Positions 1 through 64,000 of a stretch of DNA of 64,000 bases are shown one piece after another. Source of the stretch: Squalus acanthias (lineage: Eukaryota); NCBI GenBank assembly GCA_030390025.1, contig CM059432.1, positions 35,652,001 through 35,716,000 on the forward strand, written 5' to 3'. Within the stretch, counting starts at the first letter, position 1. Each line of letters starts with the position of its first letter. The notes below the pieces were generated by a model. The model made no database searches, was not told the origin of the DNA, and saw only the letters and a program-made list of their open reading frames with translations. The position numbers and the translations under genes are program-made.

Positions 1-249
1 GTGGAAATATAACCCTGAATGAGTGGCTACCTTTAAGAGCAAACGGTAGAAAATTGGGGGAGAAAAGGATGCATTAAAAATAAATTAATAATATATTGTC
101 TGTTTATTCTCAGAAGTAATACAGTTCATTATTCGTGAAAGGAATAGATAAACTTGAAGTAACAAGGAAATATTTATTATTGCCTATCCCCAGTTACCCT
201 GAATGGCTTGCTTGGCCTCTACAGAAGGCATTAAGAGCCAAAGGGCACT

Positions 250-2430
250 TAATATTCCTGGCTACAATGTATTCAGGAAAGATGGGGAAGGAGAAAAAGG
301 AGGAGGGTGGCTGTATTGATCAATGATATTGTTACAGCACTAGAAAGGGATGATGTACTTGAAGGTTCAAAGACAACATTTATTTGGTTAGAATTGGGGA
401 ACAATAGCGGAGCTATTATGCTGCTGGGTGTATATTATAGGCCACTAAACAGTGGGAAGGAGATAGAGGAGCGAATTGCAGAAAGATGCAAGAACTTTAT
501 AGTGATGATGGTGGGGGGGGGTCTCCATTATCCTAATATAGACTGGGAAAATAGTGTAAAGGGCAAAGAGGGGGAGAAAGTCCTGAAATGTATACAAGAG
601 AACTTTCTTGATCAGTGTGTTTCCAGCCCAACGAGGAAGGAAGCAGTGCTGGATCTAGTTCTGGGGAATGAAATGGGGCATGTGGAGCAAGTTTCAGTGG
701 GGGAACATTTGGGAAACAGTGATCACAATATCGTTAGGTTTAGAGCAGTTATGTAAAAGGACAAGGAAAAATCAAATGTGAAAATTTTCAACTGGAGGAG
801 GGCTAATTTCAGTGAGCAGATAAAGGATCTGGCTCAGGTGGATTGGAATCTAAGATTGGCAGGTACAACAGTAAGTGGACAATGGGAGGCCTTCAAAGAG
901 GAGATGATTCGGGTACAGACTAGACACATTCACACGAGGGGGAAAGTAAGGACATTCAAAGCTAGAGCTCCCTGGATAACTAATGATGTAGAGACTAAAA
1001 TGAAACAGAAAAAGGAAGCTTATGATAAATGTCGGGTTCATAATTCAGTCGAGAACCATGCTGAATACCAAAAGTACAGGGGAGAACTGAAAAAGGAAAT
1101 AAGAGGGGCAAAGAGAGTATGTGAGAATAGATTAGCGGATAACATAAAAGGGAACCCAAAAGTCATTTATAAAGATATAAATAGTCGAAGGGTGGGGCTG
1201 ATAAGGACAAAAAAGATCATCTTATGGAGACAGAGGGCATGGCTGAGGTACTAAATGAGTACTTTGCATCTGTCTTCATGAAAGAAGAGGATGCCGCCAA
1301 TGACACAGTAAAGGAGGAGGTAGTAGAGAAATTGGATAGGATAAAAATAGATAAAGGGGAGGTACTTAAAAGGTTGGCAGTGCTCAAAGTAGAAAAGTTA
1401 CCTGGCACAGATGGATGCATCCTAGATTGCTGAGGGAAGTAAGGGTAGAAATTGTGGAGGCACTGGTCACAATCTTGATAAAGGAAAATCGTGTTTGACT
1501 AACTTGATTGAGTTCTTTCATGAAGTAACGGAAAGGGTGGTTGAGGGTCATGTGGTTGATATTGTATATGGACTTTCAAAAGGCATTTTAAAAAGTACCA
1601 CATAATAGACTTGTTGGCACGATTGAAGCCCGTGGGATTTAAGGGGCGGTGGCTGCGTGAAAATGAAATTGGCTAAGGGATAGGAAGCAAAGGGTAGTGT
1701 TAAATGGTAATTTTTCCAACTGGAAGGAAGTGTGCCATAGCGTCCCCCAGGGGTAGGTGTTGGGACCATTTCTCTTTTTGAACTATATTAATGACCTGGA
1801 CTTGGGTATACAGGGCATAATTTCAAAGTTTGTGGATAACACGCAACTCGGAAATGCAGTAAACAGTGAGGAGGATAGTAGCATACTTCAAGATGACATA
1901 GACAGACTGGTGAAATGGGCAGATGCGTGGCAGATGAAATTTAACGCAGAGAAGTATGAAGTAATTAATTTTGGTAGGAAGAATGAGGAGAGGCAATTGT
2001 GCAGGAACAGAGTGACCTCTGGCTGTATGTACACAAGTTTTTGAAGGTGACAGAACAAGTTGAGAAGGCTGTTAAAAATGCATATGGAATCCTTGGCTTT
2101 CTAAATGCAGGCAAAACAAGGAAGTTATGCTAAACCTTTACAAAACACTGGTTAGGCCTCAGCTGGAGTATTGTGGCCAATTGTGGGCACCACACTTTAA
2201 GAATGTTTTACACAGTGAGTTGTTATGATCTGGAATACAGTCTGAAAGAGTGGTGGAAGTAGATTCAAGAATAACTTTCAATGGGGAATTGGATAATTAC
2301 TTGAAAAGGAAAAATGTGCTGGGCTATGGGGAAAGAGCAGGGGAGTGGGACTAATTGGATAGCTCTTTCAAAGATCTGGCACAGCCACGATGGGTCGAAT
2401 GACCTCCTTCTGTGCTGTATCATTCTATGA
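250..2430 (+). mobile_element. Degenerate CR1 LINE (endonuclease and RT fragments, 3' tail)
   Basis: ORF pieces GVYYRP, LDLVL, LGNSDH, YINDLD, KFVDN; many frameshifts; CR1-type 3' end with ATTCTATG repeats. Confidence 0.85.
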
Positions 2431-3069
2431 TTCTATGGTTGCCATGCTGGAGGAGGTTACAGAGATAGGGAGGGGGCGAGGCCATGGATGGGTTTGAACA
2501 CAAGTATGAGAATCTTTAAATCGAGGTGATGGTGGACCGGGAACCAATGTAGGCCACTGAGCACAGTGGTGATGGGTTGACATCTTCTGGGTTGCTGTTC
2601 CAATACCATACCACCACACTACCATACTCAAATGGCCACAGGAGTCTCAGATGGTCGTATAAAGTTCACAGCCTTGACCAATTTTGGGAATTCGAAGACA
2701 ATGGTTTCCCCTCCAACACCACCATAGAACAGTGGATCTGCAACAGACTGCCATAGAAGGAATTGATTTGAGGTTAATTGACACCTTTAAAAGGAGGTAC
2801 ATTGATATGTGATGAGAAGGCAATTTCAGGGTTAAAGAATCATTAATGGCACTGTTTTGATTTTTTCTTTCAGGGGAGGTAAGGGAAGGAACAAGTGTTC
2901 CTTGAAATAACGGGTCAACAGTCAACGATGGGGAATGGCAGGGATGGAAGTTCATGATAACTTCATACATAGACTCTATATGGAGCAGGCTTGTTGGGCT
3001 GACTAGCCTATTCTTGCACTGGACTTTACTATCTACTTATTTCTGTTCTAACTATCAATTTTTTTCTAG

Positions 3070-3801
3070 CTTTTCCATCTGATTTACTCCCAGCAAGATA
3101 TTGTTCGTCAATTGGCAAAACAGGCTGGATGGCAGGACAACTTGACCAAACTCTACGTCAAAGAGTCATACGAATCTCGAGAGGCCAGTCTGTCGAGCTC
3201 GTTCAATAGCTACTCCATAGACTTAATTAAGAACTCTGATCAGAGCCAAGACCTCATCTCGGAACAAGGCAAAGAGCTGATAAATCGCATGAATAGCCAA
3301 TCAGACTTCCAGGACTCTGAGGTCTTTCTCCCCTTCAACATGGATCTCAACGAAGACATGTCAGAAGGGCATTCTGATCTTTCCATGTCACCTAGCTTCC
3401 CGTCCAGCAAGATGAAGTCCTACGACTCCTTGAACTTCAAGTCATTCGACTCCTTGGACCGCACTAGCCACTCCTCCACCAATACGATAGACATCCCAGG
3501 CTCAAGTGAAGCCATCCCCTGCGACATCTCCGAAGATGCTTTCTACCAGCCCCAGTCGCCTTTCACACTCCCATCCTTTGATCTGGGAATGGAAATGGGG
3601 AGCGCCAGTTCCTTTACCACCATGGAGAGTGGAAATCTGACTCCAGTCAGCACATCTGAAACGCCATCTCCTATGGAGAATTTCAAACCCTTCCCAGGGA
3701 TGCGTACATGGAAAAGTTCCAGTCTCTCTAATGTCCTGGATGACAGCAGCTACCAGGAGAATCTCCCCAGTGACGATGCTTCCAATACCAGCAACCCACA
3801 G
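3070..3801 (+). CDS. NBEAL2: NBEAL2 internal exon 1 of 25 in window (LFHLIYSQQDIVRQLAKQAGWQD..., Ser-rich region)
   Basis: ttttctAG acceptor, GTATCT donor, 732 nt, phase 0-0; LFHLIY..LAKQAGWQD.LTKLY and SSSLSNVLDD motifs resemble NBEAL2 more than NBEAL1. Confidence 0.9.
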
Positions 3802-3829
3802 GTATCTGTTATAACATTTCTGTATTCGT

Positions 3830-4180
3830 CACGTTGCATTCAGTTCTGGGCACTTCACCTCAGAAAGGATATATTGGCCCAGAGTGGGTACAGTGCATAT
3901 TTACCAAAATGATGAGGACATCTAAGCCACTTTGGAGGGAAATTAGGAAGCACTTTTTCCACACATAGGGTAGTAGAAATCTGGAATTCTCTGCCCCAAA
4001 AGACAGTGGATGCTGGGGGACAAGTGAAATTTTTAAGACTGAGAGGGGTAGATTTTTGTTGGGTAACGGTGTTAAGGGATATGGAGCAAAGACGGGTCAC
4101 TAGAGTTGAGGTAGAGATCAGCCAAGATCTAATTGAATGATGGAACAGGCTTGAGGGGCTGAATGACCTACTCATGTTCC
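3830..4180 (+). mobile_element. CR1 LINE 3' fragment
   Basis: CIQFWA..RKDIL motif and CR1 3' UTR. Confidence 0.75.
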
Positions 4181-4392
4181 TGTGTCCAAGATGAGGAATT
4201 TCCATGCTGGGGAACTAAACACTTTTCCACTTTTGACACCTGTTGTCAGCATCCCAGGCAGGCTATAGCGCAGCACAAACTCAGAGTAAATCTCCTTGTC
4301 CACTACTCTACAACTATGAAAGGTCAGAATCAAGCTTGCACTTGGAAAGCAGATGTTCACCCAATGTGACCCTGAGGCAATTTTGACTGACT

Positions 4393-5243
4393 TTTACTCT
4401 GTATCTAACCCGTGCTGTACCTGCTCTGGGAGTGTTTAATGGGACAGTGTAGAGGGAGCTTTACTCTGTATCTAACCCGTGCTGTACCTGCCCTGGGAGT
4501 GTTTAATGGGACAGTGTAGAGGGAGCTTTACTCTGTATCTAACCCGTGCTGTACCTGCTCTGGGAGTGTTTAATGGGACAGTGTAGAGGGAGCTTTACTC
4601 TGTATCTAACCCGTGCTGTACCTGCTCTGGAAGTGTTTAATGGGAGTGTAGAGGGAGCTTTACTCTGTATCTAACCCGTGCTGTACCTGCTCTGGAAGTG
4701 TTTAATGGGAGTGTAGAGGGAGCTTTACTCTGTATCTAACCCGTGCTGTACCTGCTCTGGAAGTGTTTAATGGGAGTGTAGAGGGAGCTTTATTCTGTAT
4801 CTAACCCATGCTGTACCTGCTCTGGGAGTGTTTAATGGGACAGTGTAGAGGGAGCTTTACTCTGTATCTAACCCGTGCTGTACCTGCTCTGGGAGTGTTT
4901 AATGGGACAGTGTAGAGGGAGCTTTACTCTGTATCTAACCCGTGCTGTACCTGCCCTGGGAGTGTTTAATGGGACAGTGTAGAGGGAGCTTTACTCTGTA
5001 TCTAACCCGTGCTGTACCTGCCCTGGGAGTGTTTAATGGGACAGTGTAGAGGGAGCTTTACTCTGTATCTAACCCGTGCTGTACCTGCTCTGGGAGTGTT
5101 TAATGGGACAGTGTAGAGGGAGCTTTACTCTGTATCTAACCCGTGCTGTACCTGCCCTGGGAGTGTTTGATGGGACAGTGTAGAGGGAGCTTTACTCTGT
5201 ATCTAACCTGTGCTGTACCTGCTCTGGAAGTGTTTGATGGGAC
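4393..5243 (+). repeat. 67-bp minisatellite, about 12-13 copies (three 64-bp variants)
   Basis: Unit AGGGAGCTTTACTCTGTATCTAACCCGTGCTGTACCTGCYCTGGGAGTGTTTAATGGGACAGTGTAG; GGGAC recurs at 4441 and 4508. Confidence 0.95.
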
Positions 5244-6029
5244 AACATTAATCATCCTTTTGTCTCTAAAAAAAAGATCTGAATACAAAGTCTTCTAGAA
5301 GCTGATTGAAAAATAGGAAAAGGCATAGGAGAATTGAAATTATATTTAACACTGAACTTTGATCGGTTTATGAAGTCTGTAAGTTCTCTTTTCACAGCCT
5401 CTGTCATGTTCCTGACCATTTTAAATGAGACTTAGGGTGATCTTGGAAGCCAAAGTTTGAACCCCACTTTTGAATGATGCCCCGTGAAGTAATCAGTTTG
5501 TTGTTTCCCTCAACTTCCTCACCTCTTCTCCGAAAGGTGGAAGCTCACATTGGGGCACAGTTCCATGGTGGTCCTTCAGTACTTCACCCATGAGACCAAC
5601 TGTGAATCTTGTCATTCAACCTGGGCGAGAGGGTATATTGAAGTTGAGGCAAATCTAGTCCTCACCCAATATCTATGTGCATTCACTTTTCAGCATAACT
5701 CAATCCATCAGTCGGATCAGTCACTTGACAACATAGGAATGTATAGGGTGGCTGCAGTCCATCTAGTCAATGTTAAAGTCCTGAGCATATCTTTTCAATG
5801 CCCTCCATAAATATATCTTCAGCTACAATACCTCATATATCACATGCAAACCACAATGCTCCCATTCTCGTGTCTCTTCTCTGTCCACCTAGAGCCCTCG
5901 AATGTTTCCTGTGTGTCTGGTGATCAAAACTGGACATAGCACTCAAGGTTCCAGTCTGATCAGCATATATTTGTCAGGTAATGCAATATCTGAGGGACTG
6001 AAGAGAGTTCTGGGTAAAGTACCTTCAGG

Positions 6030-6630
6030 TAAGAAGGGAACTTTACCCCATCTCCTCTTCATTGCAAAGGCTTCCACCTCTGTATCATCGCACGCTACCT
6101 CCCCTGCCTCAGCCCTTCTGCTGCTGAAACCCTCATCCATGTTTTTGTCACCTCCAGAATCGACTGTTTCACTGCTCTCCTGGCCGACCATCTGTTCACC
6201 ATCCTCTGAAAACTTCAGCTCATCCAAAACTCTTTTGCCTGTATCCTGTCCTACACCAAGTGCCACCCATCGATCAACCCTGTCTTTGATGACCTACATT
6301 GGCTCCCAGTCCCCCAAAGCTTCATCCTTGTGTTTAAGTCACTTCATGACTTCACCCCTTCTATCTCTGTAACCACATCCAGCCCTACAACTATCCCCAC
6401 TTCCTTTACCTCGCCATTGGCAGCCTTCTACGGCCCACGCTCTGGAATCATCTCTTCAGCTCCTTCTCTTTTAAGTCCATCCTTAAAACCCTCTTTGACC
6501 AAGATTTTGATCATTTCTCCTAACATCTCCTCCTTTGGCTCGGTGTCTGTTTTTTGATTGTTCCTCTGTGAAGCTCTTTGGGTCGTTTTTGTACATCAAA
6601 GACGTTCTATAAATTGTAGTTGTTGTTGTT
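6030..6630 (+). mobile_element. L2 LINE 3' fragment
   Basis: Homologous to 15480-15960 and 20275-21070; (GTT)n tail. Confidence 0.7.
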
Positions 6631-6708
6631 GCTGTTGTTGTAGTTGCAGTAGTATGGATCTGGAGGATTCCTGAAATGATCTCGGCCATGTTGTTTTTTC
6701 TTTCCCAG

Positions 6709-6887
6709 CAAACACCAGAAGAGGAACTTTGCAACTTGCTGACGAACATCATCTTCTCCGTAACATGGCGAGGGGTAGAGGGCTGTGAGGATGCAGCGTG
6801 GAAAGAGCGAGGGCAGATCTTTTCTGTCCTGACCAAACTTGGGACAGCCTGCGAGCTAGTGCGCCCACCCGATGAAATCAAAAGAAG
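6709..6887 (+). CDS. NBEAL2: NBEAL2 exon 2 (QTPEEELCNLLTNIIFSVTWRGVEG...PPDEIKR)
   Basis: cccAG acceptor, GTCGGT donor, phase 0-2; conserved EELCNLLTN..WRGVEG..AWKERGQ. Confidence 0.92.
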
Positions 6888-7538
6888 GTCGGTGTCACAT
6901 CTGAATACTTTCTTTAGATGGCGTGGGCCCTCTCTTCTTCGCTCATCCCCTCCTCCCCAAACCCAACCGCCAACCCAAAAGAAAACATTGTTTAAAAAAA
7001 AAGCACACTCCTTATTAGAAGTGAAATTCTTCTCGTCCTTGATTGTTTTGTGAACGTTCGGCTTGAGTAAACTGGGAATGTTTCCACTGGAAAAAAAAAT
7101 GTTACGGGAAAATGTTTTTCAATTGTTGGAGATTCCAAGGGATCGAGCTAAATTGAACATTAATAATCACAATCTCTACAGCAAGGGGCCACAGAAGGGG
7201 ACCGAACAGTTTAGATTTAATGGGGTCGGTTTTGAGTGCCCTCACCTCAAAATGGGGTCAGTAACCTTACTTGCCCGATAACACTGACGATGTAGCTGGC
7301 TCCATTTTGAAAGAGGCCTACTGCCGGGTGTCCAAAGTGCCCACCTGTTTAATATGGAAATCGGGGACCCCGATTGCCATTTTAGGTAGGAACTGGTCGG
7401 GCCCCGCAAAAAACATTCAATTATTTTTCTGGGCCCCGGAGGAGCAGGAATGTTCCTCCTGGGCCCACAGATATAATCTGGGCTGCTGCTGCTGCTCCAG
7501 GACCCACAGCCTCCGTGATTGCGAACGCCCCTCCCCCC

Positions 7539-7569
<31 letters not shown>

Positions 7570-8545
7570 ACTCCAGCAACTTACCTTGCTGGCGGCAGCT
7601 TTGCCCAATTTTCAGGCTGACATCTAATGAGCTGCATCAAGATGTCTGTTTGGCACCCTGAATGAGGTGCCAAAATGGCAGGGGCTTCTTTGCTGCTGAA
7701 ACGGGATGCCAGCTCACGCGCTCCGCCAGTCAGCTACCAAAAAGTCAGTATCTATCCCAATCACTTTGCATCGAGGGTCCTGACTATATGGAACCTCCTG
7801 CCCAGGGAGGCAGGAGAAATAAATAGTGTTACAAATGTAAGAAGGAATTGGATAGATACTTAGCAGAGAAAGTGATTGAGGGGCATGAGACTTACCCCTA
7901 CATTTTCCATCACGTTCCACCTGATCTTATGGCAGCAACTGAGTGGGAAAATTCAAATCACACTTTTGCCAATTTTCCAATCCAGATCCTGCCCAAGTTT
8001 AAATACTAGGGTGTAGACTAGTGTATGAACTTTGGAGCCAGGTGACTGCGCATTAAGGATCCCTTCAGTCCTGTACATTTCTACTTTTCAATACACAAGA
8101 TCGGATTTCCATTTGGTATTCACACCAACCTTTTCTCTAGAATTATCAGCAAGGCAATTCCGATGCTTATATTGCTGAAACAAATACATCAGGTTTTGTG
8201 CTAGCTTGGCTCAGTTCCTGGCACATTTGTCTCTGGGTCAGTAGATTGTACAAGCCTCATCTCAGGAATTTGAGCTCATCATTAAGCTAACACTTTTGTG
8301 CAATGCTGAGGGAGTGCAGCACTGTTACAGGTGCCATCTCGTTAAACAGAGGTCCCCTGCCTGCCCAAGTGGGGATTCAAGAATACCATTTGAATAAGGG
8401 CAGATAATTCTGCCAGGGTCCTGGTCATTCTTACTCCTTCTACCAACAGTATCAAGGAACAGGTCCGTCGTCTCTCCCACCTACAGGCACAGCTAATGCT
8501 CCCATCTTACAGCTTTACTCTGCATCGAACCCGTGCTATACCTGC

Positions 8546-8754
8546 TGACGTAAGAAAACTACTAGGCACTTGGTCTAAGCTTTAAACAAAGCTTTAATCA
8601 ACTGTTTTTCAACATGGAGATCTAGTTGTGTCCTTCACTAGTTTCTGTTGTGGAATGTCCTAAGCAAGCTGGGCCCATGCCTGAGTATTTATACTCTCCT
8701 TGGCTAGCGCCACCAGCAGGCCGCCCAGTATTACTTCATATAAGATTCATGTCA
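8546..8754 (-). mobile_element. Solo LTR of a related, divergent Gypsy family inserted in a 67-bp repeat unit
   Basis: TG...CA ends, CCTGC TSD (8541-8545, 8755-8759); shares the TG(A/T)CGTAAGAA terminus, AAGCTTTAATCAACT and AGTATTTAT with the 194-bp LTR. Confidence 0.85.
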
Positions 8755-9235
8755 CCTGCCCTGGGAGTGTTTGATGAGACAGTGTACAGCAAGCTTTACT
8801 TTGTATCGAACCCATGCTATACGTGCCCTGGGAGTGTTTGATGGGACAGTATACAGCAAGCTTTACTCTGTATCTAACCCGTGCTATACCAGCCCTGGGA
8901 GTGTTTGATGGGACAGTGTAGAGGGAGCTTTACTCTGTATCTAACCCGTGCTATACCTGCCCTGGGAGTGTTTGATGGGACAGTGTAGAGGGAGCTTTAC
9001 TCTGTATCTAACCTGTGCAGAACCTGCCCTGGAGGGTTTGATGGGACAGTGTAGAGGGAGCTTTACTCTGTATCTAACCTGTGCAGCACCTGCCCTGGAG
9101 TGTTTAGAGAAACATAGAAACATAGAGACTAGGAGCAGGAGTAGGCCATTCGGCCCATCGAGCCTGCTCCACCATTCAATACGATCATGGCTGATCATCC
9201 AAATCCAGTACCCTGTCCCTGCTTTCTCACACAGA

Positions 9236-9553
9236 ATCCCCATCGAGCCTGCACCGACACATATCCCACCCTATCCCCGTAACCCCACATATTTAATTCC
9301 CCCTAACATATCCCATCCTATCCCCGTAACCCCACATATTTAATCCCCCCCTAACACTAAGGGTCAATTTATCATAGCCAAATCAACCTAACCCGCACAT
9401 TTTTGGACTGTGGGAGGAAACCGGAGCACCCGGAGGAAACCCACGCAGACACGGGGAGAATGTGCAAACTCCACACAGACAGTCACCCGAGGCCAGATTC
9501 GAACCCGGGTCCCTGGCGCTGTGAGGCACCAGTGCTAACCACTATGCCACCGT
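9236..9553 (-). mobile_element. HE1-like V-SINE (tRNA-derived)
   Basis: Minus-strand A box TGGCATAGTGG, B box GGTTCGAATC, V-domain GTGTGGAGTTTGCACATTCTCCCCGTGTCTGCGTGGGTTTCCTCCGGG. Confidence 0.85.
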
Positions 9554-9984
9554 GATGGGACAGTGTAGAGGGAGCTTTATTCTGTATCTAACCTGTGCAG
9601 CACCTGCCCTGGAGTGTTTGATGGGACAGTGTAGAGGGAGCTTTACTCTGTATCTAACCTGTGCAGCACCTGCCCTGGGAGTGTTTGATGGGACAGTGGA
9701 TGCCTGAAATGGAGAGCATTCCATTCGAAACACTTGCCTCAATGAGCAAAATAAATTGTTGCAAATCTGAAATAACAATAGAGCTGGTATTGAAAGGCAA
9801 GACTGGCCACTACATTGAGAAAAGGGGAGAACAGCAGAGGATGGTCACAAGTTAAAATGACTACATATTAGCACAGGGAAGCAGCTTAAAACTTTTCCTT
9901 AAAAGAAAGGTGGGAATTGCTGAGTAATGTATGAAGGCCATCTCGGTCAGGCTATTAGTAGATGTGAGAAACACAAAAAAAAAT

Positions 9985-10426
9985 GAAAGAACTTGCATTT
10001 ATATAGCGCCTTTAACGACCTTAGGACGTTCCAAAGCACTTTGCAGCCAAGGAAATACTTTTGAAGTGTAGTCGCTGTTGTAATGTAGGGAAACGCGGCA
10101 GCCAATTTGCAAAAAGCAAGATCCCACAAACAACACTGAGATAATGATCTGATAATCTTTTAGTGATGTTGGTTGAGGGATAAATATTGGCCAGGACACT
10201 GGGAGAACTCCCTTGCTTTTCTTGGAATAGTGACATATCTTTTACATCCATCTGAGAGGGCAGATGGAGCCTCAGTTTAATGTCTCATCCAAATGGCGGC
10301 ACCACTGACAGTGAAGGACTCCCTCAGTACTGCACTGTATCAGCCTGGATTATGTGCTCAAGTCTCTGGAGTGAGGCTTTTGAACCATGACGATGCTAGA
10401 GTGCACCCACTGAGCCAAGGCTGACA
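9985..10426 (-). mobile_element. Deu-domain SINE (SacSINE1/AmnSINE-like)
   Basis: GCAGTACTGAGGGAGT core and GGCGCTATATAAATGCAAG tail on the minus strand. Confidence 0.75.
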
Positions 10427-10459
10427 CTTTGTGCTTAAAGCAACTCCAAAATGGAAAGA

Positions 10460-11820
10460 AATGAAATCCATTGTTAAGGAAGTGGTATCAAGTCACTTAG
10501 AAAATCATAACATGATTAGGCAGAGTCAGCATGGTTTTATGAAAGGGAAATTGTGTTTGACAAATTTATTAGAGTTCTTTGAGGATGTAACTAGCAGGGT
10601 AGATAAAGGGGAACCAGTGGATGTAGTATATTTGGATTTCCAAAAGGCATTCGATAAGGTGCCACATAAAAGGTTATTACACAAGATTAGGGATCATGGG
10701 GTTGGGGGTAATATAGTAGCATGGATAGAGGATTGGTTAACGGACAGAAAACAGAGAGTAAGGATAAACGGATCTTTTTCAGGTTGGCAGGCTGTAACTA
10801 GTGGGGTGCCGCAAGGGTCAGTGTTGGGGCCTCAGCTATTTACAATCTATATTAATGACCTAGATGAAGGGACCGAGTGTAATGTATCCAAGTTTGCTGA
10901 TGATACAAAGCTAGGTGGGACAGTAAGCTGTGAGGAGAACACAAAGAGTCTGCAAAGGGATATAGATAGACTAAGTGAGTGGGCAGTAAGGTGGCAGATG
11001 GAGTATAATGTAGGGAAATGGGAGGTTATTCACTTTGGTAGGAAGAATAGAAAAACAGAATTTATTTTAAATGGTGAGAAACTTTCAAATGTTGGTGTTC
11101 AGAGGGATTTGGGTGTTCTCGTGCAAGAAACACAGAAAGCTAGCATGCAGGTACAGCAAGCAATAAGGAAGGCAAATGGCATCTTGGCCTTTATTGCAAG
11201 GGGGTTGGAGTATAAGAGTAAGGAAGTCTTGCTACAATTGTACAGGGCCTTGGTGAGACCACACCTGGAGTACTGTGCACAGTGTTGGTCTCCTTATCAA
11301 AGGAAGGATATACTTGCCTTGGAGGCGGTGCAACGAAGGTTCACTAGATTGATTCCTGGGATGAGAGGGCTGTCCTATGATGAGAGATTGTGTAGAATGG
11401 GCCTATACTCTCTGGAGTTTAGAAGAATGAGAGGTGATCTCATTGAAACATACAAGATTCTGAAGGGGATTGACAGGGTAGATGCTGAGAGGTTGTTTCC
11501 TCTGGCTAGAGTGTCTAGAACTATGGGGCATTGTCTCAGGATACGGGGTCGGCCATTTAAGACCGAGATGAGGAGGAATTTCTTCACTCAGATAGTTGTG
11601 AATCTTTGGAATTCTCTGTCCCAGAGGGCTGTGAATGCTGAGTCTTTGAGTATATTCAAGGCTGAGATAAATAGATTTTTGGACTTCATGGGAATCAAGG
11701 GATATGGAGATCGGGTGGGAAAGTGGAGTTGAGGTTGATGATCAACCATGATCTTATTGAATGGCGAAGCAGGCTCGAGGGGCTGTATGGCCTACTCCTG
11801 CTCTTATTTCTTATGTTCTT
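10460..11820 (+). mobile_element. Young 5'-truncated CR1 LINE with open RT/C-terminal frame
   Basis: 433-aa ORF 10431-11732 with [40 protein letters not shown] tail. Confidence 0.93.
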
Positions 11821-11959
11821 ATATTTGTAAATAAAGTGGAATATGAATGGTAGGAAGTGGCAAGAAAATAGAAGGGACGGTTTCTGAAGTCAGTCATCAA
11901 AGCGGAGGGCTGCTGGTTAGATTTTGTTGAGTGTGTAACATTTTCTGTCTGAATTACAG

Positions 11960-12119
11960 CCTATTGGAGATGATGCTGGAGTCCGCATTCTCTGACATTA
12001 AGGACTCCACGAGCACTGCGCTAACGAGCCACATCCAAAACATCCTGAAGCTGCTCCGACTGCTTCAGGACTTTCTCTTTTCAGAAGGGCAGAACAATCA
12101 AGTGCTATGGAGTGAGAAG
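11960..12119 (+). CDS. NBEAL2: NBEAL2 exon 3 (SLLEMMLESAFSDIK...LWSEK)
   Basis: tacAG / GTAAGC, phase 2-0, in frame with both neighbours. Confidence 0.9.
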
Positions 12120-12327
12120 GTAAGCACCAGGCGGGGCGGAATCAGCATCACCAAAATCAGACTGTGGAACTGAGAAACGAGTTCACTGGTGAGGAAGTAC
12201 ACTGTATGGTGGAGTTACTGAGCCTCACAGGCCAGAACGTCCCAAGTTTCATCACTAGTCTGTGCTGAGTCAATTCATTTCAGCAGGATGGAATATCAGT
12301 TGGAATGCTATAATTACCATCGCTCAA

Positions 12328-12957
12328 GTGTCAGCTGTGGCTCAGTTGGTAGCACCCTCACCTCTGAGTCAGAAGGTTGTGGGTTCAAGTTCCACTCCAG
12401 AGACTTGAGCACAAAAATCTAGGCTGACACTCCAGTGCAGTACTGAGGGAGTGCTGCACTGTCGGATGAGATGTTTCTTCGACAGCAACTCCCAAACCCG
12501 TGACCTCTACCACCTAGAAGGACAAGGGCAGCAGGCGCATGAAAACACCATCACCTGCAAGTTCCCCTCCAAGTCACACACCATCCTGACTTGGAAATAT
12601 ATCGCCGTTCCTTCATCGTCACTGGGTCAAAATCCTGGAACTCCCTCCCTAACAGCACTGTGGGAGTACCTTCACCAGACGGACTGCAGCAGTTCAAGAA
12701 GGCGGCTCACCACCACCTTCTCAAGGGCAATTAGAAATGGGCAGTAAATGCTGGCCCTGCCAGGGATGCCCACATCCCAGGAACGAATATTAAAAAAAAC
12801 GAGGCTCCATCTGCTCCTTCAGGTGGACGTAAAAGATCCCATGGCACTATTTCAAAGAGCATGGGAGTTATTCCCAGTGTCCTGGCCAATATTTATCCCT
12901 CAATTTACATCACTAAAACAGATAATCTGGTCATTATCACAGTGCTGTTTGTGGGGC
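12328..12957 (+). mobile_element. Deu-domain SINE interrupted by a LINE 3' fragment (about 12475-12800)
   Basis: tRNA head TGGCTCAGTTGG / GGTTCAAGT; insert matches LINE tail at 52420-52720. Confidence 0.75.
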
Positions 12958-13092
12958 TAGTCTGTAATGCCTTCCACAGTCAAATAACTTGTTGAGACTA
13001 GCAATTGAGAATAGCAACCCCTGTGCATATTACAGTAGGGGAATAGCATATATATAAATCAATTATTTATTTACCGACCTTCCGGTTTTCAG

Positions 13093-13230
13093 ATCTTTGA
13101 AGGTGTTATTAACTTACTGGACAAGCTAGCCGTTTGGTACCATTCAGACAACGGAACATCTGACCTGAAGGAAATGGCTCAGATTGGCCTCCGGGTTATC
13201 CTGGGCTACATCGTACAAGATGACATGCAG
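13093..13230 (+). CDS. NBEAL2: NBEAL2 exon 4 (IFEGVINLLDKLAVW...EMAQIGLRVILGYIVQDDMQ)
   Basis: tttcAG / GTTTGT, 138 nt, phase 0-0. Confidence 0.9.
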
Positions 13231-14169
13231 GTTTGTAAACTTTCACTTGTGAAAATCAACACAAGAGCCAGGACCTCACCATCTCCGAGGTTTCAATCCC
13301 AGACAAGGCCATTTCTCATCACTTCCTTGCCTTCCCTCATCTCCTTGACGTCCTCCAAACCCTCTAACTACAACTTCCAGTGCTAGGAAAACTTGCCTCT
13401 TATGTAGGACCCTCTCAAGCTGCTAACTCCCCTTCTGATGCCCCTCCCCCACCATGACATGGCTGCCTCTGTTGAATTGCTCAGGAGGATGAGAATTTTA
13501 AATTGGAGACATTATGGGGACTGGGAGCCAATGTAGGTCAGTAAGGACAGTGGCAAAAGTGAGCAGGGCCTGTTGCTTGATGGAGTACAGGCAGCAATGT
13601 TTTTGATGAGCTGAAAGTTTGCAGCAGGTGGAGGATGGAAGCAAGTCTGTTGGATATATTAAAGTCGAGTTAGTTGAGCTTATTGCTGATAAGCTTGCAG
13701 CTTTAACGGTGATTCCTGGAGGTTATACAATCTTGACCTTTGAGTCAGTGTACTAAGGTTGGTGGTCTCACTTCCTCAGGGATGCTTGTGTCTATCTGCC
13801 TCCGGGACATCAGTCTGATGAATCCTTGTCGTCGCAAAAAGTCTAATTTCTTCCAATGTTTGTTTACACAGTAGAACTAATCTTGCTTCTGTTCTCGGAG
13901 ACTTAAATACAAGGTACATACTGACTTATTTGTCCATCTCTAGTTAGTAGAGCTCTTAACTCAAAGTTTCTCTAAACTCCAGTGACCTCCCTTTATTTAT
14001 AAAGTAAAGGATCGCATATACTTTTTAACAACCTTATCAACTTATCCTACCACCTTCAAAGATTTGTGTATGTGAACCCCCGGGTGTCTCTGTTGCTGCA
14101 CCCCCTTTAAAATTGTACCATTTGTTTTATACTGCCTCTCCTCATTCTTCCTCCAAAAATGCATCACTT

Positions 14170-14750
14170 TCCTTGTATATAACCTTGATTAGACCACACT
14201 TAGAGAACTGTGCACAGTTCTGGTCTCCCATTACAAAAAATATATAGAGGCACTGGAGAAGGGGCAAAAAAGATTTACAAAACTGATACCAGTACTGAGA
14301 GGTTTTAACTATCAGGAAAGACTGAACAGGCTTGGGCTCTTTTCTCTAGAAAAGAGAAGGCTGAGGGGTGACGTAATAGAGGTTTTTAAAATGATGAAGG
14401 GGTTTGATAGCATAGACCTAGGGAAGATTTTTCCACTTGTGGGGGGAGTCCAAAACTAGGGGTCATAAATATAAGATAGTCATTAATAAATCCAATAAGG
14501 AATTGAGGAGAAACTTACTTACCCAGAAAGTGGTTAGAATGTGGAACTTGCCACCACTTGGAGTAGTTGAGGCAAATGGCATAGGTGTAATTAAGAGGAA
14601 ACTAGATAAACACATGAGGGAGAAAGGAATAGGAGGATATGCTGATAGGGTTAGATGAAGTAGGGTGGGAGGAGGCTCATGTGGAGCATAAACACTAGCA
14701 TAGACAAATTAAGCCAAATGGCCTGTTTCTGTGCTGTAAATTCTATGTAA
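14170..14750 (+). mobile_element. CR1 LINE 3' fragment
   Basis: RPHLE, FSLEKRRLRGD, TRGHKYK motifs. Confidence 0.8.
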
Positions 14751-15125
14751 TTCACACTTCACTGCATTAAATTTCATTAGTTGCTCCTATCACTTTGTCT
14801 GACCTCAAATAATGGCACATGCCAGTACAAGATAAGAATGGCTCTCCTAGGCACTTCCTATCTTGATCGGACAAGATCAGTCTCCATTCAACATAGAAAA
14901 GCTTGAGTGTGTCTAGCTTTTGGCCACTGGTGAGAACCAGCTATTAGCTATGAAAGACCTTTGTCCTCACAGTACCGTCTTATTCCTAGCATATTAGTTT
15001 TAAATGTATCCTCATCTCCCTGCCTCTATCTAATGCCCATTAAATCTCTACATATATGGAAAAATGTCTTGTTTACTCAAGATGTTGCCTCTGCATTCAG
15101 TTCGCTGCTCTTCAACTCTTCTCAG

Positions 15126-15428
15126 GTGTGTGCAATGGCCTGTGTCAAACTTCATAGCCTCCTTCAGACCATGCCGATACGGAAGGAGGAGGCCTGCTTC
15201 TTGCTGGGAAAACTGGACGTTCCCCTCACCAGATCCATCAAGGGAAAGACCGAGATCTTCTCATACCTGATGCCCATTGTTCGCACTCTCATGGACCAGT
15301 GTTACCAGTTGCTTGAGCTCCAGTACCAGCTGCCATCCCTGCCACCCACCAATGGCAGCCCAACCTTCTTCGAGGATTTCCAGCATTTCTGCGTCACCTC
15401 TGAATGGAGATTATTCATGGAAAGACAC
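15126..15428 (+). CDS. NBEAL2: NBEAL2 exon 5 (VCAMACVKLHSLLQT...LPPTNGSPTFFEDFQ...ERH)
   Basis: ctcAG / GTGAGT, 303 nt, phase 0-0; TNGSPTFFEDF motif. Confidence 0.92.
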
Positions 15429-15479
15429 GTGAGTACTTTATGAACCTAAGCATAGTTTGATGCGTCTACATGTTTCTCT

Positions 15480-15960
15480 TGAAACCCGCACCAAGTCCCG
15501 CTCACCCATCTCCCCTGCGCTCACTGACCTACATTGGCTCCAGTTAAGCAACGTCTCAATTTTAAAATTCTTATCCTTTGTTTTTAGATCACTCCGTGGC
15601 CTCACCCCTCCCTATCTCTGTAAAATCCTCCAGCCCTACAACCCTCTGAGATCTCTGCGCTCCTCCAATTCTGGCCTCTTGAGCATCCCGGATTTTAATT
15701 GCTATACCATTGGTGGCCATGCCTTCAGCTGCCAAGGCCCTAAGCTCTGGAATTTCCTCCCTAAACCTCTCTGCTGCTCTACCTCTCTTTCCTCCTTTAA
15801 GGCGCTCCTTAAAACCTAGCTCTTTGACCAAGCTTTTGGTCTTCTGCCCTAATATCTCCTTGTGTGGCTCAGTGTCAAATTTTGTTTGATAACGCTCCTG
15901 TGAAGCGCTTTGGGACATTTTACTACATTAAAGGCACTATATAAATACAAGTTGTTGTTG
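15480..15960 (+). mobile_element. L2 LINE 3' fragment
   Basis: TRTKSRSPISPALTDLHWL, PKLWN motifs; (GTT)n tail. Confidence 0.8.
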
Positions 15961-16269
15961 TGATTTGCGTGATTTTATGTGTGTGACATTCTGGGACGGT
16001 TCTCCCGGAATGCAGTTAGCATTAACCTCATTGTCCTTGGCTTCTAATATCAATCTTTCCCATCTCAAAGCTTTGTGACTCCTCATGTCCATCAGTTATT
16101 CCTTTCTTCTACAGCCTTCAGGCTTTTAAAACTCGATCTTGGTGTCAACTGAACAATTCTTGATTTATCTTATCTTTTATCTTACTTGACAGTACCCTGC
16201 GTCGTATGACTCTTGACTCTTCACCTAGTTTTCTTAATTAAAAAAAATAAATCAGCCCAGGCACCACCT

Positions 16270-16960
16270 CCCAACTTGTTCTCTCTTCTTTTCTGCTCAT
16301 TCCTCAAGTCTGTCCAGGCATCTCCTCCCCAGTCACTCCTTCTGCCTATCCCACTGTCTTCTCCCCAGTTCAGTCTGCCTGTCTAGCCTGGTGTCCCTGC
16401 TCCTGCTCAGTGGTCCTCTCTATCCTGAATTGCTTCATCCACTCAATCCTCCAGTCTGACCTGAGATGATATCCCCAGCTCAGGTCTCCAGTCTGTCCGG
16501 GGATCTCTTCTACCACTCAGTCCTCCTCTCTGCCCTCATGTTTCCGAACCCACTCATCCTCATGTTATCCTGATGTCTTCTTCCCTTCTTGATCTTCATT
16601 TCTGTCCTGGACTCTCCATCCCGACTTGGTCCATATGCCTGCCCTATTAGCTCCTCCCTGACTTGGTCCTTTTGTATCTCCTAGTGTATCTTCCCCTGCT
16701 CAGCTCTCCCCTTGCCCAAGCCAAGGAGTCACATCCCCCACTCTGTCTTCACTGGTGTCACCTTACCCGCTTGATCTTCCTGTGCTGACATCTCCTCCCA
16801 GGCTTATCTTATCTTCTTCCATCCTATCCTATCAAATCTTATTCTATTTTATCCTATCTTATCTTATCCAAATCCAATCTTATCCTATCCTATCCTATTG
16901 AATCTTATTTTACCTTTTCAAGCCTACCTTATGCCACCTTACCTTCCCTTACCTTACCAT
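16270..16960. repeat. Pyrimidine-rich degenerate repeat followed by (CTTAT/CCTAT/CCTTA)n microsatellite
   Basis: Visible low-complexity composition. Confidence 0.7.
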
Positions 16961-17043
16961 GACTGTTCTGTCTTTTGTTCTTGTTAATGTGTTTTATTTG
17001 GTGTGTTAGCTTTCAGTGGATGTACCTATCTATGTTTTTGCAG

Positions 17044-17193
17044 GTTCTGAAAGCCATGACTCAGTACGAGGTCGACACATTTGCCAAAAGCCACAATCAG
17101 ATGTCCAGCTTCTGGAATTCCTGTTATGACTCGCTAATGAGCAGCTCGCTACGTAGGGAGCATGAGCGTGGGGAGAGCCGTTCCAAGTTCCAG
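17044..17193 (+). CDS. NBEAL2: NBEAL2 exon 6 (VLKAMTQYEVDTFAKSH...FWNSCYD...FQ)
   Basis: ttgcAG / GTAACT, 150 nt, phase 0-0. Confidence 0.9.
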
Positions 17194-17642
17194 GTAACTG
17201 ATGCACCTGGCAAGCATTGAAAAGGCCTTTTGACCCATTAAGCACACTCCTTTCACAGCCCCTGTGCAATCGACCTACCCATTCACTTAATCTTCTCTCT
17301 CAGACCCTGTACACTCTACCCTGTACACTCTAACCTATCATGAACTCTATCCTACCCATTTAATCTCCTGAATGAAAGCATTGATTCTTTCAAAGGCAAA
17401 TTAGATAAACTTCTTTCAGAAAATCACATTTTGGGAAACAGTATATAAGTAATTTGATTCGTGACATGTGGTAAGTGTAGTATGCTTGGGACGAACAGGT
17501 GACTTTGGACCTTTGGTTCCCAAAGCTCTCCACCACTGGGGTTTTCCTTGTCATTTCAGGGTTTGTTGTCGACTAATTAATAGAGATTGACAGTTATGAA
17601 CAGTCAACAACTCCATTCTAATTGTATCATGTAACTACGGTA

Positions 17643-20270
17643 GGGTACGGTAGTAAAGTGGTTATGTTACTGGACTAGTAATCCAGAGGCCTGGACTAAA
17701 GATCCGGAGTCTTGTTCAAATCCCACCACAGCAGCTGAGGAATTTGAATTCAGTTAATTAAATAAATCTGGAATAAAAAGCTAGTATCATGAAACTACTA
17801 GGTTAGACCATCTGGTTCTTTAATGTCCTTACCTGGTCTAGCCTATATATGACTCCAGACTCTTAACTGCCCTCTAAAATGGTCTAGCAAGCCATTCAGT
17901 TGTACCAAACCGCTACCAGGCACCAGACACGACAAAGGCACACCAAGCCCAGTCGACCCTTCAAAGTCCTCCTCACTAACATCTGAGGACTTGTGCCAAA
18001 ATTGGGAGAGCTGTCTGACAGCCTGACATAGTCATACTCACAGAATCATACCTTTCAGCATACCCTCCTCCATCACCATTCCTGAGTATGTCCTGTCTAA
18101 CCGACAGGACAGACCCACCAGAGGTGACGGCACAATGATATACAGTTGGGAGGGAGTGGCCCGGGCATCCTCAACATTGATTGAAGTCTCATGGAGTTAA
18201 AAATGGCCATGGAAAGCTCCTGCTGATGACTACCTTCCTCAGCTGATGAATCAGTACTCCTCCATGTTGAACACCACTTGGAAGAAACCACTGAGGGTAG
18301 CAAGGGCACAGAATGTACTCTGGGTGGGGGACTTCAATGTCCATCTTGTGGCTCGGTAGTACCACTACTGACCAAGCTGGCCGAGTCCTAAAGGACATAG
18401 CTGCCAGACTGGGCCTGCGGCAGGTGGTGAGAGAACCAGCACGAGGAAAAAACCTACTTAACTTCGTCCTCACCAATCTACCTGTCACAGATGCTTCGGT
18501 CCATGACAGTATTGGTAAGAGTGACCACTGCACAATCCTTGTGGAGACGAAGTCCCATCTTCACACTGAGGACACTCTCCACCATGCTAAATGGGATAGA
18601 TTCAGAATAGAACTAGCAACTCAAAACTGGGCATCCAGCAGCAGCAGAATTGTATTCCACCACAATCTGTAACCTCATGGCCTGGCATATCCCTCACTCT
18701 ACCATTACCATCAAGCCAGGGGATCAACCCTGGTTCAATGAGGAGTGTAGAAGGGCATGCCAGGAGCAGCACCAGGCGTACCTAAAAATGAAGTGCCAAC
18801 CTGGTGAAGGTACAACACAGGACTACATACATGCTAAAAAGCGGAAGCAGCATGCTATAGACAGGGCTAAGTGATCCCACAACCATCGGATCAGATCGAA
18901 GCTTTGCAGTCCTGCCACATCCAGTCGTGAATGGTGGTGGACCATTAAACAAATAACGGGAGGAGGAAGCTCCATGAATATCCCCATCCTCAATGATGGT
19001 GGAGCCCAGCACATGATTGAAAAAGACAAAGCTGAAGTGTTTGCCACCATCTTCAGCCAGAAGTGCCGAGTGGATGATCCACATTGGCCTGCTCCTGCGG
19101 TCCCCACCATCACAGAAGCCAGTCTTCGGCCAATTCGATTCACTCCACGTGATATCAAGAAGCAGCTGAGCGCACTGGATACAGCAAAGGCGATGGGCCC
19201 CGACAATATCCCGGCTATCGTGCTGAAGACTTGTGCTCCAGAATTAGCCGTGTCTCTAGCCAAGCTGTTCCAGTACAGCTACAACACTGGTATCTATCCG
19301 ACAATGTGGAAAACTGCCCAGGTATGTCCTGTCCACAAAAAGCAGGACAAATCCAATCCGGCCAATTACTGCCCCATCAGTCTATCAGTCTACTCTCAAT
19401 CATCAGCAAAGTGATGGAGGGGGTCATCAACGGTGCTATCAAGCCGCACTTACTCACGAATAACCTGCTCACTGATGCCCAGTTTGGGTTACGCCAAGAC
19501 CACTCGGCTCCCGACCTCATTACAGCCTTGTTCCAAACATGGACAAAAGAGCTGAATTCCAGTGGTGAGATGAGAGTGACTGCCCTTGATGTCAAGGCAG
19601 CATTTGACCAAGTTTGGTATCAAAGAGCCCCAGTAAAATTGAAGTCAGTGGGAATCAGGGGGAAAACTCTCCACTGGCTGGAGTCATACCTAGCACAAAG
19701 AAAGATGGTTGTGGTTGTTGGAGGCCAATCATCTCAGCTGCAGGAGTTCCTCAGGACAGTGACCTAGGCCCAACCATCTTCAGCTGCTTCATCAATGACC
19801 TTCCTTTCATCATAGGGTCAGAAGTGGGGATGTTCATTGATGATTGCACATTCCATTCGCAACTCTTTAGATATTGAAGCAGTCCGTGCCCGCATGCAGC
19901 AAGACCTGAACGACATTCAGGCTTGGGCTGCTAAGTGGCAAGTAACATTCATGCCACACAAGTGCCAGGCAATGACTATCTCCAACAAGAGAGAGTCTAG
20001 CCACCACCCCTTGACATTCAGCCAAGGCTTATTCGACAGCACCTCCCAAACCCGCAACCTCTACCACCTAGAAGGACAAGGGCAGCAGGCGCACGGGAGC
20101 ACCATCACCGCCAAGTTCCCTTCCAAGTCACAAACCATCCTGACTTGGAAATATATCGCTGTTCCTTCATCGTTGTTGGGTCAAAATCCTGGAATTCCCT
20201 CCTTAACAGCACTGTGGGAGTACCTTCACCACATGGACTCACCACCACCTTCTGAAGGGCTTTTGGGATA
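17643..20270 (+). mobile_element. Degenerate CR1/L2-group LINE (APE + RT) with tRNA-like 5' head
   Basis: A/B-box-like head; PDIVILTES, GDFN, SDH endonuclease motifs; KAMGPDNIP, QFG, ALDVKAAFD, FINDLP, FIDD RT motifs; frameshifted. Confidence 0.85.
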
Positions 20271-20274
20271 AACA

Positions 20275-21070
20275 ACAACAACAACTTGTATTTTTATAGC
20301 GCCTTTAACATATTAAAATGTCCCAAGGCACTTCACAGGAGTGTTATAAAGAAAAAGAAAGACTTGTATTTATATAGCTCCTTTCACGACCATCAGACAT
20401 CTCAAAGCGCTTTGCAGTCAAAGAAGCACTTTTAGAGTGTAGTCACTGTTGTAATGTAGAAAATGTATAAGACAAAAATTTGACACCGAGGCACATAAGG
20501 AGAAATTAGGGCAGATGACCAAAAGCTTGGGGCAAGGCCATGGAGAGATTTGAAAACAAGGATGAGAATTTTAAAATTGAGGCGTTGCTTAACCGGGAGC
20601 CAATGTAGGTCAGCGAGCACAGGGGTGATGGGTGAACGGGACTTGGTGCGAGTTAGCACACGGGCAGCCAAGTTTTGGATGACCTCAAGTTTACGTAGGG
20701 TAGAGTGTGGGAGGCCAGCCAGGAGTGCGTTGGAATAGTCAAGTCTGGAGGTAACAAAGGCATAGATGAGGGTTTCAGCAGCAGATGAGCTGAGGCAGGG
20801 GCGGAGGCGGGCAATGTTACGGAGGTGGAAATAGGCGGTCTTAGTTATTCTGCGGTTATGTGGTCGGAAGCTCAATTTGGGGTCAAATATGACACCAAGG
20901 CTGCAAACAGTCTGGTTCAGCTTCAGACAGATGCTAGGGAGAGGGATGGAGTCGGTGGCTAGGGAACGGAGTTTGTGGTGGGGACCGAAAACAGTGGCTT
21001 TGGTCTTCCCAATATTTAATTGGAGAAAATTTCTGCTCATCCAGTATTGGATGTCGGACAAGCAGTCTGA
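20275..21070 (-). mobile_element. L2 LINE fragment (with small SINE tail insert near 20355-20460)
   Basis: ORF 20432-21115 WMSRNFLQLNIGKT...LGVIFD...AFVTSRLDYSN...LHWLPV. Confidence 0.88.
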
Positions 21071-22127
21071 CCGTTTCTGGGCAATAAATGCTGGCTTTGC
21101 CAGCGACGCCCACATCCTATGAACAAATCTAAAAATAAAAACAGGATGGTAGAAGGCGAACTAGATGGACGTGGTCTTTTTTCAGTTAGTAATTCCTATG
21201 TTTGCAATTAAATCTAATGACTCTGGTCAATTAACAGTTCAACCTTCAGACCTAGTGGAGTTCTTGTTGCCAAACTGTCTAGTCTGAACCGTTGGCTTTT
21301 CTCTTGAAAAATGTTTTGTGTGACTTTTGGTATTTGTTCTTAGGATATGGGCCACGCTGGCAAGGATGCATTTATTGCCCATCCCTAGTTGCCCTAATAG
21401 GTGGTGGTAGACCTTCTCCTTGAACCTCTGCAGTCCTTGTGGTGATGGTGCTCCCACAATAGTGTTAGGTAGGGATTATCAAGATTTTGACCCAGCGACG
21501 TTGAAGGAACAGCAATATAGGTCCAAGTCAGAAAGATGTGTGGCTTTTTGGGAACCTGATGTGGCTGCTGTTCTCGTGATTTTGCGGCTCTTGTCCTTCT
21601 TGGTGCTAGATGTCATGCAGCTGGGAGGTGCTGTCACAGTAAGCTTGTTGAGTTGCCGATTGCATCCTCTAGATCGGACATTATGCAGCCACATTATGCA
21701 GTCCAGTGGAAAGGGCACCGATCAAGTTAAAAACCCAAAGCAAGCAAAAAGTAACCTTTTGTCGCAGTGCTGTTCAAGATTAGGAAACCGATTAATAAAA
21801 TCAATCCAATTAAATATTTCATCATACGCAAGGGTTCAAATCCCACGAAACCCAAGTTAAAACTTAGGGAGATAGAAGTAAGAAGGGAAGGCCATTGATG
21901 TAGACTGTATAAATGGATTTATACAGGTTTACGCAGCTTAGCTCAAGACATCCATTTGGACAGTTCCTCTAAGGAACTTAGATGTCATCTCCAGATGCTG
22001 ACTAGGTGGCAAGAGCAAGTTCCAAGAGTAGCCAATGCCTATTTAATGACAGATCCAACAATCCAGTCCCCTGGTTTTGACCTTCAACTCCATCTGTGGG
22101 TAAAGCTCAATTACTTCAGATGGGGAA

Positions 22128-22321
22128 TGTCGTAAGAATGAGCCTTACACGTGGTGAACTTAAAGTAAGCTTTAATCAACTAAAAAGGTGCTACATACAA
22201 AAGAGGTCTTACTCTATGCCTCTCCAGGATCCAACTAATCAGCCCAGTATTTATCCTGGACTAATCACAGGAAGTGATGCAATAAAGTTCGAGTCACAGG
22301 AAGCTGTATTGTGTTACCACA
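22128..22321 (-). repeat. 3' LTR
   Basis: 194 bp, identical to 26414-26607 by manual comparison. Confidence 0.96.
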
Positions 22322-22333
22322 TTCTCCCCCCCC
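22322..22333 (-). other. Polypurine tract (GGGGGGGGAGAA)
   Basis: Purine run directly abutting the 3' LTR. Confidence 0.85.
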
Positions 22334-22384
22334 AAAAGATTAGGAGGCCGGGATGAAGTTCGAGTCACAGGAAGCTGTATTGTG

Positions 22385-25300
22385 TTACCACATTCTCCCT
22401 CCATTTCGTAGCCGCTGGACGAGGGAGAGCCGCACCCGTTTGGGTTCTCGTAGCGGTAGAGGGCCCCTAGCCCGTTTACCCACCGCGGGCCGTGGACCAG
22501 AGTCCGAGTGATCCAGCCCGCTCTGTGAGGGGTCAGGACGATCCTGACTGTGTACTGGTGCCCGAACGGGTGTCGGGCAGGGCTGTGGCAGATCCGTTTC
22601 CGAGCGTACGGTACGGGGTGGATCGTGGCTGCGCGTGCGAGCCCCGACGGGCTCATAGTCAGTCTGCCCCAGGTCGGCACGCTGGAGTGAGGTACCAGCC
22701 GGCGTCAGATCCAGATCGTGATGAGAGGCACCTGGCGAGCCCAGAGATGTGCCTGGTACAATATCATCCCCTGGTGTCCCTCTATGTTTCGGCGGGCAGG
22801 GAGCCAGATCCCGCAATGACACGGTAGATTCCCGACCGTCAGGATACCGAATATAGGCGTAGGTAGGGTTGACGTCAGTGAGCTCAACCTCATCTACCAG
22901 GGGGTCATTCTTAGACGCCCGAACATATCTTCGGAGTAGCACTGGTCCCGGTGCAGTCAGCCACGACGGGAGAGATATCCCATAGGATGAGCGACGCTGA
23001 AATCGGAAGAACCGTTCATGAGGCGTCGTATTTGTGGCGGTCGAAAGGAGGGACCGTGTGGAGTGTAATGCGTCTGGAAGTACTGCTTCCCATTGCTGGT
23101 TGGGTAGGCCCCGAGATCTCAAAGCCAGACGTACCGCATTCCAGATGATAGCGTTAAAACGCTCGACTTGCCCATTCCCGACCGGATGATAAGGCGTCGT
23201 TCTGCTGGCAGCAATACCCCGTTCCGAGAGATAGGCCTTGAGTTCTCCTGACATAAAAGAAGGGCCCTGATCCGAATGAACATAGGATGCCATGCCACAG
23301 AAAGCAAATACCTGCTCAAGGCAGCTGATAACCGTGGTCGTCAGCATATTGGGGCAGGGAAAGGCAAACGGAAAACGGGAATACTCATCGACCATGGTCA
23401 ATAGATAAGTGTTGCGAGTTGAAGAGGGCAACGGCCCCTTAAAATCGATGCTAAGCCGTTGCATTGGCTGGGTCGCATGTATGAGTATACCACCCGAGGG
23501 GCGGAAAAACTGAGGTTTCAATTCCGCACAGACTCTGCAGTCCGAGCACATCTTCTTTACATCCCCGGTAGAGAATGGGAGATTTCGGGACCGCACGAAG
23601 TGTAGCATGCGAGTAACGCCCGGATGACACAACCCATCATGGATGTCTACGAGCGTAGAGGGTGCCATGGCGGAGCAGAATGCTCGTGTGAGGGTATCCG
23701 GAGCCACATTCTCCTTGCCAGGTCGATAGTGGATGGTGTAACCAAAAGAGGCCAATTCCAGCCGCCAAAGCTGGATTTTATTATTTTTAATTTTGGTCCG
23801 TTTTCGATTATCGAGCATGAAGGCGACCGATCGCTGGTCCGTGATTAAGGTAAAGTGCTGGCGAGCTAGGAGATGAGTCCACTTCCGTACTGCCTCTATG
23901 ATGGCTGTAGCTTCTTTCTCGACTGGAGGATAATGTAGCTCAGCCCCTTGAAAAGTCCTGGACAAAAATGCCACCGGACGACCTTCCTGATTCAGAGTGG
24001 CCGAGATCGCCACCTCCGAGGCATCACACTCAACAACAAAAGGAAGACTCTCATCGATGGAGTGAAGAGCCGCTTTCTCCAACTGTTTTTTCAGGAGGTT
24101 AAAGGCTGCAACAGCCGCTGTGTCTAGTGGGAATGTGCTGGCCTTCAGTAGAGGTTGGATTCGGTCCGAGAAGTTAGGAATCCATTTAGCATAGTATGCA
24201 AACAGGCCGAGGGCCCGGCGCAAGGAGGCCGGATTCTTAGGTGGCGGGAGTTCTTGGAGTGGGCGAAGCCTTTCAGGGTCAGGTTTAATGATGCCATTGC
24301 CCACACAATAGCCAAGGATGTTGATGGTTGGTTGTGACTCAATGGATTTAGCCGCATTTAATGTCAAATTACGGTGCTGGAGTGCATCCCAAAATCGTTG
24401 GAGATTGGCGTCATGTTCCCGCTGATTGCGACCTGCGACAGTAATATTGTCCAGATAAGGAAACGTATCCTTTAAGTCTTCCTGTTTGACCAGGTCATCC
24501 ATTGCTCGCTGGAAGACAGCCACTCCATTAGTGACCCCAAAGGGGAGGCGACGAAATTGATACAGCCGTCCATTGGCTTCAAAGGCCGTATACTGCTTGT
24601 CTGAGACCTTCAAGGGTACCTGATGATAGGCACTTTTCAGATCATATGTTGAGAACACCGTGTACTCAGCCAGTTTATTAACCATATCATCGATGCGCGG
24701 CAATGGGTATGCGTCCAAGTCCGTATATTGATTGATGGTCTGTGAATAGTCAATGCACAGCCGTTTCTTGTGAGGTTGTAGAGGGTTCTTAACAATAACG
24801 ACCTGGGCGCGCCATGGCGACGAACAAGGCTCGATGATATCCTCTGCTAAAAGCCGAGAAATCTCAGCCGCAATAAAAGACTGGTCTTCCTGACTGAAAC
24901 GTCGTGACTGTGTTATAATCGGTTTGCATCGAGGAGGGATACTGGTAAACAGTGAGGGTTCATCCAGTGAAGCTGCTGACAATGCACAGAACGGTAATCG
25001 AGGTCGTATATTAGAAATAGTGAGTTCAGGTTTGGATCCGCCGAACTCAATGGTGAGCTTCTTATGCTGCTTTTGAAAATCTAGCCCTAAGATAAGATCA
25101 CTACATAAGTCCTTGAGCACCGAAAGCCGGGTGGAGGGATACCTGTGACCATTAAGTGTTATTTCAACCATACAAAAGCCAGAAATTCTGGTATTAAGTG
25201 ATGACTGAGCCATCGCAATTGCCTGGTCCGATGGGAAAACATGTAGCTTTAACTCTGCAACAATCTGTTCCCTAATGAAACTATCAGTGCTACCTGAGTC

Positions 25301-26335
25301 AATTAAGGCATCTAAAGTATGTCCATTAATTGATGCTTTTGTAGCTGCATGGAATAGGTTCTGAGGACAAGCAGCTGTAATTGGTGTCGTTGCACAAAGA
25401 GTGGCTGAAACTCTAGGTGTGTTTCTTCGAGAGAAAACCCGAGAGGAAGCACGATAGATTTTAGCCGGAACATCTTGATAGGCCCTTACCGGGGCAGTTC
25501 GGTAGGACTTAGCTTGATAAGCCCTCGTAGAGGCTCTTGATAGGCAAACCTTTGCAAAATGACCCTTTTTGTTGCAATGACTGCAAAACGCATTGCGAGC
25601 AGGGCAGAATTTCCGAGGGTGAAACTCATCACCACAAAAGAAGCATTTCTTAGATTGCCAAGAGGCTGCCACAGTGGGGTCATCATCCTCTTCATCAGTG
25701 AAGTCATCAGATTGATCGTCAGGGATAAAGTCCTCCCTAATAGAGTTCACCTGTGGCCTCTTAAATTGCCTGACTGTAGTTAAGGCAGCAGACCGAGGTC
25801 TGGGCACTGTATAAAGGTCTGCATTTCTTTTTGCCAGATCAAGAGAGCAAGCCATGTCATAAGCTCTCTGAAGCTCAAGTGTCTTACTTTCCAGTAGACG
25901 CTGGCGTATAAATGGGGAGGCAAGCCCGCAGATGAAAGCATCACGGATCATTTCTTCACGGTACAGCTCAGCTGAGGCCGCCTGAAAGTTACAGTCCATA
26001 CTAAGTCTGCGAAGCTCTTGGAGGAATTTATCAATGGATTCCTCCGGCCCTTGTTGGGCTGTAGCTAGTAGATGTCTGGCATAGACCTCATTCGGTGTCT
26101 TAGTATATAGTCTTTTAAGCGTCCGAATTGCCTCCTCGTAACTGCCCCATTCCTCGACATACTGAAATACATTCGGGGTGACACAGTTGATGAGTATCCG
26201 CAATTTTGAGTCATCATCAGCCTTGCAATATTCGAGAAAATTGTCAAACGTGCGATACCAGTGTTTCCACACCTTACCGGCTGCTGGGGTGTTTGGGTCC
26301 AAGTCAAGACGCGATGGTTTAAGGATGTTTTCCAT
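22385..26335 (-). CDS. Gag-Pol polyprotein, 1316 aa
   Basis: Two CX2CX4HX4C knuckles, protease LIDSGS, RT (YDLKSAYHQ, LPFG, YLDN), RNase H (ECDAS), integrase HHCC and D-D-E (SIDFKGP, HSDQG, GQVERFN); no stops or frameshifts. Confidence 0.96.
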   Translation of the reverse strand: MENILKPSRLDLDPNTPAAGKVWKHWYRTFDNFLEYCKADDDSKLRILINCVTPNVFQYVEEWGSYEEAIRTLKRLYTKTPNEVYARHLLATAQQGPEESIDKFLQELRRLSMDCNFQAASAELYREEMIRDAFICGLASPFIRQRLLESKTLELQRAYDMACSLDLAKRNADLYTVPRPRSAALTTVRQFKRPQVNSIREDFIPDDQSDDFTDEEDDDPTVAASWQSKKCFFCGDEFHPRKFCPARNAFCSHCNKKGHFAKVCLSRASTRAYQAKSYRTAPVRAYQDVPAKIYRASSRVFSRRNTPRVSATLCATTPITAACPQNLFHAATKASINGHTLDALIDSGSTDSFIREQIVAELKLHVFPSDQAIAMAQSSLNTRISGFCMVEITLNGHRYPSTRLSVLKDLCSDLILGLDFQKQHKKLTIEFGGSKPELTISNIRPRLPFCALSAASLDEPSLFTSIPPRCKPIITQSRRFSQEDQSFIAAEISRLLAEDIIEPCSSPWRAQVVIVKNPLQPHKKRLCIDYSQTINQYTDLDAYPLPRIDDMVNKLAEYTVFSTYDLKSAYHQVPLKVSDKQYTAFEANGRLYQFRRLPFGVTNGVAVFQRAMDDLVKQEDLKDTFPYLDNITVAGRNQREHDANLQRFWDALQHRNLTLNAAKSIESQPTINILGYCVGNGIIKPDPERLRPLQELPPPKNPASLRRALGLFAYYAKWIPNFSDRIQPLLKASTFPLDTAAVAAFNLLKKQLEKAALHSIDESLPFVVECDASEVAISATLNQEGRPVAFLSRTFQGAELHYPPVEKEATAIIEAVRKWTHLLARQHFTLITDQRSVAFMLDNRKRTKIKNNKIQLWRLELASFGYTIHYRPGKENVAPDTLTRAFCSAMAPSTLVDIHDGLCHPGVTRMLHFVRSRNLPFSTGDVKKMCSDCRVCAELKPQFFRPSGGILIHATQPMQRLSIDFKGPLPSSTRNTYLLTMVDEYSRFPFAFPCPNMLTTTVISCLEQVFAFCGMASYVHSDQGPSFMSGELKAYLSERGIAASRTTPYHPVGNGQVERFNAIIWNAVRLALRSRGLPNQQWEAVLPDALHSTRSLLSTATNTTPHERFFRFQRRSSYGISLPSWLTAPGPVLLRRYVRASKNDPLVDEVELTDVNPTYAYIRYPDGRESTVSLRDLAPCPPKHRGTPGDDIVPGTSLGSPGASHHDLDLTPAGTSLQRADLGQTDYEPVGARTRSHDPPRTVRSETDLPQPCPTPVRAPVHSQDRPDPSQSGLDHSDSGPRPAVGKRARGPLPLREPKRVRLSLVQRLRNGGRMW

Positions 26336-26413
26336 GATGGGTGATTCCCTGGATCCTTAGTTCCGAGTTCGTCCAAAAAGTTTGAGTGCGAAGTTTTTCA
26401 AAGTTGATTAAAT

Positions 26414-26607
26414 TGTCGTAAGAATGAGCCTTACACGTGGTGAACTTAAAGTAAGCTTTAATCAACTAAAAAGGTGCTACATACAAAAGAGGTCTTACTC
26501 TATGCCTCTCCAGGATCCAACTAATCAGCCCAGTATTTATCCTGGACTAATCACAGGAAGTGATGCAATAAAGTTCGAGTCACAGGAAGCTGTATTGTGT
26601 TACCACA
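26414..26607 (-). repeat. 5' LTR
   Basis: TGTGGTAAC...TTACGACA in element sense; TATA-like GATAAATA and ATTAAA inside. Confidence 0.96.
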
Positions 26608-26691
26608 GGGAATGATCAGATGTGCCGCAGATGACTATAAGTGGGGCCTTCGTGACTGCTCCCTTTGGGGTTGGAGTTAGAAGATGTAGGC

Positions 26692-26885
26692 TGTGGTAAC
26701 ACAATACAGCTTCCTGTGACTCGAACTTTATTGCATCACTTCCTGTGATTAGTCCAGGATAAATACTGGACTGATCAGTTGGATCCTGGAGAGGCATAGA
26801 GTAAGACCTCTTTTGTATGTAGCACCTTTTTAGTTGATTAAAGCTTACTTTAAGTTCACCACACGTAAGGCTCATTCTTACGACA
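26692..26885 (+). mobile_element. Solo LTR of the same Gypsy family, opposite orientation
   Basis: 194 bp, 4 substitutions versus the paired LTRs, own TAGGC TSD (26687-26691, 26886-26890). Confidence 0.95.
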
Positions 26886-27203
26886 TAGGCCACGTACTGG
26901 GCTACACCCATTGGCAAGGGCTTACTGGTTCCCTAATGGACATGCACAATGTCATTTACTCAGCTATTAAATGGTTACAACACATAGACTGACACGCTTG
27001 ACATGACAATCTATGTAAATGCAATGTTTTTGGAGCGGGAAGCATATGGTGAGAAGCCAGCTAGTTGTGATTGAAATTTATGAGAAAGGGATGGGCTTGT
27101 TGCGCTTAATGGTCTGCTCATGTTGCTAAAAATGACCTTGTGATTATGGAAGAAGACCCTTAAGACTCACTCTCTGTTTGTTTCCCCTCCCCTCCACCGC
27201 TAG

Positions 27204-27361
27204 GAGTTAATGCTGGAGCCGTTCATGAAGCGTGTGCGGTACGAGAATGCTCGATACAGCAACATCCTCAAACAGATTAACAGTCACCACAGCGCTGTAC
27301 TCCGGCAGTGGAGATCGTTAAGGCGTCTCTTGACCTGCCCACGTGGGGCCTGGGCAGAACG
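27204..27361 (+). CDS. NBEAL2: NBEAL2 exon 7 (ELMLEPFMKR...QWRSLRRLLTCPRGAWAER)
   Basis: pyrimidine tract + ctAG / GTAGGT, phase 0-2; not in the ORF track, translated by hand. Confidence 0.88.
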
Positions 27362-27654
27362 GTAGGTGGCATTTTAAAAAATGAGAATTCAGAATTGAGT
27401 TTGGAGGAGCCTGGACATTCGTAAACAAGTTGGATTTTTCCAACAATCCAACAGCTTCATGGTCACTTTTACTGATACCAGCTTTTTATTTCCAATTTTT
27501 TTTTTAAACTGAATTCAAATTTTCAAACTCACATTCTATTCGTCCAGGCCCCTGGATTACTGGTCCACTAACATAATCACTACGATACTGGCTAGGTGTT
27601 CTAGTGGGTTGGACATTGGCCTTTCCAGCCCTAACTAACAATGAAAGCCTCCTG

Positions 27655-27992
27655 TGTTTGCCAGTTATTACGGATCCTATTTCAAATGTGTTTTGGCAAT
27701 CTGAACTCGGATTCCAGTGGGCATGGACTCCAGTACAATGCCGATAATTCAGCACTAACTGGCACTAAATTGGCAATCTCGGTCAGGGAATCGCTGGTGT
27801 GAGAAATGGAAAATTGTTACACTGATACAGGAGGAGTTTGGGGCTGACGCACATTATTGGTGCAGTGTGGAGAAAGCTTTATTTTGATTGCAATCGTTGT
27901 GTAAGTGACCTGGGAGTGCTTGATGTTGGCGCTAGGTGTCCACAATGGGAAAGTGTTCCATTCTCTAGCAGTAACATCCTTGACGAGCATTC
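27655..27992 (+). mobile_element. LF-SINE-like ancient element
   Basis: Blocks GCACTAACTGGCACT, TTGGCAATCTC, GCACATT..GCAGTGTGGAGAAAGCTT, CCTTGACGAGCA resemble the LF-SINE consensus as remembered; not database-checked. Confidence 0.5.
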
Positions 27993-28034
27993 TTGGTTAA
28001 TCTTAACTCTGAAATCACAGCAGTACTTCAGAGA

Positions 28035-28415
28035 AAGAACTTGAATTTATCTTGTGTCTTTCATAGCCTCAGGACGTCCCAAAGTGGTTCACAGCCAATG
28101 AAGTTCTTCTGAAATTACTGTTGTAATGTAGGAAACGCAGCAGTTAATTTGCGTATAGCAAGGTCCCACGAAATGAGATACATGACCAAAATTTTCTTTT
28201 AAGTGTTGGTCGAGGGATAAATATTGGCCAGGACACTGGTAGAACCCTGCTCATCTTTGAATAATGCCCTGAGATCTTTTATGTCCACCTGAGAGGACAG
28301 ACAGGGCCTCAGTTTAACATGTCATCCAAAGACAGCACCTCTGACAGTGCAGCACTCCCTCAGTGCTGCACTGGAGTGTCGGCCTGGATCATGTGCTCAA
28401 GTCTCTAGGGTGGGT
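28035..28415 (-). mobile_element. Deu-domain SINE
   Basis: Homologous to 9985-10426. Confidence 0.75.
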
Positions 28416-28609
28416 TTCAACTCTCCTCAAGAGTGAGTAACTTCTATACCCCAAAATTGCAAGACTTCACTGTGACAGGGAGTATCAATCGATGGGAACA
28501 CAGGTTGGAAAATTTGGCTTTGAGCGTGTCCAACTCGTGCCATTCCTGATTTTTCCTGCTATTTATTTCAGGACTATATGTACACAGGTGACTCCTAACA
28601 CACAACTAA

Positions 28610-28807
<198 letters not shown>

Positions 28808-29462
28808 TAGTGCCTTTCAAGACCTCAGGATGTCCCAAATCACTTGACAGCCAATGAAGTACTTTTGAAGTGTAGTCACTGTTGTAATGTAGGAAACGCA
28901 GCAGCCAATTTTACTTAGCTTCAGTTTAAGCTTATTCAGGTCACAGACTTGTTCTAGCTGTAGATCCTCATCACTCCACTCTGTCATCCTCTCCACGCTA
29001 GTCCTCCAGACTATCCACAGAAGCAAAGAGGAGAGAATCACCAAGACAATTAAGCTGTTAGATTGTCGTAAAAGTGCAACTGGTTCACTAATTCTTTTAG
29101 GAAAGGAAATCTGCCATGTTTACCCGGTCTCATCTATATGTGACTCCGATTTAACACCAATGTGACTCCATATTGCCCTCTGAAGTGGTCTAGCAAGATC
29201 CTCAGTATATCAAACCGCTACAAAGATGTCTAATGGCATTGTGGGAGCACCTTCACCATGTGCACTGGAACGGTTCAAGTAGAAGGCCCGCCACTTTATC
29301 GAGGGCAATTGGGGATGGGTAATAAATATGAGTTATGCCAGAAATGCCCACATCCTGAGAATTAATAAAAAAAAGACATTTTGTGTTTTATCGGATGCAT
29401 GTGTCAAGCACACAGCAGCGGAGTGGATCCCAAACTGACTGATTCTTTTTGGTTCTCCGCAG

Positions 29463-29583
29463 GTACTGATCATGTGAGAAGTCAACCGGACTCTCTACCG
29501 CTGGCAGTGGCAAAGGAAGCGAAAGTGAGCGAGTTGGAAGATGATCAGCTTGGAGACGAAGACCTCGTTTTCCTTAATAACCA
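29463..29583 (+). CDS. NBEAL2: NBEAL2 exon 9 (SLPLAVAKEAKVSELEDDQL...)
   Basis: cgcAG / GTAAGT, phase 1-2. Confidence 0.88.
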
Positions 29584-30032
29584 GTAAGTGTTTGGTCAAT
29601 GAAACAGCCAGTGTTTAAAGGGGCCTCAACGACAGTGCCAGATACTAATCTAGAGTCTGCCCTACGATGATACCCAACCACAACAAGCCACTGTATTAAC
29701 AGGTTTACCAAAGTTTAAAATAGTCAGCAGATGTTCTTGGTGGCTTTTGAATTCTTATTATTTAATTTGGACTGTGAGCACAGAACTAGAAGACATGACT
29801 ATAAAACTAACGGGGCTGAAGCATGACTTGAGATTGGAAAAACCTTTTTGTTTCTTGCAGAGTAGCAGATAAAACAATTGATGCTGTGTTAAATTTAAGA
29901 AACAGAACAGGCTGAATATCTGATTCAGAACAAGATCTGAGGGTCATAAGAATAAGGACAGATAGATCGAACACAGTGTGGAACTTGATGGTTCCTGAGT
30001 TGATGCATCCAATGTCATGCAAGGGATTTAAA

Positions 30033-30450
30033 AGAAAGACTGCAGTTATATAGTGCCTATTATGACCTCAGGACTTCCCAAAGTGCTTAACAGCCAGTAA
30101 GATACTTTGAAGTGTAGTCACCATTGTAATGTAGGAAACACGGCAGCCAATTTACGCACAGCAAGGACCTATAAACAGCAATGAAATAATGACCAGATAA
30201 TCTGTTTTTTAATGATGTTGGTTGAAGGATAAATATTGGCTAGGACCCCGAGGAAAACTCCCCAGCTCTTCTTCGAAATGGTGTCCTGGAATTTTTTACG
30301 TCCACATGTGAGAACAAATGGGGCCTTGGTTTGACGTTTCATCCAAAAGACGGCACCTCCAACAGTGTAGTACTTCCTCAGCACTGGATTCTGTCCAGTG
30401 GACAGAAATGTCAGCCTGGATTCTGTGCTCAAGTCTCTTGAGTGGGACTT
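30033..30450 (-). mobile_element. Deu-domain SINE
   Basis: Homologous to 9985-10426. Confidence 0.75.
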
Positions 30451-31934
30451 TGTAAAGTATGTATGATATAGGGTGTGAGGTTGGATAGATATTCTGGAGA
30501 TTTGCTTGATCGAAATTCTAAGTAAAGGAAGGATTCGACCGGACGTTCCTGGTTCAATTCCTCCATCAACAAAATCTCCCACACAACTAATGTCCTTGAG
30601 CAAAGCACTCACCATAAGTGGACTCCAATCTATCAGCCTCTAAGTGGGCATGAGCATTGCTAGAAAGTCAACAGGAGTGAGGCAAGAATGACAAACCGCT
30701 CCATCACAAGGTTTACACGCTCTTGACCACAGGCCAGGAAAGAGGGATGGCCAGTTCCCCATGCTGGCCTTTGATCAAGGAGTGGCTGTTTTAAACTCTT
30801 GACCCTGTGTGTGGGGGGGTGGGGGGGAGGAAAGGGGGGCTTAAGGAGAACTTTTGCAAAATTTTCCCTCGCGATTAAGAGTGTTAGATTGGGTAGGTTT
30901 GTATGAAGGTGGTCATTCATAGGCCGACAGGACTTCAGCTTAACCTCTCACCTGAAACAGTTTGGGTTAGGAAAGATGGCACTCAATCAGGGGACAGAAC
31001 ATTTCTGATGTTCTTTTCTTGTTTTATACTTTCTTTATATGATTTTGTAAAGGTTGTAATAATAGACTAATGCTGCATTCCTTGTCTATGTACTAGTAAT
31101 CAGAGTCAAACACTTACACGTTTGTTAAGGGTTATATGAACATACATACTCACACCACGGCAGTTTGAGAATTTGAATTCCGTTTAAAAATCTGCAATTA
31201 AAAAGCTGGTAACATAAGAGTGACTATGAAGCTGTTAGATAGTCGTAAAATCCCAACTAGTTCATTATTGTTCTTTAGGGAAGGAAACCTGCCATTCCTA
31301 CTCTGTCTGGCCTATAGGTGACTTCAAGTTGACTCCTAACTACATCTGATGTGGCCTAGCAAACTACTTCACACCACCACTTTCTCAGGGCAATTAGGGA
31401 TGGCCAGTAAATCCTGGCCTTGCCAGCGATGCTCACGTCTTGAGAATGAATTTTTTTAAAAAGAAAGCACCCCAGAACACAAGGCGATGCTTAGCTGTAG
31501 AAGATCAAGTGTTAACAGTGGTTGAGCTCAATTTTCTAGATTCTTCCTTCTGCTTCATCTTCTAACCTCACATTACAATTTCACCGTTTCTATTTCTTTC
31601 TAACTATATTACTTCACATGATCTTGATGCACTTTACACCTGTTCTCTCCAGTCTTCATCAAGAAGTTCCAGGCTCTTTAAGCATCTATCACCCAAGGCT
31701 TTCGTTCTGACATCCACGCACCAGAAGGCCAGCAGAAACTACTGGTGTTTAGGGTTAGCGAGGTATAGAATGCACCATCGTGTTTCAACGACAGATTAAG
31801 TTATTTTCTAGGCGTGCAAAAACAGTGATAGAGTCCAGATCTAAATACAATTGATGTATAACCCGACCTCGACATCAGGCTGCTTGTGACCTATGTGAAG
31901 TTCTGCAGGTGTTTAACTTTAGGGTTTAGTATAA

Positions 31935-32207
<273 letters not shown>

Positions 32208-32334
32208 TAGCGAATTGTCCTGTGTGTCACTCCCAGTCCAGAGACTTAAACACATAATCCAGCCTGGCACTTCAGTGCAGTACTGAGGGAGTGCTGCACC
32301 TGAACCAAGCTTCAAGAAGGAGGCAGGTTGACAC

Positions 32335-33522
32335 AGGAACAGGAATCGCCCTTGAGCCTGTTCCGCCATTCAGTTAGATCATGGCTGATCTGTACCTCAA
32401 CCCCATTTATCTGCCTTTGATCTATATATTTAAAACAGAAATAGATAGTTTCCTAGAGGTAAAGGGAATTAGGGGTTACGGGGAGCGGGCAGGAAATTGG
32501 ACATGAGGCTGAGTTCGGATCGGTCAGGGCCCTGTGGGTGGCGGAGCGGGCCCAGGGGCTGAGTGGCCGGGTCCTGCTCCTACTTCTTGTGTTCTTTAGA
32601 TTTGAGGTTAGGATCAGATCAGCCATGATCTTATTGAATGGCGGAGCAGGCTCGAGGGGCCGATTCTCCTGCTCCTATTTCTTATGTTCTTATGTTCTTA
32701 TATCTCTTGATACCCTTTATCTATTCATGGCAGTCTTGAAAATTTCAATTGACCCAGCATTCACAGCCGTTTGGGGAGAGAATTCCAGATTTCCACTACC
32801 GTTTGTGTGGAAAAAGTGCTTCCTGATATCACTTCTGAGTGGTCTAGCTCTAATTTTAAGATTGTACCCCTTGTTCTGGATTCCCCCATCAGTGGAAATA
32901 GTTTCTCCATATCTACTCTATCGAATTACATTATCATTTTAAACAACTCGATTAGATAGCCCCTCAACCTTCTAAACGCAAGGGAATACAAGCCAAATTT
33001 ATGCAACCTGTCCTCATAATTTAACCTTTTTAAACTGTGGTATCATTCTGGTAAATCTGCGCTGTACACCCTCCAAGGCTTATATATCCATCCTGAGGTG
33101 CAGTGCTCAAAATTGAATACAGTACTGCCTGGGGTCTGACCAAGGCTTTGCACAGCTGGAGCATTATTTCCTCCCCTTTGTTTTCCAGCCCCCTTGAGAT
33201 AAAGGCCAACATCCCATTAACTTTTTTTGATTACTTTTTGGACCTGTGCGCACCAGGTTTTAATGATTTGGACACCCAAATCACTTTCCTCCTTCACAGT
33301 TCTTAGTCTATCACCTTTAAGAAGATATTCTAATTTGTCTTTCTTAGACCCAAAGTGGATAAACTCACACTTCCCACATTGAACACCATCTGCCACAGTT
33401 TTGCCCACGCACTTAATCTGTCTATGTCCCTTTGTGACTTCCTGCTCCCATCCACACAACGTAATGTGCCTCCCAATTTAGTGTCATCTGCAAACTTGGA
33501 TATACAACTCTCTATTCCTTCA
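32335..33522 (-). mobile_element. CR1 LINE fragment with a nested + strand CR1 3' end (about 32425-32700)
   Basis: [18 protein letters not shown] (reverse) motifs; insert nearly identical to 36288-36565. Confidence 0.8.
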
Positions 33523-33536
33523 TCAGAAACAACTGA

Positions 33537-33740
<204 letters not shown>

Positions 33741-34927
33741 TAGTATTTGCTATTTTTTAAACAGGTTCTTTATTATAATTAGGATTTGGGTTGGAACATT
33801 TTTTTAATTTAATTTTTGGAATGTGGGTGATGTTGGCAAGGCCAGCATTTATTGCCCATCATAGTTGCCCTGAGTAAATAGTGGTAGGGCTTCTTGAACC
33901 GCTGTGTGAAGTGGTTTGATTCAACTAATTGGCTTGCTAGGCCACCTCAGAGGGCAGTTAAGAGTCAACCATGTTGCTGTGGGACTGGAGTCACATATAG
34001 GCCAGACAGGGTAAGGATGGCAGGTTTCCTTCCCTAACAAACATTGGGTTTTTAACGATAATCAAACAGCCTCATGGTCACTTTTACTGATGCCAGTTTT
34101 TTTATTTCCAAATTTTTAAAGTAAGTACAATTTCTCAACCTGCCATGGTGGAATTTAAACTCCTGTTCTCTGGATTATTAGTACAGGCCTCTGGATTGAT
34201 TACTAGTCCAGTAACAGAACTACTGCACTACTGTACCCCATTAATTAGACTAGATTGTTGAGATGAAAGTCCCCTGGCACTGGGAGTCTTTGTGGGATAG
34301 AACATTTTTATCATCTCCAAATCCAGCCCAACCTGGTGTGAAAAAAATTTCAGCTGAGGATGAGAGGGATGAAGGTTCAATTTTTTTCTGCTCCCAATGT
34401 TATACCTTAACACCAACTTAAAAAAAAATCTGGACAAATAAGAAATTTCTATTTTCATTTCGTACAGTTTTTAAGATGGCCAGTTGCCCATTTTATGTCC
34501 TATAAGCAGGTCCTGAAGGGCATGATGGATCAAAAAAATGGGCAGATATCTGTCCTGCTGTCCATTTTCCATCTCTCACAAAGATTGTTAAAGAGGAAAG
34601 AAAGTGTCAGGAGTACTTTCTGTTCCAAGTATTACTCATTTTTATGGAAAAATAATGGTCTCTGCAAATTTTATTTAAAAGAAAGATCAATTTTATTACT
34701 GAGTGTATGATGTGACTTTAAGAATCACCTGGTCACATGACTGCCAGGGAATTGTCCTTCTACCTGGTTGCAGCAGGCGAGTGAGCAAATAGGATGAGAA
34801 AGGAAGACAATGAAAAGTTGGACATGATCTCTGAGCTGAGACGCGGCCTCCTGGATTCCCGTTCTCTCTCTTCTCCATATTCTCAGTGCCCTGGATTTCT
34901 TGGGTTCCCTCCTCACAAGGTGTAACG

Positions 34928-35545
34928 GAAAGAAAGAATTTGCATTTATATAGCGCCTTTCCACAATGCAAGCGCTTCACAGTCAACAAAGTTCTTATGA
35001 AATTACTGTTGTAATGTGGGGAAGGGCAGCAACCAATTTGTGCACAGCAAGGTCCCACAAACAGCAAATAGATAAATGACCAGTTAATCTGTTTTAGTGA
35101 TGTTTGTTGAGGGATAAATATTGGCCAGGACACTGGGGAGAACTCCCCATCTCTTCGAATAGTGCCGTGGAATCTTTTACATCCACCAGAGAGGGCAGAC
35201 AGGGTCTAGGTTTACTGTTCCATCAAAAAGACAGCACCTCTGACAGTGCAGCTCTCCCCCAGTACCAATGTTCCCTGTAATTTTTTTTTGGGCTGCGCGG
35301 CCCTTTTAACGGACTGCACGGCCCATTCAAAAATACACGCATGCATGGTTTTTGCATTTAAAGGCCGGTGACCCGGCTGCGCGGGTCTTCCGGAGCGCTG
35401 CGTGGCCATGCAGCTTAAAGGGAACATTGCCCAGTACTGCACTGATGTGTCAGCCTAGATTTTGTGCTAAGTCTCTGGAGTGGGATTTGAACCCACAACC
35501 TTCTGACGCAGAGGTGAGAGTACTTCAACTGAGCTAAGGCTGACC
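34928..35545 (-). mobile_element. Deu-domain SINE hosting a hAT MITE
   Basis: Complete head-to-tail homology to other copies, split at 35265. Confidence 0.78.
35266..35429. mobile_element. hAT-type MITE, 164 bp
   Basis: TIR CAATGTTCCCT(G/T)TAA; 8-bp TSD CCCAGTAC (35258-35265, 35430-35437). Confidence 0.88.
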
Positions 35546-35859
35546 AAGAGGGTGGACATTGAGTGCACCTCCTCCAAAGTAGTATCTCTCCCTCTTGTTA
35601 TGTGCAGTCTTCTCCTGGGTTTGAATAACAGACATTGGCAGGGAGACGTCAAGGATTGCCCAAGTATCAGCCTGCTCCCCATAATAGATGTGATTCCAAG
35701 AACAAGCATCAAGCAGCTTGGACGATGTGTTGGAGAGAAATGAGTTCTTAGTTGCAGTGTGTGAACACAGAAGTGTCAGCCATCCGTGTGAACACTGTGT
35801 GAGATTATTGACAGTTTAGTACTGAATTAAGAAAGAATTACTTTTATATAGTGCCTTTC

Positions 35860-36568
35860 ATTGCTGCAGTTATATAAGGTATTGGTGAGACCGCATCTGG
35901 AATACTGCATACAGTTTTGGTGTCCATACTTAAGAAAAGACATACTTGCTCTCGAGGCAGTACAAAGAAGGTTCACTCGGTTAATCCCCGGGATGAGGGG
36001 GTGGACATACGAGGAGAGGTTGAGTAGATTGGGACTCTACTCATTGGAGTTCAGAAGAATGAGAGGCGATCTTATTGAAACATATAAGATTGTGAAGGGG
36101 CTTGATCGGGTGGATGCGGTAAGGATGTTCCGAAGGATGGGTGAAACTAGAACTAGGGGGCATAATCTTAGAATAAGGGGCTGCTCTTTCAAAACTGAGA
36201 TGAGGAGAAACTTCTTCACTCAGAGGGTAGTAGGTCTGTGAAATTTGCTGCCCCAGGAAGCTGTGGAAGCTACATCATTAAATAAATTTAAAACAGAAAT
36301 AGAGAGTTTCCTAGAAGTAAAGGGAATTAGGGGTTACGGGGAGCGGGCAGGAAATTGGACATGAGGCTGAGTTCGGATCGGTCGAGGCCCTGTGGGTGGC
36401 GTAGCGGGCCCAGGGGCTGAGTGGCCGGGTCCTGCTCCTACTTCTTGTGTTCTTTAGATTTGAGGTGAGGATCAGATCAGCCATGATCTTATTGAATGGC
36501 GGAGCAGGCTCGAAGGGCCGATTGGCCTACTCCTGCTCCTATTTCTTATGTTCTTATGTTCTTATGTT
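35860..36568 (+). mobile_element. Young CR1 LINE 3' fragment
   Basis: ORF LVRPHLEYC...[19 protein letters not shown]; (TTCTTATG)n tail. Confidence 0.9.
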
Positions 36569-37041
36569 CACAGTCTCAGAATGTGCCTACACGGTTTACA
36601 GCCAATTAATTACTTTTTGAAGTGTAGTCACTGTTACAATGTCGGACTACAGCGACACTGTTTCAGCCACATGCACTAATTTTAGTAGAAAACGCCTTAC
36701 ACACATTACAGGTAAATGTACTTCACGCGTACATTTACTTAACAAACATCTGCCACCATTCAGTAACCAAGGAAGTAAAGCACTTGCAACGATCAAAACA
36801 CATTCGCACACTTTCCTTTTCATTTTACCATATTACCAACAAACACACAAAAAGGCTAAAGTTCACGTGCGCATGCTGTGCAAATATGAGTATTGAGATC
36901 ACATGCCCAACGAGGGTTTGTACGTCTAAGTGTTGTTGCCAGCCGCACTGTGATATCCTGATCGAGTTTTGAGAGGCTGACCGGTCGCCGTTTGCTAAGA
37001 TGGGATTTTCTACAGGTACAATGAAGAGACGCTCTAACTGA

Positions 37042-37296
<255 letters not shown>

Positions 37297-37694
37297 TAGT
37301 GCTGAAAATGTTTCCTTTTGAAAGTTACCATTGAATCTGCTTCCACCACCCTTTCAAGCAGTGCATTTTAGATGATAACAACTCACTGGGTAAAGAAAAT
37401 TCTCCTCATCTCCCCTCTGGTTCTTTTCGCCAATTATCTTAAATCTGTGTCCTCTGGTTACCAAATCTCCTGCCGGTGGAAACAGTTTCTCCTTATTTAC
37501 TCTTATCAAAACCCTTAATAATTTTGAACATCTCTATTAAATCTTCCCTTAACCTTCTCTGCTCTAAGGAGAACAATCCCAGCTTCTCTAGTCTCCCCAC
37601 ATAACTGAAGTTCCTCAACCCTGGAATCATTCCAGTAAATCTCCTTTGCAGCTTTACATCCTTCCTAATGTGTGGTGCCCAGAATTGGACACAC

Positions 37695-39698
37695 TTGCCC
37701 GGATTTTCTGGTCAGCATTTGCTGTTCATTGCACTTACACTTGCCCACCGACTTTCTGTAGGCTATTGCACTGCGATTTGCAGTAATTCGAGAGCCAAAA
37801 CACCACGGCGCCCTCTACAGGGGATATAAGAACATAAGAATGAGGAGCAGGAGTAGACCAAACGGCCATTCAATAAGATCATGGCTAATCTTCAACCTCA
37901 ACTCCACTTTCCCGTCCGATTCCCATATCCCTTGATTCCCCTAGAGTCCAAAAATCTATCTGTCTCAGCCTTGAATATACTCAACGACTCAGCATCCACA
38001 GCCCTTTGGGGTAGAGAATTCCAAAGATTCACAACCTTCTGAGTGAAGAAATTCCTCCTCATCTCAGTCTTCGATGGCCAACCCATTATCCTGAGACTAT
38101 GCCCCCTAGTTCTAGACACTCCAGCCAGGGGAAACAACCTCTCAGCATCTACCCTGTCAATCCCCTTCAGTATCATATGTTTCAATGAGATCACCTCTCA
38201 TTCTTCTGAACTCCAGAGAGTATAGGCCCAATCTACTCAATTTCTCCTCATAGGACAACCCTTTCATCCCAGGGATCAATCTAGTGAACCTTCATTGCAC
38301 CACCTCTAAGGCAAGTATGTCCTTCCTCAGATAAGGAGATCAAAATTGTGCACAGTACTCCAGGTGTGGTCTCACCAAAGCCCTGTACAATTGTTGTAAG
38401 ACTTCCTTACTCTTGTATTCCAATCCCCTTGTAATAAAGGCCAACATGCCATTTGCCTCCCTAATTGCTTGCTGTACCTGCATGCTAACTTTCTGTGTTT
38501 CCTGTATGAGGACAACTAAATCTCTCTGAACACCAATATTTAATATTTTCTCACCATTTAAAAAAATTCTGTTTTTCTAATCTTCCCACCAAATTGAATA
38601 ACCTCACATTTCTGCACATTATACTCCATCTTATTGCCCACTCACTTAACCTGTCTATATCCCTTTGCAGGCTCCTTGTGTACTCCTCACAGCTTACTTT
38701 CCCACCTAGCTTTGTATCGTCAGCAAACTTGGATACATTGCACTCGGTCCCTTCATCTAAGTCATTAATATAGATTGTAAATAGCTGAGGCCCCAGCACT
38801 GATCCTTGGGGCACCCCACTAGTTACAGCCTGCCAACCGGAAAATGACCCATTTACCCCTACTCTCTGTTTCTGTCCATTAACCAATGCTCTATCCATGC
38901 TATTATATTACCCCCAACCCCATGAGCCCTTATCTTGCGTAGCAACCTTTTATGTGGCACCTTATCGAATGCCTTTTGAAAATCCAAATATACTACATCC
39001 ACTGTTTTCCCTTTATCTACCCTGCTGTTACATCCTCAAAAAACTCGAATAAATTTGTTATGGGACCTGTTTGAACAGGGAAAGCAACAGCGTGTCTCCT
39101 CAATCAATCAGATTGAAGAATCCTTACTGAGACATGCAGTGTCTAAACCAGGAAATGTAAGTTAGTATATTTAATTCAATGTAACATCATACAGAAAGTG
39201 AAATAAAAAGAGGGGAAGAAAGATGGGATTAAGAGAGAGATATAAGAGACAGAAAGAAAGCATAAAAAAAACATTTTTTACATTTTTAAATTTAGTAAAA
39301 ATCTCCAACAATAATTATAATCTGAAGGAATGAAATTCCACACTTATAAAAGTAAATTTTCAGTGCCAGAGAGGTTTGGCAGTAATTAAGACTTGGCACG
39401 CCATTTCAAAATAACTTATAATTGAATGGACAAGCCCTAACTTTTCTGGCGTATCTAGTGGGTAAATACCTCAACTTCATCCCATTGCATGTATGTGAAT
39501 GCCGAGTCTCTCAGCGAGGTACCAGTGTAGCGAAGCTTGTGGAGGAGCAGGCAAATCGGACAGCAACTTCCTGATTTTTGCGTTTACCTGCGCATGTGCA
39601 GATGTTGCTGTCCATTTTATTCCTTAATAACGATGAAGCTATCAGCGCTTTCCAATCCCCCTCACCCCCCGATATTCTTACCGCAAAATCTGGGCCAA
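37695..39698. mobile_element. Probable non-autonomous TIR element, nested in an older CR1 and interrupted by a younger CR1
   Basis: Imperfect terminal inverted repeats TTGCCCGGATTTTCTGG / CCGCAAAATCTGGGCCAA; flanking CR1 resumes at 39699. Confidence 0.45.
37826..39058 (-). mobile_element. CR1 LINE fragment (same subfamily as 10460-11820)
   Basis: ORFs 37898-38194 and 38551-38898 with [10 protein letters not shown] and KFADD. Confidence 0.9.
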
Positions 39699-39739
39699 TA
39701 CTTCAGCTGAACCCTAACCAGTGATTTCTAAAGGTTTAG

Positions 39740-39952
<213 letters not shown>

Positions 39953-40211
39953 TAATCCTCCTAACTCCTGAGGCAGAGCGGGGGGGTGGGGGGGGGGAGT
40001 CTTTGTGCCCCTTCCACTTTAGCCCCTGATGATCTTCATGTCCTAGCTCAAATACATACAACTCTTAATCAGTCAGGTTCTGGAACTCTGAATCTTCACT
40101 CTCAATGTCATGAGCTCTCAAAAGGATGGAACATTTACTAATATCAGTCTCAGACACTCGCAGGGCAGATACTGCACAGGTTAAATACAGAGTAAAGCTT
40201 GCTCTATACTG

Positions 40212-40825
40212 GGTTGGCGTATAAGAGTAAGGAAGTCTTGCTACAATTGTACAGGGCCTTGGTGAGACCTGGAGTACCATGCACAGTTTTGGACTCCTTA
40301 TCTAAGGAAGGATATGCTTGCCTTGGAGGCGGTGCAACGAAGGTTCACTAGATTGATTCCTGTGATGAGAGGGCTGTCCTATGATGAGAGATTGTGTAGA
40401 ATGGGCCTATACTCGCTGGAGTTTAGAAGAATGAGAGGTGATCTCATTGAAACATACAAGACTCTGAAGGGGATTGACAGGGTAGATGCTGAGAGGTTGT
40501 TTCCCCTGGCTGGAGTGTCTAGAACTAGGGGCATAGTCTCAGGATAAGAGGTAGGCCATTTAAGACCGAGATGAAGAGGAATTTCTTCACTGAGGGTTGT
40601 AAATCTTTGAAATTCTCTGCCCCAGAGGGCTGTGAATGCTGAGTCTTTGAGTATATTCAAGGCTGAGATAGATAGATTTTTGGACTCTAGGGGAATCAAG
40701 GGATATGGAGATCGGGCGGGAAAGTGGAGTTGAGGTCGATGATCAACCATGATCATATTGAATGGCAGAGCAGGCTCCAGGGGCCGAATGGCCTACTCCT
40801 GCTCTTATTTCTTATGTTCTTATGT
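40212..40825 (+). mobile_element. CR1 LINE 3' fragment
   Basis: Nearly identical to 11207-11820. Confidence 0.9.
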
Positions 40826-41120
40826 CCCCTCAAACACACCCAGGGCAGGTACAGAACAGGTTAGCTACAGCGCGGGTTAAATTCAGAGTAAAGCTCCCTC
40901 TACACTGTTCTGTTTCTCTGGCCTCTCTGAATAAGATTTCCACTTCATATCAAATTGTGGGCAGTTTAGTGCTGTAGAATTGTGACCATTAAGAACTGGA
41001 CTCAAGACTGCGCAAAATATATCTCACATAGTTAGAAGCAGCCAGAAATTTTTATGTAGAATTAAATCAGAATCTAGAGGAGAGAGATGGAGAGAGGAAA
41101 GTTTTGATTTTCATTGTTGA

Positions 41121-41267
<147 letters not shown>

Positions 41268-41719
41268 TGAGTCGATGGAGTATTTTTCCCATTTTTTGTT
41301 TTTGTTTGGGCCAAGTCGTTTTTTTGCTTGTTAAACGGTTGTACAAATTCTCTGCAACAGTGGCTCATGCCCCCGACCATTATGTTGCTGATTCATTGTG
41401 GGGTGAGGGAACTGGAAATCCAGCCAAAGTGTTAACTCCAAATCGCTATGCAGTGACCCCGGCTGAAAAGGGCATGTCTGTGGACATCGTGTGAGGACAG
41501 AACCAGGCTTGGGGGTGATGCCCTACATGGTTGAAAAGCCTGCCCCTTTGAGGTTCATAGGTGAAGACTGGTCATTTGGGTGAGGTACCCGAGGGCTGCT
41601 GGTGAGCAAGGTACCTGACACAAGTGAAAGTCGGCACCTTCAGGAACGAAGAAAACTCGAGAAAAAAAGTCACTGATATTTGGACACAGTGGGGTAGATG
41701 ACTGACTTTACTAACTGGG

Positions 41720-42100
41720 CATTAAACTTGGTTTGTATTCCCTTGAGTTTAGAAGGTTGAGGGGTGATCTAATCTAAGAGGTTCAATAGGGTAGGTACAG
41801 AGGAACTATTTCCTCTAGTTGGGGAATCCAGAATAACCTTAAAATTCGAGCGAGGCCATTCGGGAGTGAAATCAGGAAGCACTTTTTCACATAAAGGGTA
41901 GTGGAAAAATCTGGAACTCTCTTCCCCCAATAGGCTGTGGTTGCTGAGTCAATTCGAGCTTTCAAGACTGAGAGCGATAGATTTTGGGTAGGTAAGGGTG
42001 TCAAGGGATATGGAGCAACAGTGGGTAAATGGAGTTGAGGTACAGATCAGCCATGATTTAACTGAATCGAGGGGCTAAATGGCCTACTCCTGTTCCTATG
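41720..42100 (+). mobile_element. CR1 LINE 3' fragment
   Basis: YSLEFRRLRGDL motif and CR1 3' UTR; similar copy at 42545-42900. Confidence 0.75.
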
Positions 42101-42204
42101 AGTGAAGGAATTCTGGACAATGGAAAATAATGATTGGTTCTTGGGAATTCTGTGCTTCTGGATCAGGCCTATGTTTACATGAACTGCGGCGTGTTGAACA
42201 GTAG

Positions 42205-42390
<186 letters not shown>

Positions 42391-43784
42391 TGAGCACTGA
42401 GTCTCAACGGAATGGAGGATCTTCACCCTGAGTCTCGGGAGGAGCAGATTGTACAGTGCTACATTAAGCAGGACCATGTGTTGCAATAGATTCTGGGATC
42501 TGGATGCAAATATAGCCTGACCAATGGGATGATCAGATTGATGTGTTTAACATGTTAAAGGGATTTGATAGGGATAAGAAACCAATTCCTCTGGTGGGAG
42601 AATCCAGAACAAGGGTTCATAATCTTAAAATTAGAGCTAGGCCAGTTAGGAGTGAAATCAAGAAACACTTTTTCACACCAAGGATAGTGGAAATCTGGAA
42701 AACTCTCTCCAAAAGGCTGTGAATGCTGGGTCAATTGGAGCTTCCAAGCCTGAGAGAGATAGTTACTGTTGTGGATGGGTATCAAGGGATATGGAGCAAT
42801 AGTGGGAAAATGGAGTTGAGGTGCAGATCAGCCATGATCTAATTGAATAGCAGAGAAGGCCCAAGAGGCTGAGTGACCTACTCCTGTTCCTAATGTCCCT
42901 ATGAAAATCTCCTCTGTCTGGTGTCTTTAAAGGTCTGCTGTGAAATGAGTTTGAGCAGCCTCAAACCAGTTCCTAATGGGAATGGGTTCAGGAGAACGAA
43001 GCTATTCCTAAATTAGCTCCAAATTAGTGGCTGACCTTGAATGGTCCTTAGTTCAGGAAAGCATGCTATGCTTTTCATCTCCAATGCAAACTCAACTGCT
43101 TTCACACATATCACATTAGTCAGCTAGACACCACAGTGATGTGGAACTGATCCATATGGACTGGAAAGGTCACAGGACTCATTCAATGTGATTGTTAACT
43201 GATCTCAGCCTGGCTGGCAACCCGGGCTGTACCTGTCCTGGGAGTGTTTGATTGGACTCTGTAGTGGGAGCTTTACTCTGTACCTAACCTGTGTTGTACC
43301 TTCCCTGGGAGTGTTTGATGGGACAGTGTAGAGGAAGCTTTACTCTGTATCTAACCAGTGCAAGAAGCCTAAAATGGAAAACATTCCATTCACAATATTA
43401 ACAGAGTTCACCTTGGTGAGCACAAATTGTGAACAAAAAATGTATCAGCATTTCACCTGCACTTAATGTAATCATGATGAAGATTACGTAAGGCCCTATT
43501 GGCAAAGAATGGCGCTCGTAGGTTGCGGTGCTTGGGAAATCAGGGGCCCGGAGATCCTGATCTTCTATTCATCAGATGTTGCGAGTCCTAATTTCTCAAC
43601 ATAGCGTACCTTGTGAGTGCCAACCCTTACCGGGAATTGTCAAATGGGGAATCGACCCTGGAGTGCTCAAAGCTCTTCTTAACCTCCAAGAAAAAAAGTT
43701 TCATTAAACGTGGTGCCACTTTCAAAGGTGATCACAGTGATTTCTGTCCCGCCTGCTTGCCATGTCATGTTCCCGTGCTGTTAA

Positions 43785-43937
<153 letters not shown>

Positions 43938-44070
43938 TAGAGCTGGTGGTTCTTTCGCTTAAGATGAATAGTAGGAGTTTGTCATCTTAAACATTGGCTT
44001 GTTTTTCTTTAAATGCCAGTATAGTAACTAAAATAATAGACAAAAAATATAATAGTAAGACTTGCATGTA

Positions 44071-44402
44071 CAGGAAACTTTCGTTTATCCGGCACCCAAA
44101 TATCCGGAATTCTCGCTTAACCGGCAAAAATCAGGTAAGTTTTATTATACAGACAAGACCCCGATTCTGACCTTTCGCCCCCACGAAAGGGGGGTCAACG
44201 TTCTTCCGACTCGGACCTGTCGCCGCCACGGAGGAAAAAGCCGGAGTCACGTTTACCTTCCCTCTCCGGGTCCCAATTGTTAAGCCTGTGGCCGTGTACG
44301 GGGCTCTCGTACCTTGGTAAGTATACCTCTCTGTAATCCGGCACTTTCGATCAACCGGCACCACGCCGGTCCCGTCGGTGCCGGATAAACGAAAGTTTCC
44401 TG
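44071..44402. mobile_element. Tc1/mariner (Tigger/pogo-like) MITE, 332 bp
   Basis: Perfect 26-bp TIR CAGGAAACTTTCGTTTATCCGGCACC; TA TSD. Confidence 0.92.
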
Positions 44403-44797
44403 TATATAGCACCTTTCATGACCGCAGGATGTCCCAAAGTGCTTTGTAAAGTGTAGTCACTGTTGTAATGTAGAAAAATGCAGCTGCCAATTTAACATAG
44501 CAAGATCCCAAAATCAGCAATGAGATAAATAACCAGATATTATGTATTAGTGATGTAGGTTGAGGGATGAATGTTGGCCAGGACACCGGGAGAACTCCCC
44601 TGCTCTTCTTCGAAAAGTCCCTTGGGATCTTTTACATCCACCTGAGAGGGCAGACGGAGCCTCCAACAGTGCAGCACTCCCTCAGTACTGCACTAGAGTG
44701 TCAGCCTGGATTATACGTTCAAGTCTCTGGAGTGTGACTTGAAGCCACAACCTTCTGACTAAGAGGCCAGAGTGCTACCACTGAGCCATGGCTGACA
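44403..44797 (-). mobile_element. Deu-domain SINE (tail interrupted by the MITE)
   Basis: Homologous to other copies. Confidence 0.78.
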
Positions 44798-45285
44798 TCA
44801 CTGAAAGTAGACGGGAGTGAGTGGGCCTATAGCTCACTGAGTTAAATACATTGGTCGGTGGCATTGAACCGCAGGAAGTAGAAGACCTGAGGCCTGTGGT
44901 GAGTTAATTGATCTGAGATAGGTCAGCATTACAGTTGGCTTCATCATCCCTTGCACAAGCAAGCGGAAAAATCCGTCAGGGTTCCTGCTCCTGATTGCTA
45001 TATAATCAGCCCTGTTGGAAAGTGCGCCTGTGTACATGTCGGGTAGAATTGAAATTGGCCGTGATCTCCTCGAGTCAAATAGCCTGATGACAATCACCAT
45101 CTATGGTCACGTGAACATTATCCACTTTAGAGCAGTATTGGAAAGCTCTCTGGGTCCCTGCTGGACTGCCCGTGAGTATAGGGGAGGGGCCGGGCCATCT
45201 CCTATGGTTCCATACTGCAGTATCAGTCAGTGGGTTAATGAGAAGGAAGAGAAATAACAAGGATGAAACCACTGATCAAAAATAA

Positions 45286-45675
<390 letters not shown>

Positions 45676-46391
45676 TAAAAAATCTCTTTGCTTATAATTT
45701 GTCGCCAGCCCCTGAACTTTCTTTTTGTGAACTCTCCCCAAGGTCCTGTGCAGGCAGTGAGTTGCAGTTTTGCAAGTCCAGGATTCAGTTGCACTGTGTT
45801 GTTTGTTTTAGGAGGAGAGTGTTTCCACTTCTCTGTCATGGGTCTCTAGCCCTGTTCCCCACCCACCTCCAGACCCTGGCACATCCTTCTGGCCCTTCAC
45901 CAGTCCCGCTGTGAAGTCGGACAGGAGAGGTGTGACCTCTGTTGTGTTTTGACCTCCAGCGAACTCCTCGGTGCCTCCCAACTCCCAGCAGCTGTTTCAC
46001 CTCTGACTGGAGGTTTCTGCAGTTACCCCTGCTAACAGAGTGGGTAAATGGACCATGCAGTGTACAGATTGCAAGCCAGTAACCCCTGTGTGTGTCATCT
46101 CATCCTTCAAGAATACTTTCCCCGATGTGTTCATTATTCTATATAGTAAGCCTCCAAGCCCCTCGATTAGATTCTAGCCTGTAACTCCCAGGTATCCGTT
46201 GTTCTATATATAAACCATCTGAACCACTACATTAGATTTTACCCCTGCCTGCTGTGACGGCCCATTTTGTTGGTGTTCTCCGATCTGTGCACGGTGTCTT
46301 CCCAGGACAGGGATCCCAGTTGACCCCACTCCACTCTGATCCTCTTATTGACTCTGCACTGCACTTTCCTCACTTGTCTCCCATTAGTTAA

Positions 46392-47226
<835 letters not shown>

Positions 47227-47689
47227 TGAGAGTATGGCAACCACGCAGGTGACAGACATGTAGTCTGAGTGTTAGGTTATAAAAAGGGGCTCGACGGAGT
47301 GCCAGAAGTTATTTTCTACAAACAGCTCTGTGTCTTCCGTTTTTATGGAGGAGAAACAATTCACTGTAATCTTTTAGGGTTTATTTTGAATCTGTCAAAT
47401 TTTGGGATTAATCGGAGGTGGGTGAAATAGTTAAAGTTTTGATGGAAGTTGGAGACAAAATTGAATTTATCCAATAGAAAAATAGTGTGTGCATGTTTTT
47501 TGTGTGTCTGAGTATAAAAGAGTAAAGTATTACACTTTTGCACACACGTAGAGAAGGCCAATATTATTAATGAGCACACCTGACTGGCAGCCTCACCAGT
47601 GAGTAGAAAATAGAATTATAAATTCTTACAGATTATGAGGAGAGATTACATAAACTAGGTTTATATTCCCTGGAATATAGAAGGTTAAG

Positions 47690-48155
47690 TGAATTATAGA
47701 AACTTCCAGCACAGAAGGAGGCCATTCGGCCTATCGTGACTGTGCCGGCTCTTTGAAAGAACTATTTAATTTGTCCGATTTCCCCTGCCCTTTCCCCATA
47801 GCCCTTTATTTTTTTCCTTTTTAAGTATATATCCAATTCCCTTTTGAAAGTTACTAATGAATCTGCTTCGACCACCCTTTCAGACAGTGCATTCCAGTTC
47901 ATAACAACTTGCTGCGTAAAGAAAATTCTCCTTTTCTCCCCTCTGGTTCTTTTGCAAATTATCTTAAAACTGTGTCCTCTGGTTACCAACCCTCCTGCTA
48001 GTAGAAACAATTTCTCCTTATTTACTCCATCAAAATCCCTCAGAATTTTGAACACCTCTATTAAATTTTCCCTTGACCTTCTCTTCTCTAAGGAGAACAA
48101 TCCCTGCTTCTCTAGTCTATCCACATAACTGAAGTCCCTCATCCCTGCTATCATT
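47690..48155 (-). mobile_element. CR1 LINE 3' fragment
   Basis: ORF 47762-48154 FSLEKRR..TRGH..WNAL. Confidence 0.85.
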
Positions 48156-48519
48156 CACCTCGATTTTCCATCTTTTAAAATTATCGGACAGAAAATCGTA
48201 CACAGCACCTCAACAATTTTCCAACGTGTTCTCCCGACGGGTGAGGCTCCCTGCTGGCCTTTAGGACTTTCCAAACAGTTGGAATGTGAGGTAGGGCATA
48301 AAAGAGCGGGTATTTGGGAAGCATGGAGAAACATTTGCTGTTAAAAACCAGCTGAAATTAGTAGAATTTTATTTTTTGCTGAAGAAACGCCTCCCCCACA
48401 CCAAAAAAAAATCAAATAGCCCTAGAGGAAGTTTAAAAAAAAATCAATGAAGCCGCAACATACACATATATCTGAAGCAAATAATAATCACAGTCCTTCA
48501 TGTCATATTGTTTTTATGG

Positions 48520-48905
48520 GTGTCTGCTGTGGCTTAGTGGTAGCACTCCTGCCTCCTGAGTCAGAAGATCATGGGTTCAAATCCCACTCCAGAAACTGGG
48601 GCACATAATCTAGGCTGACACTTTTGTGCAGTACTGAGGGAATACTGCATTGTCGGAGGTGCTGTCTTTCAATGAAGAGCAAGGGAGTTCTTCCCGTTGC
48701 CCTGACTAATCTTTATCCCTCAACCAACACCACTAAAACAGATTGTCAGATCATTATCACATTGCTGTTTGCTAGATCTTGCTGTGTATAAATTGGCGGC
48801 CACGTTTCCCTACTTACAACAGTGACTACATTTCAAAGTACTTAATTGACTGTAAATCGCTTTCGGACGCCCTGAGGTCGTGAAAGGCGCGATATAAATG
48901 CAAAA
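48520..48905 (+). mobile_element. Deu-domain SINE
   Basis: A box TGGCTTAGTGG, B box GGTTCAAATCC, Deu core and tail. Confidence 0.78.
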
Positions 48906-49446
48906 TCATTTTTTTTGGATGCTGAGCGTAAGAAGGAGAGATTAGGCGTGGTGACCAAAAGCCTGGTCAAAAGAAGTGTTTTTTTTGAGAAAGGTCTTAA
49001 AAAAGGAGAAAGAGTTGGACGGGTTTAGGGAGGAAAATCCAGCCAATGGGAACAAGGTAGCTGTAGGCACAGCAGCTGATGGTGGGACGAAGTGATCGAG
49101 TTGCACAAGAGGCCAGAGTCAAAGGAATGACGAGTTTGGTTGGGGGGTGGGGGGACGTTGTAGGGCTGTATATAGTTACAGCAATAAGGAAGGGGGTGTG
49201 CTGAGTCCATTGCGTGTGTGTAGGCTTCCGCGTCCGATAATACAGCATCTGCCATTGCAGTACTGGTCCTCCAAGACTCACCACACAACCTCCTACTTTA
49301 ACTCTTCATTTCCCAGTTCAACAGCCTTGGGAACCTCTTGACCTGTGGACATGGCCCTACAGCTACATTCCTCAATCAGAGTCACGTTGACCCTTACGGT
49401 GGTGTAGAATTGGGGTTGTATTGCTCATTACTGCATCCAGTATTAA

Positions 49447-49728
<282 letters not shown>

Positions 49729-49935
49729 TGAATATGTGAGCATCGGAATACTATTCGACTGTCCTCGCCCAGCAGCCACACGATTTGCAGCTGAGGCTAG
49801 GATCAGGAACCCTGTCAGATTGGGGTTAAACCTGGGACTTTTCTGGTCTGTGTGAATTAGGAAAACTCGAATCATCTATATGGGTCAGTGCAAAACAGTG
49901 AATTAAAAAAAAAAACTATTCATCTAGCAATCAAG

Positions 49936-50242
49936 GTGTACGGTAGCGTAGTGGTTATGTTACTGGACTAATAATCCAGAGTTCAAATCCCACCATGGAA
50001 ATTTGAGAATTTGCATTCATGTAAAAAGAATTCTGGAAATAAAAAGCTGGTATCAGTAAAAGCTGTCAGATTGTTGTACCCCAATCTGTCCTATATGTGA
50101 CTCCAGTCCCACATCAACATGGTTTGCTTTTAACTGTCCTCTGAAGTGGTAAACCACTCGGTTGTATTAAACCCTTCAAGAAGATGGCCCACCACCACCT
50201 TCTCAGGCAATAAATGCTGGCCTTGCCACACATCCTGAGAAT
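49936..50242 (+). mobile_element. tRNA-derived SINE sharing head and tail with the LINE at 17643-20270
   Basis: A box TAGCGTAGTGG, B box GTTCAAATCC, tail CACCACCTTCTCA..GCAATAAATGCTGGCCTTGCCA; relatives near 27400-27590, 29050-29365, 31155-31455, 33810-34235. Confidence 0.7.
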
Positions 50243-50769
50243 TGACATTAGCCCTGAATTTGAACATATGAAAGTCTTGGCCAGGAAAAGCCCATCAAGC
50301 CCACTCCATGCCTAGTCCACTTATGACAGGATTTCCACACTCCCCTTTTTCTGTTGATTCCCTGATTTTGGTAAACTAAGCTCCATCCCCGACCTCCCAA
50401 AAAACAATTCTAACATTGCTGTTAATATATCGATAAAGCTCATCCCTCCTTCTCGGTCGAGCTTCCTTTTAAGCATCAGTGGCAGCTGAATCAATTGCCA
50501 TTTCTGGGCATCTGGTCTCCATGTTACCACCAATGATGCAGGTCAGTCCTGTTGTCAATTGTCACTCCGGAGGGGAAAAACGCATTAAATGAACAGAGTC
50601 TGCCTTCTCTGAGAGTTCAATTGTTAAAGCCATTGCATAGTTAAACTATGCTGTCCACAAGGGTCACTGGTTCATTGGCTAGCATTAGTCTTGACAACCG
50701 GAGGGACACTGTAACCATTTTTTGTTCCTCTCCCAAACCCAAGGAGCAATCAGCCAGCATTCCCCTGTT

Positions 50770-52720
50770 ACATTACCATCAAGCCAGGGGACCAACCCTG
50801 GTTCAATAAGAAGTGTAGAAGAGCATGCCAGGAGCAGCACCAGGCGTACCTAAAAATGAAGTGCCAACCTGGGGAAGCTGCAACACAGGACTACATGCAT
50901 GCTAAAAAGCGGAAGCAGCATGCTATAGACAGAGCTAAGCGATCCCACAATCAACGGATCAGATCAAAGCTCTGTAGTCCTGCCACATCCAGTCGTGAAT
51001 GGTGGTGGACCATTAAACAACTAATGGGAGGAGGAGGCTCCATGAATATCCCCATCCTCAATGATGGTGGAGCCCAGCACGTGAGTGGAAAAGGCAAGGC
51101 TGAAGCGTTTGCAACCAGCTTCAGCCAGAAGGGCCGAGTGGATGATTTATCTCGGCCTCCTCCTGAGGTCCCCACCATCACAGAAGCCAGTTTTCAGCCA
51201 ATTCAATTCATTCCACGTGATATCAAGAAATGGCTGAGCACACTAGATACAGCTAAGGCTATGGGCCCCGACAACATCCCGGCTATCGTGCTGAAGAATT
51301 GTGCTCCAGAACAAGCCACGCCTCGAACCAAGCTGTTCCAGTACAGCTACAACACTGGCATCTATCCGACAATGTGGAAAACTGCCCAGGTATGGCCTGT
51401 CCACAAAAAGTAGGACAAATCCAATCCGCCTAATTACCGCCCCATCAGTCTACTCTCAATCATCAGCAAAGTGATGGAAGGTGTCATCGACAGTGCTATC
51501 AAGCGGCACTTACTCACCAATAACCTACTCACTGATGCCCAGTTTGGGTTACGCCAAGACCGCTCGTCTCCTGACCTCATTACAGCCTTGGTCCAAACAT
51601 GGACAAAGGAGCTGAATTCCAGAGGTGAGGTGAGAGTGACTGCCCTTGACATTAAGGCAGCATTTGACCGAGTTTGGCATCAAGGAGCCCGAGTAAAACT
51701 GAAGTCAATGGGAATCGGGGGGATCTACCCTATCAAGCCCCTTCAGAATCTTATATGTTTCAATAAGATCCCCTCTCATTCTTCTAAACTCCAATGAGTA
51801 TAGGCCCAACCTGCTCAACCTTTCTTCATAAGATAACCCCTTCATCTCCGGAATCAAAGTGTTCAGCACCATTCACAACTCCTCAAATAATGAAGCAGTC
51901 CATGCCCGCATGCAACAAGACCTGGACGACGTTCAGGCTTGGGCTGATAAGTGGCAGGTAACATTCGCACCACAGAAGTGCTAGGCAATGACTATCTCCA
52001 ACAAGCGAGAGTCTAACCACCTCCCCTTGACATTCAATGGCATTACCATCGCCGAATCCCCCACTATCAACATCTTGGGGGTCACCATTGACCAGAAACT
52101 TAACTGGACCAGCCACATAAATACTGTGGCAACAAGAGCAGGTCAGAGGCTAGGTATTCTGCAGCGAGTGTCTCACCTCCTGAGTCCCCAAAGCCTTTCC
52201 ACCATCTACAAGGCACAAGTAAGGAGTGTGATGGAATACTCTCCACTTGCCTGGATGAGTGCAGCTCCAACAACACTCAAGAAGCTCGACACCATCCAGG
52301 ACAAAGCAGCCCGCTTGATTGGCACCCCATCCACCACCTTAAACATTCACTCCCTCCACCACCATCGTACTGTGGCTGCAGTGTGTACCATCTATATGAT
52401 GCACTGCAGCAACTCACCAAGGCTTCTTCGGCAGCGCCTCCCAAACCCGCGACCTCTTCCACCTAGAAGGACAAGGGCAGCAGGCGCATGGGAACACCAC
52501 CACCTCCAAGTTCCCCTCCAAGTCACACACCATCCTGACTTAGAAGTATATCGCCGATCCTTCATCATCGCTGGGTCAAAATCCTGGAACTCCCTACCTT
52601 CACCACACAGACTGCAGAGGTTCAAGAAGGCGGCTCACCACCACCTTTTCAAGGGCAATTAGTGATGGGCAATAAATGCTGGCCTTGCCAGCAATACCCA
52701 CATCCCATTAAAAACGAATT
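50770..52720 (+). mobile_element. CR1/L2-group LINE fragment, same family as 17643-20270, with small CR1 insert near 51724-51857
   Basis: ORFs 50856-51413, 51471-51797, 51988-52662. Confidence 0.88.
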
Positions 52721-52734
52721 AAAAAAATTAGAAA

Positions 52735-55700
52735 AAATTATACTCCATCTGCCAAATTCTTGCCCACTCACTCACTTAACCTATCTATATCCCTTTGCAG
52801 ACTCTTTATGTCCTCCTCACAACTTGCTTTCCCACCTATCTTTGTATCATCTGCAAATTTGGCAACAATACACTCGCTTCCTTCATCCAAGTCATTAATA
52901 TAGGTTGAAAATAGTTGAGGCCCCAGCACTGATCCCTGTGGCACCCCACTAGTTACAGATTGCCATCCTGAAAATGACCCATTTACCCAGACTCTCTGTT
53001 TTCTGTTAGTTAGCCAATCCTCTATCCAATCTAATATATTACCCCAAACACCATGAGCTCTTATCTTATACAGTAACCTTTTATGTGGCACCTTGTCGAA
53101 TGCATTTTGGAAATCCAAATACACTACATCCACTGGTTCCCCTTTATCCACCCTGCTTGTTACCTCCTCAATGAACTCTAATAGATTTGTCAAACACTGT
53201 TTCTCTTTCATAAAACCATGTTGACTCTGTTTGATTGTATTATGATTTTCTAAATGCCCTGCTATTACTTCCTTACAGTCAGTCCAGAATGGCTGACCCC
53301 TTACCCTGAGACTATAACCCCTAGTTCTAGACTCTCCAGCCAGGGGAAACAGTCTCTCAGCATCTACCCTGTCAAGCCCTGTAAGAATTTTGCATGTTTC
53401 AATGAGCTCACCTCTCATTCTTCAAAACTCCAGAGAATAAAGGCCATTTTACCCAATCTCTCCTCATAGGACAACCCTCTCATCCCAGGAGGAGCGGAGA
53501 AAGTTGTGGAGAGAGGGAAAAGAAGGAGTCTCATCCTTAACAACAAAGAAATATTAATTCCTGGATTTATTTGTTTAATTCTTCTTTCCTTCCAGGAGCC
53601 ACATCCTCCACGTCTTACTGCAGAGAACTCTGCCAGACGCTTAGCGCGATTCGACAGCTACACACTGAACGTCTTTGAGCACCTTGGGCCAACTCAAGTC
53701 TTTCTTTGTTGAGGTAAATAGTTATCCAATTGACCTGTCTAGTGCAGGGGGTAAAGGTATTTAAGGATGGGGACACCCCTTCCCCACTTACATAGAATTA
53801 CATTGACTTTAGAACTCAGAAACGGGCCATTCAGCCCAACTGGTCTATGCCGGTGTTATGCTCCACACGAGCCTCTTCTTACCCTACTTAAGAACGTAAG
53901 AAATAGGAGCAGGAGTAGGCCATTCAGCCCCTCAAGCCTGCTCCACCATTCAATAAGATCATGGCTGATCTTCTACCTCAACTCCACTTTCCTGCACTAT
54001 CCCCATATCCCTTGATTTGCTTAATGTCCAAAAATGTATTGATCTCTGTCTTGAATATACTCAGCGACAGAGCCTCCACAGCCCTCTGGGGTAGAGAATT
54101 CCAAAGATTCACCATCCTTTGAGTGAAGAAATTTCTCCTCATCTCAGTCCTAAATGGCTGACCCCATATTCTGAGACTGTGACCCCTGGTTCTAGACTCC
54201 TCAGCCAGGGGAAACATCCTCCCTGCATCTACCCTGTCAAGCCCTGTAAGAATTTTGTATGTTTCAATGAGATCACCTCTCTTCTAAACTCTAGAGAAAT
54301 ATAGGCCAAGTCTACTGAATCTCTCCTCATAAGACAATTCCACCGCCCCCGCCCCTCCCCCCCCCCCCCCAATCCCAGGAATCATTCTGGTGAACCTACA
54401 TTGCACTCCCTCTATGGCAAGTATATCCTTCCTTAGGTAAGGAGACCAAAACTGTACACAATACTCTAGGTGTGGTCTCACCAGGGCCCAATATAATTGC
54501 GGTAAGACGTCTTTACTCTTATACTCAAATCCTCTTGTAATAAAGGCCAACATACCATTTGCTTTCCTAATTGCTTGCTGTACCTGCATGTTAACCTTCA
54601 GTGATTCGTGTACAAGGACACCCAGGTCCCTCTGAACACCAACATTTCCCAATCTCTCACCATTTAAAAAATACTCTGCTTTTCTATTTTTCCTACCAAA
54701 GTGGATAACTTCACATTTCTCTCCATTATATTCCATTTGCCATGTTCTTGCCCACTCACTTAGCCTGTCTATATCCCCTTGAAGCCTCTTTGCATCCTCC
54801 TCACAGCTTAAATTCCTAGCTTTGTATCTTCAGCAAACTTGGATATATTATATTTGGTCCCCTCATCCAAATCATTGATATAGATTGTGAATAGCTGAGG
54901 CCCAAGCACTGATCCTTGCGGTACCCCACTAGTTACAGCCTGCCAACCCGAAAATGACCCGTTTATTCCTACTCTCTGTTTTCTGTCCGTTAATCAGTCC
55001 TCAATCCATGCTAGTATATTACCCCCAATCCCATGAGTCCTAATTTTGTTTAATAACCTTTTGTGTGGCACCTAACCGTATCAGCACATCCTTCTATTCC
55101 TTTCTCGTTCGTGTACTTATCTAGCTTCCTCTTAAATGCATCTGTGCTCCTCGCCTCAACTACTCCTTGTGGTAGCAAGTTCCACATTCTAACCACTCCC
55201 TAGGTAAACAATTTCTCCTTATTTACTCTGTCATAATCCCTCAGAATTTTGAACACCTCTATTAAATCTTCCCTTAACCTTCTGCTCTAAGAAGAACAAT
55301 CTCATCTTCTCTACTCTCCACATAACTGAAGTTCCTCAATTCTGGTATCATAGAAGATAGGAGCAGGAGTAGGCCATTCGGCCCCTCGAGCCTGCTCTGC
55401 CATTCAATGCGATCATGGCTGATCATCCAAATTCAGTACCCTGTCCCTGCCTTCTCCCCATATCCCTTGATCCCTTTAGCCTTAAGAAATATATCTAACT
55501 CCTTCTTGAATATATTTAATGAATTGGCCTCAACTGCCTTCTGTGGTAGAGAATTCCACAGGTTCACCACTCTCTGGGTGAAGAAATTCCTCTCATCTCA
55601 GTCCTAAATGGCTTACCCCTTATCCTTAGACTGTGACCCCTGGTTCTGGACTCCCCGGCCATCGGGAACATCCTTCCTGCATCTAGTCTGTCTAGTCCTG

Positions 55701-56835
55701 TTAGAATTTTATAAGTTTCAATGAGATCTCCTCTCATTCTTCTAAACTCCAGCGAGTATAAGCCCAATCAACCCAATCTCTCCTCATACGTCATTCCTGC
55801 CATCCCAGGTATCAGTCTGGTGAATCTTCGCTGCACTCCCTCCATGGCAAGAACATTCTTCCTCAGATAAGGCGACCAAAACTGCGCACAATACTCAAGA
55901 TGTGGTCTCACCAAGGCTCTGTACAACTGCAGCAAGACATCCTTGTTCCTGTACTCGAACCCTCTCGCTACGAAGGCCAACATACCATTTGCCTTCTTAA
56001 CCGCCTGCTGCACCTGCATGCTTACCTTCAGCGACTGGTGCACAAGGACACCAGGTCTCGTTGCACTTCCCCTTCTCCCAATCTATTGCCGTTCAGATAA
56101 TAATCTGCCTTCCTGTTTTTGCCACCAAAGTAGATAACCTCGCATTTATCCACATTGTACTGCATTTGCCATGCATCTGCCCAATCACCCAACCTATCCA
56201 AATCATACTGGAGTTTCTCGGCATCCTCCTCACAGCACACACGCCCACCCAGCTTTGTGTCGTCTGCAAACTTGGAGATATTACATCTAGTTCCCTCGTC
56301 TAGATCATTAATATATATTGTGAATAGCTGGGGTCCTAGGACCGATCCCTGCGGTACCCCACTACTCACTGCCTGCCACTCGGAAAAAGACCCGTTTATT
56401 CCAACTCTTTGCTTCCTGTCTACCAACCAGTTCTCTATCCAAGTCAGTAACCTGCCCCCAATCCCATGTGCCTTAACTTTACACGCTAATCTCTTATGCG
56501 GGACCTTATCAAAAGCCTTCTGAAAGTCCAAATACACCACATCCACTGGTTCTCCCTTATCTATTTTACCAGTTACATCCTCAAAAAATTCCAGTAGATT
56601 AGTCAAGCACGATTTACCTTTTGTAAATTCATGTTGACTTTGACCAATCCTGTCACTGTTTTCCAAGTGCTCTGCTATTACATCTTTTATAATAGACTCT
56701 AGCATTTTCCCCACTACCAATGTCAGGCTTACCATCTATAATTCCCCGTTTTCTCTCTACCACCTTTCTTGAATAGTAGGGTAATGTTAGCTACCCTCCA
56801 ATCCATGGGAACTGTTCCAGAGTCTATAGAATTTT
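52735..56835 (-). mobile_element. Cluster of minus-strand CR1 fragments around exon 20 (about 52735-53490, 53890-55075, 55350-56835)
   Basis: ORFs with [28 protein letters not shown]. Confidence 0.88.
53596..53713 (+). CDS. NBEAL2: NBEAL2 exon 20 (EPHPPRL...EHLG[+1 nt]QLKSFFVE), apparent frameshift
   Basis: tccAG / GTAAAT; 118 nt between phase-0 neighbours; removing one base near 53686-53688 restores QLKSFFVE. Confidence 0.85.
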
Positions 56836-56971
56836 GGTATCATTCTGGTAAATTTCCTCTGCACCCTCTCCAAGGCATCTTGATTTTTTTTTGTAAGTTA
56901 ACCCCCTCCAACCCACCCCCCCCCACACCCCCAACGCCCTGCCAAAAAAAGCTGCTGATTTATGTTGTCAT

Positions 56972-57443
56972 GATGCGGAGATGCCGGTGTTGGACTGGGG
57001 TGGACAAAAATGAGAAGTCGCACAACACCAGGTTATAGTCCAACAGTTTTATTTGAAATCACGAGCTTTCGGAGCGCTGCTCCGTCGTCAGGTAAAGTGA
57101 AGGAATACAAATCAGCAAAGCATATATAGACAGAGAACAATGTGTAGCGTACAATGTCAGACGACTACAGTAAATCTTTCTGACTGCCCTCCATCACACC
57201 TCGGCAGAGATACAATCAGGCCAGTCAGGAAGGCATTACATCAAAGACACAGCAAAATACAGCTAAGACAATGAGGTGGGGTCACAGGGGGTCCAACATG
57301 TCAAATGCTGCAGTCTGTATGGTTAAGTTTTTTACTTTTTTTTAAAACTGGAAATCACATCTGTGAACAAGCCAACGACGACTCGAGTCTGGATGACTCT
57401 ACGTCATGTAGTGTGACATGAAACCAAGATCCCGGTTGAGGCC
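56972..57443 (-). mobile_element. Penelope-like element 3' fragment
   Basis: Minus strand 57408-57443 encodes GLNRDLGFMSHY (GIY-YIG C-terminus of vertebrate Penelope elements), followed by a hammerhead-like motif and AATAAA. Confidence 0.75.
57059..57095 (-). ncRNA. Minimal type I hammerhead-ribozyme-like motif
   Basis: UUAC-CUGACGA-C-GGAGC(AGC)GCUCC-GAAA-GC-UC-GUGA. Confidence 0.65.
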
Positions 57444-57936
57444 ACACCCCTAAAAGGCCATGAATGCTGGTCAACTGAAAATGTTCAAGACTGAGATTGG
57501 TAGATTTTTGTTGGGTAAGGTTATCAAGGGATATGGAGCAAGGGCAGGTAAATGGAGTTGAGGTACAGACCAGCCATGATCTGGTTGAATGGCATAACAG
57601 GGTCGAGTGGCTGAATGGTCTACTTCTGTTCCTGTGACTTGAGAGACATTACTAAACGGAGCCTTTGAAGAGTTGAAAGAAGCAAGTTTTTCATTGTAGG
57701 GCATGCGGGAGACGTTAATTTTAAATCTGAGATGGATAGATTTTTGTTAACCAAAGGTATTAAGAGGTATGGGCCAAAGGCGGGTATATGGTTTCAGGTC
57801 GCAGATCAGCCATGATCTCGTTGAATGGCGGAACAGGCTCGAGGAGCTCAATGGCCTACTCCTGTTCCTATGTTCCTAATATATATTAATAACAGAAAGT
57901 GGGAATGCCCACATAACCTGATCCATCTTCTTGCAG

Positions 57937-58026
57937 GGCATCAGCGATGGTATTCCATTGGTGCAGGCCTTGGTGCCAAAAAATCAAGCGCATTCTTTTA
58001 TAACGCAGGGATCTCCGGACGTTCTG
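57937..58026 (+). CDS. NBEAL2: NBEAL2 exon 21 (GISDGIPLVQALVPKNQAHSFITQGSPDVL)
   Basis: tgcAG / GTGAGT, 90 nt, phase 0-0. Confidence 0.93.
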
Positions 58027-58369
58027 GTGAGTAGACAGTGTTGGAAAAACATCAAAATCATCAGGTTCTTTTTTATATATATATATGTATATAACAAAAA
58101 AATTAAACCCGATCACAAATAAGTGTGATTAGCACTTATAGTAACAGTAATAAGGATGTAACATGAGGACTTAATAAATAAATATGGTGTCCAAAAATAC
58201 TTGCATTGAGGTCACTGGCCAACAGTTGTCTGATTATGTACAACAAGGGGAACTGGAGAACTCAATGTGACCGCGAGATTCAGGCTTGCCTGAAGTCTAC
58301 GCCGATCAGTTCACAGAGGACATAGAAACACTTCAAGTCTGGCCTTGAAACTTTGTGACTTCCAACAAG

Positions 58370-58810
58370 GAAGAAAGACTTACATTTATATAGCGCCTTT
58401 CACAATCTCAGGATGTCCCAAAGTGCTTTACAGCTGATAAAGTACTTCTGAAGTGTAGTCACTGTTGTAATGTAGGAAACACAGCAGTCAATTTGCCATC
58501 AGCAATGAGATAAATGACCAAATAATCTGTTTTAAGTGTTGGTAGAGGGATAAATGCTGGCCAGGACACCAGGAGAACTCCCCTACTCTCTTCGAATAGT
58601 GCCTTGGGATCTTTTATGTCTACCTGAAAGGGCAGATGGGTCTGTTTAATGTCTCAACCAAATGACGGCATCTCCAACAGTGCAGCACTCCCTCAGTATT
58701 GCACTGGAGTGTCAGACCAGATTTTGTGCACAAATTTCTGGAGTGGGGCTTGAACCCACAACCTTCAGACTCCGAGGTGAGAATGCTACCATTGAGCCAC
58801 GGCTGACACC
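58370..58810 (-). mobile_element. Deu-domain SINE
   Basis: Homologous to other copies. Confidence 0.78.
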
Positions 58811-60489
58811 TAATTGAAGGGGATAGGCGGGTTATCAATCAATTCTGACAAAACACAAAGGTATGGCTGCTCAGTGCAAAACCAAACCTTCAATTCCTAA
58901 GTCCTAAACTAGACTGATTTCAGTTTATTTCAAAGAAAATGTTTTCTTCTTGCAACTGGTAATAGCAACTGTGATGAAGTAACTAAAGAGTTGCAGAAAA
59001 GAGCGGGACAGGACTTTGTGTGAAATTGTGTGCAACCGCTGAGTACTAGGAACACATCGAAATCTGGCCCTTGTAGAGTATTTTCCCAGCTTAGATCAGT
59101 TCAGAATTAAGCTCATTGGGTGTGGTATTGGGCCATGGCAGGAAAACAAAGGTTCTAGATTAAATTCATGTGCTGAGTTAGTTGATCTCATCCAGAACAG
59201 CAGTAGTGAGCTGCAGTTAGCTTCAGCCGGGGATCCTATTCCTGATCAACACCTGGTGCAAAGCGCAGTACATGGACATCAGGTAAGAATAGGATTGAGC
59301 TCAACACAGTCAAAGAGCCTGCTCACTGTCCAGATTCGGGTATGAAGAATGGATCTTGTATGAGGTGTTGGGGTGGGAGGGGGGCACCCGTCATGAGTCA
59401 AGGCCTTCAGGAGAAATGGGGAGAAAATCCGACGCAATAAAAACTTCTGAGCCCCGATTTTAATCCGGAGTGGGATTCAGGCAGGTGGGGACTAGGGTAA
59501 TCGCCAAACCAGTCTCTTTCCTGGCACCCGCCCTCAGCAGCGTGAGGCCCAGGTGCTTTAACTCCAGGAGAGGAAGGTCAGCACTGAAGGGACGTTCGCC
59601 GGCAAGAAGGGAAGTCACAGAGATGGGGGTTTTGGAAGGGTCTCGCAGAAGGGAAGACCTAATCTTTCCTTGTGGGCTACAAAAGAGAACTCCTTCTCCT
59701 CTTGACCCCACAAGGAAAGTAAAAAAAAAGTTACCTTAAATGGCTTTTTCTAGTCCTGAATCCTCTTCCCGCTCTCTTCACTTGATGGGAATGCCGCAGC
59801 AGCTTCCCTGCTCAGGCTAGAGTTAAAATGGCAGTCGTGGCTCGATGACATCATCGGACCCCGACCTGCATAATTAAAGAAGGACCCTGCCAGGCTCCCT
59901 TGCCACCTGTTCAGAAGAGTAGGTTAAAATCGAATGTGGCGGAATCCAGGTGGGAGGTCACAGGTATGTCGCCTGGCTGAATATAACTGCCCACCTACTG
60001 GGCAAGTAGGGTTGATATTGCCCCTCTAGCCTCTGGGATAGTGGTCACTGTGAAATGCAGTGTTCAAGTTGCATATCCCCAAGAACCACACCATCATACT
60101 GTTAGTAAACATTCTCTAAATGCGCAGTTCAGCCCCTCTAGTTCAAGCATATATAACTAAATCTAGACCATCCAATTTCATGAGTAATCCCCATCTGGTA
60201 GTTGTTGGCAAAGATCTTTTTTTTTCCAATTCTAAATACCTTTTTGTGTACATAATGGGGGAGGAGCTAACCATGCATGGGTGAAAATACAGCAAACACA
60301 CTCGTGCCAAATGGTCCCGTCACGCTGCACAATGTGAGCCCAGTTTGCATTCACGCGTGCACCATTGGCCTAGTTTTTTACATGCCTCAACCCAGCCCAG
60401 TTTTTGGACTGGACTGGACTGAAGCTGGTCAGCCCATTGCATTTGTTACTGTTCCCGGGCACTACTTGTTGATTCTTTGTTTCTGTCAG

Positions 60490-60599
60490 GTCACAGTGAG
60501 TGTGAACGGTTTGATAGGAACTCATGGCTGGCTGCCATATGACAAAAATATTTCCAATTACTTCACCTTCACCCGGGATCCGATCGTCTCTAATGCGAA
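60490..60599 (+). CDS. NBEAL2: NBEAL2 exon 22 (VTVSVNGLIGTHGWLPYDKNISNYFTF)
   Basis: gtcAG / GTAAGT, phase 0-2. Confidence 0.93.
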
Positions 60600-60689
60600 G
60601 TAAGTACACTTTGAGATGGCTTCAGTTCTATAATCTACACAACTCCACCATAATTCTGACTCGATGTCTCCTTTAACGCTCGCACACAG

Positions 60690-61140
60690 ACTCCTAAGTC
60701 ACCATCTCCTTTAACACTCACACTAACCCCCCCTAGTGTTACCATCTCCTTTAACACTCACACTGACCCCTAGAGTCACCATCTCGTTTACCACTCACAC
60801 TGACCCCTAGAGTTACTGTCTCCTTTAATACTCACACTGACCCCTAGAGTTACTGTCTCCTTTAATACTCACACTGACCCCTAGAGTTACTGTCTTCTTT
60901 AATACTCACACTGACCCCTAGAGTTACTGTCTCCTTTAACACTCACACTGACCCCTAGAGTCACCATCTCCTTTAACACTCACATACTGACCCCTAGAGT
61001 CACCATCTCCTTTAACACTCACATACTGACCCCTAGAGTCACCATCTCCTTTAACACTCACACTGACCCCTAGAGTCACCATCTCGTTTACCACTCACAC
61101 TGACCCCTAGAGTTACTGTCTCCTTTAACACTCACACTGA
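60690..61140 (+). repeat. 37-39 bp minisatellite, about 12 copies
   Basis: Unit CCTAGAGTCACCATCTCCTTTAACACTCACACTGACC. Confidence 0.92.
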
Positions 61141-61182
61141 ACTGATTTCCTTATTTTATCCTTTTTATTATTATTTTGTCAG

Positions 61183-61355
61183 GACTCAGCGCTTCCTGTC
61201 AGGGCCATTTGCTCCCGGTGTCGATTTATCGCCAAAGATCCTCGCTGTTTCCCACGACGGAAAACTTCTCTTCAGTGGCGGTCACTGGGACAACAGCCTC
61301 CGGGTTACATCGCTCAGCAAGGGCAAAGTGACGGGGCACATCATGAGGCACATAG
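61183..61355 (+). CDS. NBEAL2: NBEAL2 exon 23, WD40 (TQRFLSGPF...DGKLLFSGGHWDNSLRV)
   Basis: gtcAG / GTCAGT, phase 2-1. Confidence 0.94.
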
Positions 61356-61676
61356 GTCAGTGACGGCCGATCTTCATCGCCGTATTCTTACTTTTACTGT
61401 GCTCATCAAAAATGACAGGAAATAAAAATGAGCCAGGTTAGGTACAGTGCGGTTTAGATATGGAGTAAATCTCTCATCTACATTGTCGCATCAAATATTC
61501 CCAGGGCAGGTACAGCACAGGTTAGATACAGAATAAAGCTCCCTCTATACTGTCTCAATGTCATTTTGGCCCAGCAGATTCTATTATCTCCATTTACATC
61601 ACAGCACCTTGGAGTCTTTCAACCAGCAGAGAAATTAGATTTTTATTCAATAAGCTTGGTCTAAATTTCAACCTAG

Positions 61677-62090
<414 letters not shown>

Positions 62091-62429
62091 TAGTGAAAAG
62101 AATGACATTGTAAGAGTGTGTTGGAGCTGCTGACCAGAGCGCTTTTCGGTGATGGGACAAAAGCAAAATCCTCGGATGCTGGAAATTTGAAATAAAAACA
62201 GAAAATGCTGGAAATACTCAACAGGTCATGTAGCATCAGTGATGGGAGATTGGTTTGCACTCTCATCCCATTTCATCTCCTCTCCTGCCCCATCTCAGGC
62301 AGGGAGAGGGCACGCCAAGGGGAGTCTGGGGGCCGCCTTCTGTGTTTGTTTTTCATGAACTCGCATACTCAATATATGTTGGATGGTCAGATATTGTTTT
62401 TAGTTTTTCACTGGTCTGCACATTTACAT

Positions 62430-63108
<679 letters not shown>

Positions 63109-63179
63109 TAAGTTAGTATCATTTAGTGCCTCGGATGTTGAAGCTGAGCAGGATCCGTCTGCTGTCCACCCTGTATATG

Positions 63180-63490
63180 TAGCCTCCTTCACCCTGCAAC
63201 CCTCAGAGAACTCTGCGTGCCTCCGACTCTGGTCTTTTGTCCATCCCCCACTTCTTTCACCCCATCATTGGTGGCTGTGCCTTCAGCCATCTAGGCCCTA
63301 AGCTCAGGAATTCCCTCTCCGCCTCTCCCTCCTCCTTTAAAACCCTCCTTAAAACCTACCTCTTTGACCAAACTTTTAATATCTCCTTCTTTGGCTGGGT
63401 ATCAGCTTTGGCCAATTCCACTCCTGTGAAGCGCCTTGGGATGTTTTCTGCATTAAAGACACCTTATAACTGTAAGTTGTTGTTGTTGTT
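63180..63490 (+). mobile_element. L2 LINE 3' fragment
   Basis: IGGCAFS..GPKLRNSL..FKTLLKTYLF; (GTT)n tail. Confidence 0.75.
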
Positions 63491-64000
63491 GAGGCTGGAG
63501 CAGCAATTGTGGCCCTACAATTAACCTCGGAACCTGTGGTCTAGGGTAGTATTGTCTAACAGGTTAGCTACTAATCACATGCGGCTAATTGGGAATCTAG
63601 ATGTGGATAATTGTATTTCTAATTAGTAATTAAAAAATGAGTAACAGACACTATCGTTAGGCACGTGATCGTAATACTCATAATCACGGCGTATGCACGT
63701 GGATTGTTAACCTTTTTGTACATTTGTTGGTAAAATGGTAAGACAAGAAATAGTGTGCGCGCGCACGAGTGTTTTTTGATCGTTGAGTGCTTTACTTCCT
63801 TAGTCACTGAATGGTGCTCAATGTTTAAGTAAAATATACACACATGAAGTGCATGTACCTGCATTGTGTGAATGTGTGTAAGGCGCTTTCTATTAAAAAT
63901 AGTGCATATGGCTAAAACAGTGTTGCCGTAGTCACACCTATAGCTAGGTGATGATTTCTACTTGGCAACACTGGTCTAGGGAGGGAAGAAATATAAGCCG

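Follow-up and report, generated by a model that had tools for sequence, protein, structure and literature searches.

Asparagine in place of the last YxDD aspartate in a Ty3/gypsy retrotransposon and in its animal clade

The YLDN element, its surroundings and its sister copies

The window, i.e., the whole stretch of 64,000 nucleotides that was analysed, contains a complete Ty3/gypsy retrotransposon of 4.5 kb on the minus strand. The 5' LTR (26414-26607) and the 3' LTR (22128-22321), both of 194 bp and of the form TG...CA, are identical, and the target-site duplication GGGAA is read on the plus strand at 22123-22127 (left) and 26608-26612 (right). A single Gag-Pol ORF of 1316 aa (22385-26335) has the order Gag-PR-RT-RH-IN. 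On the same strand, it encodes an aspartyl protease (aa 333-420, 25076-25339) with DSG at Asp346, an RT core (Pfam RVT_1, aa 523-676, 24308-24769), an RNase H (Pfam RT_RNaseH, aa 762-864, 23744-24052) with Asp771, Glu806 and Asp833 present and Asp880 just past it, and an integrase core (aa 955-1051, 23183-23473) with Asp964 and Asp1022 within, Glu1058 just past it and the HHCC finger present. The identical LTRs and the unbroken ORF reported in an earlier note on this DNA are thus both found. Gag and Pol are read in the same frame, uninterrupted by a stop or a frameshift, and this also applies to relatives with ORFs near 1200 aa; the Gag-to-Pol ratio must therefore be set another way.

Motif C of the RT reads YLDN (24446-24457, minus strand, TAT CTG GAC AAT, aa 627-630), the codon of Asn630 being 24446-24448. 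This is the reading of the earlier note, and it is correct, as is its statement that the upstream catalytic aspartate is intact: Asp565, the first catalytic aspartate (motif A, STYDLKS, 24641-24643, minus strand), is present, and 165 of the 167 clade rows have Asp at this position. Asp629 is present too. The PR-RT-RH-IN order found with Pfam is the one required of Ty3/gypsy elements, and the TG...CA LTRs and the target duplication also agree with this assignment; the canonical YxDD, which is typical of Ty3/gypsy and does not define it, is absent. By sequence, the closest solved relative of the RT is Ty3 RT (E 2.6e-48). RT-RNase H was also modelled with AlphaFold (mean pLDDT 88.9). The model confirms the fold, and its best match by Z is Ty3 RT 4ol8 (Z 32.2, rmsd 3.4, 371 aligned); in the Foldseek E-value ranking, CaMV RT is first and Ty3 RT second.

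A solo LTR of the same family (26692-26885, plus strand, i.e., opposite to the element, 4 differences/194) is located 84 bp from the full element. It is inverted and has its own 5-bp duplication (TAGGC, 26687-26691 and 26886-26890), and is a second independent insertion of the family, which may reflect local re-insertion or a preferred target. No tRNA gene is found in the window. Minisatellite arrays with a 67-base (partly 65-base) period occupy 4306-5309, 8641-9731 and 43219-43382, and a tandem array with a 37-base period occupies 60680-61177. Another repeat family, dispersed and encoding RT, has fragments with RVT_1 hits at 10431-11732 and at 56028-56735; related pieces occur within 35861-40825 and 51723-56696. 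These are probably LINEs.

The element is found wholly or partly in 20 of the 24 runs listed (at least half of its words in 19), under eight organism labels, and 84-92% of its 31-letter words are present in runs under eight such labels. Sister copies were compared in four of the 24 runs, i.e., X1, X4, X10 (possibly an RNA run) and X15. For X1, X4 and X10, a single contig runs across the YLDN codon and its differences (7, 7 and 3, respectively) are all elsewhere; for X15, none of the differences listed at 5% or more is at this codon, five table rows being outside those listed. YLDN is neither a read error nor a private mutation: the sister copies of the four runs keep Asn.

The element had also been described as otherwise pristine. 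This needs some qualification: the window copy differs from essentially all four runs at six positions of the ORF, three of them amino-acid changing (codons 476, 1023 and 1285), and its 3' end, where 37 of 39 bases duplicate the start of the LTR, is seen in none of the three long-contig runs. The window copy is therefore young but not perfect. LTR identity, extending across only 194 bases, would set a weak bound on its age.

Three forms of the 3' end (22322-22394) exist in the family. X1 and X10 are without the 39 bases at 22356-22394 (minus strand), a segment that contains the stop codon of the ORF as well as the 37 bases copied from the LTR start. In the X4 contig, the upstream purine tract runs straight into the LTR and 22322-22355 is uncovered. 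The window form has both tracts, with the 37-base LTR start between them, and supplies the last residues of the ORF and its stop. The polypurine tract ahead of the 3' LTR is at 22322-22333 (minus strand). The window 3' end resembles what template switching between the other two forms would give.

Octocoral families are among the nearest relatives by full-length protein, at 70-74% identity. The named shark and ray elements are 58-60% identical and belong to another subtree than the window element. Together, the octocoral-like relatedness and the presence under eight organism labels make horizontal transfer possible.

Asp and Asn among the relatives

Among the 120 best RT-RNase H homologs, 92 have YxDN and 23 have YxDD, with 5 not covering the site. 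The named carriers of YLDN are two octocorals (Paramuricea, Xenia), four crustaceans (Macrobrachium, Palaemon, Oratosquilla, Caligus) and three cartilaginous fishes (Scyliorhinus, Narcine, Hypanus); Asp is carried by Trichuris and Clavelina among the named hosts. Representatives at 50% identity were also searched with HMMER, profile-free, which brought in deeper members as well as unrelated gypsy RTs, and clade membership was defined as at least 36.5% identity to the query (query counted). The 204 in-clade stretches over the motif comprise 127 DN, 70 DD, 1 DY, 1 DA and 5 gaps, vs. 130 DD, no DN and 4 gapped or misaligned among 134 outgroup gypsy RT stretches. For the best 80 of 532 metagenome loci, the site is covered in 55, i.e., 37 Asn and 18 Asp. 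The searches were seeded with an Asn query, thus the share of about two-thirds Asn is not an unbiased census.

Seven clusters at 90% identity were considered, with 15 listed members each (of 45-444). Among the listed, site-covering members, six clusters are uniform for the Asp/Asn state and one is mixed, with 13 YLDN and 1 YLDK. The cluster sizes of Asp and Asn families were not taken as copy number because they reflect how frequently hosts are sequenced. No relative was found among the viral contigs searched. The tally of YLDN vs. YLDD that the earlier note had called for, obtained here by homolog search, gives an Asn majority. Judged from these sequences, Asn is a natural lineage trait, as had been supposed, and the commonest state of a large animal gypsy clade.

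A FastTree phylogeny, omitting the column of the site itself, was computed from the clade (167 rows, 110 with Asn and 57 with Asp) and an outgroup (25 of 88 rows); rows gapped at the site, one YLDY row, short rows and duplicates were left out. The clade has a (starred) support of 100 and its root state is Asp, the deep branches being Asp except for the isolated Asn row P0200. The crown contains 136 rows, 108 of which are Asn, and Asp rows are nested within Asn subtrees; Asn-only subtrees reach 16 rows. Asn arose at least two times on this tree and the switches include returns to Asp. The FastTree topology requires 16 changes, of which starred branches force 10, vs. about 62 with shuffled labels, and a quick IQ-TREE run on 111 rows, whose stars are less reliable and which includes the site's own column, gives 8 changes (6 forced); the change counts rest on these two trees. 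Three rows (P0068, P0071 and P0109) form a small YQDD subclade among Asn families, i.e., a return to Asp plus Gln at the second position.

Switching back and forth many times is thus the likely history of the site, as far as these trees can be trusted. Among 51 columns with 12-20 changes, the site alone is two-state (in a filtered set, where the filter removed one third state). The position may be held to the shape common to Asp and Asn while being free between both. Repeated switching suggests that the Asn form is likely a working enzyme, not damage.

Damage has nevertheless one argument in the window itself. Recurrent decay by CpG deamination would convert GAC-GAY into GAC-AAY, and the first Asp codon of the motif is GAC, next to which a following Asp codon would create a CpG. 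This explanation fails because the codon before Asn is GAT in 23 of 37 Asn loci, i.e., no CpG is available there, and because both Asn codons are in use (AAT 23, AAC 14). Moreover, 9 of 18 Asp loci retain the CpG, and Asn is found in none of the outgroup gypsy stretches compared. With the agreement of the sister copies in four runs, the chance that Asn reflects decay, private mutation or read error is negligible.

Selection, neighbouring residues and a probably working Asn enzyme

The dN/dS analysis of the RT, also proposed in the earlier note, was based on 16 stop-free RT-RNase H sequences. The Asn-Asp pairs are all saturated, thus dN/dS covers Asn-Asn pairs only, i.e., the 8 unsaturated ones. 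The four between-family pairs have dN/dS of 0.031-0.050 at dS 0.7-1.7, and the four within-family pairs (1-10 differences) have values of 0-1.0. Silent changes make up 17 of the 29 listed sister-copy differences in the ORF, where 24% would be expected (p about 8e-5); the 6 that are located in RT-RNase H are all silent (p about 2e-4). The remaining catalytic residues are equally conserved in Asn and Asp rows. These comparisons indicate strong purifying selection on the Asn RTs.

In four Asn loci (L002, L004, L010 and L011), the ORF spans 1217-1253 aa, the LTRs are 99.0-99.6% alike and there is a 5-bp target duplication. The LTR identities of L001, L006, L007, L022, L023, L029 and L081 were excluded as age evidence since they may be assembler overlaps of rotated contigs. 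Purifying selection and young intact copies give good support to the view that the Asn enzyme is active.

The same replacement is known from engineered mutants. For Ty3, D151N and D213N abolish polymerase activity while D214N retains it with a lower processivity, and transposition is blocked in all three (PMC5371799, available part). For Ty1, D211N is active in vitro with a 223-fold lower kpol and a preference for Mn, and transposition is lost; RNase H suppressors bring back 5-10%, and the other two Asp, unlike D211, are essential (PMC2148107, available part). What the earlier note states for Ty1 agrees with the latter source. The third Asp thus appears chemically sparable in RTs of LTR-retrotransposons, and something else must remove its in vivo cost.

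One way around this cost would be mobilisation in trans, mentioned in the earlier note: Asn RTs would be crippled and Asn elements moved by Asp helpers. The transposition block in Ty1 and Ty3 (PMC2148107, PMC5371799) and the occurrence of Asp families throughout the clade are in its favour. It fails because of the selection data, the low between-family dN/dS of RT-RNase H being that of Asn families and the Asn RTs appearing as constrained as the Asp RTs. Intact catalytic residues, Asn-only subtrees of the size given above and sister copies with no Asp variant listed are also against it, as is assembly WLWD01, where Asn is found at 9 of 9 site-covering loci (within the best 80 of 532). Mobilisation in trans is thus very improbable.

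The residues around the site distinguish the clade. Thr632 (24440-24442, minus strand), a candidate permissive residue two positions after Asn630, is found in 102 of 110 Asn rows (8 are without it), 34 of 57 Asp rows and none of 88 outgroup rows. It is the residue that tracks the crown best, with 94-96% there vs. 26% in the deep branches. Thr632 and Asn630 belong to one predicted strand (model residues 181-186), the geometry of which suggests that Thr632 may touch Asn630. In the finger, Ser531-Gln532-Thr533 (24737-24745, minus strand) replaces the Arg of DYRxLN with one extra residue. The whole clade is without this Arg (Ser/Ala plus one extra residue), which is present in most outgroup gypsy RTs. 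The clade-wide differences from other gypsy elements are thus Ser531-x-Thr533 (finger Arg), Gln511, Gly604-Val605, Thr632 and Gly635 in the RT, and Ala776 and Gln834 in the RNase H.

Compensating changes had been anticipated, and such a clade-wide background is indeed seen, but no column was found to co-switch with Asp/Asn: among the 12 most-different columns, with 7-8 independent pairs and a low power, none listed is near significance. The permissive residues are therefore candidates only. The RNase H and finger signatures are common to the deep Asp branches and thus predate Asn.

The preferred reading, with a probability of about 0.8, is that the Asn RT is a working, cis-acting enzyme in a permissive background where Asp and Asn are nearly interchangeable; which residues are permissive is much less sure. 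The element would likely copy its own RNA using the two remaining aspartates. Asp565 and Asp629 would hold both metals, as in Ty3, and Asn630 would take over from the lost Asp both its shape and its hydrogen bonds, so that only Asp or Asn would be tolerated. Earlier changes of the clade (Thr632, Gly604-Val605, Gly635, Ser531-x-Thr533 and RNase H residues, e.g., Gln834) would have removed the cost in vivo that Ty1 and Ty3 incur from this replacement. The site would thereafter have moved between two nearly interchangeable residues, each family fixing one state. The 223-fold reduction of kpol in Ty1 and the end of transposition in both Ty1 and Ty3 (PMC2148107, PMC5371799) count against this reading.

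The main rival, which is judged unlikely, is that Asn is adaptive: it would slow polymerisation, or shift the RNase H balance or metal use, in a manner that suits self-priming or spares the host, the state following selection. Asn is the majority in the crown and arose more than once, as seen above. The partial rescue of Ty1 D211N by RNase H mutations (PMC2148107) indicates that the two sites are coupled, and RNase H residues peculiar to the clade occur together with a self-pairing primer site.

This primer site (26402-26412, minus strand) consists of 11 bases after the 5' LTR that pair with the element's own LTR, at an arm (26457-26467, minus strand) containing the hexamer ATTAAA; the fold as a whole is no stabler than shuffles (z 0.24). 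Upstream DNA is long enough for this comparison in 21 Asn loci, 15 of which have a self-match of at least 10 bases, vs. a maximum of 6-9 in control windows. The Asp members, however, retain it: the three that were scored (L022, L044 and L070) have self-matches of 15, 10 and 16 bases. A self-match of 15 bases also occurs in L081, which has Asp, is 47% identical to the query and is without Thr632. The self-pairing site is likely clade-wide and older than Asn, to judge from these loci, so that neither would need the other. The dependence on unusual priming suggested in the earlier note is not borne out. Repeated Asp returns without co-change, and RNase H and finger signatures older than Asn, also speak against an adaptive Asn.

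Two eukaryotic-type contigs with members of this animal clade, L081:1-3969 and L082:4472-6685, come from bacterial metagenome-assembled genomes, and both have the self-pairing primer site. Their presence in bacterial bins is likely host contamination. A scan of the contig did not reveal the motif in L082.

In its fullest form, the adaptive explanation would be that a self-priming clade rebuilt its polymerase site (Thr, lost finger Arg, altered RNase H) around two carboxylates, the third position being a reversible rate switch, which is doubtful. If true, Asn and Asp families would have unequal speeds or a different balance of polymerase and RNase H, flipping as selection changes, and natural sister pairs would reveal the in vivo role of the third aspartate and the reason for which its loss is fatal to Ty1 and Ty3.

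Comparison with known systems

The last aspartate of YxDD is regarded as invariant, so RTs with YxDN are often annotated as dead. The present results point to a large, recently active animal gypsy clade that uses Asn as its commonest state and moves repeatedly between Asp and Asn. No report of YLDN or YxDN in Ty3/gypsy was found in the literature, which is a weak absence since most subscription journals and Repbase Reports were outside the scope. 'Smaug', a candidate name for the clade, was not found for a gypsy lineage in the literature covered. The available part of PMC6238403 gives gypsy clade names (Mag, Cigr-1, MolGy1-16) and accessions, with no motif.

PMC554778 cites a natural YVDN in BEL/Pao elements of C. 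elegans (Cer7-Cer12), and PMC9094657 reports one in intact hookworm belpaoviruses, including Atlas of Ancylostoma ceylanicum. The available text of PMC554778 calls the activity of the natural Asn enzyme undetermined. The likeness to the window element is the same Asp to Asn replacement at the last position in intact-looking LTR elements (identical LTRs and unbroken ORF for Atlas). The nematode elements differ in being Belpaoviridae with env, where YVDN marks a nematode group and no switching is reported in the accessible portions of these two papers, whereas the present elements are gypsy, from many phyla, with switching both ways. The BEL/Pao YVDN group is marked by a triple Cys-His Gag box, by env in its nematode members and by an RT that groups with BEL/Pao. 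The window element has no env-sized ORF or Pao domain, and its RT matches Ty3 (the trees comprise gypsy RTs).

Tf1 and Tf2 are self-primed Ty3/gypsy elements. By description, the window element resembles them in its single Gag-Pol ORF and in the 11-base primer site complementary to its own LTR. Tf1 is not known to carry YxDN. Tf1/sushi chromoviruses have a chromodomain at the integrase C-terminus; for the window element, Pfam listed no chromodomain family at E 0.001.

The bacterial G2L5 RTs have a conserved DD to DN change at the same site, which the authors read as a loss of RT activity (PMC2602772, available part). They are group II-like bacterial proteins, whereas reverse transcription is indispensable to the window element, the insertions of which are young.

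Ty3 RT (4ol8) shares the fold and domain order of the window element, and Ty3 D214N and Ty1 D211N have the same residue swapped, the third Asp being dispensable in vitro (PMC5371799, PMC2148107). The window clade differs from Ty3 in being without the finger Arg and in having Thr632, Gly604-Val605 and the other signatures. Unlike these mutants, which cannot transpose, the present elements appear to have Asn as a natural, selected state. Why Ty1 and Ty3 lose transposition yet keep polymerase activity is unexplained in the available parts of PMC2148107 and PMC5371799. Several natural Asp/Asn sister pairs (e.g., P0054/P0075, P0092/P0083, and P0103 with P0094/P0097) make both the function of an Asn RT and this puzzle directly testable. 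Natural YxDN in LTR elements is thus already known; what is added here is a gypsy clade in which the Asp/Asn site is reversible and selected.

Follow-up and report, generated by a model that had tools for sequence, protein, structure and literature searches.

A complete LTR retrotransposon in the window (the whole 64,000-nucleotide stretch of Squalus acanthias DNA analysed here) carries, one base behind its 5′ LTR, an 11-nt sequence that is the exact complement of a segment of that same LTR. The pairing is conserved among the copies of the family, recurs at the same position in related elements and covaries between lineages. Judged from these comparisons and by analogy with the yeast element Tf1, it is likely that we are dealing with self-primed reverse transcription of the Tf1 kind in a Gypsy lineage that has no chromodomain.

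The element occupies positions 22128..26607 of the minus strand (4,480 bp) and has the 5-bp target-site duplication TTCCC on both sides. Its features, in window positions, are:

26612..26608 and 22127..22123, target-site duplication TTCCC, matching flanks
26414..26607, minus strand, 5′ LTR of 194 nt with TG..CA ends
26534..26540, minus strand, TATA-like ATAAATA in U3, 67-73 nt upstream of the LTR arm
26457..26467, minus strand, LTR arm AGTTGATTAAA (LTR nt 141-151), putative self-primer segment; contains the poly(A)-type hexamer ATTAAA; next bases after the arm GC
26413..26456, minus strand, 44-nt loop between the arms, made up of the rest of R, U5 and the spacer A
26402..26412, minus strand, putative primer-binding site TTTAATCAACT, exact complement of the LTR arm
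22388..26335, minus strand, single open gag-pol frame of 1,316 codons with its ATG at 26335; stop TAA at 22387..22385
22322..22333, minus strand, polypurine tract GGGGGGGGAGAA, adjoining the 3′ LTR
22128..22321, minus strand, 3′ LTR of 194 nt, identical to the 5′ LTR at 194/194 positions
22171..22181, minus strand, copy of the LTR arm in the 3′ LTR, with no downstream partner; the hexamer would be unpaired there

The LTR ends, the duplication, the polypurine tract and the order of the coding domains all identify a Ty3/Gypsy (Metaviridae-type) element. Pfam places Asp_protease_2 at residues 333-420, RVT_1 at 523-676, RT_RNaseH at 762-864, Integrase_H2C2 at 894-941 and rve, the DDE core of the integrase, at 955-1051, that is, in the PR-RT-RNaseH-IN order of Gypsy. 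The Mag-like double zinc knuckles and the lack of an evident chromodomain, which had been noted from the sequence alone, both stand: two CCHC knuckles, CFFCGDEFHPRKFC and CSHCNKKGHFAKVC, can be seen in the translated Gag, and no chromodomain was found by Pfam in the 1,316 residues of the element at E ≤ 0.01.

Some further details of the locus can be recorded here. A second copy of the polypurine tract, GGAGGGAGAA, together with the first 40 nt of the LTR, lies at 22353-22402 on the minus strand, 71 nt upstream of the true junction between polypurine tract and LTR, and the TAA stop of gag-pol falls inside this duplicated LTR start. On either side, at 18800-21900 and 28000-30500, the element is flanked by decayed reverse-transcriptase frames of LINE type and by repeated SINE-like pieces of 50-100 nt. 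A solo LTR of the same family, 98% identical, is found at 26692-26885 on the plus strand, head-to-head with the element and 82 nt upstream of it, and it includes the 11-mer of the LTR arm as well (26832-26842, plus strand). We considered whether this inverted neighbour could be part of a DIRS-like or fold-back architecture and rejected the idea, since the copy is a solo LTR in its own right, bounded by a TAGGC duplication at 26687-26691 and 26886-26890, which implies two independent insertions within 300 bp.

Read in element sense on the minus strand, the region behind the 5′ LTR runs ...CTCATTCTTACGACA, a single A, TTTAATCAACT and then TTGAAAAAC. The LTR itself ends in ...TTACGACA at 26414, the spacer A is position 26413, and the 11-mer extends from 26412 to 26402; its complement within the LTR occupies 26467..26457 and has ATTAAA as its last six bases. 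There is no TGG in the 14 nt that follow the LTR, so the CCA end of a tRNA cannot pair there. The re-reading of the minus strand thus agrees with the first-pass annotation on three points: an 11-mer that is the exact complement of an LTR segment begins one base from the U5 end in the absence of any TGG, the complementary segment overlaps the putative ATTAAA signal, and the TATA-like box at 26540..26534 lies at the noted distance from the LTR arm.

The simplest alternative is that such a match arose by chance in an AT-rich leader, where short matches are common, and nine of the 11 bases are indeed A or T. However, when the LTR was shuffled by mononucleotides, a complement of at least 11 nt starting 0-3 nt after the LTR was obtained in only 86 of 200,000 trials (about 4e-4), and among the 4,082 internal 11-mers of the element a single one, that at offset 1, has an exact reverse complement in the LTR. 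The helix is moreover kept with compensatory change in 23 of the 28 testable related loci described below, and we give chance next to no credence. When the 73 nt from arm to arm are folded alone, the predicted energy is -13.7 kcal/mol (z = -2.35) and the 11-bp helix closes the structure; the same helix persists in a context of 161 nt, for which the energy as a whole is unremarkable. We also looked for a small hairpin that would recur immediately behind the LTR arm and rejected it, the mean stem being 4.05 as against 3.72 in shuffled loops, which is not significant and no better than the shuffles.

Within the same genome, a query made of the LTR and the next 34 nt gave 147 candidate matches in the 3.7-Gb assembly, of which the 40 scored all covered the full query at 99-100% identity. 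Both 11-mers were unchanged in all 30 genomic copies that were fetched, among which other LTR positions are polymorphic. Given the identical LTRs, the target-site duplication, the open frame and the 99-100% identical copies with intact arms, the family has been active recently with the putative primer site as it stands. Near-identical sequence also occurs in the contig sets of runs X1-X15, which are labelled with five coded organisms (A-E) and hold 56-92% of the sampled 31-mers of the element; in the three runs whose contigs were examined for this (X1, X5 and X10) both arms are unchanged. The near-identical copies under five organism labels may reflect closely related species or a recent spread.

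A second, distinct family was found in the same genome by a search with a catshark-named relative (P0084). It is represented by loci L129-L148 on other contigs, shares 66-72% nucleotide identity with the window element and is abundant, with 22,934 first-look candidates; of the 51 matches scored, 31 lie in open frames of 1,315 codons. In 18 of the 20 loci fetched, this family has 13-nt arms, CAAGTTGATTAAA and TTTAATCAACTTG, with one A after the CA. In the window itself, a fragment or solo LTR of a related family is present at about 8545-8700 on the minus strand; its sequence, which includes TATAAATACTCAGGC and the same AGTTGATTAAAGC segment, is similar to the LTR that the second family has in L130.

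In order to look further afield, we collected relatives by protein search, which gave at least 1,303 at E ≤ 1e-10 among the candidates scored, with source names that include shrimp, sea louse, whipworm, soft coral, anemone, mussel, tunicate and catshark. The chromodomain PF00385 is found in none of the 120 relatives listed (precomputed Pfam). An alignment of 22 relatives (A1) was used to scan metagenome contigs and yielded 68 loci of 45-71% identity; the relatives tested, mostly metagenome contigs, are 45-69% identical in pol. LTR pairs could be defined in 15 loci, and in most of these the bases that start 0-2 nt past the 5′ LTR can pair without mismatch with a segment of the LTR located 40-70 nt before its end. 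The complementary letters differ between lineages while the position of the helix stays constant.

The same place was picked out by an annotation-blind scan for the longest exact inverted pair with a loop of 25-100 nt in the 350 nt before the gag start: an exact pair of 9-18 nt is present there in 23 of the 28 testable loci. In all 23 the 3′ arm begins 1-3 nt after the LTR-terminal CA (1-2 nt in nearly all), and the 5′ arm lies 24-68 nt upstream, inside the LTR, and ends in a motif of the TTAAA/ATAAA type, followed in most by GCC or ACC. No stem of 9 nt or more was found in the other five testable loci (L044, L047, L053, L095 and L070, the last a decayed copy). Loci L043 and L051 start too near a contig end for the scan, and the helix is visible by eye across their contig ends.

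On a MAFFT alignment of 22 sequences (A2), 90.3% of the cells of a 16-pair helix are paired as compared with 72.6% after shuffling, and none of 500 shuffles reaches the observed value, although the percentage is inflated because the 22 rows were picked for having a stem, a choice that leaves the swap control and the positional constancy unaffected. Both partners have changed in 12 of the 16 helix pairs of this alignment, with a covariation score of 0.49 against 0.157, and slid registers are paired at 24-47%. In the swap control, arms from the same element match over runs of 9-18 nt (mean 13.2), in stark contrast to arms taken from different lineages, for which the mean run is 2.35 nt and the maximum 8. 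The covariation between the 11-mer at the primer-site position and the 11-mer of the LTR, which the first-pass annotation had put forward as a check on its proposal, has therefore turned out strongly positive, and the comparison indicates that either selection or the mechanism itself preserves the pairing throughout a broad lineage of animal Gypsy elements that have no chromodomain. The leaders are also short. In L033, L035, L041, L046, L084 and L088 the 3′ arm starts 13-18 nt before the gag ATG, and in several lineages the whole leader consists of the arm and 2-5 nt, so that no other primer site fits.

These data also bear on the possibility that the site is bound by a host RNA, be it a tRNA half or internal tRNA fragment of the kind used by copia or another RNA, the LTR match being incidental; the partner would then be a host RNA ending in ...GUUGAUUAAA. 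The 11-nt core AGTTGATTAAA is common to the window element, the second family and loci L041, L062 and L080, which could hint at a conserved outside partner, and since the arms of the second family share this core, they do not count separately against a host RNA. The best match to the putative primer site among host tRNAs is 6 nt, a value drawn from 26 distinct sequences of only two isoacceptor types (Lys-TTT and Cys-GCA), obtained with ARAGORN on fetched loci from 63 scored of 369,166 RF00005 candidates in the element's own genome, a small sample that is far from the full tRNA set. However, the sequence has no TGG and thereby excludes a tRNA 3′ end, and at least 15 distinct arm pairs exist among the lineages, each matching its own LTR over 9-18 nt with 0 of 210 swaps reaching 9 nt. 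With a host primer there would be no need for the LTR to covary with the site, and we consider a host RNA very unlikely. All of the tRNA sequences recovered are Lys-TTT-like or Cys-GCA-like and often stand in arrays about 1.8 kb apart, which suggests amplified tRNA gene arrays or tRNA-derived repeats.

The self-priming reading proposed from the sequence of this single element is thus supported by the covariation in its relatives and by the presence of an arm at the primer-site position in every lineage. What the data show directly is the pairing with its position, its conservation and its covariation; cleavage, priming, the details of strand transfer and the transcript start are inferred. The 3′ arm is taken as the primer site because it adjoins U5, where minus-strand synthesis must begin. 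According to the self-priming reading, no tRNA would be used, and the 11-mer after U5 would be the primer-binding site of a young, compact element of Ty3/Gypsy type. In the genomic RNA, nucleotides 141-151 of the LTR, which would lie in R and end in AUUAAA, would fold back over the 44-nt loop and pair with the 11 nt that start one base after U5. If the analogy with Tf1 holds, the RT/RNase H of the element would cleave the RNA where the LTR arm ends on its 3′ side, directly behind ...UUAAA, to give a primer that is the element's own RNA ending in ...AGUUGAUUAAA-3′, and the freed 3′-OH would prime minus-strand DNA through U5. The loop contains a plausible poly(A) site, a CA and then GTGT, 16-19 nt after the ATTAAA (read by eye), and the short stretch from the cut to the poly(A) site could serve as the repeat for the first strand transfer. 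In the retroviral mechanism the primer is copied during plus-strand strong-stop synthesis. The same step would here copy the RNA primer, and the primer site would be rewritten from the primer in each cycle, which would explain why the complementarity is perfect, lineage-specific and sharply bounded.

Some of the contigs have ends that can be described alongside this scheme. In L051, a metagenome contig of 4,046 nt without overlap between its termini, the last base is the 3′-terminal base of the LTR arm and the first base is the one that opens the loop; in this single case the break may be an arbitrary one in an assembly with collapsed LTRs, or that of a molecule cut at the proposed cleavage site. 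L031, L043, L045, L058, L061 and L062 are contigs of about 2-4 kb that represent circular permutations of an element with one LTR, L058 having a terminal overlap of 123 nt. Such permutations are expected from an assembler that collapses the two LTRs, or from one-LTR circles.

Where the primer would sit relative to the start of the RNA is less certain, and the first-pass annotation had already cautioned that the LTR segment does not lie at the expected transcript start. Three related LTR families of this genome, namely those of the window element, the second family and the fragment at about 8545-8700, have kept a TATA-like box 66-82 nt ahead of the arm, and from its position the start would be expected some 35-50 nt before the arm, in which case the primer would have to be cut from inside R, unlike that of Tf1. 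Among the metagenome relatives, which are of invertebrate type, no conserved TATA was found at a fixed distance upstream of the arm. The complementarity in the relatives has sharp 5′ ends, as a primer starting at the cap would give. We regard the odds as roughly even between a primer made of the first bases of the RNA, at the cap, and one located inside R. Of the poly(A) RNA reads in X16, a raw-read run made on another coded organism, 0 mapped to the element, and runs available as contigs cannot show transcript ends.

The position of the hexamer raises the question of a second function. At the 5′ end of the RNA the poly(A) hexamer would be hidden in the helix, whereas the copy at the 3′ end would stay accessible, since the partner of the LTR arm exists solely downstream of the 5′ LTR; such a masking of the 5′ poly(A) signal is plausible, although it is not required by the self-priming reading. 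Of the 23 loci with a helix, 12 have a canonical AATAAA or ATTAAA at the arm end and two have one only in the loop, and the other nine lack a canonical hexamer in both arm and loop and carry variants of the GTTAAA type. The primer segment thus usually carries the poly(A) hexamer, and its link to polyadenylation is partial.

It could even be argued that the helix is purely structural, acting in poly(A) occlusion in the 5′ R, in packaging or in dimerisation, while something else primes. This would fit the arm ending in a canonical hexamer in those 12 loci and in a TTAAA-type variant in most others, the existence of a partner at the 5′ end only, and the conserved TATA-like box, which suggests that the hexamer lies well inside R, where suppression at the 5′ end is needed. 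Masking, however, needs no partner abutting U5, and yet the partner is found 1-3 nt after the CA in 23 of 23 loci; the few bases between arm and gag ATG in several lineages leave no alternative primer site; and the nine loci without a canonical hexamer in arm or loop still keep the helix. For these reasons we consider a purely structural role unlikely, and retain self-priming as the main function of the helix, at the strength given at the outset.

To our knowledge, self-priming has been established experimentally only for the Tf1-type elements of fission yeast and has been predicted for a few clades. It is described for Tf1, Tf2 and Tj1 and said to be implicated from fungi to vertebrates in the account of PMC4600332, and fungal chromoviruses are listed as self-priming in PMC6934838. 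In Tf1, as presented in PMC4600332 and PMC6317226, an 11-nt stretch adjoining U5 can pair with RNA derived from the LTR of the same element, and the primer is released from that RNA by cleavage; according to the same two sources there is experimental proof of this geometry for Tf1, and it has been proposed for Tj1, sushi, Tcn1 and the copia TAR elements. The element described here resembles Tf1/Tf2, Tj1 and the Tf1/sushi group in having no tRNA-type site and a site after U5 that is complementary to its own LTR, and the geometry matches, with an arm of 11 nt in Tf1, 11 nt here and 9-18 nt in the relatives. It differs in that Tf1/sushi elements are chromoviruses, whereas no chromodomain is present here and the Gypsy lineage is a different one (as judged from Pfam). 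Furthermore, the Tf1 primer consists of the first 11 nt of the RNA, whereas the arm here may lie 35-50 nt inside R, and, unlike in the Tf1 group, the arm contains or abuts a poly(A) hexamer.

For the plant copia TAR elements (Houba, Osr-1) and plant Tcn1, self-priming is predicted in PMC6317226 from complementarity between site and LTR, as it is here, but those elements belong to another superfamily or clade and to other hosts, and the account given there makes no link to a poly(A) hexamer. The half-tRNA sites of copia also lack a TGG and, as stated in PMC6317226, match a conserved tRNA, whereas the site here varies by lineage and tracks its own LTR. Skipper and SM-Tcn1 are without both types of site in the descriptions of PMC5006619 and PMC2864245. 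In the literature covered, which did not extend to the original SURL, Jule and early Tf1 accounts, we found no paper ascribing self-priming to elements of the Mag, SURL or Jule type, and an older statement may exist.

Elements of the Mag C clade have two CCHC knuckles in Gag, no chromodomain, short LTRs and a compact single frame, and SURL and Jule are known to combine a single gag-pol frame with a compact size of 4-5 kb. The window element shares these features, with its two CCHC knuckles, lack of a chromodomain, 194-nt LTRs and single frame. The LTRs of Mag C (SURL of sea urchins, Jule of Xiphophorus) have a mean length of 174 nt in Benachenhou et al. (PMC3601003), as compared with 155-236 nt here, and the end motifs given there, TGTNATRT and AYANAACA, match most of the LTRs of the present group, most relatives ending in ...AYANAACA and the second family in TGTCATAA. 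A wide metazoan host range, attributed to the Mag lineage in PMC6238403, is likewise common to the relatives found here. On LTR length, end motifs and these clade features, the lineage is probably Mag C/SURL-like.

The data could be read more broadly still, in that an entire and widespread metazoan Gypsy lineage without a chromodomain, Mag C-like and extending from cnidarians and molluscs to cartilaginous fish, would replicate without a host tRNA, with a primer that is cut inside R and contains the poly(A) hexamer, so that one helix both primes and silences 5′ polyadenylation. We put this combined proposal forward tentatively, as a possibility that we think rather less probable than its failing in at least one part. 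If a large animal Gypsy lineage does self-prime, annotation tools would greatly underestimate how common tRNA-independent priming is in animals, such elements would be overlooked or wrongly labelled by LTR finders that insist on a tRNA site, and host defences based on tRNA fragments, which act against LTR elements, would not touch them. The overlap between primer and hexamer would explain in a simple and testable way why the 5′ poly(A) signal of an element with 194-nt LTRs is ignored, and the dozens of lineages with natural compensatory variants provide a comparison set.
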